In this document: positions 1-53,930 of the stretch, in pieces
Numbering within the stretch: the first letter of the stretch is position 1
Layout: every line of letters begins with the position of its first letter
From: an uncultured Ignavibacteria bacterium
Lineage (GTDB): Bacteria > Zixibacteria > MSB-5A5 > SM1-73
Direction: 5' to 3'
Assembly: GCA_964391755.1 (NCBI GenBank)
Contig: CAYMNI010000001.1
Coordinates: forward strand, 1-53,930
Length of the DNA: 53,930 nt
Position numbers and translations under genes: made by a program
The notes under the pieces: model-generated
Databases searched by the model: none
The model's input: only the letters and a program-made list of their open reading frames with translations
Told to the model about the DNA's origin: nothing

Positions 1-1198
1 CGTGAACCATCTTCGCGCCGTCTCTGGCGATTCCACCATGCTCGTATTGCTTGCCCACGATGAATCCGGTGATGTTCTGCAGAAAGATCAGCGGGATCTT
101 TCGCATGGTGCACAGGTTCATGAAGTGGGCTGCCTTCAGCGAGCTTTCGGAGAAGAGCACGCCGTTGTTGCCCAGAATGCCGACCGGATAGCCCATTATC
201 CGCGCAAAGCCGGTCACGATGGTAGGACCATACAGCTCCTTGAACTCCTGGAACCTGCTGCCGTCGACCATCCTGGCGATGACCTCGCGGATATCGTACT
301 GTTTTCTCAAATCCCGTGGAACTACCCCGTAGATCTCCGCCGGATCGTAGTATGGATCTTCGGGCTCAGCCAAGTCCAATTCGAACTTCTTGGACGGATC
401 CAGACACTGGACTATGTTCCTGGCGATCTCAAGCGCGTGTCTGTCGTTCAGCGCATAATGATCCGCCACGCCGGAGATTCTGCAATGGACGTCTGCACCT
501 CCCAGATCTTCGTCAGTGACTTCCTCGCCGGTAGCCGCTTTGACCAGCGGTGGGCCTCCGATGAAGATGGTGCCCTGTTTTCTGACTATCACCGCCTCAT
601 CGCTCATGGCCGGAACGTATGCCCCGCCGGCTGTGCAGGAACCCATCACGATGGAGATCTGCGGAATGCCCATTGCGGAAAGACGAGCCTGGTTGTAGAA
701 TATCCTGCCGAAGTGCTCTTTATCCGGGAAAGTTCCGGATTGATAAGGCAGGAAGATTCCGCCGGAGTCGACCAGGTAGATGCAGGGAAGTTTGTTCTCC
801 ATGGCCACTTCCTGCGCCCGCACGTGCTTCTTTATGGTCATGGGGAAATAGGTGCCGCCTTTGACCGTGGCATCGTTGGCCACTACCAGGACTTCCCTGC
901 CGTGCACCACTCCCACTCCGGTGACCATACCTGCCCCGGGAGCCCCGTTTTCATACATATCGTACGCTGCCAACGGAGACAATTCCAGGAAGGGTGTGTT
1001 CTTGTCGAAGAGAATATCTAGTCGTTCCCTCACCAGCAGCTTGCCCCGTTCATGATGCCTGTTGCGATCCTTCTCCGGTCCCCCCAGTTTTATGTTCTTC
1101 AGAATCTCTTTGTACTCGGAAATAAGTCTCTGCATTTCAGCCTTGTTCTGCTGGAATTCAGAGCTCTTGGTGTCTGTTTTACTTTCTATTCGAAACAT
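1..1198 (-). CDS. Acyl-CoA carboxylase carboxyltransferase (beta) subunit, 3-methylcrotonyl-CoA carboxylase MccB/LiuB-like; C-terminus lies beyond the left window edge
   Basis: Absent from the ORF track because it has no stop in the window. My reverse-complement translation from the ATG at ~1198 reads [151 protein letters not shown]...[24 protein letters not shown]...[28 protein letters not shown]. The ANDATVKGG / LVDSGG / GSCTAGGAY carboxyltransferase motifs are arranged as in MCCase beta subunits. The 339-aa plus-strand ORF 2..1021 is its antisense shadow. Confidence 0.85.
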
Positions 1199-1232
1199 GT
1201 CGTTTTGAGCCGTCCGTTTGTGAAAATGCAAC

Positions 1233-1272
1233 TGGCTCGATAACCATACGGTCCCATCCGGGAATCGAGCCA
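1233..1272. other. Inverted repeat (9-bp stem TGGCTCGAT / ATCGAGCCA, ~22-nt loop) in the 96-nt gap between the DUF35 gene and the carboxyltransferase gene
   Basis: Read directly from the sequence. There is no adjacent T-run, so it is more likely an operator or RNA processing hairpin than an intrinsic terminator. Confidence 0.3.
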
Positions 1273-1294
1273 CTACAGTAGTCCATAACCAAAA

Positions 1295-1684
1295 TTACTC
1301 TGGGACAAACTTATATCCGTAGCACAATATCCCGGCTTCGCCATCCTGCTGGATCTTGCGGAATTCCAGCTTCAATTTCATTCCGTTCTTAAGCTCCTCC
1401 AGCTCGCAGTCGGCAATCTGGGCCAGCATCCTGGCTCCATCCTCCAACTCCACTATTCCCATGGGATAGGGTGACTGATCTACGAACTGGCTGGACGCCA
1501 CCCGGATGATGGTCCAACTCAAGAGCTTTCCTTGATCCGAAAGCTTGACGTCTTCGAAGTTCCTGGACTTGCATTCGGCACAGATAAGCCGCGGGGGAAA
1601 ATATATCTTGCCGCAGCCTTTGCATTTCTTGGCTTCCATTCTATAGCGCTGCGGTATCTCTCTCCAGTATCTGGCTGGGAACAT
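1295..1684 (-). CDS. DUF35-family Zn-ribbon/OB-fold protein (scaffold subunit of archaeal-type thiolase/HMG-CoA synthase complex)
   Basis: 129 aa. Four-Cys zinc ribbon KKCKGCGKIYFPPRLICAECKS followed by an OB-fold-like C-terminal half. It sits directly downstream of the thiolase, as in archaeal HMGCS-thiolase-DUF35 clusters. Confidence 0.8.
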   Translation of the reverse strand: MFPARYWREIPQRYRMEAKKCKGCGKIYFPPRLICAECKSRNFEDVKLSDQGKLLSWTIIRVASSQFVDQSPYPMGIVELEDGARMLAQIADCELEELKNGMKLKLEFRKIQQDGEAGILCYGYKFVPE

Positions 1685-1842
1685 CTGGATAACCTCCGTG
1701 TGTCGATCTTTCGTTAGTCGTTGTCGATGCTGGTATCGAAACTCTTATTAGAAACTCGAAGCTTGATTCTCCTGTCCGTTGAAGCTCTCCGCTCTCTACA
1801 TCCGAGCTTCGTTACCGTCGAACGAGTTTCGACCAACCGAAT

Positions 1843-3000
1843 TTACATGGCCTGCATTATGTGCACCACCGCACTTCCACCGCTGCCGCCCATGTTCTGA
1901 GTCAATCCTATCTTGGCATCCTTAACCTGTCTGGCTCCGGCTTCGCCTCTCAACTGGTGGACGATTTCCACCACTTGGGCCACTCCCGTGGCTCCCACCG
2001 GGTGACCTTTGGACTTCAAACCGCCGCTGGCATTGATCGGCTTCTTCCCTCCGACGGCGGTTATCCCGCTCTCGACGGCCTTTCCGCCCTCACCCTTCTT
2101 GAAGAATCCCAAATCTTCGCCGATGATTATCTCCGCTATGGTGAAGCAGTCGTGTACCTCCGCCAGATCGATGTCCTCCGGCTTCACGTTCGCCATCTTG
2201 TATGCCGTCTGTGCAGCCTTAATCGTGGCGTTCAGCGTGGTGAAATCGGAACGGCTGTGCAGTGCAATAGTATCCGTGGCGTTGCCTGTGCCGATGATTT
2301 TGATCGCAGGCTTCCGGGAGAGCTTCTTTGCCATCTCGGCCGGACACAGGATGGCGCAAGCCGCTCCGTCGGTGATGGGGGAACAATCCAATATTGTCAA
2401 AGGGTCGGCTACCATGATCGACTTTATCACCTGCTCCACCGTCACCTTCTGAGGAAATTGGGCCAGAGGATTCTTTGATCCGTTCTCGTGATTTTTGACC
2501 GCCACCTGGGCCAGTTGTTCTCTGGTGGTGCCGTATTTCTCCATGTGACTTCTGGCCATGAGGGCATACAGACCGGGGAAGGTGATGCCGTGGTATACCT
2601 CGTATTCCTGATCCGCCGCTGTGGACAGGGCAAAAGTGGCGCCGTCTCCGCCCACGTCGGTCATCTTCTCCACGCCGCCCACCAGGACGATATCGGACAT
2701 CCCGGAGGCCACGTCCATGAAACCCATCCTCACAGCCAACCCGCCCGAAGCGCAAGCGGATTCCACTCGGGCAGCGGGAATGCCTCCCATCCCTAGGTAA
2801 TCCGATAAAAGGGAGGCTAAGTGCTCCTGTCCCACGAACAGCCCTGAGCTCATGCAGCCCACGTACATGGAATCGATGTGATCCACGCCGGCATCTTCAA
2901 TCGCCAGAAGGGCGCTTTCCACAAAGACGTCTCGCAATGACTTTTTCCACAGCTCCCCCCATTTGTTCATTCCCACGCCTATGATGGCAACGTCTCGCAT
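1843..3000 (-). CDS. Thiolase (acetyl-CoA C-acetyltransferase), archaeal/SCP-x-like type
   Basis: 385 aa. N-terminus [16 protein letters not shown], nucleophile context [15 protein letters not shown]-terminal [14 protein letters not shown] and [13 protein letters not shown] blocks typical of this thiolase class. Confidence 0.9.
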
Positions 3001-3070
3001 GTCTTTTTCTCCCTGCCTAATCGATTCTTCGTCAGCTTAAATCTTAATTTGGTATGTAATGGTTCACAAA

Positions 3071-3204
3071 TCCAAAATGTAAAATGAAAAATTCAAAAAT
3101 ACATTTCAAAATTCAAAATCTAATCTCAAGCAAAGTGCAGTCTCTGTTAATTTTAAATTTTAAACTGCAATTTTGCATTTTGACTTTTGAATTTTGAATT
3201 TTCC
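3071..3204. repeat. AT-rich spacer with reiterated TTCAAAA(T) heptamers and a long imperfect inverted repeat (arms ~3104-3142 and ~3164-3204)
   Basis: TTCAAAATTCAAAA (3105-3118) pairs with TTTTGAATTTTGAA (3185-3198). The inner arms GCAAAGTGCAGT / ACTGCAATTTTGC extend the stem. The base composition contrasts sharply with the flanking coding DNA. Confidence 0.7.
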
Positions 3205-3207
3205 AGC

Positions 3208-4254
3208 CTAGGTTCCCATTCTGATCTTGCCTCTGAACTTGGCATAAGTACCGTAGTCGATGTACTTCTTCTTGTTCTCGAGCTGAAATCTGGTCTTGGG
3301 AGCTTTGTCTCTGACCTCGTTGATCCTATCGGTGACCTCGTAAATGAAGCCATCGCTGCCGGCTCCCGAACCGTAGGAGACCATCAGGATTTTGTCCCCC
3401 GGCTTGGCCACGTCCAGAGTAGCCGTCAGGCCCATGGGAGACGATCCGGAGTAGGTATTTCCCAGAGTCGGAGAAAGCCATCCCGGCTCGATCTGCTCCT
3501 TGGTGAATCCGAGCATCTTCCCTACCCGTTGGGGAAACTTGCCATTGGGTTGGTGGAAAATAGCCCAGGCAAAATCTTGAGGCTTCATGCTCGCCTTCTC
3601 CATCAGTCGGGTGGCTGCACCGGTGATGTGTTTGAAATATGCAGGTTCACCGGTAAAACGGCCCGCATGGCGGGGATAGAACTGGTGCTCCCTCCGCCAG
3701 AAGTCGGGAGTGTCGGTCATGAAGGAGTTGGTATGCAGGACCTTGGCTATCAGGTTCTCTTTTCCGAAGATGAAGGAAGCTGCTCCGGCAGCAGCTGAAT
3801 ACTCCAAGGCGTCGCCCGGCGCGCCCTGGGAGGTGTCGGCTCCCACGGCCAGACCGTATTTGATCGATCCCGACTCCACCAAGCCGATGGTTACGAACAT
3901 GGCTTCGCTTCCCGCCTTGCAGGCGAATTCGTAATCCGCGCAGTGTACGTCCGGGGTTGCACCGATGGCCTCTGCCAGAACGGTGCCCGAAGGCTTGACC
4001 GCGTATGGATGCGATTCCGAGCCCACGTAAACCGCTCCGATCTCCTGGGGATCTATCTTGGCCCGCTTCAGCGCATACTTGGTGGCTTCCACCGACATAG
4101 TGATGGTGTCTTGATCCGGGCTGGGCACCGACTTCTCATACAAAAGCAAACCTTTCTTGTATGACGGTGCGTCCGCACCCCACACTTTGGCAATCTCTTC
4201 CACTTTTATCCTGTTTCGGGGAACATAAGCTCCGTAGCCGACTATTCCTACCAT
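3208..4254 (-). CDS. Hydroxymethylglutaryl-CoA synthase, archaeal (short) type
   Basis: 348 aa. [23 protein letters not shown]-terminus, catalytic Cys context [25 protein letters not shown] and [11 protein letters not shown] blocks. First gene of the HMGCS-thiolase-DUF35 order. Confidence 0.9.
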
Positions 4255-4473
4255 ATCCTCCTCGCTTTTTTCAAAGATGGCAACTGGAGAACCTTCTCGT
4301 TCAAAGGTGGGGGCGCTATAAACTCTGCCTTTTCCAGCCTCTGAAGTCTATCATTATATACGCCCGAACGCCCTTTGTCAAGTGAATTCCTTCACAAGGA
4401 ATAGGCACCCGCAGCCAAGATGGGCGATCGTGTCATCGTCTACAGGACACTCTCCCAATACGATCTGAATATG

Positions 4474-5013
4474 TCACATCTTGCTCCTCGAGAGTCTTAG
4501 AAGAAGAGGAGAAAGGATCGAGAAGATAATTAGGTTGGAGGCAAGGTGAAGCAAAGCAAAGGGTATGGCAGCGACCATAACCGGCCAGAACTGCCCCATC
4601 ACAAAAGCTACGGCAAGGTTGGTCAAAAGATCGTAGATTAAGGTCAGGAAGAAACCGAACCCTACAAGGATCAAGGAAAATAGCAGAGAAGGGGCGGATG
4701 CGCTTCGTGTGAGAACCACCGGAGACAGTCTACGTGCCAGCCCCCCGGAGAATCCGACCAAGCCCATAGAGAGAATTTGGGCCGCCGCTATGGGCAGCGG
4801 CGGTATGCCATAAGGAGCAATAAGTGTGGTGTAGATCGACATGGCGATGACCCCCACCGCCAATCCCTCGACCATGCCCAAGAGAAAGCCGGCGGAGAAA
4901 ATGACAAATGTGAGAAGCTCGACGTTGGGAATGGAAAGTATGGGAAGCTTGAGCGCGATGGCCAGAGCGATCAGAACGCCCATCAGGGCAATCTTTCTGG
5001 CAGAGAAGCTCAT
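4474..5013 (-). CDS. Integral membrane protein, ECF-transporter S-component-like (5-6 TM)
   Basis: 179 aa, almost entirely hydrophobic helices (KIALMGVLIALAIALKLP..., VELLTFVIFSAGFLLGMVEGLAVGVIAMSIY...). The start lies 1 nt after the stop of the upstream metalloprotease gene. The family assignment is tentative; no EcfA/EcfT genes are nearby. Confidence 0.45.
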   Translation of the reverse strand: MSFSARKIALMGVLIALAIALKLPILSIPNVELLTFVIFSAGFLLGMVEGLAVGVIAMSIYTTLIAPYGIPPLPIAAAQILSMGLVGFSGGLARRLSPVVLTRSASAPSLLFSLILVGFGFFLTLIYDLLTNLAVAFVMGQFWPVMVAAIPFALLHLASNLIIFSILSPLLLRLSRSKM

Positions 5014-5014
5014 T

Positions 5015-5326
5015 TTATCTGATCACCGCCATCTTCTTCGTCACGGTGGAATTCTTGATCTTCACCTGATATACATATACGCCGGAGGCGACGTATTCCC
5101 CTTCCTGGTTTCTTCCGTCCCAGCCGGGGCACTCACCGGGTTCCGTGTATTCTCCTATGGTCCACTCCTGAGCCCCGCTACCGCGAGGCGGATATTGCCA
5201 CACCAACTCTCCCGAGACGCTGAATAAGTCGATTTCCACTTCGGTCACGGAGGAGAGGATGAACGGGAAGTAGGTTGAATCGTTGGACTCCTCAATCACA
5301 AAGGGGTTGGGAAAATTCTGTCCAAT
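5015..5326 (-). other. T9SS type-A C-terminal sorting domain (CTD) of the metalloprotease
   Basis: IGQNFPNPFVIEES...VEIDLFSVSGELVW...GWDGRNQEGEYVASGVYVYQVKIKNSTVTKKMAVIR. Classical NPF start, W-x-G-x-N...G...SGVY-x-Y core, basic C-terminus. Confidence 0.75.
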
Positions 5327-6883
5327 CCAATTCTCCTGCGGAAACGGCTCATCGCCGTGCAGGGAACTGTCATACACGGCAGAATAAGTAAACGGAAAGT
5401 AGGTATCTCCATCCCTGTCGGCCGCTGCCGCAATCATCACTATTGGGTTATACGAGAACCAGTTGTACACATCCGACTCGGCAGCACCCGTCTGTTTGTT
5501 GACTTTCACAGTAGGATAAACCGGCTCGTGTACGGTATTGTTGAATCCCAAAACCGAAGTCTGAAATTCTCCGCCGGTCGCGGGCGAGAATTCAAGATGC
5601 ACTCCCCCCTGCACCTGCTCCGGATAGAACTCGATATAGTTCGATCCCAGACCGTAAGGGTGATCCGGCCCCGAGGGACTGTAGACCGGGTAATCCAGCG
5701 CAGTGTATGAGTGCTCGATCTCCACCTCTGGAAAAAGATCGCCTTCCGAATAGAACAGATCGGTTCTGGCTCTGCCTCCGGTGAAGTAGTTCCACACGGT
5801 AAACTCCCGGAATGCCTCCTCGAAGCTGACCCCTTTTGACTCCAAGACTACATCAGTCGCAGACTGGCCATCGGGATTGAAAGCATTATCCCCCGGCTCG
5901 TCAGCGCACTCTTCCCAGATGCGCTGAATTATGGTCGTGTCGTTGAACCTCTCCTGAAGGAAGATCGGCCACACGCAACTGCCGTAAGCGTGAAGAGCCT
6001 GTTCCATTATAACGTAATCGAACGTCTTTAAAGACCAGTGAGGCTTAGGGAAGAAGTAAATCAGATAACCCACGTAGTCGTTGACCTGGTCGTATACCAT
6101 ATCCTCCATCCACACCGCAGACATCTCCATCCAATAGGGCTTTAGATTCTCTCCATCGTCCTCGTATTCCGCGCCGTCATAACCCATCTGGATGGCGTGG
6201 AAAAACTCGTGGGCCGCAGTGACCTGCATCCACTGGAGTGGAGTATGCATTGAGCCGACGCCCACGTAATCGTTATCGAGAACTATGTAACTGGTAGCAG
6301 GTCCGGATGACCCGGAGACAAAGAACTCAGGGACAGTATATCCAAGATACTGGGAGGATATGTCAAGCAAATAGACATCATACCTGCCATCACCGCCGTT
6401 GTCTTGCGGGTCGGGATATCCACCGTCGCTGGGAGGCTGACGATAGCTGAGACCGTTGACTTCTCTGTTCCAGACATACACCAGGATGTCTCCGGCAGTG
6501 TCCACCCAGTCGGGATGACCATTGTAGTTCTGGTCAATCAGGGGGTCATGTACGGCGTCGTCCCCCTCGGTTACGTAGTGTATCTTGAAATTGCCGTCGG
6601 GCGTGTCGTAGGTATGCTCCGTGTAGCTGAAGGTCGGTCTGGTGGAGTAAGCTTCCAGTATCTTTTTCGTGGAGTTGGATAGCTTATCCCAGTTGGCCCA
6701 TAGTTCCAGAAATATGGGGGTGGCGCAGACCGGACGCTCGATTTCCTTTGCGGTCTGGCGGGAGAAAACTCCCTCTACTTTGTCGATCAACTGCTGCTCG
6801 TAGGCCTGACTCAATTTCTGCGTCTCCGCCTGAGCTGCCGGGAAGAGAAGTAATATGAATACCAAAGGTAGTAGTTTCTTCAT
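5015..6883 (-). CDS. Secreted HExxH zinc metalloprotease (MXAN_6640-like family, tentative) with T9SS type-A C-terminal sorting domain
   Basis: Track ORF is 5015..6907. I prefer the ATG at 6883 (MKKLLPLVFILLLFPAAQA signal peptide, GGAG about 9 nt upstream). Zinc motif VTAAHEFFHAIQ. C-terminal ~100 aa carry the FPNPF...GWDGRNQEGEYVASGVYVYQVKI...KKMAVIR sorting-domain pattern. Confidence 0.8.
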   Translation of the reverse strand: MKKLLPLVFILLLFPAAQAETQKLSQAYEQQLIDKVEGVFSRQTAKEIERPVCATPIFLELWANWDKLSNSTKKILEAYSTRPTFSYTEHTYDTPDGNFKIHYVTEGDDAVHDPLIDQNYNGHPDWVDTAGDILVYVWNREVNGLSYRQPPSDGGYPDPQDNGGDGRYDVYLLDISSQYLGYTVPEFFVSGSSGPATSYIVLDNDYVGVGSMHTPLQWMQVTAAHEFFHAIQMGYDGAEYEDDGENLKPYWMEMSAVWMEDMVYDQVNDYVGYLIYFFPKPHWSLKTFDYVIMEQALHAYGSCVWPIFLQERFNDTTIIQRIWEECADEPGDNAFNPDGQSATDVVLESKGVSFEEAFREFTVWNYFTGGRARTDLFYSEGDLFPEVEIEHSYTALDYPVYSPSGPDHPYGLGSNYIEFYPEQVQGGVHLEFSPATGGEFQTSVLGFNNTVHEPVYPTVKVNKQTGAAESDVYNWFSYNPIVMIAAAADRDGDTYFPFTYSAVYDSSLHGDEPFPQENWIGQNFPNPFVIEESNDSTYFPFILSSVTEVEIDLFSVSGELVWQYPPRGSGAQEWTIGEYTEPGECPGWDGRNQEGEYVASGVYVYQVKIKNSTVTKKMAVIR

Positions 6884-7101
6884 TTCACGTCTCCAAAATA
6901 ATTGCATGGATATCGTCGGCTATTGCAGCACGCCCGATGTGATTTTACCGCTGTAAGAAGGCATTAGGTAACCCGGAGAGTCCACTTGTTCATTCCAACC
7001 GAAGCGGTGGCAACGATGAGAACCGGACTCCAATCTGAAACGTGATAAGGGCGATCTGAATTTGCGGCTTTTTCTCATCCCCCCTGGATTCACGGATCGG
7101 A

Positions 7102-7935
7102 TCAGTAGTTCTCTTCTTTGACCTTTCGCAGCATGTCCAAACAGGAGTATGGAACCTTGATCGTTCCGATCAGGGTCTTGTCCTTTCTGCGCCCGTGACA
7201 ATCCGAGCCGCCGGTGTAGATTAAACCCAGCTTCCTGGCTTGGTTTATAAGATATCTGGTGGTCTCCCGGTCATGCTTATAATGATAGGCTTCGATTCCG
7301 TCCAGTCCCATGGGCAGGAAGTCGTAGATGGCCTGTTGCGCCGTCCTGTTGGTTCCGGGGTGAGCGAAGACCGCCACTCCCCGCACCAGATGGATGAGTT
7401 CGATTCCCTCCTTGGGAGTCAAGAACTTCTTGGGAACGTATGCCTGAGCGTGATACCCTAAGTACCTGGCGAAGGCCTCTTCATAGGTATGCACGAATTC
7501 TTCCTTGAGCAGAGCGTCAGCCAGATGAGGTCTGCCTACCGAGCCTTTTCCGGCGATGTTCCTTACCGTCTCCATGCTCAGGTCAATTCCCAATTCATTC
7601 AACTTCTCCACCATCTTCTCCCCCCTGATCCTTCGTTCTTCCTGGAAGCTGCTTATCTTCTTTAAGAACTGAGGATTCTCGCAATCGATTAAGTATCCTA
7701 GAAGATGGAAATCCTCCCCCTTGTGGGTGACGGAAAGCTCCACCCCGGGGACCAGCTCGATTTCCAGCTCTTCAGCTTTCTTCTCGGCCGAAAAACATCC
7801 GTCGATGGTGTCGTGATCCGTGATGGAGATGGCCGAAAGCCCCTCTCTGGCGGCTATCTCGACCACCTCCTCCGGGGTGAGCAGCCCATCGGAAGCAGTG
7901 GTGTGTACATGCAGATCTATCAGCTTTTTTTGCAT
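7102..7935 (-). CDS. PHP-domain metal-dependent phosphoesterase (TrpH/YciV, RNase AM-like)
   Basis: 277 aa. IDLHVHTTASDG, ISITDHDTIDG, FAHPG and GGSDCHG metal-ligand blocks of the PHP fold. Confidence 0.85.
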   Translation of the reverse strand: MQKKLIDLHVHTTASDGLLTPEEVVEIAAREGLSAISITDHDTIDGCFSAEKKAEELEIELVPGVELSVTHKGEDFHLLGYLIDCENPQFLKKISSFQEERRIRGEKMVEKLNELGIDLSMETVRNIAGKGSVGRPHLADALLKEEFVHTYEEAFARYLGYHAQAYVPKKFLTPKEGIELIHLVRGVAVFAHPGTNRTAQQAIYDFLPMGLDGIEAYHYKHDRETTRYLINQARKLGLIYTGGSDCHGRRKDKTLIGTIKVPYSCLDMLRKVKEENY

Positions 7936-7940
7936 TCAGT

Positions 7941-9479
7941 CTACTGATCCTCGCTGAGTTTTTGGTCTACCGTTCTGTCGATCTCCTGCGATAGGATCCG
8001 GGCTTCCTCTTTCCAAATATCGGCCCTCTGCCTGGTGGGAATAGCGAACGCATGATCTTCGAGGCCCATTAAGTTGATTCTGACGTTGTAGTAGGCACCG
8101 TCCACGGCGGTTTTGGCGGCGAGTGCCGACACGCCGGCATCCGAGATCATGTTGGGATTCCCCTTTTCCGCCACTATCCGGCTCAATTTAAGCGCCTCAA
8201 CCCCCTGTTCCATCACCTGTAGGGGAACGGCTATGGCGCCCTTGGTGGCCTCTTCGATCTTCTGGTTTCTCCGGGCTTTCTCCTCATCGGTGAATTTGGG
8301 AAGCTTCCGGGCAGCCATAACCAGATCGAAGCTTTCGGCATCCTTTACTATGAATTCCTCCATTCGCTTTCTGATCTCCTCAGCATTCTCCAAGATCCCT
8401 TTCAGCTCTTCGCTGACTTCCAGGTATTTCTTCCGCCCTATGGTCAGACGGCACACCATGGATGATAGAGCGGCAGCCAGCGCACCGCAGGCTGCAGCCA
8501 CGCTTCCCCCTCCAGGGGCGGGAGAAGAAGATGCGACCTGATCTATAAATCCCTCCAATCCCTCCTTCTCTCCTCCGGCGAAGGACATGAGCTTGTTCTC
8601 CAGAACCTGATCTTTTTTGAAATTCTCCAGCCGCAGGTAGTACTCGGCCACCTCCAGGAGGGCGTCCTGGGGGGTAAGGCCGACTATCTCGCTGGAGATT
8701 ACAGGAACTCCGTATCTCTCCGCCTCGGATTTGATCATCTCGAAAACCCTGAAGATGGTGGTCTTCTTGTAGTTGACCAGGTTCATCGATATCTGAGCTT
8801 GATTTCGCTCCTTGATCTCGAATCCCAGAGCCTTGCAGAACCTGAAACCACCGCCAGAGAATCTGATGGACTTGGCGATCCTCTTGGCAATTCCCACATA
8901 AGGAGTTCCCAGGTAAACGTTGAAAGCGATCAGGGGCATGCGGGCGCCGATGGCAACCGCGCCGGCAGTGGGATGCATCCTGGCGGGACCGAAATCCGGC
9001 TTTCTGTCGGGATTTGTCTGGATCTCCGCTTTGATACCCTCGTATTCGCCCCGCCTCACATCAGCCAGGTTCTGTCTCTCCGGCCTGGTGGCAGCCGCCT
9101 CATACAGGTAGACCGGAATCTGCAGCTTCTCCCCTACCTCTTTTCCCAATTGCTCGGCCAATACCACGCAGTCCCGCTGGGTCACTTCGGAAATGGGGAT
9201 AAACGGCACCACGTCGGTCGCTCCCATACGAGGATGCTCGCCCTGATGCTTCTCCATGTCTATCAATTCGGTGGCTTTGGATATGGCTTTGAAAGCAGCT
9301 ACCTTCGCCTCTTCAGGTCCGCCCACGAAGGTGACCACAGCCCGATTGTGATCCGCATCCATCTCCCGATCCAACAGAAGAACGCCGGGAACGGATTTGA
9401 TCTCGGCCAAGATCGCCTCTATTACTTCGGGTCTTCGTCCTTCGCTGAAATTGGGAACGCATTCAACTAACTTTGCCAT
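7941..9479 (-). CDS. ftcD: Bifunctional glutamate formimidoyltransferase / formimidoyltetrahydrofolate cyclodeaminase
   Basis: 512 aa. N-terminal MAKLVECVPNFSEGRRPEVIEAI...DADHNRAVVTFVG (formiminotransferase). C-terminal ~200 aa with SSSPAPGGGSVAAACGALAAALSSMV (cyclodeaminase). Confidence 0.85.
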   Translation of the reverse strand: MAKLVECVPNFSEGRRPEVIEAILAEIKSVPGVLLLDREMDADHNRAVVTFVGGPEEAKVAAFKAISKATELIDMEKHQGEHPRMGATDVVPFIPISEVTQRDCVVLAEQLGKEVGEKLQIPVYLYEAAATRPERQNLADVRRGEYEGIKAEIQTNPDRKPDFGPARMHPTAGAVAIGARMPLIAFNVYLGTPYVGIAKRIAKSIRFSGGGFRFCKALGFEIKERNQAQISMNLVNYKKTTIFRVFEMIKSEAERYGVPVISSEIVGLTPQDALLEVAEYYLRLENFKKDQVLENKLMSFAGGEKEGLEGFIDQVASSSPAPGGGSVAAACGALAAALSSMVCRLTIGRKKYLEVSEELKGILENAEEIRKRMEEFIVKDAESFDLVMAARKLPKFTDEEKARRNQKIEEATKGAIAVPLQVMEQGVEALKLSRIVAEKGNPNMISDAGVSALAAKTAVDGAYYNVRINLMGLEDHAFAIPTRQRADIWKEEARILSQEIDRTVDQKLSEDQ

Positions 9480-9510
9480 TTCTCAACCTTTCTTGAGAAT
9501 CGCGCAGAAT

Positions 9511-10413
9511 TCAAGTCATCAGCTTGACCATTATGCCTTTTTGGGCGTGAAGTCGGTTCTCTGCCTCGTCGAAGACCACCGACTGGGGACCGTCCATCAC
9601 CTCGTCGGTGATCTCCTCTCCCCTGTTTGCCGGTAGGCAGTGCAAAACGATGCAGTCGCTTTTTGCGTGCTTCAACAGATCGCTGTTTATCTGGAAACTC
9701 CTCAGCAGTTTCTTCCTTTCATCGGAGAGATGCTTCTGTCCCATGCTGGCCCAAACGTCGGTGTAAACCACGTCGGCATCCTTTACAGCCTCTTTCGGAT
9801 CGGAGGTGACCTTTATCTGACTCAACCCGCTCTGTCGAGCCTTCTTAAGGATTTCCGCGTTGGGCTCGGTCTCCGGAGAGGTTCCGATTCTCAGGTCGAA
9901 GGCGAACCTGGTCGAGGCGCTCAGCCACGAGTTGGCGACATTGTTTCCATCGCCCAAGTAGGCGATGGTCAAACCCTCCAGCTTCCCTTTGTGTTCTAGA
10001 ATGGTGAGCATGTCTCCCATGATCTGGCAGGGATGCAAAAGATCCGTGAGACCATTGATCACCGGAATCTCGGCATGCCGGGCCAGATCCTCCACTTCTT
10101 TATGGTCGAATGCTCTTATCATTATCATGTTGACGAATCTGGACAGGACCCTGGCAGCGTCGTAAATGGACTCGCGTTGGCCCAGTCCTATTTCATCTTT
10201 CGTTATGTATAGCGATTTGCCTCCCAATTGCCCTATGCCCACCTCGAAGCTGACCCTGGTTCGAAGCGACGGTTTGAGGAATATGCAGGCTACTGCTTTG
10301 TCCTTCAACGGCAGTGGTGCGATCTTTTTGGACTTCATGTCCAGAGCCAGCTGCAAGGTCTCTTCGATCTCCTCCCTGGTGAAATCCGTGACTGCTAAGA
10401 AATCCTTTTTCAT
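9511..10413 (-). CDS. argF: Ornithine carbamoyltransferase
   Basis: 300 aa. SLRTRVSFE carbamoyl-phosphate motif, HPCQ, DVWASMG and HCLPANRGEE ornithine-binding motifs. Confidence 0.9.
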   Translation of the reverse strand: MKKDFLAVTDFTREEIEETLQLALDMKSKKIAPLPLKDKAVACIFLKPSLRTRVSFEVGIGQLGGKSLYITKDEIGLGQRESIYDAARVLSRFVNMIMIRAFDHKEVEDLARHAEIPVINGLTDLLHPCQIMGDMLTILEHKGKLEGLTIAYLGDGNNVANSWLSASTRFAFDLRIGTSPETEPNAEILKKARQSGLSQIKVTSDPKEAVKDADVVYTDVWASMGQKHLSDERKKLLRSFQINSDLLKHAKSDCIVLHCLPANRGEEITDEVMDGPQSVVFDEAENRLHAQKGIMVKLMT

Positions 10414-10563
10414 GGCAACTCCATCTCCCTTAGGGATTTTCTGAGCAATTTAATTGGATTTGCCTATAAGTCAAGTGAAACTTGGACTTTCGGGAGCGTG
10501 CTTCAGCGCTCCGTATGGCCGTTTCTGCGGTGATTTCGGGAGGTACTAAAAAAGATGGAGGTC

Positions 10564-10587
10564 CTCCTCTCCCTCTTGGGAGAGGAG
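10564..10587 (-). terminator. GC-rich hairpin (10-bp stem CTCCTCTCCC / GGGAGAGGAG, 4-nt loop), possible terminator downstream of hisS
   Basis: Read from the sequence. On the minus strand a T6 run follows, but only ~11 nt after the stem, so this is a weak intrinsic-terminator candidate. Confidence 0.3.
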
Positions 10588-10758
10588 CCAGAGGAGAGGG
10601 TTATCAGGAGCCACCAGATAGGCTGATTCTGGTCTTGATGAACTGTTCTAATTTCTCCGGCTCCGGCGTGGCGATACGATACATCCTGCCATTTTTCATA
10701 TCCAGTTGAACAGACCAAGGGCCGGTAACGTTGTACAACCAACCGCCGGGTATAGGCC

Positions 10759-12009
10759 TTACGGCCATATCCGGCTTACGTCATCCAATACTATCTCTTC
10801 TTGTTCGCCGCTCTGCATATGCTTGAGAACAGCCTTGCCTTTTTTCATCTCCTCTTCACCGATGATCAAGACCTTTTCTGCTTTCTGCCGGTTGGCTTCT
10901 CTCATCTGAGCCTTAAGGCTTCTCCCCAGGTAATCTGTATCGCAAGCGACTCCCTTCTCTCTTAAATCCCGTATCAATTTAGCAGCGAAGCCTTTAGCTT
11001 CATCTCCCAAGGCGGCGACGAATAGATTTAGATTTTTCTCTTTGATGTCCAGATTCTTCTGCTTAGTCATCATTAGGATGAATCTCTCAATCCCTGCGGC
11101 GAAGCCGATGGCCGGAGTGGCCTTACCGCCCAACTCCTCCACTAAAAGATCGTAGCGCCCACCGCCCAGCAGGGTATCCTGACTTCCCAAACCGGCTGCT
11201 TTTATCTCAAAGGCCGTCTTGGTATAGTAATCCAGGCCACGTACCAATCGTTTGTCCTCGAAGTAATCCACGCCCAACTCTTGAAGATACTTCTTCACTC
11301 GATCATAGTGCGTGCTGCATTCTTCGCAGAGAAAGTCAATCATAACCGGTGCATCTTTGAGTTGCTCAATGCACTGCTCGTTCTTACAATCGAACATCCT
11401 CAGGGGATTGCGTAAGTATCTCGTCTTACAGTCGTCACACAGCTCGCCGACTCTGTCCTTCATGTACTCCAACAGCTTCTCCCTGTGAACCGGTTTACAC
11501 ACCGGACAGCCGATGCTGTTTAGGTGCAGCTTAAAGCCGGTGATTTTCAGCTCCCGACAGATCCGGACTCCCATCTCGATCTGTTCGGCATCCAGCGAAG
11601 GATCAGATGAACCTATGGCTTCGATGCCGAACTGATGAAATTGCCTTAAGCGTCCTTTTTGCGGCCTCTCCTGCCGGAACATGCTGCCCAGATAGTATAA
11701 TTTGACCAACGGCGATTTCTCTCCCAGGCCATGTTCCAGGTAAGCCCGCACTACTCCGGCGGTTCCTTCCGGCCTCAAGGTAAGGCTTCTCTTCCCCTGA
11801 TCCAAGAAGGTATACATCTCCTTCCGGACGATGTCGGTATCCTGCCCTATGCTCCTGGCAAAAAGATCCGTCTCCTCGAATACCGGGACGCGTATCTCCT
11901 GATAGCTGTAAAGGTCAAACATCTTCCTTGCCGTCTCCTCCAGGTACTGCCACCTGGAGGATTCATCGGGAAGTATGTCGTGTGTTCCATATATCGCCTT
12001 GTATTTCAT
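10759..12009 (-). CDS. hisS: Histidine--tRNA ligase
   Basis: 416 aa. GTHDILPDES, class II motifs (LRPEGTAGVVRAY, FRQERPQKGRLRQFHQFG, GGGRYD) and a C-terminal anticodon-binding domain. Confidence 0.95.
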   Translation of the reverse strand: MKYKAIYGTHDILPDESSRWQYLEETARKMFDLYSYQEIRVPVFEETDLFARSIGQDTDIVRKEMYTFLDQGKRSLTLRPEGTAGVVRAYLEHGLGEKSPLVKLYYLGSMFRQERPQKGRLRQFHQFGIEAIGSSDPSLDAEQIEMGVRICRELKITGFKLHLNSIGCPVCKPVHREKLLEYMKDRVGELCDDCKTRYLRNPLRMFDCKNEQCIEQLKDAPVMIDFLCEECSTHYDRVKKYLQELGVDYFEDKRLVRGLDYYTKTAFEIKAAGLGSQDTLLGGGRYDLLVEELGGKATPAIGFAAGIERFILMMTKQKNLDIKEKNLNLFVAALGDEAKGFAAKLIRDLREKGVACDTDYLGRSLKAQMREANRQKAEKVLIIGEEEMKKGKAVLKHMQSGEQEEIVLDDVSRIWP

Positions 12010-12363
12010 AATCGTACTCTTCTTCCTCTGTTCCGGTTTTGGTGGTTGCTCGTTTTGTCGAACTATCTTGTGTCGATAGGCTTACCAATGAGACAGGGCT
12101 CCTCCAACCACGGTTGAACCTAATGAAATACAAAAATAACACCTTGCACCAGCGATGTCAATCTATTGTAAGAACTTTCTTCGAACTTGCAGCCGTCTCC
12201 GCAATCCGGAATGCGGAGCCTGTTCAAGCTGCTTCGCCAAGAATTCCTTTGACTTTCGAGACGGTAGGTTGTAGATTTGATTCGACCTGAGGATCGGCTC
12301 ATCAGGCAGCTCAAGGTGGCCGTTTTGGAGAAACCTGTTTATCAAGAACTTGGAGGCTAACTT

Positions 12364-12825
12364 ATGACAGACGTCCATATCGCGAGCAATACCAACGTGG
12401 CCAAAGTTACGCTGCACTCCGTCCCGGATAAACCCGGCATAGCCGCAGATATTTTTGGAAAGCTGGGAAACGAGGGCTTCAACGTCGAGTTGGTGGTCTC
12501 GGGGATCAGCTATAAAGGCAAAGTAGATCTGTCCTTTGCCGTGGCGGAAAACGAACTGGATGCCATCCAGACGCTTCTGCAGAAGGTCATGCAGGAGCTG
12601 GGGGGAGAAAGGATTTCTCATACCACCAGCGTAGCCTTGGTATCCATCGCCGGACATCAGCTGGTGCAAACTCCGGGAATCGCGGGGAAGATGTTTAATG
12701 CTCTTTCCAAGGGGGGAATCAACATCGACACCATCTCCACCTCCATGTCCTCGGTCACTTGCATGATCCCCGTGGACAAGGCCAAAGCTGCGGTGGAGGC
12801 CCTGCGTAAGGAGTTTCAGGTTTAG
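12364..12825 (+). CDS. Stand-alone tandem ACT-domain protein (aspartokinase regulatory/beta-subunit-like)
   Basis: 153 aa. Two ACT repeats, VAKVTLHSVPDKPGIAADIFGKLGNEGFNVELV and VALVSIAGHQLVQTPGIAGKMFNALSKGGINIDTIS, matching the C-terminal regulatory half of aspartate kinases. No kinase domain is present. Confidence 0.8.
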   Translation: MTDVHIASNTNVAKVTLHSVPDKPGIAADIFGKLGNEGFNVELVVSGISYKGKVDLSFAVAENELDAIQTLLQKVMQELGGERISHTTSVALVSIAGHQLVQTPGIAGKMFNALSKGGINIDTISTSMSSVTCMIPVDKAKAAVEALRKEFQV

Positions 12826-13196
12826 CAGACCCTTCAGCGGACATCGTCTTGCGTCAGGTCTCGTTCAGGCCGAATCCTGTTCCGCTCAACTGCCATTCCG
12901 ACGCCGAATGCCGGGCCGCTGGTTAGGGAATGATCATATCCTATCCAGCGCACATTTCAAACCCCGGTTGTTCAACGCCGGCGCAGGACCAAAGACAGAT
13001 GTATCATGCCCTCCTTGAAGTTCCAATGTAACGGTTGATTAGAACACGGGGCTGTGACTTCAACCTTACCTGATGGCGAATATAGAAAAGTACGAGTGCC
13101 GATGTCGAATTTGATAGAAACGGCTACAGGAGGAATCACACGTTAGAATGCGGACGGCGGCACTTGGCCCCGACTGCGGCCGGGCCATGAATTTGC

Positions 13197-13224
13197 TTGC
13201 TTTTCGGGGCTTATGGCGTATAAT
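13197..13224 (+). promoter_or_regulatory. Candidate sigma70-type promoter for murB (TTGCTT - 16 nt - TATAAT)
   Basis: A perfect TATAAT at ~13219-13224 with TTGCTT 16 nt upstream, about 27 nt ahead of the ATG at 13251. FCB-group promoters can differ from this consensus, so this is speculative. Confidence 0.3.
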
Positions 13225-13250
13225 ATGTGGAAAGCAAAGGGCGGACGATA

Positions 13251-14195
13251 ATGTCGAAATCACCCACATCTCCGGAAACCTCTCAGCATAGGAGGGAAAC
13301 CTATAGCAGACTGTCTGAGGCGCTCGGAGAAGGCTTAAGGCAAGACTTAATTCTCGCCCCTTTCACCACCTTTGGCATCGGCGGGAAGGCCGATTTTTTC
13401 TACCCGGCCGAAAGCCCGGAGAAGCTGGTTCGAACGATCAGGAGCGCTGAGGAGTTAAGACTGCCGTTTTTTGTGCTGGGTGGTGGGAGTAACGTTTTGG
13501 TCAGCGATTCCGGATTCCGGGGTCTGGTGATAAAAAACCAGTGCACGGAGATACTGACTAACGGAGAAACCATAACCTGCCAATCCGGTGCGACCTTGCA
13601 GGATGTGGTGAATGCAGCTACCGAGAGTTCCCTTTCCGGGCTGGAATTCGCTGCGGGAATCCCCGGAACGCTGGGTGGAGCCATCAGAGGAAACGCCGGC
13701 GCGTTCGGCAAAGGGATCGGTGATACCTTGATCACGGCGGTGATCCTCACGAAGCAGGGCGACATTCGCCAGGTAAACAAGGATTATTTCGAATTCGGAT
13801 ACAGGGAAAGCAGACTGAAGCGTACCGGCGGCATGGTGCTCTCCGCCACCGTCCGGTTGAGTAAGCATCACCGGCAGGAGATCAAACAAAAGTTGGAGGC
13901 CAATCTCAGGAGACGGAATGAGCGCATTCCCTGGCAGAGCAAATCGGCGGGCTGCTTCTTCAAGAACGTGGACGGCTCGCAAGGAAGAGTGCCGGCGGGA
14001 CTTCTCTTAGAACAGGTTGGTGCCAAAGGCATGCGCCAGGGCGATGCCCGGGTCTCGGAGCAACATGCCAACATTCTGATAAATGGCGGCAAGGCAAAGG
14101 CCTCGGACGTTTGGAAATTGGCCCAGAGGTTGAAGGAAAAGGTGAAGCAGAAATTTGATACAGAGTTGCAGGAGGAAGTCGTATATATAAATTGA
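13251..14195 (+). CDS. murB: UDP-N-acetylenolpyruvoylglucosamine reductase
   Basis: The track ORF starts at a GTG at 13227. I prefer the ATG at 13251 because the putative -10 box overlaps the GTG. Motifs: LAPFTTFGIGGKADFF, FVLGGGSNVLVSD, AGIPGTLGGAIRGNAGAFG, SAGCFFKN. Confidence 0.9.
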   Translation: MSKSPTSPETSQHRRETYSRLSEALGEGLRQDLILAPFTTFGIGGKADFFYPAESPEKLVRTIRSAEELRLPFFVLGGGSNVLVSDSGFRGLVIKNQCTEILTNGETITCQSGATLQDVVNAATESSLSGLEFAAGIPGTLGGAIRGNAGAFGKGIGDTLITAVILTKQGDIRQVNKDYFEFGYRESRLKRTGGMVLSATVRLSKHHRQEIKQKLEANLRRRNERIPWQSKSAGCFFKNVDGSQGRVPAGLLLEQVGAKGMRQGDARVSEQHANILINGGKAKASDVWKLAQRLKEKVKQKFDTELQEEVVYIN

Positions 14196-14283
14196 GGTTC
14201 CGGCCGAATATAAGGAAAGGAGGACCTATCGAGGAATAGCTAAAGATTGATAGAGACAGGGTGCAAAAGGAGCTTAATTCCTG

Positions 14284-17200
14284 ATGCATTGTCCATGGGC
14301 ACGATACCATAGAACCGTCAAGGGCGCATTACGTTCGTTTGGTTTGGCGGTTTTGTTGTTGCTGGGCCCGGCCTCGGTCCAACTGTTGACGTGCGCTTCG
14401 GCTCAGGCCTTAGGGCTCAATATTCGTCTGGACGAGAAGAATCGAAGTCTGGTCCGCTACGGCTATCCTTCGCAAAGTGTGGGGCTTTCAATATCTTCAG
14501 ACTCCATACCTCTGCTTGAAATCAACCTCAGATATGCTCAGTCCGTGTTGGTGGACTATGAGGACGGCTTCGTAGCCATAAGCGAGAAGCAGGGATACTA
14601 CGAGCTGTACAAACCCATCTTCCTGACCATTCCCACGTATACCACCGCCTCCAATCAACTCCAGTTTCGACACGACTGGCGAACCAACTTAAACAGACAC
14701 TTCCTGGGCACCAGCGCCGGATCCAAGGCCCTGTTCGAATGGGAGATTCCGGTCAAGTTCCCCAAGGTGGTATCCGCAATCATCGGTGAGGGAGGGCCGG
14801 GGCTCAAGGTGACCGGCTATAGAAGGATCAGCTTCTCCGGAAGAAGCTCGTGGGAGGAGGGTCTGAAGAACACGGCCACCTCGCGACAGTCGAAGTTTCC
14901 CTCACTGCATATGGAGCAGCAATCCACTTTCCAGATAGCCGGAACTATCGGCAGCAAGATATCCGTTCGGGTGGACCAGGACAGCAGAAGACAAACGGAC
15001 CTGCAGAATACGCTTCAGTTGAGGTACAAAGGGGAGGAGGATGAAATCATCCAGACCATCGAGGCGGGCAATACCAATCTCAACGTGTCAAGCGGACTGG
15101 TGGGATATGGAGAGACGAAACAGGGGCTTTTCGGAATAAAGGCCACGGCCAAAATAGGAGGTTGGGGTCTGACCATGATCACCAGCCAGGACAAGGGCTC
15201 CACCGAGAGTGCGGATTTCAGGGCCGGCGCCGAGACTTCGGCCAAGCCCATCCGCGATTACGACTACCTGAAGCGCACGTTCTATGATCTGGGTGACGGC
15301 AGTGAATTCGTGGAGGGAGACTCCATCGTCGATATCAAGTTTTTCAAAAGCAATACCCCGATAAGCACCAACTCGGCCCATCCCTTCGGCGTCGCCTACA
15401 TCGATCCCAACGATACCTCTAAGTCGGGATACGAGGGGCCTTACTACAGAAGGTTCGACGAGATAGACCCCGACGAATACTTCACGCACAGTAGCCTTCA
15501 TTATGTCCAGTTCTTCAGCGCCCTGGGAGAAACCGACATTCTGGCAGCCTGGTATGTGGTATGGAGAAGCGCTGAGCAGAGCTTCGACACCACTGGTCTT
15601 CTGAAGGACTCCTGCACCAGTGCAGAACAGGAGACTTGCATGGTACTCAAACTGCTCAAGTCGGACGATCCCAAGCCCGCGGACTACACCTGGGAATACG
15701 AATGGAAGAACATCTACTATCTGGGCTCCCGAAACATCCAGCGTGATGGCTTCAGTTTGGACATCTACAAAGGCCTCCCAAATGCAGAGACGATCGACGA
15801 GGATCCCAACTACCAGGACAGCACGTCCTATCTGCGATTGTTCGGTCTGGATGACTTAGACTTAGATGCCGAGTCCAATCCGGACGGGATCGTGGACTAC
15901 AGGCAGATAGATTTCGGGCTGGGATATCTGGTCTTTCCCCGCCGACATCCTTTCGCTCCCGATCCCAACGTCTCTTTGACCGATAATCCGGGTGATACCC
16001 TCAAGGAGCCGGTGAAGGAGATCTACGATTGGAGCAGCAAAAGCGAGCCTCGTGATAACAGCAAATATTACATCTGGGTGGAATCCGCCTCCCGCCAATC
16101 GGAGTATTCCCTGGGACGTGCTCCCATTATCGAGGGCTCCGACGTGGTAACCCTTAATGGGACACGTCTCACCAGAGGAGAGGATTACACCATCCAGTAC
16201 GAGATCGGGGAGATCGCCTTCATCAATCCCGATGCTTTAAGTCCCAACGCCGATCTCTCCGTCAGTTATGAATATGCCCCGCTTCTCATGCCCGAGAAGA
16301 AGAGCATGTTCGGGGGGATGGCAGAGTACAACCTGGGAAACAACCTCAAGTTCGGGGCGGTAGGAATATACAAAAGCGAGAAGACATCGGACGAGAGACC
16401 CAGGGTGGGACAGGAGCCTTCACGGAACTTCATCTGGGGAAGCAACTTGAGCTTTAACTCAAGTCCCCAGTTCCTCACTAATATGCTCAACGCCATCCCC
16501 TGGGTGCGTACCGACGCAGCATCCAGTTTTACCTTCCGGGGCGAACTGGCGCAGAGCGTCCCCAACCCCAACACCGAGGACCGGGCATTTATAGATGATT
16601 TCGAAGGCTCCCTTCAGTACACCGATCTCAGCATTCGCCGAGGCATATGGACCCTATCCGGTGCTCCGCAGGATAGAGAGCTTTCGGACAGAAGTAAGTT
16701 GTGGTGGTATAACCCTTACGATCAAGAGTTGATATCTGAAATCTGGCCCGACAAGGAGACTGAGAGAAACGAGGAGAGGACCAACATCTTAGAGCTGCAG
16801 TTTTTTCCCTCAACTCCTCATCGGCCTTCCGATAAGGAATTCGACTCCTCCTCGGTGGAGAATCATTGGAACGGCATCCAAAGGTCGCTCTATGCCGGAG
16901 CGTACGACCAAACCAAAACCAAGTTCCTCGAACTGTGGTTGCACGGGAACCAGGGAGTACTTCACGTGGACTTAGGAGAGATCTCCGAGGATCTCAACGG
17001 TGACCGCCTTTTGAATACGGAGGACAAACCGCGGAACGGACAGAGAGACGGGATATTGGATGACGACGAGGACCTGGGGCTGGATACCCTGGGCAACGAT
17101 CAGGAAAGGGAGTTCTGGGACTGCCAGGAATGTGAGGATGCCTCTGGTGACGATTGGAACTACGACAACCGGTATGACTACTCCCGCATCAACGGCACCC

Positions 17201-20133
17201 AGGGCAATCGGGAAGATCCGGACAGGGGCAGGAGGCCCGATACTGAAGACATAAACTCCAACAGCGTGTTGGATGTAACCAACAAGTACTTCGGGTTCAG
17301 CATAGACTTAAGCAAAGACGAGTACCTGGCCACGGAGAACGAGAAGGGTTGGAAACTGTATCGCATTCCTCTGGCTGATCCCCTCAGTTACGTCAAGGTC
17401 GGCGAACCGGATTGGAGCAACATACGATTCACCAGGCTGTGGGTGACCTCGGATGAGGAGTGTACCATAAAAATAGCCTCTCTCCAACTTGTGGGAAATC
17501 GGTGGCAGAATCTGGGCGTATCCAGCATCACCAACCGTCAAACCGCCCTGCCGATAGGAACTGTGCCGGATGAGGAGTTCGACGTCTACGTGAAAAATAC
17601 CCATGAGGACCCGGATTACTATCCTCCCCCCGGCGTTGCGGGGACGCTCAATCGCCAGACCAACGTTAGGGAGAAGGAACAATCCCTGGTGCTGAAGTTC
17701 GAAAACCTCAAGGCCAATCATCAGGGCGTGACCTACCGAATACTATCCAGTTCCGAAATTTATACCAACTATCGATATCTGGAGATGTTCGTTCACGGTC
17801 CAGAGGACGGCTCTCTTCAAGCGGAGCTTCAGTTCTACATACGACTGGGAACCGACTCCACCAACTTCTACGAGTATCACACCGACGTTTATCCGGGTTG
17901 GGACGAACGAAACAAGGTGGTGATGGACTTCGAGAGCATAACCGCCCTGAAGGCTTACTCCGCGGACGACTCCACCAAACTGGTGGATGGAAAGCTGGAC
18001 GTCACCGAAGGTCCATACCGGGTAAGAGGCAGCCCGGCCTTCAACCGGATAAGATGGTTCTCCATGGGGGTGGTAAACACTGAAGGCGCTCCTGCATCCG
18101 GTGAAGTCTGGGTTGACGAGATGCAGGTAACCGGCATCCGGAAAGAAAAGGGAATCGCAAGCAGCGTGGACGTCACCACCAAACTTGCGGATCTGGCATC
18201 CTTGAACTTCGGCTTCAAGAAACAAGACGCCGAGTACCGTAGTTTGGGGCAAGCGACGGAGAACACCTTATCCACCAGCAGCTACAAAATCAGCCTAAGT
18301 GGCCTTCAGGCTCACAAGTTCCTGCCGGTATCTCTGGGCTATACCCTTCCGCTGAACCTGACCTACTCACATACTCTGAATATGCCCAAATGGAAGTCGG
18401 GCACGGACATTGTGTTGCCCAAGGATCTCCAGGACAAGGAAAAAACGGAGAGCACGACTAAAAGCATCGGTTTTACTCCCCGGTTCGATCATCCCACCCA
18501 GAACTGGCTGGTGGGAAGCACCCTTAGGAAGGTAAGCTCAAGCTTCAACTACAGCACCTCCCACAGCACCAGCTTGCAGAACCCGGTGTCGGAGAGCAAG
18601 TCCACAAACATCACCGTGGGATACTCCTTTCCCCTGTCCCGAGGTCTGAATCTGAAGCCTTTCGGTTGGCTCCAAGGATCCCTGATACCTAAGAGCCTCA
18701 CCCAGATGAACTTCTCCCTTCTGCCCACCAGTCTCTCGGTCAACGGAAACATAAGCCAGAGCCGAAGCCATACCGTGGACCGGGTGGGGGCCGTGTATAA
18801 CACGTATACCAGGACATTCAACGGTAGCTTGACCGCCTCGGCCAGTCCCATAAAAGCGATTCCCTTGAATTACACCATGCGAACCGCCAGGAACATCAAG
18901 GATCCCAAAACGATAAAATACTCGCTTAATCCCAAGAACGCAAAGCTGGGCATCGAGACCACTTATGGGGAGACCTTCTCCACCAAATACACCCCGACTT
19001 GGCTGTCCTTCCTCAACGCCAGCTTCAGCTTCGATTCCAAGTATAACGAAAACGCAGATCAGCTAGACCAGTATAACATCGGAGGTACCAGAAAGGTAAG
19101 CAACAGCAACGACAAAAAGGCAAGTTTCACTCTCGATTGGAAGAAGATTCTGGGAACCGGCACACAGCAGGGTAAAGAAAAGAAACGTTCTTTTCTCAAC
19201 CCCATCCATGTGTTGAGAATGTTCACCAACAGATTCGATGCGGTAAACGTCTCCTGGCGCTCCAATCAAACCTTCAGCAAAAGCGGTCTCCTGGGGCGTC
19301 CCTCATTCGGCTATAGATTTGGTTTTTCAAGTTCCCCCGGGGTGGGGAGGGAGGGTGCGTCTCAGTCCACGGACCGGGAGACGATTTCCGATGGATACAG
19401 CGCCAAAAGCGGGCTCACCCTGCTGGCTACCCACGTCGACTTAAATTATGCCCGAAACGTAAGCCGAACCATCACTTCCAGTGAGGATACCAAGAACACT
19501 ACCACTCGCTTCCCCGATCTGGGCTTCAGCTTGGCCAAGTTGGGCAACCTGGGGATCGTGAAGAGGTTCTTCACGGCTTTCTCCTGTAACGTGGCCTACT
19601 ACAGGCAGGTGGACGAACAGGACAACGAGAAAACCGGCGAGAAACTGACCAGGAAAACCTCTAAGAACTTTTCTCCCTTGGCCTCTATATCGGTGACCTG
19701 GAAGAACGGTGTTCGAACCACAGTAAAGATGGATAAGAAGACCTCTACCAGCGAGAACCTGAGAATCTCGGCCAGCAGCCAGTCTGTCACCAAGACCTAC
19801 GACAATTCGATAAACTTAACCAACAACTATTCCTTCAGCGCTCCCACCGGCATAAAGATTCCTTTTCTCAGAAAGATAAGGTTCAACAGCACTCTCGGTT
19901 TGTCTCTCGGCGTCTCCACGGCCTCGGGAAAAACTGAAAGCTCGGTAGGAGGCCAGCCATTCAACGTCACCGCCAACACCAACCGTCTTACCGTCACCAG
20001 TTCCGCCAGTTACACTTTCTCGTCCCAGGTAACGGGTGGATTTACGGCCAGGTGGGGAGATACCAACGACAAGAAGACCAAAAAAAAGACGCACACCCGA
20101 GAGCTGCAGATTTGGATTCAGATAAGCTTCTAG
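14284..20133 (+). CDS. sprA: T9SS outer-membrane translocon SprA (Sov)
   Basis: 1949 aa with a signal peptide. The hallmark SprA block FQIAGTIGSKISVRVDQDSRRQTDLQNTLQLRYKGEEDEIIQTIEAGNTNLNVSSGLVGY...QGLFGIKATAKIGGWGLTMITSQDKGS lines up with the conserved N-terminal region of Flavobacterium SprA as I recall it. The long C-terminal part has beta-strand periodicity. Confidence 0.9.
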   Translation: MHCPWARYHRTVKGALRSFGLAVLLLLGPASVQLLTCASAQALGLNIRLDEKNRSLVRYGYPSQSVGLSISSDSIPLLEINLRYAQSVLVDYEDGFVAISEKQGYYELYKPIFLTIPTYTTASNQLQFRHDWRTNLNRHFLGTSAGSKALFEWEIPVKFPKVVSAIIGEGGPGLKVTGYRRISFSGRSSWEEGLKNTATSRQSKFPSLHMEQQSTFQIAGTIGSKISVRVDQDSRRQTDLQNTLQLRYKGEEDEIIQTIEAGNTNLNVSSGLVGYGETKQGLFGIKATAKIGGWGLTMITSQDKGSTESADFRAGAETSAKPIRDYDYLKRTFYDLGDGSEFVEGDSIVDIKFFKSNTPISTNSAHPFGVAYIDPNDTSKSGYEGPYYRRFDEIDPDEYFTHSSLHYVQFFSALGETDILAAWYVVWRSAEQSFDTTGLLKDSCTSAEQETCMVLKLLKSDDPKPADYTWEYEWKNIYYLGSRNIQRDGFSLDIYKGLPNAETIDEDPNYQDSTSYLRLFGLDDLDLDAESNPDGIVDYRQIDFGLGYLVFPRRHPFAPDPNVSLTDNPGDTLKEPVKEIYDWSSKSEPRDNSKYYIWVESASRQSEYSLGRAPIIEGSDVVTLNGTRLTRGEDYTIQYEIGEIAFINPDALSPNADLSVSYEYAPLLMPEKKSMFGGMAEYNLGNNLKFGAVGIYKSEKTSDERPRVGQEPSRNFIWGSNLSFNSSPQFLTNMLNAIPWVRTDAASSFTFRGELAQSVPNPNTEDRAFIDDFEGSLQYTDLSIRRGIWTLSGAPQDRELSDRSKLWWYNPYDQELISEIWPDKETERNEERTNILELQFFPSTPHRPSDKEFDSSSVENHWNGIQRSLYAGAYDQTKTKFLELWLHGNQGVLHVDLGEISEDLNGDRLLNTEDKPRNGQRDGILDDDEDLGLDTLGNDQEREFWDCQECEDASGDDWNYDNRYDYSRINGTQGNREDPDRGRRPDTEDINSNSVLDVTNKYFGFSIDLSKDEYLATENEKGWKLYRIPLADPLSYVKVGEPDWSNIRFTRLWVTSDEECTIKIASLQLVGNRWQNLGVSSITNRQTALPIGTVPDEEFDVYVKNTHEDPDYYPPPGVAGTLNRQTNVREKEQSLVLKFENLKANHQGVTYRILSSSEIYTNYRYLEMFVHGPEDGSLQAELQFYIRLGTDSTNFYEYHTDVYPGWDERNKVVMDFESITALKAYSADDSTKLVDGKLDVTEGPYRVRGSPAFNRIRWFSMGVVNTEGAPASGEVWVDEMQVTGIRKEKGIASSVDVTTKLADLASLNFGFKKQDAEYRSLGQATENTLSTSSYKISLSGLQAHKFLPVSLGYTLPLNLTYSHTLNMPKWKSGTDIVLPKDLQDKEKTESTTKSIGFTPRFDHPTQNWLVGSTLRKVSSSFNYSTSHSTSLQNPVSESKSTNITVGYSFPLSRGLNLKPFGWLQGSLIPKSLTQMNFSLLPTSLSVNGNISQSRSHTVDRVGAVYNTYTRTFNGSLTASASPIKAIPLNYTMRTARNIKDPKTIKYSLNPKNAKLGIETTYGETFSTKYTPTWLSFLNASFSFDSKYNENADQLDQYNIGGTRKVSNSNDKKASFTLDWKKILGTGTQQGKEKKRSFLNPIHVLRMFTNRFDAVNVSWRSNQTFSKSGLLGRPSFGYRFGFSSSPGVGREGASQSTDRETISDGYSAKSGLTLLATHVDLNYARNVSRTITSSEDTKNTTTRFPDLGFSLAKLGNLGIVKRFFTAFSCNVAYYRQVDEQDNEKTGEKLTRKTSKNFSPLASISVTWKNGVRTTVKMDKKTSTSENLRISASSQSVTKTYDNSINLTNNYSFSAPTGIKIPFLRKIRFNSTLGLSLGVSTASGKTESSVGGQPFNVTANTNRLTVTSSASYTFSSQVTGGFTARWGDTNDKKTKKKTHTRELQIWIQISF

Positions 20134-20336
20134 GAAACGGTTCATTCATGTCGAGTGAGCAAATGCCAGCAGCAGACTACATTTGAAGTTGCATTCCGCC
20201 TGAATCGCGGCCATTGGATTTTCTTCAGTCCGACGGCAATCGCCGCAATCGCACTTCGACTTTGCGCGTAAAATCTGCCAAAAAATCCTCTCGACCACAA
20301 TAGGAGCTTGCCAAGCCGGACTTCAAGAGTTATGTT

Positions 20337-21296
20337 ATGCAAGTGATACACTCCAATGTCTCCCTATGGAGTCTGTTCGGAATGAACGTGGCTTTGGGGC
20401 AAAGAAGCATCCTATGGCTTGGCCTCCTGCTCTTATCTCTTTGCGGGTGCCACGCCTCTCCCGCACCCAGGTTCGACGGAGAAAGGGCTTTCGTCGTCCT
20501 TAAGGAGCAGTGCGATTTCGGTCCGCGACATCCTGGTTCGGAGGGGCATCGGAAGGTCCGGCAATATCTGCTTGACAGGCTCTCGCAGCATACCGGTTTT
20601 GTGAAAACGCAGGATTTCATCCTCCCGAATCCTCTGGGGGGAGAAGAGTTGCAGTTGACCAACATCATAGCCTCTTTCTATCCCCGGAAGGGCAGAAGGC
20701 TGCTGCTCTGTGCACACTGGGACACCCGCCCTATCGCCGACAGGGATCCGGATACGACATTGCGGACGCAGCCGGTACCCGGAGGAAACGACGGAGCTTC
20801 CGGTGTATCGGTGCTGCTGGAGATGGCCGGAATCATCTCCCGGCGTGAACCGACCCGGGGCGTGGATATGGTGTTGTTTGACGGAGAGGACGGGGGACGA
20901 GAAGAGGATCTGGTCGGATTCTGCCTGGGGTCAAGCTACTTCGCCGCGAACATGGGAGACTATCGGCCTGAATTTGGCATCGTAGTGGACATGATAGGAG
21001 ACAGAGATTTACACCTCTACCGGGAGGGTCATTCCCACAGCTATGCGCCGAAATTGGTTGACCTGATCTGGTCTAAGGCCAAAGAGTTGGGGCATTCGTG
21101 CTTTAACGACTCGGTCGGATATTTCATATATGATGACCACGTACCCCTGCAGGAGGCGGGAATCCCTGCCGTGGACTTGATCGATCTGGATTATCCCTAC
21201 TGGCACACCACCTCCGATACGCCGGACAAGTGTAGTCCGGAGAGCCTGCAGAAGATCGGAGACGTGCTCATGGCAATCCTCTACGGCGATGACTGA
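20337..21296 (+). CDS. M28-fold zinc protein, glutaminyl-peptide cyclotransferase (type II QC)-like lipoprotein
   Basis: 319 aa. Lipobox LLLLSLCGC (an alternative start at 20382 gives MNVALGQRSILWLGLLLLSLC). Motifs LLLCAHWDTRPIADRDPD...PVPGGNDGASGVSVLLEMAG, VLFDGEDGG and YWHTTSDT are the metal-ligand blocks shared by M28 aminopeptidases and the bacterial QC described for Porphyromonas. QC versus aminopeptidase cannot be decided by eye. Confidence 0.6.
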   Translation: MQVIHSNVSLWSLFGMNVALGQRSILWLGLLLLSLCGCHASPAPRFDGERAFVVLKEQCDFGPRHPGSEGHRKVRQYLLDRLSQHTGFVKTQDFILPNPLGGEELQLTNIIASFYPRKGRRLLLCAHWDTRPIADRDPDTTLRTQPVPGGNDGASGVSVLLEMAGIISRREPTRGVDMVLFDGEDGGREEDLVGFCLGSSYFAANMGDYRPEFGIVVDMIGDRDLHLYREGHSHSYAPKLVDLIWSKAKELGHSCFNDSVGYFIYDDHVPLQEAGIPAVDLIDLDYPYWHTTSDTPDKCSPESLQKIGDVLMAILYGDD

Positions 21297-21439
21297 GTCT
21301 GGCTGGGTACCATTGTCCTCTGGGTCACCTGGTCTGCCCTGGAGAAGGAACCGGGTGGGAATTCGTGTCCACGGACGAGTGTAAAAGGCGCTGACACAAC
21401 CTATCTTTTCCCGAAACCGAATCTCGGATTCGAATCGAC

Positions 21440-21850
21440 ATGCAAATTCTCAGCTTCACTCCTCAAGAGACCAAAGCATTGATCTTCTTGGTAGCCGCGC
21501 TGCTGGTGGGCACCGGATTAACCTTGTACAAAAGAACCCATCCGCAGTTTGCTCCGGAGCTGGTGCCGCTGGGAAGAGAGGCCGTCGTTTCGACAAATGC
21601 CCAGGAACAGTCGGACCCGGTGGCAGATGCCAGGCTGCTTAACATAAATCAAGCCACCGCCGAGGAGCTGCAACTTCTCCCGGGTCTGGGTCCCAGCTTA
21701 AGCCGGCGCGTAGTGAGCTATAGAGAAGCTCACGGAGGGTATGCAAAAATCGAGGATATCATGCAAGTTGACGGCATTGGCCCCAAGACCTTCCAGCGAA
21801 TAAGAGACTGCATATCCGTGGATGCCGATACGGGAGGAGATCCCGGATGA
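21440..21850 (+). CDS. comEA: ComEA-family helix-hairpin-helix DNA-binding protein
   Basis: 136 aa. N-terminal TM helix, then LNINQATAEELQLLPGLGPSLSRRVVSYREAHGGYAKIEDIMQVDGIGPKTFQRI (tandem HhH). Confidence 0.85.
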   Translation: MQILSFTPQETKALIFLVAALLVGTGLTLYKRTHPQFAPELVPLGREAVVSTNAQEQSDPVADARLLNINQATAEELQLLPGLGPSLSRRVVSYREAHGGYAKIEDIMQVDGIGPKTFQRIRDCISVDADTGGDPG

Positions 21851-22392
21851 GGATCATATCCGGTGAGAAAAAAGGACATCGGATCACCGCGGGCAAGAAG
21901 GCCAACATCAGACCCACCTCCGACAGGGTCAGAGAGTCCACATTCAACGTGCTGCGCCAGGAGGTGACGGGAAAACGGGTCTTGGACCTGTTCGCCGGTG
22001 CGGGAGGCATGGGTCTGGAGGCCTTGTCGCGAGGTGCCCTGTGGGCTACCTTCGTGGACTCGTCCCCAGAAAGCATGAATGCCCTCAAGAGGAATCTCGA
22101 GAGGTTGAAACTGAAAGACAGATCGACGGTAATTAGGCTCGATGGGTTGAAAGCTCTGAATAAAATCGGACGGAGCTTCAATTTGATTTTTGCCGATCCT
22201 CCCTACGCGAAAGGATACGCTCAGCGGATACTCGACATTATTGCCCGATCTGACGTTTTGGAGGAGGGTGGGATTTTGGTCTTGGAGCATCACAAGAAGG
22301 AAGCGTTTCGCTGCCCTGAAGAACATCTGTCCCTTCTGAAAGAGAAGAGATTTGGAGACACAGTAATTTCTTTTTTGCTGAAAAGAGGCTGA
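21847..22392 (+). CDS. rsmD: 16S rRNA (guanine966-N2)-methyltransferase
   Basis: 181 aa. MRIISGEKKG...IRPTSDRVRESTFN, VLDLFAGAGGMGLEALSRGA, FADPPY motif. 4-nt ATGA overlap with comEA. rsmD-coaD is a widely conserved pair. Confidence 0.9.
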   Translation: MRIISGEKKGHRITAGKKANIRPTSDRVRESTFNVLRQEVTGKRVLDLFAGAGGMGLEALSRGALWATFVDSSPESMNALKRNLERLKLKDRSTVIRLDGLKALNKIGRSFNLIFADPPYAKGYAQRILDIIARSDVLEEGGILVLEHHKKEAFRCPEEHLSLLKEKRFGDTVISFLLKRG

Positions 22393-22441
22393 TAACCAAT
22401 ATCAGGCATTCTGGGTACGCTCATAATCACAAGGAGATGCT

Positions 22442-22924
22442 ATGAGAGTTGCCATATATCCCGGAAGCTTCGATCCGGTTACCAATGGCCATCTGGATCT
22501 GATCCAGCGGGGTCTTCTGCTGTTCGACCAACTGGTGGTGGCCGTTGCAGACAACCCCGACAAACGACCCCTCTTCGCCGGAGCTGAGAGATTGGAAATG
22601 GTACGTTCAACTGTGGAAGACCGGAAGAGAATGGAGTTTCTGCTTTTCTCCGGTCTGCTGGCCGACCTGGCGAAAGAACGCCAGGCTTGCGCCATTATCC
22701 GGGGGGTGAGGGCCGTGTCGGATTTCGAGTTCGAATTCCAAATGGCTCTGATGAACAGAAAACTTGCTCCCGGGACGGAGACGGTGTTTCTCATGCCTTC
22801 GGAGAAATACACCTACTTAAGTTCCAATCTCATTAAGGACATCTCTCGCTTCAACGGAGACGTATCCTCTTTTGTTCCGGAGATGGTCAGAAGAAAGCTG
22901 CAGGAGAAGTTTGGATTTCTGTAG
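22442..22924 (+). CDS. coaD: Phosphopantetheine adenylyltransferase
   Basis: 160 aa. MRVAIYPGSFDPVTNGHLDLI (HxGH-type nucleotidyltransferase motif), IRGVRAVSDFEFEFQMALMNRKL, SSNLIKDI. Confidence 0.95.
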   Translation: MRVAIYPGSFDPVTNGHLDLIQRGLLLFDQLVVAVADNPDKRPLFAGAERLEMVRSTVEDRKRMEFLLFSGLLADLAKERQACAIIRGVRAVSDFEFEFQMALMNRKLAPGTETVFLMPSEKYTYLSSNLIKDISRFNGDVSSFVPEMVRRKLQEKFGFL

Positions 22925-23046
22925 TCCGGCTTGCGGATTCTCCCCCGGCGGGGGGGTATGTTTCCGCAACCCAATTCCTGTGCCTGTGAATCTGTGTACG
23001 CCCCCGATGTGGAGGGATGCTTTTCACCTCTACCCGGCCGGCAATC

Positions 23047-23565
23047 TTATTCTTCCAATTCCCGACGTAAAGCCGCCTCCGCCTTCTGGGCGTCTCCTTC
23101 CCGAATAACGCAGGAGACCGCATTGGTGGAGCTGCACACCGCCTCGACATTGATGCCGGACTTGGAGAGGGCGGAAAATATCCTTGCTCCCACTCCCGGT
23201 GTGTTGGATATCCCCGAAAGTGTAACCGAGATTATTGCCACATCGTGATCCACCAGCAGATCTTTGGCCTCTATTTCCTCCTTTATCCTATTCAGCTTGA
23301 GGATGGCGGGATTTAAGTGCTCTTTACTCACCACCAGGGTTATGTCTTGCCCTTCCTCCATCCCGCTGGTGGAGGAAACCAATTCTACGTTGATGTCGTA
23401 CGACCACAAGGCTCCGAAGACCTGCGCACCGATGCCCGGCCGGTCAGGCGCAGACTTCAGGGTGATCTTAGCTACATCTGTTTTGCAGGCAACACCGAAT
23501 TCTACCATAAAGAGATCTCCTTCCGATCGGGGCACAAGGCGCCTGATTCTGTCTCTGAATTCCAA
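23047..23565 (-). CDS. Stand-alone tandem ACT-domain protein, paralog of 12364..12825
   Basis: 172 aa (alternative start M20 at 23508). VAKITLKSAPDRPGIGAQVFGALWSYDINVELV and VAIISVTLSGISNTPGVGARIFSALSKSGINVEAV align position-for-position with the other ACT-pair protein. Confidence 0.8.
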   Translation of the reverse strand: MEFRDRIRRLVPRSEGDLFMVEFGVACKTDVAKITLKSAPDRPGIGAQVFGALWSYDINVELVSSTSGMEEGQDITLVVSKEHLNPAILKLNRIKEEIEAKDLLVDHDVAIISVTLSGISNTPGVGARIFSALSKSGINVEAVCSSTNAVSCVIREGDAQKAEAALRRELEE

Positions 23566-23866
23566 GTAAACGCATTTTTGGACAAAGTCAACTCATTTTT
23601 CGCCGGAAGGCTGCCGCCCGGCTGATCGGAGTTTAAGACCGGAATCTGCTTAGGCTCAGCCTGGCCTGGTGACGTTTGAATATCCGACGCTTGTGACCGA
23701 AAGGTTTGGCCGGACCGAAAAGATCATTCGACTCTGAGCAGCGGTTGCCCCGGTATTTCCCCTTTTCAGGGATCGCCATCTGCCGGGTCAACGGAGAAGA
23801 TTATCTCTTTCCTTCCAAGGAACGAACTCCGATGCAGCTTGGTGCGTACACCTGTGGAGAACCGAC

Positions 23867-24589
23867 CTACCTGGGACCTTTGATCAAATAGAGCATCTCC
23901 CTTACCGCTTTTTCAAAGCCCACCATGACCGCCCGGGCAACGATGGCGTGCCCGATGGAGAACTCGTGGAGATGATGGATCTGCACCAGATTAGAGATAT
24001 TCCGATAATTGAGGCCATGCCCCAAGTTTACGCCCAGGTTCAGCCTGTGGGCTAAAGTGGCAGCCTTCTCCAACCTCTCCAATTGAGCTATCTGAGCCCC
24101 CACCTTCTTGGTCAGGGCGTAGCTGTCGGTGTTCAGCTCCACGTAATCGGTGCCTATTCTGGCCGAGGTTTTGATGCTCTCCTCATCCGGATTGATAAAA
24201 AGGCTGACCAATCTCCCGTCCAACTGCAGCTTGGATACCGCCTGATTTAGCACCTGGTGATTGGCCTCAATCTCCAGACCGCCTTCGGTGGTCAGCTCAC
24301 CCTCCTTCTCCGGAACCAGGGTGACCATATCCGGTTTCACCTTGAGCGCTATATCCAGCATCTCGTCGGTGGCGGCCATCTCCAGATTCAAAGCCGTTTT
24401 GACCACCTGCCTTAAGATTCTGAGATCCCGGTCTTGGATGTGTCTCCGGTCGCCTCTCAGATGAACCGTGACTCCGTCTGCCCCCGCCATCTCCGCGGCT
24501 ATGGCCGCCGCCACCGGGTCCGGTTCCTCGGCCTTTCTGGCCTGTCTGACCGTGGCCACGTGATCCACGTTTATGCTCAACTTTACCAT
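23867..24589 (-). CDS. pdxJ: Pyridoxine 5'-phosphate synthase
   Basis: 240 aa. LSINVDHVATVRQAR, GVTVHLRGDRRHIQDRD, VTLVPE, LNLGHGLNY, EFSIGHAIVARA. Confidence 0.95.
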   Translation of the reverse strand: MVKLSINVDHVATVRQARKAEEPDPVAAAIAAEMAGADGVTVHLRGDRRHIQDRDLRILRQVVKTALNLEMAATDEMLDIALKVKPDMVTLVPEKEGELTTEGGLEIEANHQVLNQAVSKLQLDGRLVSLFINPDEESIKTSARIGTDYVELNTDSYALTKKVGAQIAQLERLEKAATLAHRLNLGVNLGHGLNYRNISNLVQIHHLHEFSIGHAIVARAVMVGFEKAVREMLYLIKGPR

Positions 24590-24625
24590 GTCACTCCTCC
24601 CTAAGGTTGCGCCATTACCGGAGGT

Positions 24626-25177
24626 TCAGCTCGATTCGTCGATCCACCGCACGATCCTCCACAGATCATCCTGCTCCGACCGCTTGAAGTAGAACTCGGC
24701 GAATCCGGTGGCCTCCATCCGCAAATAGTCGTAATCACCGTCCGTGTCCTGAAGCGAAAGATGAAAAATCACCCGGCGGGCTTTCCAAGTCTCCTCTCCC
24801 ACGCTGTCAGAAGCAGATTTGACGATCCAAGTATCCAGCTTTATTTCATCGAAGGTTCTGAACAAAGCCCGGGTGACATATAAATCCCCTCCTCTACCGT
24901 CCTTGAAGATCTCCATCATCACCTCGGTGCCCACCACCTTGTCCAGGTCCCGGTATATGAAGATGAAGTCATCATCCAGCAGGTTCTCGTAGACGATGCT
25001 GTCCCGGTTCTCGTAAGCATATTTGAAGTTGTGCAGAACGCTGTCCGGGTCGGTCTGGGCAGCAAGGGGTTTGATGGTGCTGGGCCCTATGACCGACGGA
25101 GAGAAGGGATTGAAACAGCCTAAAAGACAGACGGCCGACGAGATGATCAGAAGCGGCAACCAGATTTCCCTCGACAT
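24626..25177 (-). CDS. Lipoprotein of unknown function (paralog of 25203..25829)
   Basis: Track ORF 24626..25189 starts at a GTG. I prefer the ATG at 25177, which has GGAAGGA just upstream. Signal and lipobox MSREIWLPLLIISSAVCLLGC; mature N-terminus CFNPF; block DPDSVLHNFKYAYENRDSIVYENLLDDDFIF. Confidence 0.7.
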   Translation of the reverse strand: MSREIWLPLLIISSAVCLLGCFNPFSPSVIGPSTIKPLAAQTDPDSVLHNFKYAYENRDSIVYENLLDDDFIFIYRDLDKVVGTEVMMEIFKDGRGGDLYVTRALFRTFDEIKLDTWIVKSASDSVGEETWKARRVIFHLSLQDTDGDYDYLRMEATGFAEFYFKRSEQDDLWRIVRWIDESS

Positions 25178-25202
25178 ATTCCTTCCCACAAGCGAAGATG
25201 AA

Positions 25203-25829
25203 TCATCTGAACTGGGCCTTAAAATCGCCCCAGTCGTATCCTCCCGAGACCTCCGGCAGATCGCTCCAAAAACAAATGCACCACCAGTTCAAAGAAGTCT
25301 GCTCTAAGTGAAAGGTGGCCGTTCCTTTGGCCAGCGTAGTGTCCCAGGGATCCGCTTTCATATCCACTATCACCAGTTCATAGTCCCTCAGCAGAACCGC
25401 CATGCTGTCGTTGATGTCGTCCTGGATCGGGGGATCCGGATCAAAACGAAGTTCCAGGCCGACGGAGTCCGCATTGCTCTTGAAGATGTTGAAGATCTGG
25501 GTGGTGACGCGGACCTCGGCATTTCTATCCCAGTCGGTGAAAAGCTCCTCCCGGTTGTCTTGAATCGCCTTTATGGAGTCCTCCGGCGCGGAGAATCCAA
25601 ATGATGAGTCGCACAAACAGCGGTCGAAGTTGGTTATAACCAATTCGTTATAGGCATATAACAGATTGTCAAGTACGTTCTCCGGTTGGGAAGGTGTCTC
25701 CCAGGTTCCCTTCGTCTCCGCTGCCGGCGTAGGGGATTCCCTGGTTCGAAAGGGATTCTTGCAGCCTTGCAGCGAAAAGAGCAAAATCAGACTCATCAGT
25801 GTCCACAGGATTCCGATTCTATTGCTCAT
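25203..25829 (-). CDS. Lipoprotein of unknown function (paralog of 24626..25177)
   Basis: Track ORF 25203..25928 would overlap the upstream barrel gene. An internal start at 25829 (or 25847) gives MSNRIGILWTLMSLILLFSLQGC (lipobox). Mature N-terminus CKNPF; block QPENVLDNLLYAYNELVITNFDRCLCDSSFGF. Confidence 0.7.
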   Translation of the reverse strand: MSNRIGILWTLMSLILLFSLQGCKNPFRTRESPTPAAETKGTWETPSQPENVLDNLLYAYNELVITNFDRCLCDSSFGFSAPEDSIKAIQDNREELFTDWDRNAEVRVTTQIFNIFKSNADSVGLELRFDPDPPIQDDINDSMAVLLRDYELVIVDMKADPWDTTLAKGTATFHLEQTSLNWWCICFWSDLPEVSGGYDWGDFKAQFR

Positions 25830-25915
25830 CTCTCCCAAGAACGGCATGGTTTGACCTTTGAGAATCGACTCATCCGGCCAGGGCAGCTTGGAGCCATAGC
25901 CCGACGGTGTTTGAG

Positions 25916-27751
25916 CTAAAACATCCACGCCACCGACACCGCAACATAGTCGGATATCTCGCGACTACTTTGCGTTTCATCCTGCAGCCGGTGAGCTGCC
26001 GACAGATACAGGCGGTTGTCCTGGTCCACCAAGTACCCTAAGGATATGGATATCGATTTTCGAAGAAACCGATTCTCCAGAACCCGCCTTTCCTTGACTA
26101 TTTCCTCCTCTCCCTCCCCAATCTCCTTGGCCTCATGATTCCACGACTTCCTCTCTTCATACGTGTAACGGGGAGAGATGGAGAACTTTCTTGCGGGCCG
26201 GAAATCCAGCGACAGGCTTATAGCGTTGGTCCTTTGGTCCCGGCTTATTTTCTGCACCCATTGATCCTTCCAGATGAGCGGACCGTCGTCTTCGTATCGA
26301 TAAGTATAACCTGCGAAAAAGGTCATCTTCTCGTTGTATCTGTACACCACCTCGGAAGAAGAGCTGGCTCGTCGCAGAAGCGAGTTCCTGACGCTTTCGC
26401 TGGCCTTCTCATAGTCGTAGTACCGGTAATTGGCTTTTATGCTGTAACTCTGTTTCACGGTCAGTTTCCGGTAGGGAAGCCAGGTGAAGGTGGGGGACAG
26501 AAAGTAAGTTTGGTCGTGGTTGTTGTCGTACGAGTTCTGTTCCGACATGTAGGTTAAGTGGAAGTTTTTGAATCCTCCTTCCAGTCTCATATCCAAGAAT
26601 GAATTGAAGATATGAAGGTACTCCCCCCAAGCCAGCACGGTCAGTTTGTCGCGATCGTTGAACTGCCCGGAGGCAGGCGCGAAGAACGAGGTTACCCCGA
26701 CGGATGCGGTCAGATACAGAGAATCCGCCCGGCTTAAACCAGCTGCAATCCTCCCCCCCAGCTCACCCCCCTCCATTCTCTGATCACCCTCCTCCCCTAA
26801 ATAATTCCATTCCGATCGCAGGTACTTGTATACGCCCTCCACCAGAATCCTCTCCCAAAGCTTCCTTTCCAGCCGGAGATCGGCGACAAGCGAGCTTGAG
26901 AGAAGATAGTGATACAGAGAATCCTGATCGGCCGAATATCTCCTGTCTCGATCGTATAGGTAGTCCAGGTCGGCAATCAGCTTCACTCCCAAGCCGATCC
27001 CGCGCGAGGCGGACATGTTGACGTCACGACGGTTCTTCTTCTGAGTAATGCCGGTGAAGAATCTCTTCTTCTCCCAGGCTTCCTTATAGGTTACCTGAAT
27101 GCTGTCCTGTCGACAGTTTGTGTCTGATGAAGAGTTCAGACACCTGGAAAAAGAGATGTTCAAGTCTCTTTTATGAATGGGTATCTTTTTCAGCTCTAAA
27201 AGCGACTGGCTCAGAGAGATATCGGTTTGAGCCCCGGAAAGGATTCGGGGTGACCACGAGATGGTTTGACTGAAATTGATGCCTTGCTCGGATCTATCCG
27301 GCTGCGTCAACGTGTTGTCTTGGTTGTCTATGAATTTAGCCCCCACCGATTGGACCCAGCTGATTCCGGCAAAACTCAACCGGGTGCTGATTCCGGCATT
27401 CGAGGTAGTCGATTCAGTCTTTTCTGCGGAGTATCGGTCCTGGGAGAAGAAAGCTCCCACACTCAGCTTCCGGGTCAGACGGTAGTCCAAGCTCAAGTCG
27501 ACGCTTCCGTCCTCCTGTAACCTGTCCGGTCCGTCCGATCTTTTGGTCAGAATCGAGTTTACCGAACTTAGAAAATTCCAGGATAAAGCCAAGGTGCTGT
27601 CTCCGGCATGATCGAAGACGAAGTTCCAACTGTAAGTTCGACGATCCTGGGAGAAATCACTTCTCAGGCCATAGCAAAGACCTACCTGGGAAAGACCAAA
27701 TGTAAGAAGAATCGAGGTGATCAGTAGATGAAGATATCTCTTCATATCCAC
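25916..27751 (-). CDS. Large outer-membrane beta-barrel protein, family unknown
   Basis: 611 aa. Signal peptide MDMKRYLHLLITSILLTFGLSQVGLCYG, alternating-hydrophobic strand pattern throughout, terminal ...YVAVSVAWMF (aromatic C-terminus typical of BAM substrates). I recognise no POTRA, plug or OstA domain. Confidence 0.7.
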   Translation of the reverse strand: MDMKRYLHLLITSILLTFGLSQVGLCYGLRSDFSQDRRTYSWNFVFDHAGDSTLALSWNFLSSVNSILTKRSDGPDRLQEDGSVDLSLDYRLTRKLSVGAFFSQDRYSAEKTESTTSNAGISTRLSFAGISWVQSVGAKFIDNQDNTLTQPDRSEQGINFSQTISWSPRILSGAQTDISLSQSLLELKKIPIHKRDLNISFSRCLNSSSDTNCRQDSIQVTYKEAWEKKRFFTGITQKKNRRDVNMSASRGIGLGVKLIADLDYLYDRDRRYSADQDSLYHYLLSSSLVADLRLERKLWERILVEGVYKYLRSEWNYLGEEGDQRMEGGELGGRIAAGLSRADSLYLTASVGVTSFFAPASGQFNDRDKLTVLAWGEYLHIFNSFLDMRLEGGFKNFHLTYMSEQNSYDNNHDQTYFLSPTFTWLPYRKLTVKQSYSIKANYRYYDYEKASESVRNSLLRRASSSSEVVYRYNEKMTFFAGYTYRYEDDGPLIWKDQWVQKISRDQRTNAISLSLDFRPARKFSISPRYTYEERKSWNHEAKEIGEGEEEIVKERRVLENRFLRKSISISLGYLVDQDNRLYLSAAHRLQDETQSSREISDYVAVSVAWMF

Positions 27752-27767
27752 GGCCAGGGATAGTTCA

Positions 27768-28568
27768 TCACAAGAATTTGCTCAGAGCCGAGGACAGATT
27801 CGCGTATTCTTCGATGCTCAGCGTCTCGGGCCGTCTCCGCGGATCCACCTCGACGTCGTTTAAGATAAGTTCCAACTGTCGCTTTGGCAAATCCAAATTC
27901 GCCGATAGCGAATTGAGCACCGTTTTTCTTCTGTTTTGGAAAGCCGACCGGACCACTCTGAAAAACAGCTTCCTGTCGGCGAGAACAACTCGTGGTTGGG
28001 AAAGAAACGTTAGCCTGATCACCGACGAGTCCACCCGGGGAGCGGGAGAGAACGAGCCGGGCGTCAGATGAAAGAGGATTTCCAAGTCGGAGTGAAGCTG
28101 AATGGCGATGGACAAGGGAGACCAGTTCCGGCTTCCCGGATCGGCGCAAATCCTCATAGCCACCTCCTTCTGAACCATCAGCACACATAAAGAGATCAGG
28201 CTTTTTTGCTTCAGAAGGATTTCGAGAACGGGAGAGGTGATCTTGTAAGGCAGATTTCCCACGACCTTGCAGGTGTTCCACGGGCTCACCAGGCTTTCCA
28301 AATCCACCTGCAGAATGTCGGCATGTATTATATCCAGGTTCCCCCTGCCGCTGAACTTCCTTTGGAGAAGGTTGCACAATCTCCTGTCGATTTCGACTGC
28401 CATAACCTTCTTCGCCCTATCCAGAAGACGTCCGGTCAAAGCGCCCTTGCCTGCCCCTATCTCCAATACCGCCTCCTCTCCGCTCAGGCGCAGGTGGTCC
28501 ACGATCCTGCCGGCTGCTTCATCGTCGATAAGGAAATTCTGGCTTAGACTCTTGCGGGGTCTCACCAT
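27768..28568 (-). CDS. rsmA: 16S rRNA (adenine1518/1519-N6)-dimethyltransferase
   Basis: 266 aa. RPRKSLSQNFLID, VLEIGAGKGALT, VVGNLPYKITSP, and a C-terminal RRPETLSIEEY block. Confidence 0.95.
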   Translation of the reverse strand: MVRPRKSLSQNFLIDDEAAGRIVDHLRLSGEEAVLEIGAGKGALTGRLLDRAKKVMAVEIDRRLCNLLQRKFSGRGNLDIIHADILQVDLESLVSPWNTCKVVGNLPYKITSPVLEILLKQKSLISLCVLMVQKEVAMRICADPGSRNWSPLSIAIQLHSDLEILFHLTPGSFSPAPRVDSSVIRLTFLSQPRVVLADRKLFFRVVRSAFQNRRKTVLNSLSANLDLPKRQLELILNDVEVDPRRRPETLSIEEYANLSSALSKFL

Positions 28569-28646
28569 CGAAATCCGTCACATAAAGTGATTAGAAAGTT
28601 CCCTTGCCTGATAGGAGGCAGACATATGTTGGTTTGCTGGATGCAA

Positions 28647-30008
28647 TCATCCAACTCCGTTATAATGCCTTACTCTAAGTTCCGCCCCCAATTCCCCAGC
28701 GATTTTTTCACACCTCTTCAGATCCACTTCCGGCAGGTCCAGCACGGTCAGGATGGTTCTCGGCAGAAGCTTCCGGCACTCCTCAGCAAAGGCAATAACT
28801 TGCTCGAAAGCATTGCGAGCAAAACGTGGCCGGCAGAGTTGATCGTACTTCTGGCTGTCGTCCACGTTCAAGCTGATCGAGACTACGTCTATCAAGCCCA
28901 TCAGTTCCGGAACGATGTTTCTCTTATGAATCAGATTTCCCTGACCGTTGGTGTTGAGCCTCACCGTGGCACCCTGACTTTTAAGATACCGGGCTACCGA
29001 TTTCAGCAGATCCAAGCGCATGGTCGGTTCACCGTAGCCGCAGAAAACCACCTCTCGGTAGCTGTTCGAATCTCCCAGTGAGTCAATCACCTCTTGATAA
29101 GAGGGTTCATGATCCAGACGCAGGTTGTGGCCTTTGACGAAATCGGTGTAGTTGCGGATACAGAACATGCAGTTGTTGGAGCAGAGGTTGGTGATGTTCA
29201 GATAAAGGGAGTTGCGAATGGGATAGGCAATTTTGGGAGCGGACTTTCCGCCCAATTTGAAAAGACGATGTGCGTTCAGCGTTGTGATTCTGTCCAGGTC
29301 TTCGAAGGTGAGTGGAGAGAATATCCGGCTTAGTTTCTCGACTACGAATTTCACGTAAGCCGGTTGATTTCTCCGGCGTCGATGCGGCATCGGTGCTAGA
29401 TAGGGACAGTCGGTTTCCACCACAATCGATTCCAGTGGCAGCTCTTTGGCGACCTGCCAGGCATGGGAATGGGGATAGGTCAGCATTCCGCCGAAGCCCA
29501 GATGAAATCCCATCTCAAGTGCTTCTCTGGCTTGTTCGGCATTCCCGGAAAAGGCATGCAACACCCCTCCCACCGCAGCCTGGCTTCTTCTGAGAACTTC
29601 GAGCGCCTCATCCCATGCTTCCCGCACGTGCACCACCATGGGAAGCTTAAGTTCACCGGCTAAAGCGATCTGCTTTTCAAAGGCGGATATCTGGTCTTCT
29701 GGGGGTGAGAGATTTCGGTAAAAGTCCAGTCCCATCTCACCAATGGCCACTACTTTGGGGTGCTCTGCCAGCTTGGCGATTTCCCTGAGGGACTGATCCG
29801 TCAGGTCTTTCGAGTCGTGGGGATGAAATCCGACCACGGCATAAATCTCATTATGCTCTTCCGCCAGCCTGACGGAATTTCGGCTGCTGCTCAGATCGAC
29901 TCCCACGTTGACGATCTTCTCCACTCCATTGGAGAGGGCAAATGCTATAACCTGCTGTCTGTCTTTGTCGAACTGTTTGAAATCCAGATGGGCGTGTGTA
30001 TCTATCAC
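28647..30008 (-). CDS. Fusion protein: TatD-family metal-dependent hydrolase (aa 1-~252) + small radical SAM domain (aa ~258-453)
   Basis: 453 aa. TatD motifs MIDTHAHLDF, AIGEMGLDFY, PMVVHVREA, GVLHAFSG, VETDCPYLAP. C-terminal half: NITNLCSNNCMFCIRN (CxxxCxxC, nt ~29160-29183) and VVFCGYGEPTM (SAM-binding GGE-like motif). Confidence 0.85.
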   Translation of the reverse strand: MIDTHAHLDFKQFDKDRQQVIAFALSNGVEKIVNVGVDLSSSRNSVRLAEEHNEIYAVVGFHPHDSKDLTDQSLREIAKLAEHPKVVAIGEMGLDFYRNLSPPEDQISAFEKQIALAGELKLPMVVHVREAWDEALEVLRRSQAAVGGVLHAFSGNAEQAREALEMGFHLGFGGMLTYPHSHAWQVAKELPLESIVVETDCPYLAPMPHRRRRNQPAYVKFVVEKLSRIFSPLTFEDLDRITTLNAHRLFKLGGKSAPKIAYPIRNSLYLNITNLCSNNCMFCIRNYTDFVKGHNLRLDHEPSYQEVIDSLGDSNSYREVVFCGYGEPTMRLDLLKSVARYLKSQGATVRLNTNGQGNLIHKRNIVPELMGLIDVVSISLNVDDSQKYDQLCRPRFARNAFEQVIAFAEECRKLLPRTILTVLDLPEVDLKRCEKIAGELGAELRVRHYNGVG

Positions 30009-30184
30009 GGTAACTTAACGAGAACCGGAAGAAGTTGTGTTGGACAAGGGCTTGGATGATCGACCTGTTTGCCAGCCTGTCGCAGATGAACCGCAGGCCG
30101 AATCCTGCGCCTGGTAGACTATAGCGTATTATCACCGATCGGGGTGTATCTCCGGGCGTTTTGCCCGGCCTCGATACTCCGACT

Positions 30185-32110
30185 TCAATTCACCGATGAG
30201 CCGCCTTTAATCTCTTTTTCCGGGCAGATCAAGCTCAGCACCTTCCCGTCCTTTCCGGCAAGGAGCATGCCCTTGGACTCGACCCCTCTTATCTTCGCCG
30301 GCTTCAGATTGGCCACCACCACTATTCTCTTCCCGATCATCTCCTCCGGAGAATACTGCTCGGCGATTCCGGCCACGATCTGCCTGGTCTCGGAGCCCAA
30401 ATCGATCTTGAGTTTCAGGAGCTTGTCCGCACCCGGAACCCGCTCCGCCTCCAGCACCACCGCCACCCGCAGATCGACTTTGGAGAACTCCTCGTAGGAA
30501 ATTTCCTGGGGACTTTTCTGTTGGTTCACGATCACCTCGGGCTTTTCGGTTTTGATCTTCTTCTCAAGCCTGGGGAAGAGGGCCTCCAGCGTTCCGATTC
30601 TCTTTTCCGGCTCCAGCATTCCCCAAACCTCAGCGTCTTTGAGGCTCGGCTCACTCTTCTCGCCGGGAAGGCCCAGAAGCTCTCCGATTTTTTGGCACTT
30701 CTGCGGAAGCACAGGATAAAACAGAATCCCGATGATCCTCAACGTCTCGCAACTGGTGTAAAGAACCGTCGCCAACCTGTCTTCTTTACCGTCCCTTGCC
30801 AGTGCCCAGGGAGCTTGACTCTCAACGTATTTGTTGGCACTTTTAACCAGCGCCATGATTTGATCGATGGCCCGATTCAGATTGATCTTTTGAATGCTCT
30901 GCCAAACGATACCCGCACATCCGGCAGCTTCCTTTTTAAGCTCTTCGTCGGAGTCCTCATACTTGGAGGGACGGGGAATCACGCCCCCGCAGTAACTCCC
31001 CACCATCTTGATCACTCTGCTCACCAGATTCCCCAGGTCGTTGGCTAAATCGGCATTGTACTTTTCTACGAACTTCTCCGCCTGAATGTCTCCATCCTGA
31101 CCGAAGGGGAATTGGGTCAAGAGCAGGTATCGGGTAGCGTCTGATCCGTACTGCCGAACCAGGTATTCCGGATCGACCGCGTTCCCCAGGGTTTTGCTCA
31201 TCTTCTGCCCGTTTACGGTGAAGAATCCGTGGAGGAATATCTCGTCGGGAGGCTCCTCTCCCAAAGCCAGAAGCATGGCCGGCCAGAAGATGCAATGAAA
31301 CTTCAAAATGTCTTTGCCGATTAGGTGGGTCACTCTCCCCTCCTGCCACCATTTTTTAAACTGGGCCGGATCATCACCGTAGCCCACGGCGGAGATGTAG
31401 TTGGGAAGTGCGTCCACCCAAACGTAAGCATTCTGCTGCGGATCGAAGGGAAGCGGGATGCCCCAGGTTACCTTCTCCCGGGAGATGGAAAAATCATCCA
31501 GTCCCTGTTTGAGAAGCCCTAAAGTCTCCTTCTTTCTCTCCTCCGGGGAGATCTTCAGTCGGTCGGTGCGTATCAACTCCTCCACTTTCTGAAGGTAAGA
31601 GGAGAGCCGGAAGAAGTAATTCTTCTCCGTAACTCTCTTGGGCTGGCGAAGATGATCCGGACAGAGTCCGTCCACCAACTCCTTTTCGGTAATGAATTTC
31701 TCGCATCCCACACAGTAAAGCCCGGAGTACTCTCCCGGGTAGACGATTTTCTGCCCATCCTGGGTAACGGCTTGGTCGAGACGCGCAAGAAGTTTCTCCA
31801 CGGCCTGGTGATGGCGGGCGTCCGTGGTTCGCACGAAGTAATCGTAGGAGACATCCAGGCTGCTCCATGCCCTCTTGAAGTGACCGACGTTAAGGTCGCA
31901 CAATTCCTGCGGGGTTTTGCCGAATTTCTTTGCCGTCTCCTCCACTTTGGATCCATGTTCATCCGTGCCCGTTAGGAAAAAAGTATCCTCTCCCCCGGCT
32001 CGATGATAGCGACTCAACACGTCGGCCGCGATGGTAGTGTAAGCCTGACCTATATGTGGTTTGTCGTTGACGTAGTAAATGGGAGTGGTAACCATGAATC
32101 TTTGGGCCAA
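30185..32110 (-). CDS. metG: Methionine--tRNA ligase with C-terminal Trbp111-like tRNA-binding domain
   Basis: 641 aa. TTPIYYVNDKPHIGQAYT (HIGH), KMSKTLGN (KMSKS), zinc knuckle CVGCEKF...CPDH, C-terminal LRVAVVLEAERVPGADKLLKLKIDLG OB-fold. TTG start with AGGAGGAGG upstream. Confidence 0.95.
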   Translation of the reverse strand: MAQRFMVTTPIYYVNDKPHIGQAYTTIAADVLSRYHRAGGEDTFFLTGTDEHGSKVEETAKKFGKTPQELCDLNVGHFKRAWSSLDVSYDYFVRTTDARHHQAVEKLLARLDQAVTQDGQKIVYPGEYSGLYCVGCEKFITEKELVDGLCPDHLRQPKRVTEKNYFFRLSSYLQKVEELIRTDRLKISPEERKKETLGLLKQGLDDFSISREKVTWGIPLPFDPQQNAYVWVDALPNYISAVGYGDDPAQFKKWWQEGRVTHLIGKDILKFHCIFWPAMLLALGEEPPDEIFLHGFFTVNGQKMSKTLGNAVDPEYLVRQYGSDATRYLLLTQFPFGQDGDIQAEKFVEKYNADLANDLGNLVSRVIKMVGSYCGGVIPRPSKYEDSDEELKKEAAGCAGIVWQSIQKINLNRAIDQIMALVKSANKYVESQAPWALARDGKEDRLATVLYTSCETLRIIGILFYPVLPQKCQKIGELLGLPGEKSEPSLKDAEVWGMLEPEKRIGTLEALFPRLEKKIKTEKPEVIVNQQKSPQEISYEEFSKVDLRVAVVLEAERVPGADKLLKLKIDLGSETRQIVAGIAEQYSPEEMIGKRIVVVANLKPAKIRGVESKGMLLAGKDGKVLSLICPEKEIKGGSSVN

Positions 32111-32483
32111 TTCCTCCTCCTTATCTTAAATCACAGGCGAGCATTTCATACATAGATGGACCGAACCCGAATGATACTTGATCGGCTGTTTATCTATCGG
32201 ATGAACCTATGCTCGCTAAGTGATAATCGAAAAATAGATTCGCAGTAAAAATGGCTTCGCGCTGAAACATGTCGCTTCATACATCTTGTTGCGGCTACGC
32301 TTGCAGCTGTATCCAAAGCAATATGTGCAGGCCAGGGACCAAACGGCGGGAGAGCCTATCAGCATACCTCTCTTGCCAACAGCAGCTTAGCTGGCCATAT
32401 CTCATATTGTGGTTGAGGTCGCGATCAGAACCCGACTGAGGTTAAATCCTGAGCGGATGGGTGAACCTCTCCATCTTGATATC

Positions 32484-33401
32484 TCAGGAAGTTGACTCCC
32501 GGTTGTTCTTCACCTTGGATAGTTGCCTGGCTTGTTCCCTCTTTCTCTTTCTCAGTTGGGTTAGGGTGATCTTCTCTTCGTCACCCCCTTCGTGTCTCGC
32601 CACTATGTATTCCTTGAAGATGTTGACCTTCTCCACCACCGCTTCGCCCTTGTCCGTTTGTATCTTCTCCCCTGGTTTGGGGTATAAAGGCAGGGTCTTT
32701 TCATACACTTCCTTCTCATACCGCAAACAACAGAGAAGTCGTCCGCAGTTCCCCGATATCTTGGCCGGATTCAGAGACAGATTCTGTTCACGGGCCAGTT
32801 GGGTGGAAATGGGCTCGAACTCCCGGATGAAACTGGCGCAGCAGAGGGGCAGACCGCATACTCCGAAACCTCCGATTCTCCTGGCCTCGTCTCTTACCCC
32901 GATCTGCCTCAATTCGATGCGGGTTCTGTAGGTGGAGGCCAGCTCTTTCACCAGCTCCCGAAAGTCCACCCTCTTCTCCGCGGTGAAGAAGAAGGTTATC
33001 TTGTTATTGTCGAACTGAAGCTCCGCGTCCAAGAGCTTCATCTGCAAGTTTCTGTCGGAAGCCATCCTGGCGCATTCCTTCAGGCATTCCTTTTCCTTCT
33101 CTCGATTGGCAGCCAGCCTGTCTGAATCTTCCCTGGTGGCCAGGCGGAGAATCTTCCGCGGTCTCTTCTCTAAGGTCACCATCTCCGCCGGAACCCTCTT
33201 GGTCACCTTTCCCATGTCTTCCCCCCTTTCTGCCTGAACGATTACGTGTTCGTTAGGTTTGACGCTCAGGCAGTCGGGGTTGGCGAAATACTCTTTACGC
33301 GACCCCTTGAATTCCACCAGGTATATGTCGGACAGGTTTAGCTCTCCTGCTTCCCGTCCCTGCCCCATTCGTTTCTGCGCTCTTGAGTTGGTTTGATCCA
33401 T
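32484..33401 (-). CDS. ricT: PSP1 C-terminal domain protein (YaaT/RicT family)
   Basis: The track ORF starts at a GTG at 33494, inside holB. I prefer M32 at 33401, which overlaps the holB stop (TGATG coupling). Motifs: YLVEFKGSRKEYFANP, IVQAERGEDMGKV, cysteine cluster FGVCGLPLCCASF...GNCGRLLCCLRYE. Confidence 0.85.
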   Translation of the reverse strand: MDQTNSRAQKRMGQGREAGELNLSDIYLVEFKGSRKEYFANPDCLSVKPNEHVIVQAERGEDMGKVTKRVPAEMVTLEKRPRKILRLATREDSDRLAANREKEKECLKECARMASDRNLQMKLLDAELQFDNNKITFFFTAEKRVDFRELVKELASTYRTRIELRQIGVRDEARRIGGFGVCGLPLCCASFIREFEPISTQLAREQNLSLNPAKISGNCGRLLCCLRYEKEVYEKTLPLYPKPGEKIQTDKGEAVVEKVNIFKEYIVARHEGGDEEKITLTQLRKRKREQARQLSKVKNNRESTS

Positions 33402-34546
33402 CAGCACACCTCTCCGCTTCCCTGGGTCAGTTCCTTGATTCTCATACACAGGCTTAAAAGTCCCAACTTCTGGCTGGCGTTTCTCGCCTGGCACTCGTAT
33501 CTGATCCGATCGACCGTTTGGAATGCAAGCTCAATGGTATTTTGACGCTCGAACCTTTCCGATAGTTTGAGCAGATCGCCCGCTAAGTCGGAGTTGATCA
33601 ACCGCATCCGTCCTTCTTGAGCCATATACATGTCTCTTAGCGCAGAGGTGAAGAATTCGAGCAAATCCAGAATCGAGTTCTTGTCCCACCGCGCCAACAG
33701 CTCGTTAACCGCCTGTAAAATGGGGGCGGTTTCTCCTTCAACGGCTGCAGTCAAGAGTTTCAATCCGTCTTGGCGCAGAGTCTCTTTCTCACCCTGCAAC
33801 AGCTCCAAAGCCCTTCCGTAGCTGCCATTGCAGATGTCGGCTAAGTAAGTCGCCCTTTTCTGCTCCGTCTGGTAATCCGTCATCAGTCTATCTCTGATGG
33901 GCTCAGCCGGTATCTTGCCGAACCTTATCTGTTGGCAGCGTGAAACCACGGTGGGCAATAGCTTGTTCAGGTCGCTGGTGGTCAGGATTAGATTTGCGTC
34001 CGTCGGCGGTTCCTCAAGCGTTTTCAGAAGCGAGTTGGCGGACGAGTTGTGCATCTTTTCCGCCTCGGCTATTATGATCACTTTACGTCGGGCTTCAAAC
34101 GGCTTCAATGATATCTCTCTTTGCAGGTTGCGGATTTGCTCCACGGGAATGTTGACCGTCCGGTCGAACCTGGGTATGGCGTAAGGCTCTTGTATCTTGG
34201 CACTCTTATATTCCTCGATTTCCTTTTCCAGTCTTTCCTTTGGCTTGGTGGAGAAAGACGATTCCTTCTCACCTTTGTCCTTCGATCTGGCTGATGGCAC
34301 CGGGAAGATAACTTTCACGTCCGGATGGACCATTTTGTCGATTCTCAGGCAGGCGTCGCATTGGTCGCATGCTTCAGGTTGGTTTCTCTCGCAGTTAATC
34401 GCCTTGGCCAACTCCAGAGCCAGGGCCCATTTGCCTGTCCCCTGGTCCCCGTAAAAAAGGTAGGCAGAGGCCAGAAGGTCTTTACGTAGGGCACCGGTAA
34501 GTATCTTCTTGGGAACCTTCTGGTCTAAGACTCGGTTGAAGGACAT
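33401..34546 (-). CDS. holB: DNA polymerase III subunit delta'
   Basis: 381 aa. AYLFYGDQGTGKWALALELAKAINCE, zinc module CDQCDACLRI, IIIAEAEKMHNSSANSLLKTLEEPP, SRCQQIRF. Confidence 0.9.
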   Translation of the reverse strand: MSFNRVLDQKVPKKILTGALRKDLLASAYLFYGDQGTGKWALALELAKAINCERNQPEACDQCDACLRIDKMVHPDVKVIFPVPSARSKDKGEKESSFSTKPKERLEKEIEEYKSAKIQEPYAIPRFDRTVNIPVEQIRNLQREISLKPFEARRKVIIIAEAEKMHNSSANSLLKTLEEPPTDANLILTTSDLNKLLPTVVSRCQQIRFGKIPAEPIRDRLMTDYQTEQKRATYLADICNGSYGRALELLQGEKETLRQDGLKLLTAAVEGETAPILQAVNELLARWDKNSILDLLEFFTSALRDMYMAQEGRMRLINSDLAGDLLKLSERFERQNTIELAFQTVDRIRYECQARNASQKLGLLSLCMRIKELTQGSGEVC

Positions 34547-35718
34547 TATCTAAGCCACTCCAGGGGGTCCAGGGAATTTTTTCCCTTTCTGATTTCGAAA
34601 TGCAAACGGGGAACGTCGATTGGCTCATCCTGACCGATGCGTCCTATGATTTGAAGTCGTCGCACTTTATCTCCGGGAGAGACCAAAATCTCCGAAAGAC
34701 GGGCATACAAAGTGTAGTAGTCTCCGTCGTGCTCCAGCAGCAGAAAGTTCCCGTATCCTCTCAGTCGGGAAGAATGCAACACCGTGCCGGCGGCCACGGA
34801 CACCACCTCAGCGCCTGCTTTCACCCTTATTTCAACTCCCGTATTCTGCGTGGTGGTTTGGAACGTACCATCCCTCTGCAGCCCGAAGGCGGAGGCCACG
34901 GTTCCTCGCACCGGCCAGGGAAGCCTGCCTCTCTGGGCTTCGAATCTTCCGCTGCTTTCCAAGTCCCCTGGCATCGGGGGTCCGACCTGGTCCTGATGCC
35001 AACCTGCCATCAGCTGCAACCTGAAAGCATCCTTTTCCAGAACCTGAATGGCTTGGAAACAAAGTCTCTTCTCCGATTCAATACTTCTCAGCAGCCTCTC
35101 CTTCTCCTCCAATTCTTCAAGCCGGAAACCACGTTTTTGGTCTTCTCTCTCTTGTATCCGGGACAACTCGGGCCGCATCCTGCTCAGATTCTCTCTCTTT
35201 GCCGTCATATCGGTCCGGAGTGCCTTAGCCGCCGACAGAAACTTTTCATCCTTCTTCAGGATTCTCTCGGCGATCCGACGCGTGCTGGCCAGGTCCACCG
35301 GCGAGGAGGCCAAAAGTGCACAGACGTGCCGACTCGTTCGGCCGTGTTTGTATATCTCCCTCAGCCTGTTTCGGGCGCTTTTGCTATAGCAATAGACCGT
35401 CGAATCCACGGCTCTCATACTTCTCTGCTTGTCTTTGAGCTCCTTTTCCACATCGCTCTGCTGGAGACTCAACCTGCGGATAAGCCGGTCGGTCAAATCC
35501 AGACGCTCCTCCAGTTCCAGAAGCTCCGCAAAGGTTTGTTCTTCCTGCTGGTCAAGCCGCTCCAAGCACCTTCGCTTTTCCTCCAGTTCTCTTTCTATCT
35601 TGGCCAACCGGTCCGGTTCTGCCGGCTGGATGTCCGGTTTGGCCCGCTCACCGAATATACAAAACCAGACCAGAAAAGCCAACAAAAACGGTTTGAAGTA
35701 TTGTTTTCCTTTGTACAT
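34546..35718 (-). CDS. EnvC-like murein hydrolase activator (coiled coil + degenerate LytM/M23 domain)
   Basis: 390 aa. N-terminal TM/signal, ~230 aa heptad-rich region, C-terminal M23 fold (GYGNFLLLEHDGDYYTLYARL...PRLHFEIRKG). The HxxxD and HxH zinc ligands are replaced (NTGVE; RLH), as in non-catalytic EnvC. Lies downstream of ftsEX. Confidence 0.8.
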   Translation of the reverse strand: MYKGKQYFKPFLLAFLVWFCIFGERAKPDIQPAEPDRLAKIERELEEKRRCLERLDQQEEQTFAELLELEERLDLTDRLIRRLSLQQSDVEKELKDKQRSMRAVDSTVYCYSKSARNRLREIYKHGRTSRHVCALLASSPVDLASTRRIAERILKKDEKFLSAAKALRTDMTAKRENLSRMRPELSRIQEREDQKRGFRLEELEEKERLLRSIESEKRLCFQAIQVLEKDAFRLQLMAGWHQDQVGPPMPGDLESSGRFEAQRGRLPWPVRGTVASAFGLQRDGTFQTTTQNTGVEIRVKAGAEVVSVAAGTVLHSSRLRGYGNFLLLEHDGDYYTLYARLSEILVSPGDKVRRLQIIGRIGQDEPIDVPRLHFEIRKGKNSLDPLEWLR

Positions 35719-35774
35719 GGGAAGGAATGACGTCTTTGTTTTTCGGAAATCTCAGAGTTTGTCCCGGGTGTTCC

Positions 35775-36638
35775 TTACATCCTAAATGGTAAACGGTTCC
35801 TGCTCCAGAAATAGGTCGCAAATGCTCCCAGAATCGTTCCGCCGGTGATCAGGGTAACGATGACGGAAGCAGGCAGGAAATCCATAGACGACACCGCCCT
35901 GGTGAAAACCGAGTGCACCGTCCACAGACACACAATTCCCCCGAAAGCGCCCACTCCCCCCAAAAGCAATCCTTGGATTATCAGAAAGAAGCTCACATCA
36001 CCCCTACTTGCCCCTAACAGATTCATGGCCCGGACGATCTGGGTTTCCGACTGTACCGCCCATCTCATGAAGTTGGCTACCATTGTCACCAGGGCGATGA
36101 TCACTATGATTCCGAAGATGATGGCTCCCAGAAACAGCACATGGATGGTTCGGTCCGCTTTCTTCAACCAGGTTTCACCAAACTCCACGTCCTCCACCCC
36201 CTCTTGTCTGCTCACCCGGGCGGCCAGTTCAGTCACCTGTTCGAATCCCTTGTGTTCGCTGTCCAGGGAAAGCAAAAGGGAGGCCGGCAGCGCACCTGCA
36301 TCCAGTCCCTCGGAAATCCCCTCTCCCAGAAGGTCCTGCATCTGCGCCAGAGCCTTCCCTGGGGACCTGTATTCTATCTGCTTCACCCCCCGAAAGCTCT
36401 TGAGGCTCTGTAACAACATGTGCAACTGCAGAGAAGTTATCTCATCGGTCAGATACACCTCCATCTGAACCTGTCCCTTCACCTCTCCCTCCAGCTTCTT
36501 CAGATTCAACACGAACAGGAGAAACAGGTCCAAGACCAAGAGCCCCAGGGCGATACATATGATAGAGACCAAACTCTGGCGCCATCTGGCGACGATTCTG
36601 CCCAGGGACTGCCTGATCAAACAGGAAATTCTCATCAA
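35775..36638 (-). CDS. ftsX: Cell-division ABC transporter permease-like protein FtsX
   Basis: 287 aa. TM1, ~100-aa extracytoplasmic domain, then three C-terminal TMs. 4-nt overlap with ftsE. Confidence 0.85.
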   Translation of the reverse strand: MMRISCLIRQSLGRIVARWRQSLVSIICIALGLLVLDLFLLFVLNLKKLEGEVKGQVQMEVYLTDEITSLQLHMLLQSLKSFRGVKQIEYRSPGKALAQMQDLLGEGISEGLDAGALPASLLLSLDSEHKGFEQVTELAARVSRQEGVEDVEFGETWLKKADRTIHVLFLGAIIFGIIVIIALVTMVANFMRWAVQSETQIVRAMNLLGASRGDVSFFLIIQGLLLGGVGAFGGIVCLWTVHSVFTRAVSSMDFLPASVIVTLITGGTILGAFATYFWSRNRLPFRM

Positions 36639-37372
36639 GGTACCCTTTCCTTCACGTCTTTTTCTAAATCGGCCTCTGATCGCCCGGATGGGCTCGCCGA
36701 CGAAGCCGGAGTGGAACCCGTCTGAACTATCCTCCCCTTCTCCATCCTGATCATCCTAATCGAATTCTCCTTGCCCGGAGGTGACTCTCTGGAGGTCAAC
36801 AGCACTGCCGTGCCAAAGAGATTTATCTTTCTCAACAGCATCATAATTTCCCCCGCATTGTCCTGATCCAGACCGGCTGCAGGTTCATCCGCCAGCAGCA
36901 GAATCGGGTTTCTGACGATGGCCCGGGCAATGACCGTCTTTTGACGCTCCGCTGAAGAAAGACAATCAGGCCGGGTCCGGCTCTTACTCCATAATCCCAC
37001 GCTGTCTAAAGCTTGTCCGGTCCTCAGCCTGATCTTTTTCTCCTTCTCTCCTAATATTCTTAGGCTTAAAGCCACGTTGTCGAAAACGCTTATGTCGTCT
37101 ACCAGCTCCGGCTCTCCACAGATCAGTCCCAACTTTTGCCTCCAGCGGCATATCTGCTTTTGCTTGATATCTGTACTGCTCATTCCATCGAGGACAATTT
37201 CCCCCTGGGTCGGTTTTTCCCGGCCCCCTATCAGACGCAATAAGGTGGTCTTTCCTGCCTTATTGGGACCGAGCAGGTAAACGAATTCTCCCCTTTCCAA
37301 ATCAAAACTCACTTCTTGCAAGGCTACCGTGTCTCCCGGGAAGACCTTGACCACTTTTTTTAGCTTCAGCAA
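36635..37372 (-). CDS. ftsE: Cell-division ABC ATPase FtsE, with degenerate Q-loop, signature and H-loop
   Basis: 245 aa. Walker A GPNKAGKTT and Walker B LLLADEP are intact. The Q-loop position reads LICGE, the signature reads LSSAERQ (canonical LSGGQ/E), and the H-loop position reads LLTSRE (no His). Confidence 0.8.
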   Translation of the reverse strand: MLKLKKVVKVFPGDTVALQEVSFDLERGEFVYLLGPNKAGKTTLLRLIGGREKPTQGEIVLDGMSSTDIKQKQICRWRQKLGLICGEPELVDDISVFDNVALSLRILGEKEKKIRLRTGQALDSVGLWSKSRTRPDCLSSAERQKTVIARAIVRNPILLLADEPAAGLDQDNAGEIMMLLRKINLFGTAVLLTSRESPPGKENSIRMIRMEKGRIVQTGSTPASSASPSGRSEADLEKDVKERVP

Positions 37373-37812
37373 GCTGCCTCCTGACGGGTTCCTATGAGAG
37401 ATAAGGTGATTGGAACCAGTCTACCTCTTATGACTGCAAAACCGTGTAATAACTCCGGCGACCGAATCAAGCCGGAGTACCTCGCGGTCGATGAAACCAG
37501 CCCATCCTCGGCTGAATGCCACCGCAACCGAGCCCAACCGTCTATCTCGCCTGCGAGGTTTCATCCGTCCCTCAAGTTTCTGTATCGGTCGATCGTCGAA
37601 AAAAGATGAGTCCCCCGACGGCACCGGATTTACCTGCGCCTGCGGTCTGATCTAAGGAGGTTGTTCGCACCGATTCCGGACCTGTAAATTATCTACTCGT
37701 TGGATGAAAATTCTATGAAGAACCTGCAAATGTAGTCGATAAGAAGATATGTCGAACTGAGATGACAAGACGAAAACGTTGTGCTTCACCGGACAATCTA
37801 CCAAATCCGAAA

Positions 37813-38763
37813 ATGATGAGCGTCCCTACACGGTTACTCTTGTGCGCGCTGCTCCTGTTTTCGCTTCCCGGGCTGGCTTCGCCTGAGGAGAAGAGGATCG
37901 CCATCGTGAAAAGCAGCAACTCCCCGTCGTTTCAGGCCGCGACCGAGGGCGTAAAAAAGGAGATCAGAAAAGGCGACCTTAACCCGGTCTTCATAGAATA
38001 TGATCTCTCTCTGGGCCTTCCGGATGAGAAACAGGTGGTGGAAGAGGTAAGGGAGCTGAGACCGGATTTGATCGTAACCATAGGCTCGAGATCCACCGCC
38101 CTTTTCTCTCAAAAGATCACCGACATACCCATAATCTTCTCCGAGGTCTTGAATCCCATCTCCAGCGGTTTTGCCCAGAGCATGGGGTCCTCTGCTAAGA
38201 ATCTGACCGGGGCGTCGCTGGACATTCCTATCCGCACGCAACTGGACAAGTTCAAGCTCATCGTCCCCGGTATGCGCAAAGTGGGCGTGATCTACACCCA
38301 TGACTCCGAACCGGTGGTAAGAGAGGCGCGAAGAGTATGTGAGGAAATGGGATTGGAGTTGGTTTCGGTCGACATATCCTCCGAGAAAGAGATTCCCCAG
38401 GCAATCGAGAACTTGGGAAAGAGGGTCGATGGCCTGTGGGCCGTAGCCGACACGGTGATTTTCACTCCCCAGTCCACCCAATACCTGCTTCTCTTTAGTC
38501 TGCGCAACGGCATCCCCTTCGCGGGACCCTTCACCTCGTTCGTCAAGGCGGGAGCGCTCTTCACCTTGGCCTGGGACGACAAGGATGTGGGCAGACAGTC
38601 GGGAGAGTTGGCTCTGAGGGTGCTGGCAGGGGAGGATCCAGGACAGATACCCATCACAACTCCCAGAATGATCTATTTGATTCTTAACTTGAGGACGGCC
38701 GAGCAGATAAACTTGGACATTCCTCCTCATATAGTCAGCGTGGCCAAGGAGGTCTACCAATGA
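37813..38763 (+). CDS. Periplasmic substrate-binding protein, ABC_sub_bind (PF04392-like) family, with no cognate permease or ATPase
   Basis: Track ORF starts at 37762. The start at 37813 gives signal peptide MMSVPTRLLLCALLLFSLPGLASP. Blocks DLIVTIGSRSTALF, IPIIFSEVLNPISSGF, NLTGASL, VGVIYTHDSEP, DGLWAVADTVIF, IPFAGPFTSFVKAGAL match my recollection of that family. Confidence 0.75.
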   Translation: MMSVPTRLLLCALLLFSLPGLASPEEKRIAIVKSSNSPSFQAATEGVKKEIRKGDLNPVFIEYDLSLGLPDEKQVVEEVRELRPDLIVTIGSRSTALFSQKITDIPIIFSEVLNPISSGFAQSMGSSAKNLTGASLDIPIRTQLDKFKLIVPGMRKVGVIYTHDSEPVVREARRVCEEMGLELVSVDISSEKEIPQAIENLGKRVDGLWAVADTVIFTPQSTQYLLLFSLRNGIPFAGPFTSFVKAGALFTLAWDDKDVGRQSGELALRVLAGEDPGQIPITTPRMIYLILNLRTAEQINLDIPPHIVSVAKEVYQ

Positions 38764-40856
38764 CCTGGAGATTCCGCCATCTGCCAATGGGTCTGAAGAC
38801 CAAGTTCGTACTGACCATCTCTTTTCTGATACTTATCACCTCTGTCATCTTAAGCGTTTTTCTAATCGAGAAACAGAGCCAGTTGATACAGAGGGAACTG
38901 GAAAAGAGGGGAGAGTCCATGGTCAGAAACCTGGCACACAACAGCGAATACGGTGTGTTGGTGGAGAGCGAACACCTGTTGTCCAATCTGATGGAGGGTC
39001 TGTTTCTGGAAGAAGAGGTGGTTCACGTAGACATCCGGGACAAAAGGGGGAGGATTCTGGCAGAATGGGGAAGGACCAAGGAATATCACCAAATATATAA
39101 AGAAAGACTCACCTCGTCCGAGGGCCGAAGCAACAGTCAAGGCGTCACCAAACGGTACTTCACCGCCTTCGATATGGAGTTTTACAACTTCTCCTGTCCC
39201 ATAAAAACCACCCGAGTGGAAAGATCGAAGGAGGAAGTGGGAATCCTAGAGAACAAAAAGGACCTGGTGACCAGAGAAGAGGTAATCGGTAGCGCCAACG
39301 TGGGAATGTCTCTTCAGGACATGCGACGGGAAATCGCCGATATGACCCGGATCGTGGTTCTGATTACATTGCTGGTGGTGTCTGTGGGAATCGTCCTGAC
39401 GATATTTCTGGTCAATATCTTCATAAGACCCGTGAAGAGGTTGGTTTGCGCCACAGAGAGAGTCGCCAGCGGTAATCTCTATCAGATGGTCAATGTCACC
39501 ACCCAGGATGAAATCGGGATTCTGGCGTCTTCTTTCAACCGCATGATCGTCTGCCTGAAGGAGTCCAGAGAGAAGATCGAGGAGTACAACCGGACATTGG
39601 AGAGAAAGGTCAGGGAGAGGACGGCTGAGTTGGAGAAAACTACTCGGCTTCTGCAGGTGGAATACGATCGATTGGAGGCCATCATCCACTCCCCCAACCT
39701 GGGAATAATCATCGAGGATAAGGACTGCAATATTAAGTTCATGAACAAGTTCCTGACCGAGACATATGGGAACCAGATCGGGGAAAAGTGCTATGAGAAG
39801 TTCAAGGGCAGAAAGGAGAAGTGCCCGGTGTGTCCCATCGACGAGATTCTGGTAAAGGGCAAGAAAACCTTCACCTATCTGGACCAAGACGCACAAGGAC
39901 ACCATTTCGAGCTTTCCGCCAGCCTGTTTCAGGATGAAAAGGGGGAGCAGTATATTCTGGAGACCATGAGAGACATCACCGAACAGAAGCAGCTTGAAAT
40001 AAAAGTGCAGGAGTACACCCGTAACCTGGAGAAGACCAATCGTGACCTGGAGAACGCCCTAAAAAGCCTGAAGGAGACCCAGGTGCAGCTGATTCAGGTG
40101 GAGAAAATGGCGGCGGTGGGGCAACTGGCCGCGGGTGTGGCGCATGAGCTGAACAATCCTTTGGGAGGAATTCTGGGATACTCCCAGTTTGCGCTGGAGA
40201 AGATCAACCAGAAGCCGTTCAGCCAGTTCAGCCAGGAGGATTCCGCCGACTTCCTGCAGTACCTCGGAGACATAGAACAGCAGACCAGGAGGTGTCGGTC
40301 CATCATTCAGAACCTCCTGAAGTTCAGCCGGGCTTCCCGCAAGGAGGAGTTCGAGCCGACGGACGTGAACCAGGTGATAAAAGAGACTCTCTCCTTTACC
40401 AAACATCAGGTAGAGAAGAAAAAAGTTCGACTGCTGCAGAACCTGCAAGAACGCCTGCCACTGATTGAGGGGAATGCCAGCCAACTACAGCAGGTCTTTA
40501 CCAACCTGATCCTGAATGCCGTTCATGCCATGCCCCAGGGAGGAACCCTGACCATAAGCACGATGATGAACAAAGATGAGAAGAGAATTGAGATAAGCTT
40601 CACCGATACCGGGGTGGGAATTGGCCAGGAGAATATGGACAAGATCTTTGAGCCCTTCTTCTCCACCAAAAAAGTGGGGGAAGGAACCGGATTAGGTCTT
40701 TCGGTGAGCTATGGCTTGATCAAAAATCATCGAGGCGAGATCCAGGTCACAAGCGAGCAAGACCGCGGGACCACGTTTACGGTGTTCCTGCCGGCTCCGG
40801 AGGAGAAGCTTACAGCGATATCCAGTGACCATCTGCATTCCGTCTCTGGTCGCTGA
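38760..40856 (+). CDS. Sensor histidine kinase (2 TM, extracytoplasmic domain, HAMP, Cys-rich PAS, HisKA, HATPase_c)
   Basis: 698 aa. ATGA overlap with the binding-protein gene. TM helices at about aa 15-36 and 198-222. HAMP IRPVKRLVCATERVASGNLYQ...DEIGILASSFNRM. PAS with four Cys. H-box AAGVAHELNNPLGGILGY. N/G boxes LILNAVHAM, DTGVGI, GTGLGLSVSY. Confidence 0.9.
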   Translation: MTWRFRHLPMGLKTKFVLTISFLILITSVILSVFLIEKQSQLIQRELEKRGESMVRNLAHNSEYGVLVESEHLLSNLMEGLFLEEEVVHVDIRDKRGRILAEWGRTKEYHQIYKERLTSSEGRSNSQGVTKRYFTAFDMEFYNFSCPIKTTRVERSKEEVGILENKKDLVTREEVIGSANVGMSLQDMRREIADMTRIVVLITLLVVSVGIVLTIFLVNIFIRPVKRLVCATERVASGNLYQMVNVTTQDEIGILASSFNRMIVCLKESREKIEEYNRTLERKVRERTAELEKTTRLLQVEYDRLEAIIHSPNLGIIIEDKDCNIKFMNKFLTETYGNQIGEKCYEKFKGRKEKCPVCPIDEILVKGKKTFTYLDQDAQGHHFELSASLFQDEKGEQYILETMRDITEQKQLEIKVQEYTRNLEKTNRDLENALKSLKETQVQLIQVEKMAAVGQLAAGVAHELNNPLGGILGYSQFALEKINQKPFSQFSQEDSADFLQYLGDIEQQTRRCRSIIQNLLKFSRASRKEEFEPTDVNQVIKETLSFTKHQVEKKKVRLLQNLQERLPLIEGNASQLQQVFTNLILNAVHAMPQGGTLTISTMMNKDEKRIEISFTDTGVGIGQENMDKIFEPFFSTKKVGEGTGLGLSVSYGLIKNHRGEIQVTSEQDRGTTFTVFLPAPEEKLTAISSDHLHSVSGR

Positions 40857-40911
40857 GAGACCGCAAGTCGAAATCTCGTCGGAATATGTGACCGGTGACC
40901 AGGAGAAGCGC

Positions 40912-41280
40912 ATGAGAATCTTGGTGGTGGACGACGATCCCATAATTCGCAAGCTTCTGCTTGAGGTTCTCACCAACGACGGACATCTGGTGACCACGGC
41001 CGAGGATGGGGTCGAAGCCTTAGAGAAAGCCAAGAGTCAATCGTTCGGGCTGATCTTTATGGATGTGCACATGCCCAGGATGAACGGCCTGGAGGCGCTG
41101 GTAGCCATTCGAGCAATACAGCCTGATCTGCCGGTGGCCATGATGGATAGCTATCCGGACTTGCTGGCAAGGCAGGCGGTAGGCCGGGGCGCCCTGACCT
41201 GCATGCACAAGCCTTTCGAGCTGAAGGAAATGAGGACTATCATCGAGGAAGTGGGAACGTCCATTCTCCGGGAGAAATAG
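40912..41280 (+). CDS. Single-domain response regulator (CheY-like receiver)
   Basis: The track ORF starts at 40825, inside the kinase gene. I prefer M30 at 40912 (MRILVVDDDPIIRKLL...). Phospho-acceptor context LIFMDVHMPRMNG, conserved K in HKPF. No output domain. Confidence 0.85.
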   Translation: MRILVVDDDPIIRKLLLEVLTNDGHLVTTAEDGVEALEKAKSQSFGLIFMDVHMPRMNGLEALVAIRAIQPDLPVAMMDSYPDLLARQAVGRGALTCMHKPFELKEMRTIIEEVGTSILREK

Positions 41281-41285
41281 GTTCT

Positions 41286-42980
41286 ATGCCTGTCAAAGAC
41301 GAACCCATCAGAATTCTGGTGGTGGATGACGAAGAGATTATGCTAAAGCTGGCGTGCGACGCGCTGCGAAGCCAAGGACATCAGGTGACCGGCACCTCCA
41401 GACCCATGGAGGCGCTGGACAAGTTGAAGCAGCAGAAATTCGACTTCATCCTCACCGACATCAAGATGCCCGAGATGGACGGGATGGAGCTGATCCAATC
41501 CGCCCATACCATCGATCCCTCCATGGGAGCTATCTTCATGACCGGATATGCCAGCCTGGACACGGCCAAGAGGGCCATCCAGGAAGGGGCTTACGACTAT
41601 ATACTCAAGCCTTTCGATCTGCAGGAGATCAGGAGTGCGGTGGCCCGGGCCGTAAAGAAGAGAACTCAGAGTATGGCGGATGGGAGAAAAAAAGGCCTCT
41701 CTCAGCTGTTCGACCTCAACCGGATACTGCACGCTGCTGGCGACAGCAGGAGTCTGCTCAAGCTGTCTTTGGAGTTCGCTCTGATGCAGAGCCGAATGAG
41801 AACCGGAATCATCCTCTATTGGACGACTGGAAACCGGAAACTTCAGATACTCCGAGTCAAGGATCTAAATCAGGGTGTCTTCCTGGAAGCAACTGCAGAA
41901 CTTGAGGAAAGCGTGCTGTCGGAATGGTCTCAGATCAAGGACATCATCCAAATCCAGAACGTCGGGGATTACCCCCTGTTCTCTCAGCTTCTATCTCTAC
42001 TCCGGGACTCTGCGATGGTTGACGATTTCCTACAATCGGAAGAGGAATCAATCATCGTCCCCCTGCGCAAGACCGGTTCCACCAGCGGGATGATTGTACT
42101 CAACGGATTCGCCGGTGAGCAGAAGCTGTCGGAGGAGGACATCAAAGTTCTGGCCATCCTGGGAACCCAGTCGGCCATCTCCATGGAGAATCTCACCCTG
42201 CTGCTGGAGACTCAGAGATCTTACCGGGAGCTGCAAAACCTTCAGGAGCAAGTGATCAGCCTGGAGAGAATGGCCACACAGGGAAGGATCTCGGCCGAGA
42301 TAGGTCACGAGCTGAACAACTATCTCACAGTGATCATGGGCAACTTCGAACTGTTGAGCCTAAAGATCAACCGGGGACAGATCGAGTCCCTTGACAAGCA
42401 GTTGGACATCATATCATCCAACCTCCAAAAGATAAAGGGATTTGCGGAGGGTCTATTGGATTTCTCCACCATGAAAGCCGAGAAAATCGAGTGCGATGTA
42501 AACGATCTCATAGAGAAAACTTTGGTCTTCATCAAGCCCCAGAGCCTATTCCGGAATATATCGTTTGACGTCCAACTTGAACCGGATATTCCCTATTTGC
42601 TGGTGGATGCCGGCCAGATACAGCAGGTCCTCTACAATCTCCTGAAGAATGGAGCCGATGCTATGGGGAAAAGGAAAGGAGAGGGCGGCACCATCACCGT
42701 CGGAACCCGGCACCTGTCGGAGAAGAAGACCGTCGAGATCTGGGTCAAAGACAGCGGAAAGGGTATGTCGGAGGAGGAACAACGAAGGGTGTTCGAAAGG
42801 GGCTTCACCACCAAACAATCAGGTCACGGAATGGGATTGTCGATATGCAAGAGGCTGATCGATGCTCACGGTGGCACCATCGACGTGGAAAGCCAACTCG
42901 GCCAGGGCACCTGCTTTCGGGTGGGGCTTCCCTGTGATCAGACGGCAGGAGAGGGAGGAAACGCAGGGACTGACTTTTAA
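41286..42980 (+). CDS. Hybrid receiver-histidine kinase (REC + GAF-like + HisKA + HATPase_c)
   Basis: 564 aa. IRILVVDDEEIML...FILTDIKMPEMDG...LKPF receiver, ~190-aa central domain, H-box SAEIGHELNNYLTVIMGN, NLLKNGADAM, DSGKGM, GHGMGLSICKRL. Confidence 0.9.
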   Translation: MPVKDEPIRILVVDDEEIMLKLACDALRSQGHQVTGTSRPMEALDKLKQQKFDFILTDIKMPEMDGMELIQSAHTIDPSMGAIFMTGYASLDTAKRAIQEGAYDYILKPFDLQEIRSAVARAVKKRTQSMADGRKKGLSQLFDLNRILHAAGDSRSLLKLSLEFALMQSRMRTGIILYWTTGNRKLQILRVKDLNQGVFLEATAELEESVLSEWSQIKDIIQIQNVGDYPLFSQLLSLLRDSAMVDDFLQSEEESIIVPLRKTGSTSGMIVLNGFAGEQKLSEEDIKVLAILGTQSAISMENLTLLLETQRSYRELQNLQEQVISLERMATQGRISAEIGHELNNYLTVIMGNFELLSLKINRGQIESLDKQLDIISSNLQKIKGFAEGLLDFSTMKAEKIECDVNDLIEKTLVFIKPQSLFRNISFDVQLEPDIPYLLVDAGQIQQVLYNLLKNGADAMGKRKGEGGTITVGTRHLSEKKTVEIWVKDSGKGMSEEEQRRVFERGFTTKQSGHGMGLSICKRLIDAHGGTIDVESQLGQGTCFRVGLPCDQTAGEGGNAGTDF

Positions 42981-43196
42981 ATCCGGATGGGGAACTCTTA
43001 GTCTCCGGAAGAGACGACGGCTATGTCGGTATTTGTCACCTAAAGTTCTGAAGGGAAAAGACGATCAAGTAAATGGTACACCCCGGTATAGGGAAACAAC
43101 CAGTTTCGTATGGACGTTCTCTCACTTTAACTAGGCAGAATGCCAGACCATAAGGATGTACAAGTAAGTACTTTTACCAAAAGAGGAGGGCGCAAA

Positions 43197-45896
43197 TTGA
43201 ATACCAAAAACGATCTGCTTCAGCCAAGACTGCGGCTTGCAAAGGCAGCTGTCATAGCCGGTCTGCTGGTGCTTGTGGCAGGCCAACTCGGCTGGGCCGG
43301 TACTGCCGGGAAGATCGCCGGGGTCATAAAGGATTCGGAGAGCGGAGTAGCCTTGCCCGGCGCAAGCGTGATCATACAGGGAACCAGTATCGGCACTTCC
43401 ACCGACGAGGATGGGGAATACTTCATTCTGAATGTGCCGGTGGGAACCTACACCGTGAAAGCCTCACTTATAGGCTATCAGACCGTTATGCAGACACGGG
43501 TAACGGTTCTTCTGGATCTGACCACTCCCTTGGATTTCGCATTGAGCTCCACGCCGGTGGAACTGCGCGACGGCGTCACCGTGGTGGCCACGCGTCCTCT
43601 CATTCAAAAAGACCTGACCTCTTCCACCAATATGGTGATAAGGGAACAGCTGGACAATCTCCCCAATGCCGTAGGAATTCAAGAGGTCATATCCAATATG
43701 GCCGGAACCGTAGTTGACGATGAGGGTGTGCTCCACGTGCGCGGCGGACGCAACGCCACGGTAAGCTACTTCTTGGACGACATCTACGTTCAGGACCCGC
43801 TTGTGGGTTATGCGGGAACCCGGATATCTCCGGAAGCTCTGGAGGAACTGAACCTGACCACCGGAGGATTCACGGCCGAATATGGAGAGGCTCTCTCGGG
43901 TGTGGTCAGCGCCATCACCAAAGAAGGAGGCTCCTCCTTTTCCGGAAAGATCAAAGCGTACGATGGTTTGGTTCATTCCTACGACGTTCAGACCGGCCAA
44001 TACGGAGACCTGCAGAGGAACAACAACCATTCTCTGATATTCAACTTGGGGGGACCTCTGACCTTGAGAAGAAACGACAAGGCCACCTTCTTCTTCTCGG
44101 GGGAGAAGATATGGAACGACGGTTATCTTCCCCATAACCAAAGGGAGATTACCACCGGGACCGGAAAAATCAGCCTACGACCGGTCAGCAACCTCAAGCT
44201 GGTTCTCAGCGGCAACTACTACAGCCGGGAACTTCTCAGGTACAGCCACCGGGACGTGAACAGCATCTCCTATGACTTCAATCTGGACGGATTGGGAAAA
44301 ATACGCAACAAATCTTATAGCCTGGGAGCCAAAATAACCTATCCCTCCTCCAGTAATACGTTCTATTCGATTAAGCTGAGCCACTTCTACACCGACTACA
44401 AGTTAGCCCCGGAGCATCTGTTTGATCTTTACTGGGACCAGTGGCCCGGCTATGAGGAAAACTCCGACGGCGTTTACGTGGGCACCATAGACGACGACAA
44501 CTACAACCCTGCGGAGGAATATTTCTACACCGGCTACACCATCGCACCCGACTACTACCCTCGATATCACTATCGCCGGTCCGAATACACCAGCCTGGGA
44601 TTCGACTTCATCAGCCAGGCCGACAAACATAACCAGATCAAGTTTGGCGGAGAGTACCGGGCAAATCGGCTGAGATGGGACGACAAGCAATTCTTCAACA
44701 CACGGCCATACGGGGAAAAGTACGAGGTGGATCCCAACTACGCTGCCGTCTACCTCCAGGATAAACTCGAGTTGAAGGAGATAATCGTCAACGGCGGAAT
44801 TCGTCTGGATTACCTGGATGCAGACGTCGACTACTGGGATGATCCGGTGACCAAGGAAAACTTAGTCCATACCGAATCCAAGATGCAGATCAGCCCCCGT
44901 CTGGGCATCTCGCATCCCATCTCCGATCGGACGGTGGTTCATTTCAGCTACGGTTATTACTTCCAGGTGCCGGCGTACCAATACATGTTCACCAATCTCC
45001 AGTCAGACCTCACCACCGGTTATCCCGTGGTGGGCAACCCGGACATGCAAGCGGAAAAGAGCATAGCCTACGAATTGGGCTTAAACCACGCTCTCACCAA
45101 CGACCTCACCATGAAACTGACCACCTATTACAAGGATTTGAACAATCTGGCCTCCACTCGGGAAGTGGTATATGCCGGCGGCTCCTATACCCAAATCATC
45201 AACGCCGACTACGGAACGGTAAAGGGAGTAGACGTGATATTGACCAAAAGGCCGACTCGGGGTAATCTATCCGGCACCTTCAACTACTCTTACATGATTG
45301 CCAAAGGAAACGCTTCCGACGTTTACGAAGGATACTACGACTACTTCACTCTGGGAACCACCGCTCCGGTGTGGCCGGTAAGAGAATATCCGTTGGACTT
45401 CGATCAGCGGCATACGTTCAGCATCGACTTGGACTACCGGGTGCCCCGGGACTGGAAAGGAAACCTCCTGGGCGTTCCGATTACGGGAGCGTGGGGATTG
45501 AACGTGTTGTCCAAATACGGCAGTGGCATGCCTTACACCAAAACCGACGATCAGGGAAACCGGGTGGGTGCTTTAAACGAGGGAAGAATGCCTGCCACCT
45601 ATCAGGTCGATCTCAAATTCAACAAGGATTTCTATCTTTTCGGGGATAAGGATCTTCACCTTTCCTTCTTCACCGAAGTGGTCAATCTGTTCGATCGGAG
45701 AAACGTCCTGAGGGTTTACTCCAACACCGGCAAACCGGACGATGACGGATATCACTATGAGCTGACGGCCGATCCGGATGGAGAAGGTCCGCTGACTGCT
45801 GAGGACGTCAACCGTTACTATCGTCTTCTGGCCAAAGATCCGGAGAACTATGATGCTCCTCGCACCTTACGCTGGGGAATCGAATTCGTCTTCTAA
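43197..45896 (+). CDS. TonB-dependent outer-membrane receptor with N-terminal carboxypeptidase-regulatory-like domain (SusC/Oar-like architecture)
   Basis: Track ORF starts at the ATG at 43140. A TTG at 43197 has AGAGGAGGG 7 nt upstream and yields a normal signal peptide (LNTKNDLLQPRLRLAKAAVIAGLLVLVAGQLGWA). Motifs: GKIAGVIKDSESGVALPGASVIIQG...GEYFILNVPVGTYTVKASLIGY, plug (VHVRGGR...), long barrel ending RTLRWGIEFVF. Confidence 0.85.
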   Translation: MNTKNDLLQPRLRLAKAAVIAGLLVLVAGQLGWAGTAGKIAGVIKDSESGVALPGASVIIQGTSIGTSTDEDGEYFILNVPVGTYTVKASLIGYQTVMQTRVTVLLDLTTPLDFALSSTPVELRDGVTVVATRPLIQKDLTSSTNMVIREQLDNLPNAVGIQEVISNMAGTVVDDEGVLHVRGGRNATVSYFLDDIYVQDPLVGYAGTRISPEALEELNLTTGGFTAEYGEALSGVVSAITKEGGSSFSGKIKAYDGLVHSYDVQTGQYGDLQRNNNHSLIFNLGGPLTLRRNDKATFFFSGEKIWNDGYLPHNQREITTGTGKISLRPVSNLKLVLSGNYYSRELLRYSHRDVNSISYDFNLDGLGKIRNKSYSLGAKITYPSSSNTFYSIKLSHFYTDYKLAPEHLFDLYWDQWPGYEENSDGVYVGTIDDDNYNPAEEYFYTGYTIAPDYYPRYHYRRSEYTSLGFDFISQADKHNQIKFGGEYRANRLRWDDKQFFNTRPYGEKYEVDPNYAAVYLQDKLELKEIIVNGGIRLDYLDADVDYWDDPVTKENLVHTESKMQISPRLGISHPISDRTVVHFSYGYYFQVPAYQYMFTNLQSDLTTGYPVVGNPDMQAEKSIAYELGLNHALTNDLTMKLTTYYKDLNNLASTREVVYAGGSYTQIINADYGTVKGVDVILTKRPTRGNLSGTFNYSYMIAKGNASDVYEGYYDYFTLGTTAPVWPVREYPLDFDQRHTFSIDLDYRVPRDWKGNLLGVPITGAWGLNVLSKYGSGMPYTKTDDQGNRVGALNEGRMPATYQVDLKFNKDFYLFGDKDLHLSFFTEVVNLFDRRNVLRVYSNTGKPDDDGYHYELTADPDGEGPLTAEDVNRYYRLLAKDPENYDAPRTLRWGIEFVF

Positions 45897-45916
45897 AAAG
45901 CCAAGGAGGTAACTAA

Positions 45917-48568
45917 ATGCTCGGAAGAAAAACCGTCCTTTTAGTGGGGGTTTTGCTCTTGCTCCCGTGGGCACAGAGTATTTCCAAAGATCATGCGAGC
46001 TTAGAACCCCCAACCAACGTTCAGGATCAGATCATCCACAACAAGGGCAACATCGCCACCACCGTCCAAAATTGGGGTTGGATCGGAGGACAGAGCCATC
46101 TGGGAAAGCCATCGGGCGAGTGGCCCAAAGGATCTGAGCGTAATTACTTAGCGGAGATCAAATACTGGATGGGAGCTACCAAGCCCAACGGAGATACGGT
46201 GGTGGCCAACACGGATGATGACTTCATGCCCCTGCCTTCCATCATCGGGGGCCAGGAGAGTTACAGAATCCACCTGTCCACGGATACTACCTCCTATGAT
46301 TATGACCCCTCCGACACCTTGGGGTTGGGCATCGGGAAGCCAGCTTACGGGTGGAGGGTATGGGACAGCCAGAGCGAACAATGGGTGTACAATCAGGTTT
46401 GGACCTTCGCCTCTGGCACGGTGGAGGCAGGACCCGTCTCCCTTCAGGAGAGCCACTACCGGTTCTCGGATGGCAATAGCGGCGCTGCGACTCTGGGCCT
46501 GGAGCTTGCCCAGACCATCTATCAATGGAACTACGACTACAATCAGGACTATTTCTTCGTGGTGCTGGAAATCAAGAACATCTCGGACGACGACTATTCG
46601 GATTTCGCCTTTGGACTTTATTGCGACTTCGACGTGGGAGGAATGGTCACCGGAACCTTCGAAAACGGCAGGTTGGGAGACTTAGTAGCGTTCGATTCCT
46701 CCCTGAACCTCGCCTGGACCTATGATGAGGACGGCTACGATGAGGGCTGGGGTCCTCTGGTCAAAACCGGGGTTATGGGAACCAAATACATCGAGACTCC
46801 CGATGATATCGGCATGACTGCCTTCCGAACCGGACAATGGGAGCAACTGCCGGCCGATGATGAGGGGAAATATCAGTTCATCAACAGCCAGCAGTTCGAC
46901 CAAAGCCTCCCCCCTACCGATCAGTATTACGTCCAGTGCACCCGAGGAATAGACCTGTCCGCAGGCAAAACCGTTCGTGTCGTCTTTGCCTTGATCGCCG
47001 GGTATGACGAGGAGGATCTGAAAGCTAATGCGGCCATGGCTCAGGCTGTTTACGACAACCATTTCATCGGACCCGAACCTCCCCAGCCGGCCAAACTCGT
47101 CGCCACTCCGGGGTACCAACGGATTAAGCTCACCTGGGATAACAGTTCGGAGTCTTCCGTGGATCCGCTTAGCGGCGAGGAGGATTTCAAAGGATACAAG
47201 ATCTATCGAAGCACCGATATGGGGGAAACCTGGGGTGATTTGGTGAGGAACTCAGACGGCAGCCTGGGGCCGGATTACGTGCCCATAGCCATGTTCCAGA
47301 GAGAGGATTCTGATGATATCCTTCCTCACACTTACGTAGACGACGGCCTTGTCAACGGGATAGAATACTGGTATTCGGTGGTCTCCTTCGACCAAGGCGA
47401 TACCTCCGTTCCCGTCGATCCCCTTCAGACGGCCTATGGCAGGCCGGGCGAGGACTACAACTGTGCCTTCTGTTATCCTCGGACCGATCCGGCCGGATAT
47501 GTTCCTCCCGATGCGACGGTCAAGCACAATTACTATGGATCCGAGGAGGAAAGCGACGGAGCGGTGGTTCCCACGGTATTTGACGAAAGTGCCTTAACCG
47601 ATCACGATTACAGGGTGGTTTTCGCCGAAGATCCGTTCGCCACCTATTGGCATATTGTCGATAACGTCACCGGCGACACGGTACTCGGGAACCAGACGGA
47701 TCAATCCGGGGATGCCGGAAACTACCCGGTGGTGGATGGTATGCAGGTAATCGTCACCAACGGAGAGAGAGAGCCGGCCGGTTACGGTCAGACTCAATTT
47801 GGCACCTCCAGCAGCAGCACGTTGCACATGGAGTATTTTTTGGGAAGTATGAACGAGCTCTTCGGCTTCCCCATGGGAGGCGACGTGCACTTCCGATGCA
47901 CCTATGAGTTCAGGTTCACCCAGGACGGATCTCAGGCTTACAGTTTCTTTGACGACATCACCCCGGTATGGGTACCCTTCGAGGTGTGGAACACCACCAC
48001 CAACCAGCAGGTGCTGGTGGAGGTTTATGACCAGGCACATAACGGAGTGTGGGACGTGCATCACTTAGATTACCTGGACATAGTCAACCTGCCCTACGAT
48101 GGGGAGCCGCATCCGGAAGCTTTTCCCTACTATCATTCCTGGTTCTTCGCCTTTTCCCCTACCGATACCGAATACTCCGTAGGAGACGTGTATCAAATCA
48201 AAGGCGCCAAGCTGAATGGGGCGGATGACGAGTTCGTGTTCCAGTCGGGAGGAGTGGATGCGGGGAAGGCCAAGGAAGAGCTGGGGGAGATTAAGGTGGT
48301 GCCCAATCCTTACATAGCATGTGCCGAGTGGGAGGTCACCGAAGGCATCAGAAAGATGCAGTTCACCCATCTTCCAGACCGGTGCACCATCAGAATCTAC
48401 ACCTTGGCCGGTGACCTGGTGAGGGCCATCCGGCATGACAACGGAACCGGAACCGAGGACTGGGACCTGCTGAACAAGAACCAGCAGGGAATCGTTCCCG
48501 GTGTGTATTTCTATCACGTGGACTCCGAGTACGGGCAGAAGCTGGGCAAGTTTGTAGTGATCAAATGA
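45917..48568 (+). CDS. Secreted 883-aa protein of unknown function with FN3-like module and T9SS type-A CTD
   Basis: AAGGAGG RBS. Signal peptide MLGRKTVLLVGVLLLLPWAQS. FN3-like PPQPAKLVATPGYQRIKLTWDN...FKGYKIYRSTDMGETW...NGIEYWYSVVSFD (nt ~47070-47400). CTD at the C-terminus. Confidence 0.75.
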   Translation: MLGRKTVLLVGVLLLLPWAQSISKDHASLEPPTNVQDQIIHNKGNIATTVQNWGWIGGQSHLGKPSGEWPKGSERNYLAEIKYWMGATKPNGDTVVANTDDDFMPLPSIIGGQESYRIHLSTDTTSYDYDPSDTLGLGIGKPAYGWRVWDSQSEQWVYNQVWTFASGTVEAGPVSLQESHYRFSDGNSGAATLGLELAQTIYQWNYDYNQDYFFVVLEIKNISDDDYSDFAFGLYCDFDVGGMVTGTFENGRLGDLVAFDSSLNLAWTYDEDGYDEGWGPLVKTGVMGTKYIETPDDIGMTAFRTGQWEQLPADDEGKYQFINSQQFDQSLPPTDQYYVQCTRGIDLSAGKTVRVVFALIAGYDEEDLKANAAMAQAVYDNHFIGPEPPQPAKLVATPGYQRIKLTWDNSSESSVDPLSGEEDFKGYKIYRSTDMGETWGDLVRNSDGSLGPDYVPIAMFQREDSDDILPHTYVDDGLVNGIEYWYSVVSFDQGDTSVPVDPLQTAYGRPGEDYNCAFCYPRTDPAGYVPPDATVKHNYYGSEEESDGAVVPTVFDESALTDHDYRVVFAEDPFATYWHIVDNVTGDTVLGNQTDQSGDAGNYPVVDGMQVIVTNGEREPAGYGQTQFGTSSSSTLHMEYFLGSMNELFGFPMGGDVHFRCTYEFRFTQDGSQAYSFFDDITPVWVPFEVWNTTTNQQVLVEVYDQAHNGVWDVHHLDYLDIVNLPYDGEPHPEAFPYYHSWFFAFSPTDTEYSVGDVYQIKGAKLNGADDEFVFQSGGVDAGKAKEELGEIKVVPNPYIACAEWEVTEGIRKMQFTHLPDRCTIRIYTLAGDLVRAIRHDNGTGTEDWDLLNKNQQGIVPGVYFYHVDSEYGQKLGKFVVIK
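48290..48568 (+). other. T9SS type-A C-terminal sorting domain of the 883-aa protein
   Basis: IKVVPNPYIACAEW...CTIRIYTLAGDLVRAIRHDNGTGTEDWDLLNKNQQGIVPGVYFYHVDSEYGQKLGKFVVIK. The motif order (NP[FY], I-x-I[YF]-x-x-x-G-x-LV, W-[DG]-x-x-N-x-x-G-x-x-V-x-[SP]GVY-x-Y, K-x-x-VI[KR]) is the same as in the CTD at 5015-5326. Confidence 0.7.
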
Positions 48569-48724
48569 TTCAATCAAACCGGCCAGCCGGATGGGCGACG
48601 CAGAAGGAAGAATATATGATGGGGTATTGTCAACAGTCTTCCGTGCGGCTTAACCCGGGAGATGAAAAACCGTGCTATGAGGAGACTTAAACAGCTGAAT
48701 CCTGCAAAAGAAGGGGGAGAAAAC

Positions 48725-49702
48725 ATGAAATCGAGGTCCTTTGGTCTGCTGCTCATCCTGCTGATCTTCTGTCTGACCAGCCCGGCCCGCTCCGGAGAGT
48801 TCTCGCGGGTGGGAACGGCTGGAGCACAATTCCTCAAGATCGGCATGGGAGCCAGATACGTAGCCATGGGGGAAGCGTCGGTCGCCTGCGTGAACGACGC
48901 TTATGCCATGTACTGGAATCCTGCAGCGCTGACCGAGATATCTTCCTCAAACCTGGTTCTCACCAACGTAGACTGGATTTCGGACGTTCAGCTCAACCAC
49001 GCCAGTTTTGGGAGATCGGTTGATGAGTACAGCGCACTGGGCATCAGCCTTACCGCCTTAACCATGGGAAACATGGAGGTAACCACGATAGAGGAGCCGG
49101 AGGGGACCGGAGAGACTTTTACCGCCTCCTCCTATGCCTTGGCCGTGGGATATGCCAGAAAGTTCACCGACAGGTTCTCCGCAGGGATAAGCGGAAAGTA
49201 CATTTGGGAGAGGCTCTCGGAGGAGACCGCCTCCGGTTTGGCTTTTGACTTCGGCACTCTGTTTCTGACCGGGTTCAGAAACTTGAGGATTGGAATGAAC
49301 ATCTCCAATCTGGGTCCGGAGATGAAACTGGAAGGACCGGAACTGAACTATTCCCATAATACCAAACTGCAGGTGGATCCATATGATCTTCCTCTGACTT
49401 TCAGGTTCGGGATGGCCTACGACTTCATCGACTCTCCGGAATCGAGATTCACCGTCACCGCGGAAGCAAAACACCCCAACGACAACGTCCAGCAGGCAAG
49501 TTTCGGTGGCGAATATCTGTGGAAGGATATTTTCTCTCTACGCGGAGGTTACAAGTTCAACTACGAGGAAGAGGGCTTGACCCTGGGGGGTGGAATGAAG
49601 CTCAAAACCGGAAAGGACACCAAGCTCGACATCAGCTATGCCTGGGCGGATTTCTCGCGTCTTTCCAGCGTGCATCGCTTCTCCTTGGGTTTCGAGTTCT
49701 GA
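48725..49702 (+). CDS. PorV/PorQ-family (FadL-like) outer-membrane beta-barrel
   Basis: Track ORF starts at 48662. The ATG at 48725 has GGGGGAG upstream and gives signal peptide MKSRSFGLLLILLIFCLTSPARS. Family N-terminal block VGTAGAQFLKIGMGARYVAMGEASVACVNDAYAMYWNPAALTEI. Ends ...HRFSLGFEF. Confidence 0.75.
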   Translation: MKSRSFGLLLILLIFCLTSPARSGEFSRVGTAGAQFLKIGMGARYVAMGEASVACVNDAYAMYWNPAALTEISSSNLVLTNVDWISDVQLNHASFGRSVDEYSALGISLTALTMGNMEVTTIEEPEGTGETFTASSYALAVGYARKFTDRFSAGISGKYIWERLSEETASGLAFDFGTLFLTGFRNLRIGMNISNLGPEMKLEGPELNYSHNTKLQVDPYDLPLTFRFGMAYDFIDSPESRFTVTAEAKHPNDNVQQASFGGEYLWKDIFSLRGGYKFNYEEEGLTLGGGMKLKTGKDTKLDISYAWADFSRLSSVHRFSLGFEF

Positions 49703-50030
49703 TCTGGGCAACTTCACTCGTAGGGCGGCGATGTCACAGTCGCTGCTCTCTATCGAACTAAGGGCCAAACCTAACCGCCAAGAAGGTCTGGCCATTAGGC
49801 AGGTACAGTTTTAAGTTCACCCGCTCAAAGTAACACTCTTCATATCTCTACTCCTCCCCGGCAGTTATTCCGGCCCCAGGCAGGGACCGGGTGACTCGCG
49901 CCGACCTTCAGTAAAACACCTGACATCAAAACTCTCCCTGACGGATGCCTCTATACCAAGCAGTACCATATGGGGTATTCCAAAAAGAAGGTTAAGGTTT
50001 TCCTTGGATGAGTCGATAAAACCATTGATC

Positions 50031-50063
50031 TTAACGTCCCCACATTTGATTAACGTCCCCACA
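50031..50063. repeat. Tandem direct repeat TTAACGTCCCCACA x2 (19-nt period), with a third TAACGTCC copy at ~50207-50214 just before the 50226 start
   Basis: Read directly from the sequence in the 523-nt non-coding gap upstream of the glycan cluster. Candidate operator for a direct-repeat-binding regulator. Confidence 0.6.
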
Positions 50064-50225
50064 ACTGCTACCCACAGACGACGGCAAACGCCTATTACGG
50101 CCTTGGCTGTAAAGGAAGTCTGAATCCGTATTCGCTGCCGTTTCCAGTCCGGTAGAGAAGCGGTAGACCTGTATCCCGATTCTCTCCTTCTGCCCAAGGC
50201 CCGATGTAACGTCCAACAACAGCAC

Positions 50226-51689
50226 TTGATGAGAAAAAGATCCTCCTACATAGCGGAAAAATCTGAAAATCCGTCAGGGGCATTCACCCTGAATTCCCTC
50301 CAAAAAGGCAGATCTAGGCCTCTGCGAGTGGGAATCCTGGGTGGAGGTCTCACCGGATTGACCATAGCCTATTGCCTAAAGAGAAAAACCCCCCGGCTGT
50401 TCCAGACCGAGATTCTGGAGAAGAATTCGGAGTGTGGTGGCCTGCTCAGAAGCATCCAGCAGGATGGCTTCACCTTCGATTATGGTGGCGCTCACATAAT
50501 CTACTCTCAAGATGACCAGGCCGTCGACTTCATGCTGAAGGTTCTGGGAGGAAACTACTTTGAGAAAAAGAGAGAAAATAAGATCTATTTTGAGGGCCAC
50601 TTCGTCAAGTACCCCTTCGAGAACGGACTTTCGGACCTTTCCCCAAAGGACAATTTCGAATGTCTGTACCATTACCTGAATGACCGCCGAGTGAAGCCCA
50701 AGAACTTCAGGGAGTGGATCTACGGCACCTTCGGCAAAGGAATCGCGCAGAAGTACCTGATCCCTTACAACCGGAAAATATGGAAGTATCCGCTGGAGAA
50801 GATGAGCCTTCACTGGGTGGAAGGAAGAGTCCCCCGACCACCCGCAGAGGATGTCATAAAATCCGCTCTGGGCATTCCCACCGAAGGTTACACTCATCAG
50901 CTGCATTTCTACTATCCCCGGCGGGGCGGCATTCAGGCCTTGATAAAGGGCATGGAAGGCAGCTTGTCCTCGGTACTTACTGGCTTTGAAGTAAAAAAGG
51001 TTTCAAAAGTTGACGGTGGCTGGACGGTCTCCGACGGTAACGTCAATCGAGAATACGATATCCTGATTTCCACCATCCCCATTTTTGACCTGGTTCGCGC
51101 GCTTAACCGAGTGCCCCCCAAGGTCACCGGGGCTCTGAAGGATTTGAAGTACAACTCGCTTATCACCGTGATGCTGGGGCTTAAGGGAAACCATCTTCCC
51201 AAGTATACTGCCGTCTATTTTCCTGAACCCGGCGTTAAGTTCAACCGGGTCGGCTTCCCGCATGTGTTCAGCGGCTACAACGCTCCGCCGGGAAAATCCT
51301 CGCTGGTTGCGGAGATAACTGCCAAAAGCAACGATTCAGTCTGGAAGACAAAAGACGAAGAGTTGTTGCGGGAGGTGGTAGGAAACCTTCACCAAAGGAA
51401 ACTGATCGACAAACGCTCGGTCTGCTTTGCCCATGTGAGGAGGAACAAATACGCTTATGTGATCTATGACCGGGACTACCAGAGAAACGTCCAGACCGTC
51501 CTGCGGTTTGTAAGCGGCCGGGGTATCTGGCTCTGCGGCAGGTTTTCGGAGTTCGAGTATCTCAACATGGATGCCTGCGTGAGCCGGGCCGTCAACTTGG
51601 CGGAGAGACTTACCAAATTATCCAAGACGGATTTCGCCTTTACCCAACACACCAGAAGGGGACCCAGTAATGAAAGAGAGTCTGATTGA
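50226..51689 (+). CDS. FAD-dependent oxidoreductase (amine-oxidase / UDP-galactopyranose-mutase / protoporphyrinogen-oxidase-like fold)
   Basis: 487 aa. Dinucleotide-binding RVGILGGGLTGLTIAY...EILEKNSECGGLLRS. The remainder is consistent with the COG1232-type flavoproteins common in glycan clusters. Substrate unknown. Confidence 0.6.
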   Translation: MMRKRSSYIAEKSENPSGAFTLNSLQKGRSRPLRVGILGGGLTGLTIAYCLKRKTPRLFQTEILEKNSECGGLLRSIQQDGFTFDYGGAHIIYSQDDQAVDFMLKVLGGNYFEKKRENKIYFEGHFVKYPFENGLSDLSPKDNFECLYHYLNDRRVKPKNFREWIYGTFGKGIAQKYLIPYNRKIWKYPLEKMSLHWVEGRVPRPPAEDVIKSALGIPTEGYTHQLHFYYPRRGGIQALIKGMEGSLSSVLTGFEVKKVSKVDGGWTVSDGNVNREYDILISTIPIFDLVRALNRVPPKVTGALKDLKYNSLITVMLGLKGNHLPKYTAVYFPEPGVKFNRVGFPHVFSGYNAPPGKSSLVAEITAKSNDSVWKTKDEELLREVVGNLHQRKLIDKRSVCFAHVRRNKYAYVIYDRDYQRNVQTVLRFVSGRGIWLCGRFSEFEYLNMDACVSRAVNLAERLTKLSKTDFAFTQHTRRGPSNERESD

Positions 51690-52830
51690 GATCCTGGCTT
51701 GTCCGGCGTGTCAAACCACACCGCTGGAGATGCAGGTTCGTACTCGCCGTTGCGAGGAGATAGTCCAAGCCGACCTTTTGTGTCCGCGCTGCCGGGTTTG
51801 CTATCCGGTGAAAGACGGCATCCCCATCATGCTTACCCATTCGGACAGGCAGAAGTTACAAGAGATGACCGACTCAGAGTCGCAGAATAAACATACCGAG
51901 GTGAGGGATGCCAACATAACCTACTATGATGCCGTGGCCGAGGTCTACGATGACGAGGTGGAACAAACAGTTCATCAAAGCGAATCTAATCAGCGCAGAA
52001 TGGACCAGATCGTGGAAAGCTTAGCTCGGAAGACTAAAGGAAACCTGTTTCTGGATCTGGGCTGTGGTACCGGCAACGTCCTTAAGCTGGGTCAAAGGCA
52101 TTTCGGAAGAGCCATCGGGGTTGATGTCTCTTTGAACATGTTGAAAGTGGCAAGGCGGAACGGTCTGGAGGCGGTACAGGCGGATACTCTGTTTTTGCCT
52201 TTCAAAGCCTCGGTCTTCGACGTGGTCTCCGTCTTCTCGGTGTTGCACCACATCTATGACTACCATCTGGTGTTCCGGCAGGTGAGCAGGGTTCTGAAGG
52301 CCGGCGGGTATCTGTATTCGGATTGGGATCCTGTCAGGAAACCTCTGCCCACCGACCGAAAATTCGCATGGGGAATCTACCAGCTGGTACACGGCGTGTT
52401 CGAAGGCATCCGACCGCTGAAACACAAGCTCAGGCTTGTTCTAAAGACGCAGGATTCCAAGAGCGACCCGGTCGACTTCGCTAAGATCAGGCCGGATTTG
52501 ATGGAGACTCAAGCCAAGGCAGAGTTCCATAACATAACCGACAAATCCCGGAGGGGCTTGGATTTTTCCACGGTCAAAGGTCAACTGGAAGCTCAGGGGT
52601 TCGGAGAGATTCAGTCCACTTATCACCAGTCGGGTTTGAGAGTAGACCAGCTAAGCGGAGTGCCGTCTTTGAAGGCCCGCCTATTGGCCGGTTTGGGTTT
52701 CGATCCCGAGCCATTCCTGGAGAACATACAGATCCTGGCAAGAAAGGGAACCGGCAGCCAGATGCTGTCCGCTGCTTTATGCCCGGATAAACCTCAGGAC
52801 AAATCGACATCGGTTCTTCGACATGAATGA
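51670..52830 (+). CDS. Trm112-like zinc-ribbon domain fused to a class I SAM-dependent methyltransferase
   Basis: 386 aa. N-terminus LIEILACPACQ...LLCPRCRVCYPVKDGIPIML (Trm112p/UPF0434 pattern), then motif I LFLDLGCGTGNV and post-I/II blocks (AIGVDVS, FDVVSVFSVLHHI, LKAGGYL). Confidence 0.8.
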   Translation: MKESLIEILACPACQTTPLEMQVRTRRCEEIVQADLLCPRCRVCYPVKDGIPIMLTHSDRQKLQEMTDSESQNKHTEVRDANITYYDAVAEVYDDEVEQTVHQSESNQRRMDQIVESLARKTKGNLFLDLGCGTGNVLKLGQRHFGRAIGVDVSLNMLKVARRNGLEAVQADTLFLPFKASVFDVVSVFSVLHHIYDYHLVFRQVSRVLKAGGYLYSDWDPVRKPLPTDRKFAWGIYQLVHGVFEGIRPLKHKLRLVLKTQDSKSDPVDFAKIRPDLMETQAKAEFHNITDKSRRGLDFSTVKGQLEAQGFGEIQSTYHQSGLRVDQLSGVPSLKARLLAGLGFDPEPFLENIQILARKGTGSQMLSAALCPDKPQDKSTSVLRHE

Positions 52831-53930
52831 GCATTCGTCACACAAACAAACAAGTGCCTTTCCGACGGAAGGGACAGGAGAAAGCCGGGCCAGAGTCATA
52901 CTGAAAAACTCCGGCGCCCTGGGGGCATCCACAGTCCTGGGGAAGTTCTTCTATTTCCTCCTTTTCATTCTGATCGGGAGACACTTAGGCCCCGGCGAAC
53001 TGGGTAAATTCACCTTCGCTCTGTCATTCGTGGCCATGTTTGCCGTGATAAACGACCTGGGATTGAACATCCTGGCAGTCCGGAACGTGGCCAAAGATAA
53101 GGAGTTAGCGGGGAAGTACCTCAGCAATCTGGTCACCCTTAAAATGGTGCTGGGGCTTTTTGCCTTTGCCTTCACCATGCTCCTGATCAAGCTGATGGGT
53201 TACCCTTGGGATAACGTCAGGCTGGTTCTCTTGATCGGAATGGCAGCACTTCTTAACACCCTTTCCGGCGGCATGAGGTGGCTCTTTCATGCTTTTCAAA
53301 AATTCGAGTATGAGTCGATGATCGGCATCGTCCAGAATCTTCTGTGTTTCGCTTTGGGGTTCTCGGCCGTCTTCTTGGGCCTGGGCATATACGGTGTGGG
53401 ATACAGCCAGATTCTGGTGGGAGTGGTGATTGTCTTGTTCTCTTGGTTTGTGATTAAAAAAAGATTCATACCGGTGAAGGCAAAGATCGATTGGAGCTTC
53501 TGGAAGGAGATTCTGAGACAATCCGTCCCCTTCGCTCTGATGCTGGTCTTCACCGGCTTGTATGTCAACGTGGATACGGTGCTTCTCTCCAAGATCAAGG
53601 GCGATCAGGTGGTGGGCATATACGGCGCAGCCAATCGTCTGGTCCAGGCAGGTAAGATGATCCCATCGGTCGTGGTTCCGGCCCTCTTTCCCATGATGGC
53701 CAGCATCTCTAAAGCAAGCCGGTTGGAGTTCAATAGATTTCTGGAGAAATCGGCCGTTCTGATGTTCGGCTTGGCTCTCCCTTTCTCGGTGGGAACCACC
53801 ATTCTGGCCGGTCCGGTAATCAACCTTATCTACGGAACCGAGTTTGCCGGGTCCATCCCCTGCCTTCAGATCTTAATCTGGGGCATGTTCTTCATGTACG
53901 TCAGCATAGTCTTGGGCTACGGGCTGATCT
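52823..53930 (+). CDS. Wzx-like oligosaccharide/polysaccharide flippase (MOP superfamily); C-terminus beyond the right window edge
   Basis: Not in the ORF track (no stop in the window). My translation from the ATG at 52823 (8-nt overlap with the previous gene): MNEHSSHKQTSAFPTEGTGESRARVILKNSGALGASTVLGKFFYFLLFILIGRHLGPGELGKFTFALSFVAMFAVINDLGLNILAVRNVAKDKELAGKYLSNL...VGIYGAANRLVQAGKMIPSVVVPALFPMMAS..., a multi-TM Polysacc_synt-type pattern. Confidence 0.8.
   Translation, partial: MNEHSSHKQTSAFPTEGTGESRARVILKNSGALGASTVLGKFFYFLLFILIGRHLGPGELGKFTFALSFVAMFAVINDLGLNILAVRNVAKDKELAGKYLSNLVTLKMVLGLFAFAFTMLLIKLMGYPWDNVRLVLLIGMAALLNTLSGGMRWLFHAFQKFEYESMIGIVQNLLCFALGFSAVFLGLGIYGVGYSQILVGVVIVLFSWFVIKKRFIPVKAKIDWSFWKEILRQSVPFALMLVFTGLYVNVDTVLLSKIKGDQVVGIYGAANRLVQAGKMIPSVVVPALFPMMASISKASRLEFNRFLEKSAVLMFGLALPFSVGTTILAGPVINLIYGTEFAGSIPCLQILIWGMFFMYVSIVLGYGLI

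Follow-up and report, generated by a model that had tools for sequence, protein, structure and literature searches.

Introduction

To our knowledge, how the outer membrane (OM) is built and maintained outside the Proteobacteria is largely unknown. The closest described systems pair an OM barrel with partner proteins. In E. coli the lipoprotein LptE closes LptD, a very large, plug-less barrel of 26 strands (e.g. PDB 4rhb, 5iv9). LptE is a protein of ~170 aa that handles amphipathic cargo, the function of LptDE is constitutive in the envelope, and lptD has rsmA and a pdx gene in its vicinity. In the MtrCAB complex of Shewanella, the 26 strands of MtrB (PDB 6r2q) form a sheath around a partner protein, which fills the lumen, and here too there is a lipoprotein partner. 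Slam/T11SS and SusC-SusD couple an OM barrel to dedicated lipoproteins. In Slam, a DUF560 barrel of 14 strands is joined to a TPR domain on the periplasmic side; SusC, which depends on TonB, has 22 strands and a plug, and its partner SusD consists of helices throughout. Porins, finally, have 14-18 strands and constricting loops. Among soluble folds, the NTF2 fold typically binds small hydrophobic ligands, and MlaC, a periplasmic lipid carrier, has an NTF2-like domain.

Here we define a single-copy three-protein OM module, encoded in housekeeping operons, that belongs to no Pfam, NCBIfam or PDB family.

Results

A barrel gene and two lipoprotein genes between rsmA and pdxJ

The window, that is, the whole 53,930-nt stretch of DNA from a Zixibacteria genome that was analysed, had been described in a sequence-only reading as containing a barrel gene followed by two lipoprotein genes, wedged between rsmA and pdxJ. 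The ORF coordinates, all on the minus strand, confirm both the gene order and the intergenic gaps given there (Table 1). The GTG start of the barrel gene lies 16 nt after the rsmA stop, with an alternative ATG two codons further in. The gap between the barrel gene and the gene of the first lipoprotein (lipo1) is 68 or 86 nt, depending on the lipo1 start chosen, and the gaps that follow are 25 nt between lipo1 and the second lipoprotein gene (lipo2) and 36 nt between lipo2 and pdxJ. A promoter and terminator scan returned fewer sites than in shuffled sequence.

Table 1. Coordinates of the trio and its two flanking genes in the window.
Feature	Position	Strand	Remarks
rsmA (16S rRNA adenine dimethyltransferase)	27768-28568	minus	Pfam RrnaAD 209 bits; upstream neighbour of barrel gene
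Barrel gene, 611 aa	25916-27751	minus	ORF; GTG start; 609 aa if ATG 27745 is used
lipo1 (lipoprotein 1, first paralog)	25203-25847	minus	start ATG 25847 or ATG 25829
lipo2 (lipoprotein 2, NTF2-like)	24626-25177	minus	start ATG 25177
pdxJ	23867-24589	minus	Pfam PdxJ 311 bits; downstream neighbour of lipo2

The 611-aa protein is modelled as a very large, plug-less barrel

The 611-aa protein shows the general features of OM beta-barrels: a Sec signal peptide, whose N-terminal hydrophobic helix spans residues 3-20, all-beta hairpins and a C-terminal beta-signal (...VAVSVAWMF) with an aromatic last residue. The hydrophobic/polar alternation of its strands is weak. In the AF2 model (pLDDT 80.3, pTM 0.62) the strands begin at residue 28, immediately behind the signal peptide, leaving no globular N-domain. 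There are ~28 strands between residues 28 and 609 (28 by DSSP on the AF2 model), and the longest loop measures 13 residues. If the model is right, such a barrel would, SprA aside, rank with the largest barrels made of one chain. Neither Pfam and NCBIfam nor the AF2 model reveals a plug, a POTRA or an OstA domain, in line with the sequence-only reading, which had recognised no POTRA, plug or OstA/LptD N-domain and had proposed counting the strands of a predicted barrel and searching for related folds.

Searches of Pfam (E<=1), NCBIfam and PDB sequences with the barrel yielded no match, and the same holds for a PDB profile search and for ten distant barrel homologs compared with Pfam. Full-length homologs (n=60) are 36-67 % identical. 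The fold search with Foldseek recovers OM barrels only among the top matches of the model (probability 1.00). The best of them is MtrB (6r2q_B; E 4.6e-10, 8 % identity), to which the likeness is only generic (TMq 0.47), and the TM values are 0.3-0.39 for TonB-dependent transporters and 0.2-0.3 for LptD. The closest solved folds are large partner-holding barrels (MtrB, LptD) and plugged TonB-dependent transporters.

Paralogy of the two lipoproteins and a predicted NTF2-like fold of lipo2

By sequence both lipo1 and lipo2 are lipoproteins, their lipidation being predicted. The lipo1 signal reads LILLFSLQG-C (Cys codon 25763-25761) and leaves the mature N-terminus CKNPFRTR. In lipo2 the corresponding signal is SSAVCLLG-C (Cys codon 25117-25115), and the mature protein starts with C-F-N-P-F-S-P (25117-25097). 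The lipoboxes and the C[KF]NPF mature starts are thus as first read from the sequence, and so is the terminal Phe of the barrel. The hydrophobic signal and the Cys are kept in all lipo2 orthologs and in nearly all lipo1 orthologs listed; the three residues preceding the lipobox Cys vary among orthologs, and the strict pattern [LVI][ASTVI][GAS]-C is not always matched.

The suggestion that the two lipoproteins are paralogous holds. In BLASTP they align with an E value of 2e-6 and 31 % identity over 121 residues, and in a profile-profile comparison (hhalign) with a probability of 98.4 % and an E value of 6e-15 over 152 columns, the entire mature length. The AF2 model of lipo2 (pLDDT 88.2, pTM 0.75) consists of a tether of ~20 residues and an alpha+beta cone domain, with the secondary structure H-H-E-E-H-E-E-E-E. 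When this model is used in Foldseek, the best 50 PDB matches are all NTF2, SnoaL, KSI or CaMKII-hub folds (TMt up to 0.70), so that the NTF2/SnoaL-like fold guessed from the sequence is recovered for lipo2; to lipo1 it is assigned via the profile-profile alignment. Neither lipoprotein has a match in Pfam or NCBIfam, and sequence and profile searches of the PDB with lipo2 found none. Among 21 lipo2 homologs from several phyla, none reaches the SnoaL/DUF4440 gathering threshold in Pfam, the only hits being sub-threshold ones to DUF4440/SnoaL_3 in 2-4 of the 21 (best E 0.011-0.05).

The lipo2 homologs (n=122) are 49-79 % identical, and lipo2 evolves more slowly than rsmA. Across phyla, no variation is seen at its residues C25, N27, P28, F29 and P31, nor at the polar residues N54, Y59, D63, Y67, D81 and D184. 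The resulting motif, C-x-NPF-x-P, does not vary from Zixibacteria through Ignavibacteria and KSB1, and the majority of lipo1 orthologs have C(x)KNPF. We considered whether C-x-NPF is a general lipoprotein sorting signal and rejected this, because assembly-wide, among ~240 lipobox-bearing ORFs of the window's genome, only the two paralogs have it. Confined to this pair and invariant across phyla, the motif is a feature of the module.

The trio is kept together in Zixibacteria and co-occurs across phyla

The order rsmA-barrel-lipo1-lipo2 is kept in 12/12 distant and 10/10 closer Zixibacteria loci, and in most of them the frames overlap or are spaced tightly. In all 12 distant loci rsmA lies directly upstream of the barrel gene, often with overlapping open frames, and lipo1 orthologs are found directly 3' of the barrel gene in every Zixibacteria locus examined. 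The sequence-only reading had raised the question whether the trio stays next to rsmA and pdxJ elsewhere. For rsmA this is the case in all the Zixibacteria loci just mentioned. For pdxJ it stands in part: of the 12 distant loci, one (L021) has the gene immediately after lipo2, two (L019, L022) have it at a distance of 1.2-1.3 kb on the downstream side, and in the remaining nine it did not turn up. Two MAG chromosomes likewise have lipo1-lipo2-pdxJ in this order, with the barrel gene elsewhere.

Outside Zixibacteria and a few other lineages, the barrel and lipoprotein genes are not adjacent. In other phyla the barrel gene follows eno/ftsB and precedes a gene for an RsbW-like kinase; the linkage of the trio to rsmA and pdxJ is therefore lineage-specific. 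Beside the KSB1 barrel ortholog, the Pfam scan that was run on the barrel detects Omp85 genes. A search for natural lipo1-lipo2 or barrel-lipoprotein fusions (Rosetta-stone) found none, and the long open frames of high-GC genomes result from read-through on the upstream side and not from fusion.

Both families also occur in KSB1, Calditrichota, Zhuqueibacterota, Ignavibacteria-like Bacteroidota and Rhodothermales, where the genes are unlinked, yet co-occur. Counted as genomes with both, the barrel only, lipo2 only or neither, the samples give 54/0/1/96 for Zixibacteria (phi 0.99), 103/1/5/192 for Bacteroidota (phi 0.96; genes unlinked) and 133/2/6/10 for the KSB1 group, counts that reflect few independent gain or loss events and are inflated by shared ancestry. 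Co-occurrence in other FCB lineages, which the sequence-only reading had proposed to profile, is thus near-perfect in three phylum-level samples. Moreover, all 12 non-Zixibacteria genomes picked for the barrel also carry the lipoprotein, at a separate locus. There is one copy per genome. Of the genomes sampled, most in the KSB1/Calditrichota group and about one third in Bacteroidota and in Zixibacteria have the trio. Absences are clade-wise and comprise whole Zixibacteria families, among them f4, f5, f7 and f13, and two-thirds of the sampled Bacteroidota; in the Zixibacteria family f8, however, genera with both genes stand beside genera without either. Mirror-tree partial correlations, controlling for rsmA, are 0.11-0.29. 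The conservation and synteny of the trio in dozens of genomes are far beyond chance.

The trio is separate from LptD/LptE

A large barrel and a lipoprotein beside rsmA and a pdx gene recall the lptD-surA-pdxA-rsmA arrangement of E. coli, and LptD structures are among the Foldseek matches of the barrel. The trio could accordingly be a divergent LptD/LptE and serve as the LPS translocon of the lineage. We regard this as extremely improbable and have rejected it. The window's genome has a canonical LptD elsewhere, on contig C136 (LptD_2 264 bits, LptD_N 47.5 bits), and LptE (PF04390) is encoded by genomes of the same genus; across the phylum 111 of 151 genomes have it, independent of the trio. 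In Pfam the barrel matches neither the LptD and LptD_2 profiles nor the OstA/LptD_N jellyroll, its TM values to LptD are low, and PF04390 is matched by neither of the lipoproteins, which are NTF2-like by model (lipo2) or by profile (lipo1). The E. coli lptD cluster, invoked in the sequence-only reading as a precedent for this linkage, thus holds as an analogy and no further.

An association with the flagellum was likewise rejected. FlgI occurs in 126/151 genomes of the phylum, including families that lack the trio, whereas the order to which the window belongs has the trio but no FlgI.

Discussion

The trio probably forms an envelope complex that has not been described before and is distinct from LptD/LptE; in the literature we found nothing on the barrel or lipoprotein family. 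The view put forward from the sequence, namely an uncharacterised OM unit of a barrel and two lipoproteins, possibly with a housekeeping role, is supported by the lack of family matches, the kept adjacency, the co-occurrence and the plug-less model. On balance, we lean slightly towards one conserved OM unit, in which paralogous NTF2-like lipoproteins plug or gate a ~28-strand barrel and which has a housekeeping role distinct from that of the LPS translocon. A barrel that has short loops only and no plug could not sit open in the membrane. In the unit that we favour, lipo1 and lipo2 would each be held on the inner leaflet by the N-terminal lipid and a ~20-residue tether starting with the invariant NPF-x-P, and a lipo1-lipo2 heterodimer would most likely plug or gate the barrel, in or under its lumen. 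The cone-shaped pockets of the lipoproteins could take up a hydrophobic ligand and pass it on, as LptE serves LptD. Such a unit would be constitutive and may have been inherited from an early ancestor of the FCB group.

Several other readings have to be weighed against this one. The lipoproteins might be surface-exposed and the barrel their dedicated translocon or anchor, either Slam/T11SS-like or of the SusC type with a lipoprotein lid, working at the cell surface, for example in the capture of hydrophobic nutrients. The invariant motif just after the lipidated Cys could be a recognition signal, a part that N-terminal export signals play in Bacteroidota, NTF2 pockets bind small hydrophobic molecules, and the evidence from co-occurrence and operons is the same as for the plugged barrel. 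However, a motif found in two proteins only would imply a translocon for just two substrates, the barrel has neither the TPR/periplasmic domain of Slam nor the plug or TonB box of SusC, and the context is that of housekeeping genes, with no genes for nutrient uptake; we consider a surface function rather unlikely. Somewhat less probable still is a shared pathway without a stable complex, for instance with the barrel serving as a channel for a substrate that the NTF2 lipoproteins would handle in the periplasm as enzymes or carriers. The separate loci of the barrel and the lipoprotein pair in most phyla, the weak mirror-tree signal and the invariant polar residues of lipo2, which are as in NTF2-type enzymes, would all fit. 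On the other hand, judging from the model, a plug-less, short-loop barrel of 28 strands needs closing by something, and the strict 1:1:1 copy number and the repeated joining into one operon favour a stoichiometric assembly.

That the three genes are unrelated neighbours, the barrel being an ordinary large porin whose distribution the lipoproteins merely share, we judge improbable. Since the three are surrounded by housekeeping genes of vertical inheritance, synteny could be inertia, and the absences are clade-wise. This is countered by the genera with both or neither within family f8, by the co-occurrence in three phylum samples and by the 28 strands of the model, which exceed those of porins and come without their constricting loops.

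A wider form of the preferred plugged-barrel unit is more speculative, and we put it forward as doubtful. The trio could be an ancient OM machine of the FCB superphylum, in which the 28-strand barrel, gated by the lipid-anchored NTF2 heterodimer, would move a non-LPS hydrophobic envelope component into or across the OM. Candidate cargoes would be a phospholipid, another membrane lipid, or a lipid-linked polymer or pigment. In most phyla the machine may be coupled to a partner-switching kinase of the RsbW type, whose gene comes next after that of the barrel, and it would have been lost or replaced in Bacteroidia and some Zixibacteria families. The occurrence of the module in cultivable organisms, including the genetically tractable Rhodothermus marinus, whose barrel ortholog ABUL39_13690 is annotated only as 'hypothetical protein', makes its function testable at the bench.

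How does the trio compare with known systems? With TonB-dependent/SusC barrels (22 strands) and with Omp85/BamA/TamA (16 strands), the ~28-strand barrel shares no Pfam match, neither to Plug and TonB_dep_Rec nor to POTRA and Omp85. The same applies to Slam/T11SS: DUF560 and TPR are not matched in Pfam, and the model contains no helical domain; the all-helical partner that characterises SusC-SusD is absent as well. The likeness to MtrB is that of large barrels in general; the vicinity lacks cytochrome genes, and Pfam gives no match to MtrB_PioB. The lipo2 model has the same alpha+beta cone as members of the NTF2-like/SnoaL/DUF4440 superfamily (e.g. PDB 3rob, 3hx8, 3b8l). Unlike these, the lipoproteins have a predicted lipid anchor and an invariant C-x-NPF-x-P N-terminus and form a paralog pair tied to a barrel. 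LptD-LptE likewise consists of a very large, plug-less barrel and a lipoprotein; the trio, in contrast, has no sequence or profile kinship to it and combines ~28 strands, without an OstA jellyroll, with two partners that are NTF2-like by model or by profile. What is new is thus the family, whereas the barrel-plus-lipoprotein architecture is already known. Should the lipoproteins indeed act as the plug of the barrel and serve it, the trio would be a further conduit of this architecture alongside LptDE.

A three-gene unit downstream of rsmA

The genes surrounding the 611-aa barrel ORF are listed in the table below. The barrel lies 16 nt from rsmA and 68 or 86 nt from the first lipoprotein gene (lipo1), depending on which ATG is chosen as the lipo1 start, and gaps of 25 and 36 nt separate lipo1 from lipo2 and lipo2 from pdxJ. 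A sequence-only reading had given these gaps as 16, ~70-86, 25 and 36 nt, in agreement with our measurements. The lipoboxes it had described (LQG-C and LLG-C, each at the end of a hydrophobic signal sequence, with both mature proteins starting C[KF]NPF) and the C-terminus of the barrel (VAVSVAWMF) were also recovered.

Gene run around the barrel ORF in the window
Feature	Position	Strand
metG	30185-32110	-
TatD-radical SAM fusion	28647-30008	-
rsmA	27768-28568	-
Barrel ORF, 611 aa	25916-27751	-
lipo1, small ORF with lipobox	25203-25847	-
lipo2, small ORF with lipobox	24626-25177	-
pdxJ	23867-24589	-

In the source annotation the barrel (P0001) is 558 aa long and starts at Leu54, a truncation that would cost it its signal peptide and two N-terminal strands. 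The 609-611-aa form is supported, since homologs are 597-629 aa long and cover 96-100 % of the query. Upstream of rsmA, a TatD hydrolase domain (complete, 268 bits) and a radical SAM domain (56 bits) are fused in one 453-aa ORF; at related Zixibacteria loci the gene either has this fused form (about 455-484 aa) or encodes only TatD (about 253-276 aa).

The barrel matches no known family

The barrel matched nothing in Pfam or NCBIfam (the sole NCBIfam line reaches 15 bits, the cut-off being 350), and no PDB sequence was matched by single-sequence or profile search. Its AlphaFold2 model, based on a 56-sequence alignment (mean pLDDT 80.3, pTM 0.62), consists of a signal helix followed by 28 strands over residues 28-609, as assigned by DSSP; barrel closure and lumen size rest on this secondary-structure listing. 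The longest connecting loop has at most 13 residues and there is no separate domain, in line with the earlier statement that the protein has no POTRA, plug or OstA/LptD N-domain. Foldseek searches of the PDB returned outer membrane barrels alone, the best match being MtrB (6r2q_B, TMq 0.47), followed by TonB-dependent transporters (0.3-0.39) and LptD (0.2-0.3), with 8-11 % identity throughout. This is a generic large-barrel resemblance, and the protein is a member of none of those families.

The two lipoproteins are paralogs

As had been proposed, lipo1 and lipo2 are paralogous: BLASTP aligns them with an E-value of 2e-6, and their ortholog profiles (24 and 23 sequences) match in hhalign over 152 columns, the whole mature length (probability 98.4 %, E 6e-15). 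The NTF2-like fold that the sequence-only reading had guessed is right for lipo2, whose AlphaFold2 model (pLDDT 88.2, element order H-H-E-E-H-E-E-E-E) finds NTF2, SnoaL, ketosteroid isomerase or CaMKII-hub folds in all of its 50 best PDB matches (TMt up to 0.70). In several phyla, a few lipo2 homologs match the NTF2 clan of Pfam (DUF4440, SnoaL_3), always below threshold. Residues C25, N27, P28, F29 and P31 of lipo2 are invariant in Zixibacteria, KSB1, Calditrichota and Ignavibacteria-like genomes, as are N54, Y59, D63, Y67, D81, T106, W182 and D184. Across the entire assembly to which the window belongs, C-x-NPF behind a signal sequence is confined to lipo1 and lipo2, which rules it out as a general sorting signal and makes it specific to this module.

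Zixibacteria lipo2 proteins have an EF-hand-like D-x-D-G-D loop (DTDGDYDY) at residues ~146-153, which is shortened or missing in KSB1, Ignavibacteria and other orthologs. Weak EF-hand Pfam matches were seen in three members.

Barrel and lipo2 are inherited together

Among 151 Zixibacteria genomes, drawn evenly from the GTDB phylum of the window's genome, the barrel is present in 54 and lipo2 in 55, namely the same 54 and one fragmented assembly. Counted as both genes, barrel only, lipo2 only and neither, this gives 54, 0, 1 and 96 (phi 0.99). The corresponding counts are 103, 1, 5 and 192 for 301 Bacteroidota genomes (phi 0.96, Fisher p 2e-73) and 133, 2, 6 and 10 for 151 genomes of the KSB1-containing phylum (p 4e-10), where the p-values ignore phylogeny and the independent events are far fewer than the genomes. 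The two genes co-occur in all three phylum samples, even where they are unlinked. Within a single Zixibacteria family (f8), some genera have both and others neither. Conservation is highest for lipo2, followed by rsmA and then the barrel. A mirror-tree test gave no specific signal.

The order (metG-)tatD-rsmA-barrel-lipo1-lipo2, often with overlapping open frames, is found in 12/12 loci from other Zixibacteria families, and the same core order in all ten closer loci. The suggested linkage to rsmA holds in Zixibacteria. pdxJ is immediately 3' of lipo2 in only one of the 12 distant loci and 1.2-1.3 kb downstream in two more. Outside Zixibacteria and a few other lineages, the lipoproteins do not adjoin the barrel.

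The barrel has another neighbourhood in other phyla

Searching 1.84 billion representative proteins with a profile yielded 569 clusters at E<=1e-3, all with matches of about 580-700 aa, and none of ten tested homologs has a Pfam domain covering the barrel. Species-representative genomes contributed 80 loci from KSB1, Calditrichota, Zhuqueibacterota, Ignavibacteria-like or other Bacteroidota MAGs. The cultured species Rhodothermus marinus, R. profundi, R. bifroesti and Rhodocaloribacter litoris also have orthologs, whose annotations say no more than 'hypothetical protein' or 'outer membrane beta-barrel protein'. Since a KSB1-type profile found no second barrel copy in Zixibacteria, the Zixibacteria gene is the ortholog of the gene in other phyla.

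In these phyla the barrel typically stands 3' of eno and/or ftsB (DivIC), with eno at most 1.5 kb upstream in 43/74 loci and a recognisable DivIC directly upstream in 20/74. Directly 3', on the same strand, a roughly 140-aa HATPase_c_2 (RsbW/SpoIIAB-like) gene is found in 69 of the 72 loci with downstream DNA (e.g., L028:8259-8678, L082:7907-8317 and L077:7913-8350 among loci L026-L105). An outer membrane barrel gene is here paired, across phyla, with that of a cytoplasmic partner-switching kinase. The window's genome has a single ortholog of the kinase, beside a STAS-like gene and away from the barrel contig (C16:3482-3985, minus strand). On another of its contigs (C39:857-2765, minus strand), the ORF after eno-ftsB looks recO-like by eye; KSB1, Calditrichota and two MAG chromosomes have the barrel at that place, which fits a move of the barrel into the rsmA operon in Zixibacteria. 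At one annotated KSB1 locus (L028:8726-11240), two Omp85-family genes, of which one encodes a POTRA domain, lie downstream of the barrel and RsbW-like genes; ORFs resembling rsmE and a HIT-family gene come next. Here the barrel stands for a second time among outer membrane biogenesis and rRNA methyltransferase genes.

All 12 queried non-Zixibacteria genomes encode lipo2 at another locus (E 1e-19 to 1e-36), often with a lipo1 paralog just upstream, in housekeeping contexts such as lipo1-lipo2-pdxJ, recR-lipo1-lipo2-pheA and lipo1-lipo2-ruvB. The first of these recurs on two MAG chromosomes (L119:6845-8906 and L120:6562-8552), of a lineage that has its barrel gene at a different locus, 3' of ftsB. 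The link of the lipoproteins to pdxJ therefore predates the operon seen in Zixibacteria.

A candidate lipoprotein-gated barrel

The window's genome encodes a canonical LptD on contig C136 (LptD_2 264 bits, LptD_N 47.5 bits). LptE (PF04390) was not found in its 85 %-complete assembly; other genomes of the genus do have it, as do 111 of the 151 phylum genomes, with or without the trio. Because the genome has its own LptD and LptE occurs in relatives irrespective of the trio, the trio is neither LptD/LptE nor a substitute, and that it is a divergent LptDE is improbable in the extreme. A flagellar role is ruled out too: flgI (the P-ring gene) is present in 126/151 phylum genomes, including families lacking the trio, and absent from the window's own trio-bearing order (families f1-f3).

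Occlusion is the rule for LptD, MtrB, ushers and TonB-dependent transporters; by analogy, the present plug-less, short-looped barrel of ~28 strands could presumably not stay open in the outer membrane. It has no conserved and co-inherited partners in the envelope other than the two NTF2-like lipoproteins. We therefore lean, by a modest degree, towards an arrangement in which lipo1 and lipo2 would pair as a pseudo-symmetric heterodimer and, on the periplasmic side, serve as plug or gate of the barrel. Their lipid anchors would tether them, the invariant NPF-x-P segment would touch the barrel and, as the weakest step, the NTF2 pockets might hold a hydrophobic ligand. That the lipoproteins instead form a surface lid or, with the barrel, a dedicated translocon is rather unlikely; that barrel and lipoproteins are linked in function but form no stable complex is less likely still, and a coincidental association would be quite a surprise.

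An uncharacterised barrel and two-lipoprotein unit, as originally proposed, is supported, with the corrections described above; no known family was matched, and barrel and lipo2 co-occur. Its function and physical association are predictions from sequences and models, and its presence in Rhodothermus makes demonstrating both feasible. The family is new; its architecture follows a familiar theme, that of lipoproteins serving a large barrel.

Follow-up and report, generated by a model that had tools for sequence, protein, structure and literature searches.

Why a TonB-dependent transporter (TBDT) should be followed by a large secreted protein and an additional outer-membrane barrel is the question raised by a locus on a Zixibacteria contig, of which a stretch of 53,930 nucleotides (hereafter the window) was analysed. 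A preliminary description had proposed that the surface partner of this TBDT may be delivered and anchored by the T9SS rather than by lipoprotein sorting, using a dedicated PorV paralogue.

Gene content of the locus

As described, the three genes are co-directional (Table 1), with 20 nt between the TBDT gene and the second gene (hereafter G2), and 156 nt (previously ~155 nt) between G2 and gene 3 if the latter starts at ATG 48725. This start, which has a better ribosome-binding site and would yield ~325 aa, is probably the true one. In the case of the TBDT, the probable start is TTG 43197, preceded by the ribosome-binding site GAGGAGG, while an AAGGAGG site lies 7 nt 5' of the G2 ATG. The two-component block reported directly before these genes was recovered with Pfam and NCBIfam, and neither collection revealed a DNA-binding output domain within it. 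No match to a SusD/RagB model was obtained among the proteins scanned with Pfam or NCBIfam between 37762 and 52830, and G2 is not a lipoprotein, in line with the reported lack of a SusD/RagB or lipoprotein gene following the TBDT. Beside the Zixibacteria locus, no CAZyme, peptidase or inner-membrane transporter was found. Outside the three-gene cassette, the window also encodes SprA, as previously noticed; this gene demonstrates the presence of a T9SS in the organism.

Table 1. Coordinates of the genes and domains discussed in the text.
Feature	Position	Strand	Remark
SprA/Sov T9SS translocon	14284..20133	+	1949 aa; TIGR04189 728.7 bits (cut-off 200); PF14349
Sensory block, linked	37762..42980	+	directly upstream of TBDT
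PF04392 periplasmic binding protein	37762-38763	+	part of sensory block
HAMP/PAS histidine kinase	38760-40856	+	part of sensory block
Receiver-only response regulator	40825-41280	+	part of sensory block
Receiver-kinase hybrid	41286-42980	+	part of sensory block
Gene 1, TBDT (ORF)	43140..45896	+	918 aa
Gene 2, G2 (ORF)	45917..48568	+	883 aa
G2 N-terminal domain, residues ~35-385	46019..47071	+	beta-supersandwich, carbohydrate-enzyme type
G2 FN3-like domain, residues ~390-495	47084..47401	+	signature DFxGYxIYRS
G2 middle beta-sandwich domains, residues ~515-780	47459..48256	+	AF2 model
G2 C-terminal domain, residues 793-883	48293..48565	+	T9SS-type, specialised subclass
Gene 3, PorV/PorQ-family barrel (ORF)	48662..49702	+	

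The architecture attributed to gene 1 was found again by Pfam. After a signal peptide, the protein presents a CarboxypepD_reg (carboxypeptidase-regulatory-like) N-domain (residues 59-136, 64.7 bits), a TonB-box-like DGVTVVATRP, a plug (residues 156-255, 27.6 bits) and a 22-strand-type barrel (TonB_dep_Rec, residues 380-849, 91.6 bits) ending in RWGIEFVF. Its assignment to the SusC/RagA family was rejected (TIGR04056, 62.6 bits vs a cut-off of 368). Gene 3 matches the PorV/PorQ family model NF033709 end to end (243 bits, cut-off 90), as anticipated, and PorP_SprF with 20.7 bits. It was rejected as PorV proper (121.5 bits vs 250), PorQ proper (113.3 vs 220) and PorV2 proper (74.5 vs 325). The same pattern, membership of the family and of none of its equivalogs, was repeated in 8 distant cassettes. 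With hardly any exception, a cassette brings a PorV/PorQ-family barrel of its own, separate from PorV and PorQ, which bears out the idea of a dedicated paralogue.

G2 and its C-terminal domain

G2 is an all-beta, multidomain, secreted-type protein whose expected signal peptide is present and lacks a lipobox, a lipobox-like string occurring in only 2 of 145 family members. No Pfam domain was found above cut-off in G2, no Pfam model for its family was found when 9 distant members were scanned, and no NCBIfam model covers the family outside the C-terminal tail. This family extends FCB-wide, with 1,101 clusters at 50% identity (E<=1e-30). In a confident AF2 model (pLDDT 90.1, pTM 0.71), G2 starts with a beta-supersandwich, followed by an FN3 domain, then beta-sandwiches and, last, the C-terminal domain (CTD). 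When PDB was searched with Foldseek, the N-terminal domain aligned at a probability of 1.00, over ~365-430 columns, with N-domains that are non-catalytic in GH94/GH149/GH116 enzymes, dextran dextrinase and cyclic glucan synthase (TMq 0.20-0.23, the normalisation being over all 883 aa of the query), and no (alpha/alpha)6 catalytic domain follows it in the model. The N-terminal domain is the putative ligand-binding part. G2 does not belong to a characterised enzyme family: its own family is very large and model-free outside the tail, and its supersandwich is of a non-catalytic kind; it could still be an enzyme of unrecognised type. The FN3-like module of the preliminary description is visible at the fold level only (AF2/Foldseek), with no corresponding Pfam domain above cut-off. 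In conservation, measured as identity of the window protein to distant members, it ranks second within G2 (39%), after the CTD (49%, the highest of any region); the middle domains, with 19%, are the most variable.

A conserved helix (residues 782-791) precedes the CTD. In the window protein, this domain scores below the curated cut-off of every T9SS CTD model, as illustrated by TIGR04183 (20.1 bits vs 23) and CHU_C (17.8 vs 27); the CTD part of the PorZ model gives 19.2 bits. A hidden Markov model of the G2-CTD subclass returned 108-146 bits on G2-like proteins vs 18-28 bits on ordinary cargo CTDs. The best external matches of G2 CTDs are the CTDs of PorZ and PorU, and they are weak (19-30 bits, PDB E-values of 0.04-0.08). 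These two CTDs are described as unprocessed (PMC10202324) and their proteins as anchored via PorQ and PorV (PMC12365241). The G2 CTD had also been said to match that of the protease at 5015-6907 (TIGR04183, 20.8 bits) "motif for motif"; there is a genuine resemblance, but a weak one (23% identity, pairwise E=0.002), which that phrase overstates. By sequence comparison, the G2 C-terminus is a T9SS-type CTD, as stated earlier, but represents a specialised subclass lying just under the generic cut-offs. The shared T9SS machinery could be an alternative source of its conservation.

Conservation, context and possible role of the cassette

All loci that could be evaluated in 80 Zixibacteria species preserve the gene order TBDT-G2-PorV-like, as do 7/7 other contexts (Calditrichia, Melioribacteraceae, Marinimicrobia, KSB1, Stahlbacteria, a Zixibacteria paralogue and one MAG). 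Of 80 metagenome loci, 61 could be evaluated for the gene directly upstream of G2, and in all 61 it is the TBDT; on the downstream side, the PorV-like gene is the direct neighbour in 70/71. This arrangement, repeated in >150 independent loci, extends across FCB genomes and MAGs, and all named hosts belong to FCB lineages. Intergenic distances in annotated loci range from an overlap to 188 nt, most being ~25 nt or less. The window TBDT is homologous end to end to those of distant cassettes (30-52% identity), and the distance matrices of the three proteins correlate strongly (r=0.91-0.96, 124 cassettes). When the other parts were controlled, TBDT distances co-varied with the middle (partial r=0.44) and FN3 (0.39) domains of G2, and the mirror-tree analysis yielded no CTD-specific co-variation with the PorV-like barrel (partial r=0.07). 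In Zixibacteria, as in at least seven further lineages of the FCB group, the three genes are inherited and diverge as one unit, and the cassette is an ancient, very widespread outer-membrane unit. In Zixibacteria it is single-copy-like, with full-length G2 homologues of 854-908 aa among those listed and 47-83% identity among the fetched loci. There, the sensory block adjoins the TBDT wherever the upstream flank reaches that far, co-directional in the clade of the window and divergent in other clades.

Outside Zixibacteria, the usual company of the cassette comprises LacI regulators, glycoside hydrolases, T9SS-secreted enzymes and inner-membrane sugar transporters. This is illustrated by GH16, GH3, MFS, ROK and SSF neighbours in Melioribacteraceae, by LacI, GH94, glycoamylase-like proteins and an ABC binding protein in Marinimicrobia, and by GH18 and glucosamine-6-phosphate isomerase in Stahlbacteria. 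The 98 nearest flanking ORFs include 22 with Por_Secre_tail, 7 LacI and 4 sugar-binding proteins, together with GH94, alpha-amylase and CBM20. From these comparisons and the predicted fold of G2, we lean, with slightly better than even confidence, toward outer-membrane nutrient uptake, i.e., the SusC/SusD job accomplished without a lipoprotein. G2 would be exported by Sec through the inner membrane and by the T9SS through the outer one, with an uncleaved CTD that remains bound to the PorV-like barrel of the cassette, like PorZ on PorQ and PorU on PorV. Such a hold would fix G2 on the cell surface beside the TBDT, where its variable N-terminal and middle domains could capture the substrate and pass it to the TBDT for import using TonB energy. 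In Zixibacteria, the binding-protein/histidine-kinase system next to the cassette would subsequently detect this ligand, or a product of it, in the periplasm. The uptake role in this group is inferred by homology to the cassettes of other phyla. In the computational checks suggested beforehand, gene order, G2 family, CTD and barrel gave favourable or neutral outcomes, which supports the proposed T9SS-mediated delivery of the TBDT partner.

Alternatively, the PorV-like barrel may be only a dedicated carrier required by G2 for T9SS export or surface attachment, comparable to the PorP/SprF-like proteins of type B CTD cargo, the TBDT being co-regulated without contacting G2. In that case G2, whether a binding protein or an enzyme, could be free or only loosely attached. 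That particular CTD cargo has a cognate barrel is established in the case of type B CTDs and of PorZ/PorQ (PMC10202324; PMC12365241), and the G2 CTD being a distinct subclass is consistent with such a helper. This appears unlikely, however, since the TBDT lies directly upstream of G2 in every evaluable metagenome locus and all Zixibacteria loci, often with an overlap or a very short gap, co-varies with the G2 middle and FN3 domains, and since ordinary T9SS cargo in the same loci has no barrel of its own. At least in Zixibacteria, envelope signalling or a surface structure could be considered instead of bulk uptake, the cassette delivering or presenting a ligand to the adjacent binding-protein/kinase system or building a surface layer or adhesin, with later recruitment to sugar loci in other phyla. 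The Zixibacteria linkage to the PF04392 binding protein/kinase/regulator block, and not to CAZymes or inner-membrane transporters, as well as the single-copy-like and very conserved state of the cassette, speak for this explanation. We nevertheless hold it for improbable: Pfam detects no STN-type signalling N-domain in the TBDT, all three proteins have full-length homologues encoded in clear sugar-utilisation loci, and nothing in the sensing of an imported ligand conflicts with uptake, as with the hybrid two-component sensors of Bacteroides PULs.

It is very unlikely that an Oar-like TBDT exports G2 or another protein independently of SprA, with the PorV-like protein as surface receptor. The CarboxypepD_reg-type N-domain and a partial PF25183 (OMP_b-brl_4) match of 40 bits would fit such a device, Myxococcus Oar being reported as required for PopC secretion (PMC6434023). 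However, this match covers only ~100 of 838 model positions, G2 carries a T9SS-type CTD in an organism possessing SprA, and the hosts named are all FCB lineages. Moreover, the genes around the cassettes of relatives serve catabolism and import, and uptake is favoured over Oar-like export because sister cassettes adjoin LacI regulators, glycoside hydrolases and sugar transporters. As for a chance adjacency of three unrelated outer-membrane genes, its probability is negligible: it is refuted by the recurrence of the order in these >150 loci from several phyla and by co-divergence (r>0.9).

Comparison with known systems

Non-SusC TBDTs in sugar-utilisation loci without SusD are known from the TBDT-only CUT loci of Proteobacteria, and Myxococcus Oar shares the CarboxypepD_reg-type N-domain. 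Both lack a T9SS-type partner and a PorV-family barrel, and Oar is linked to export, a function unsupported for the cassette. The type B CTD cargo with PorP/SprF-like barrels (e.g., SprB-SprF of Flavobacterium johnsoniae) also associates a cargo gene with its own adjoining barrel, needed for secretion or anchoring (putatively so here). However, the G2 CTD falls below the CHU_C cut-off, gene 3 fits the PorV/PorQ family far better than PorP_SprF, and the known cases involve no TBDT. The PorZ-PorQ and PorU-PorV pairs of the Porphyromonas gingivalis attachment complex combine a T9SS CTD protein with a PorV-family barrel, and the CTDs of these retained anchors are those that the G2 CTD most resembles, albeit weakly. 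In contrast, G2 has neither the beta-propellers of PorZ nor the sortase domain of PorU, the cassette barrel is neither PorQ nor PorV by equivalog models, and a TBDT gene accompanies the pair, paralogues of which are numerous and lie in catabolic loci, not beside the genes of the secretion machinery.

Finally, the SusC/SusD (RagA/RagB) pair of Bacteroidota PULs likewise places a CarboxypepD_reg-type TBDT immediately upstream of a large partner that binds substrate at the surface (putatively so here), and the loci of relatives share with it regulators, glycoside hydrolases, inner-membrane sugar transporters and many diversified copies. The cassette differs by a TBDT that fails the SusC/RagA model, by a G2-type partner that is an all-beta protein of ~880-1100 aa with signal peptide I and a T9SS-type CTD instead of a SusD-fold TPR lipoprotein, by an obligatory third gene for a PorV-family barrel, and by its hosts, which are non-Bacteroidia FCB phyla. 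No published description of a TBDT-T9SS-PorV-like cassette was found in the literature, as had been suspected for such hybrid modules. In view of its place within sugar-utilisation loci in related phyla, the cassette would appear to be a so far undescribed counterpart of the SusC/SusD pair, serving nutrient uptake in its stead.

The three-gene cassette and its conservation

The three co-directional open reading frames (ORFs) of the preliminary description were recovered, and encode a TonB-dependent transporter (TBDT), a secreted protein, here called G2, and a PorV-like barrel. Their coordinates are collected in the table with those of other features of the window and of loci numbered L, which come from other genomes or metagenomes and carry G2 homologues.

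Coordinates of the features discussed, in the window and in related loci
Feature	Position	Strand	Remarks
Metalloprotease, MXAN_6640 family	5015-6907	-	HExxH; 226.8 bits; putative second T9SS cargo
sprA (SprA/Sov translocon)	14284-20133	+	TIGR04189, 728.7 bits (cut-off 200); 1949 aa
TatD-radical SAM ORF	28647-30008	-	453 aa; complete TatD-type DNase (residues 2-251) and radical SAM domain (271-428); either a fusion or an overlooked stop codon is possible
Sensory block	37762-42980	+	PF04392 binding protein, HAMP/PAS histidine kinase, receiver-only regulator, receiver-kinase hybrid
TBDT	43140-45896	+	ORF; CarboxypepD_reg N-domain, plug, barrel
G2	45917-48568	+	883 aa; signal peptide without lipobox; AAGGAGG site before ATG
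PorV/PorQ-family barrel	48662-49702	+	NF033709, 243.4 bits (cut-off 90), model positions 1-326 of 326
Zinc-ribbon methyltransferase ORF	51670-52830		386 aa; Trm112p-like zinc-ribbon N-terminus fused to class I SAM methyltransferase domain
Fourth gene, L001	13865-15451
Fourth gene, L002	13824-15401
Fourth gene, L023	9890-11374		example from about 33 further loci
Cassette variant, L087	3492-12110		563-aa FlgD_ig/CTD protein between TBDT and G2
Cassette variant, L098	1835-10471		short G2-like ORF ahead of full G2
Cassette variant, L145	1078-11019		TBDT-G2-G2-PorV-like
Cassette variant, L166	1-11845		back-to-back pair of cassettes, the second G2 having a further TBDT after it

Each GTDB species was represented by one genome in a scan that gave 124 G2-encoding stretches, and 80 loci were taken for comparison. 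Using tblastn, the order TBDT, G2, PorV-like barrel was found in every Zixibacteria locus with sufficient flanks among these 80, with identities of 43-83%, and it was kept in all seven contexts looked up outside the window, including some from other FCB phyla. Another 80 metagenome loci were collected with a profile of distant G2 members, and their neighbours were called by HMMs. There, a TBDT lay directly upstream of G2 in 61/61 evaluable cases and a PorV-like barrel directly downstream in 70/71, the sole real exception being a back-to-back cassette array, while the other apparent ones were artefacts of the overlap threshold. The gene order of the preliminary description is thus general among relatives, and chance adjacency is excluded. 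As judged from these loci, the cassette greatly predates Zixibacteria and extends well beyond that phylum. Several loci from third-party MAGs titled “uncultured Ignavibacteria” (L003, L004, L006, L016-L019 and others) are syntenic orthologues with 70-83% identity to the Zixibacteria genes of the window, and these labels are probably wrong.

Pairwise distance matrices were computed over 124 cassettes for the TBDT, the PorV-like barrel and the N-terminal and middle parts of G2, and correlated at r = 0.91-0.96, indicating that the three genes diverge as one unit. Mean distances were 0.48 for the C-terminal domain (CTD) of G2, 0.57 for the barrel, 0.60 for the G2 N-domain, 0.61 for the TBDT and 0.66 for the G2 middle. 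Such low values in the CTD and the barrel, with higher ones elsewhere, fit an invariant anchor combined with variable specificity parts. Partial correlations of the TBDT distances were 0.44 with the G2 middle, 0.39 with the G2 FN3 region and 0.59 with the barrel. In the mirror-tree comparison of CTD and barrel, the partial correlation was 0.07, i.e., no specific co-variation.

The first gene passes PF07715 (27.6 bits, cut-off 23.9) and PF00593 (91.6 bits, cut-off 27) and qualifies as a TonB-dependent transporter, with a TonB-box-like string (DGVTVVATRP) preceding the plug. The domains noted preliminarily were found by Pfam and the terminus RWGIEFVF was read in the translated ORF. Its true start is probably downstream of 43140, at TTG 43197, where a GAGGAGG ribosome-binding site is present and a normal signal peptide results. 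PF25183 (OMP_b-brl_4, the Oar-type barrel) scored 40 bits (cut-off 30) over model positions 388-487 of 838 only, PF00593 being the better barrel model. SusC/RagA identity was rejected, TIGR04056 reaching 62.6 bits against a cut-off of 368.25 with a match confined to residues 58-190. Compared with the TBDTs of distant cassettes, the window TBDT is homologous end to end at 30-33% identity.

The third gene belongs to the PorV/PorQ family, as had been proposed, and NF033709 was matched end to end; eight distant cassette barrels scored 180-226 bits with the same model. It is homologous end to end to the barrels of distant cassettes (33-42% identity). PorV proper (NF033710, 121.5 bits vs 250), PorQ proper (NF033711, 113.3 vs 220) and PorV2 (NF052325, 74.5 vs 325) were all rejected, distant cassettes also scoring below these cut-offs. 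ATG 48725, preceded by GGGGGAG and yielding a normal signal peptide, is probably the true start rather than the longest-ORF start at 48662, and with it the intergenic gap of about 155 nt of the preliminary description is obtained.

Fold and C-terminal domain of G2

No Pfam domain, glycoside hydrolase families included, was found above cut-off in the window G2, and none was matched by nine distant members; a PDB sequence search with profiles of the full protein was likewise negative. A lipobox-like string occurs in just 2/145 family members and, on this signal-peptide evidence, G2 is a non-lipoprotein. A first search gave 452 homologues, the full-length ones among the matches listed having 854-908 amino acids, and the named close homologues were all from Zixibacteria. 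Searching 1.84 billion cluster representatives with the G2 profile gave 10,113 matches at E<=1e-3, including 1,101 at E<=1e-30. Named hosts were Stahlbacteria, WOR-3, Calditrichota, KSB1, Marinimicrobia, Delongbacteria, Ignavibacteria/Melioribacteraceae and one “Bacteroidetes” MAG, and the members from non-Zixibacteria hosts were always annotated as hypothetical.

A first AlphaFold2 (AF2) model built from 25 Zixibacteria sequences was poor in its N-terminal half (pLDDT 66) and retrieved only generic FN3 arrays with Foldseek; it was superseded by a model from a 145-sequence alignment (pLDDT 90.1, pTM 0.71). The predicted layout is all-beta, with an N-terminal domain of about 350 residues followed by an FN3-like domain, more beta-sandwiches, a short conserved helix and the CTD. 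With Foldseek against the PDB, the N-domain matched non-catalytic beta-supersandwich domains at probability 1.0 over about 365-430 columns, namely those of GH94 cellobiose and laminaribiose phosphorylases, GH149 phosphorylase, GH116, dextran dextrinase and cyclic glucan synthase. The catalytic (alpha/alpha)6 barrel that follows the supersandwich in such enzymes is absent from the G2 model, which past residue 385 is all-beta except for short helices. Membership of the GH94, GH149, GH116 or GH15-like enzymes was rejected on these grounds, together with the lack of a Pfam match to these families and the limited extent of the structural alignment. The view that the protein lies outside characterised enzyme families is in line with this composition of supersandwich and beta-sandwiches. 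Among the N-domain residues invariant across the family, only Asn, Asp and Pro were found, so that a binding or structural role fits better than a known active site, although G2 could conceivably be an enzyme of an unrecognised kind.

T9SS sorting signals are usually little conserved; between the window G2 and distant members, identity amounted to 49% in the CTD, 39% in FN3, 23% in the N-domain and 19% in the middle domains, and most of the CTD was modelled at pLDDT >90. The preliminary description had taken this tail for a T9SS type-A domain matching that of the window metalloprotease motif for motif. Its T9SS-type nature was supported, but the likeness to the protease was overstated, with only 23% identity and a pairwise E of 0.002. 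With TIGR04183, 12/25 G2 orthologues and 4/22 distant members matched at E<=1e-3, and some orthologues bear the NCBI name “T9SS type A sorting domain-containing protein”, but the window tail itself fell just under the cut-off (20.1 bits vs 23) and did not match PF18962. The protease tail was also just below (20.8 bits), and it seems that Zixibacteria cargo tends to be missed by generic T9SS CTD models. A dedicated G2-CTD HMM gave 108-146 bits on G2-like proteins vs 18-28 bits on ordinary T9SS cargo from the same loci and on the window protease. These scores set the G2 tail apart as a subclass of its own among T9SS-type CTDs. T9SS type B (CHU_C, PF13585) was rejected at 17.8 bits against a cut-off of 27.

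The commonest NCBIfam match of G2 tails was the CTD segment of the PorZ model (18/25 orthologues, 9/22 distant members), the PorU CTD (1/25 and 5/22) and the generic TIGR04183 being rarer overall. In a PDB profile search with the CTD, PorZ 5m11 (E=0.037) and PorU 6za2 (E=0.082) ranked first, both weakly, and were the only CTD proteins retrieved. Both are reported to retain their CTDs (PMC10202324), anchoring at the outer membrane being attributed to PorQ and PorV (PMC12365241), and cognate PorV-like barrels have been suggested to shield CTDs from cleavage (PMC10202324). This weak resemblance is compatible with a retained, barrel-binding CTD in G2, without being proof of it. PorZ was also the top Foldseek match of G2 by E-value, yet homology was rejected at an overall TM-score of 0.12, meaning that the two are comparable in the tail alone.

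Genomic context in Zixibacteria and in relatives

As described preliminarily, sprA lies in the same window, and on the SprA criterion the host is a T9SS-bearing organism; porKLMN are absent within the window. The SprA match to TIGR04189 falls into three stretches, of which the best covers model positions 375-1819 of 2319; as judged against this model, the protein is a shortened translocon.

The two-component block placed directly before the TBDT was located with Pfam and NCBIfam. It adjoins the TBDT in Zixibacteria loci wherever the upstream flank reaches, being co-directional in the clade of the window and divergent in other Zixibacteria, and no output domain, whether DNA-binding or of another kind, was recognised in it. 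In agreement with the preliminary description, no SusD/RagB-like gene occurred among the proteins scanned across 37762-52830, and SusD was likewise missing from the Pfam lists of L083-L089. Membership of the SusC/SusD-type polysaccharide utilisation loci was rejected, no SusD/RagB-family lipoprotein gene being beside the TBDT. The window's own cassette locus contained no CAZyme. Consensus scans for promoters and terminators across 37300-50300 stayed at or below shuffle expectation, and neither Rfam nor tRNA scanning gave a match in the window.

In 35 of the 80 compared Zixibacteria loci, a fourth gene of about 525 amino acids follows the PorV-like gene. The window and its close clade lack it; there, the PorV-like gene is followed by an amine-oxidase-like gene and a methyltransferase. 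The fourth gene had no Pfam or PDB match, and a peptidase was rejected, HExxH being present in the L001 copy but absent in that of L002, with no family match.

Outside Zixibacteria, the surroundings of the cassette are organised like a polysaccharide utilisation locus, the triad standing where SusC/SusD would be. This is illustrated by its neighbours in Melioribacteraceae (GH16, a CBM9 T9SS protein, GH16-T9SS, two GH3, MFS, SSF, ROK kinase), Marinimicrobia (LacI, a PKD T9SS protein, GH94, two glycoamylase-like proteins, an ABC sugar-binding protein), Stahlbacteria (GH18-T9SS, glucosamine-6-phosphate isomerase) and Calditrichia (a BNR-like T9SS protein, peptidase M14). For a locus like L084, with GH16 and GH3, a beta-glucan such as laminarin would be a plausible substrate. 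Among the ORFs flanking the cassette in metagenome loci L090-L138, the 98 nearest included Por_Secre_tail (22) and FlgD_ig (12) proteins, LacI-type regulators (7) and sugar ABC binding proteins (4), and GH94, glycoamylase, alpha-amylase and CBM20 were also frequent. Unexpectedly, 8/98 were PPIC-type peptidyl-prolyl isomerase (rotamase) genes, which suggests that one subgroup of cassettes has its own periplasmic folding helper.

Possible function and comparison with known systems

Starting from the co-inherited cassette, the T9SS-type tail, the predicted fold of G2, the catabolic context in relatives and SprA, we infer the remaining steps of a mechanism. G2 would be exported by Sec and then by T9SS, and its CTD would stay bound to the PorV-like barrel of its own cassette. 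Held in this way at the surface beside the TBDT, G2 would catch substrate for TonB-dependent import and, in Zixibacteria, the imported ligand would be sensed by the periplasmic binding-protein/kinase system. Essentially every cassette encodes its own barrel, tandem arrays included, which argues for a stoichiometric subunit and not a shared shuttle. As a tentative reading, which we regard as possible, the three proteins could assemble stably into a tripartite machine of the outer membrane, in effect “SusCD without lipoproteins”, in which T9SS-delivered G2 is fixed by its uncleaved CTD to the barrel, the barrel is docked laterally on the TBDT, and the supersandwich and FN3 of G2 act as a movable substrate-binding lid. 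Such a machine could be the main, possibly ancestral, glycan or nutrient import architecture of non-Bacteroidia FCB phyla (Zixibacteria, Marinimicrobia, Calditrichota, KSB1, Ignavibacteria, WOR-3 and others).

The main alternative is that the barrel is a cargo-specific secretion helper making no contact with the TBDT. We hold this to be unlikely, the invariant adjacency of the TBDT speaking against it. A role in signalling or in a surface structure would suit Zixibacteria, whose locus is without catabolic genes, and appears quite improbable. Export through the TBDT in the manner of Oar would make import-type neighbours, SprA and a T9SS-type tail on G2 hard to account for, and is given very little credence.

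The preliminary impression that such a TBDT-T9SS module had not been described held in a search of open-access papers and bioRxiv, in which no account of a TBDT with a CTD protein and a PorV-like barrel was found, including the Melioribacter and Caldithrix genome papers and a T9SS review (PMC10202324). We rate the cassette as a probable TBDT-based uptake system with a surface partner, made of known parts in an undescribed and unusually widespread architecture. Glycan capture in Bacteroidota is accounted for by SusC/SusD; oceans, sediments and bioreactors harbour Marinimicrobia, Calditrichota, KSB1, Ignavibacteria and Zixibacteria in abundance. If the tripartite reading is true, the cassette, with thousands of variants and an un-modelled family of about 900-1100 amino acids at its core, would fill the glycan-capture gap in these phyla and make carbohydrate-utilisation loci annotatable in their genomes. 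It would also add the building of import machines to the known T9SS functions of secretion, attachment and gliding. PorV-family proteins would take on another general role, anchoring uptake complexes in the membrane as one of their subunits, and many orphan “PorV/PorQ family” genes would acquire a function. The G2-barrel pair, although a member of neither PorZ-PorQ nor PorU-PorV nor of type B cargo with PorP/SprF, resembles each of them and, although placed outside both families by the SusC and SusD tests, the cassette would work like the SusC/SusD pair.
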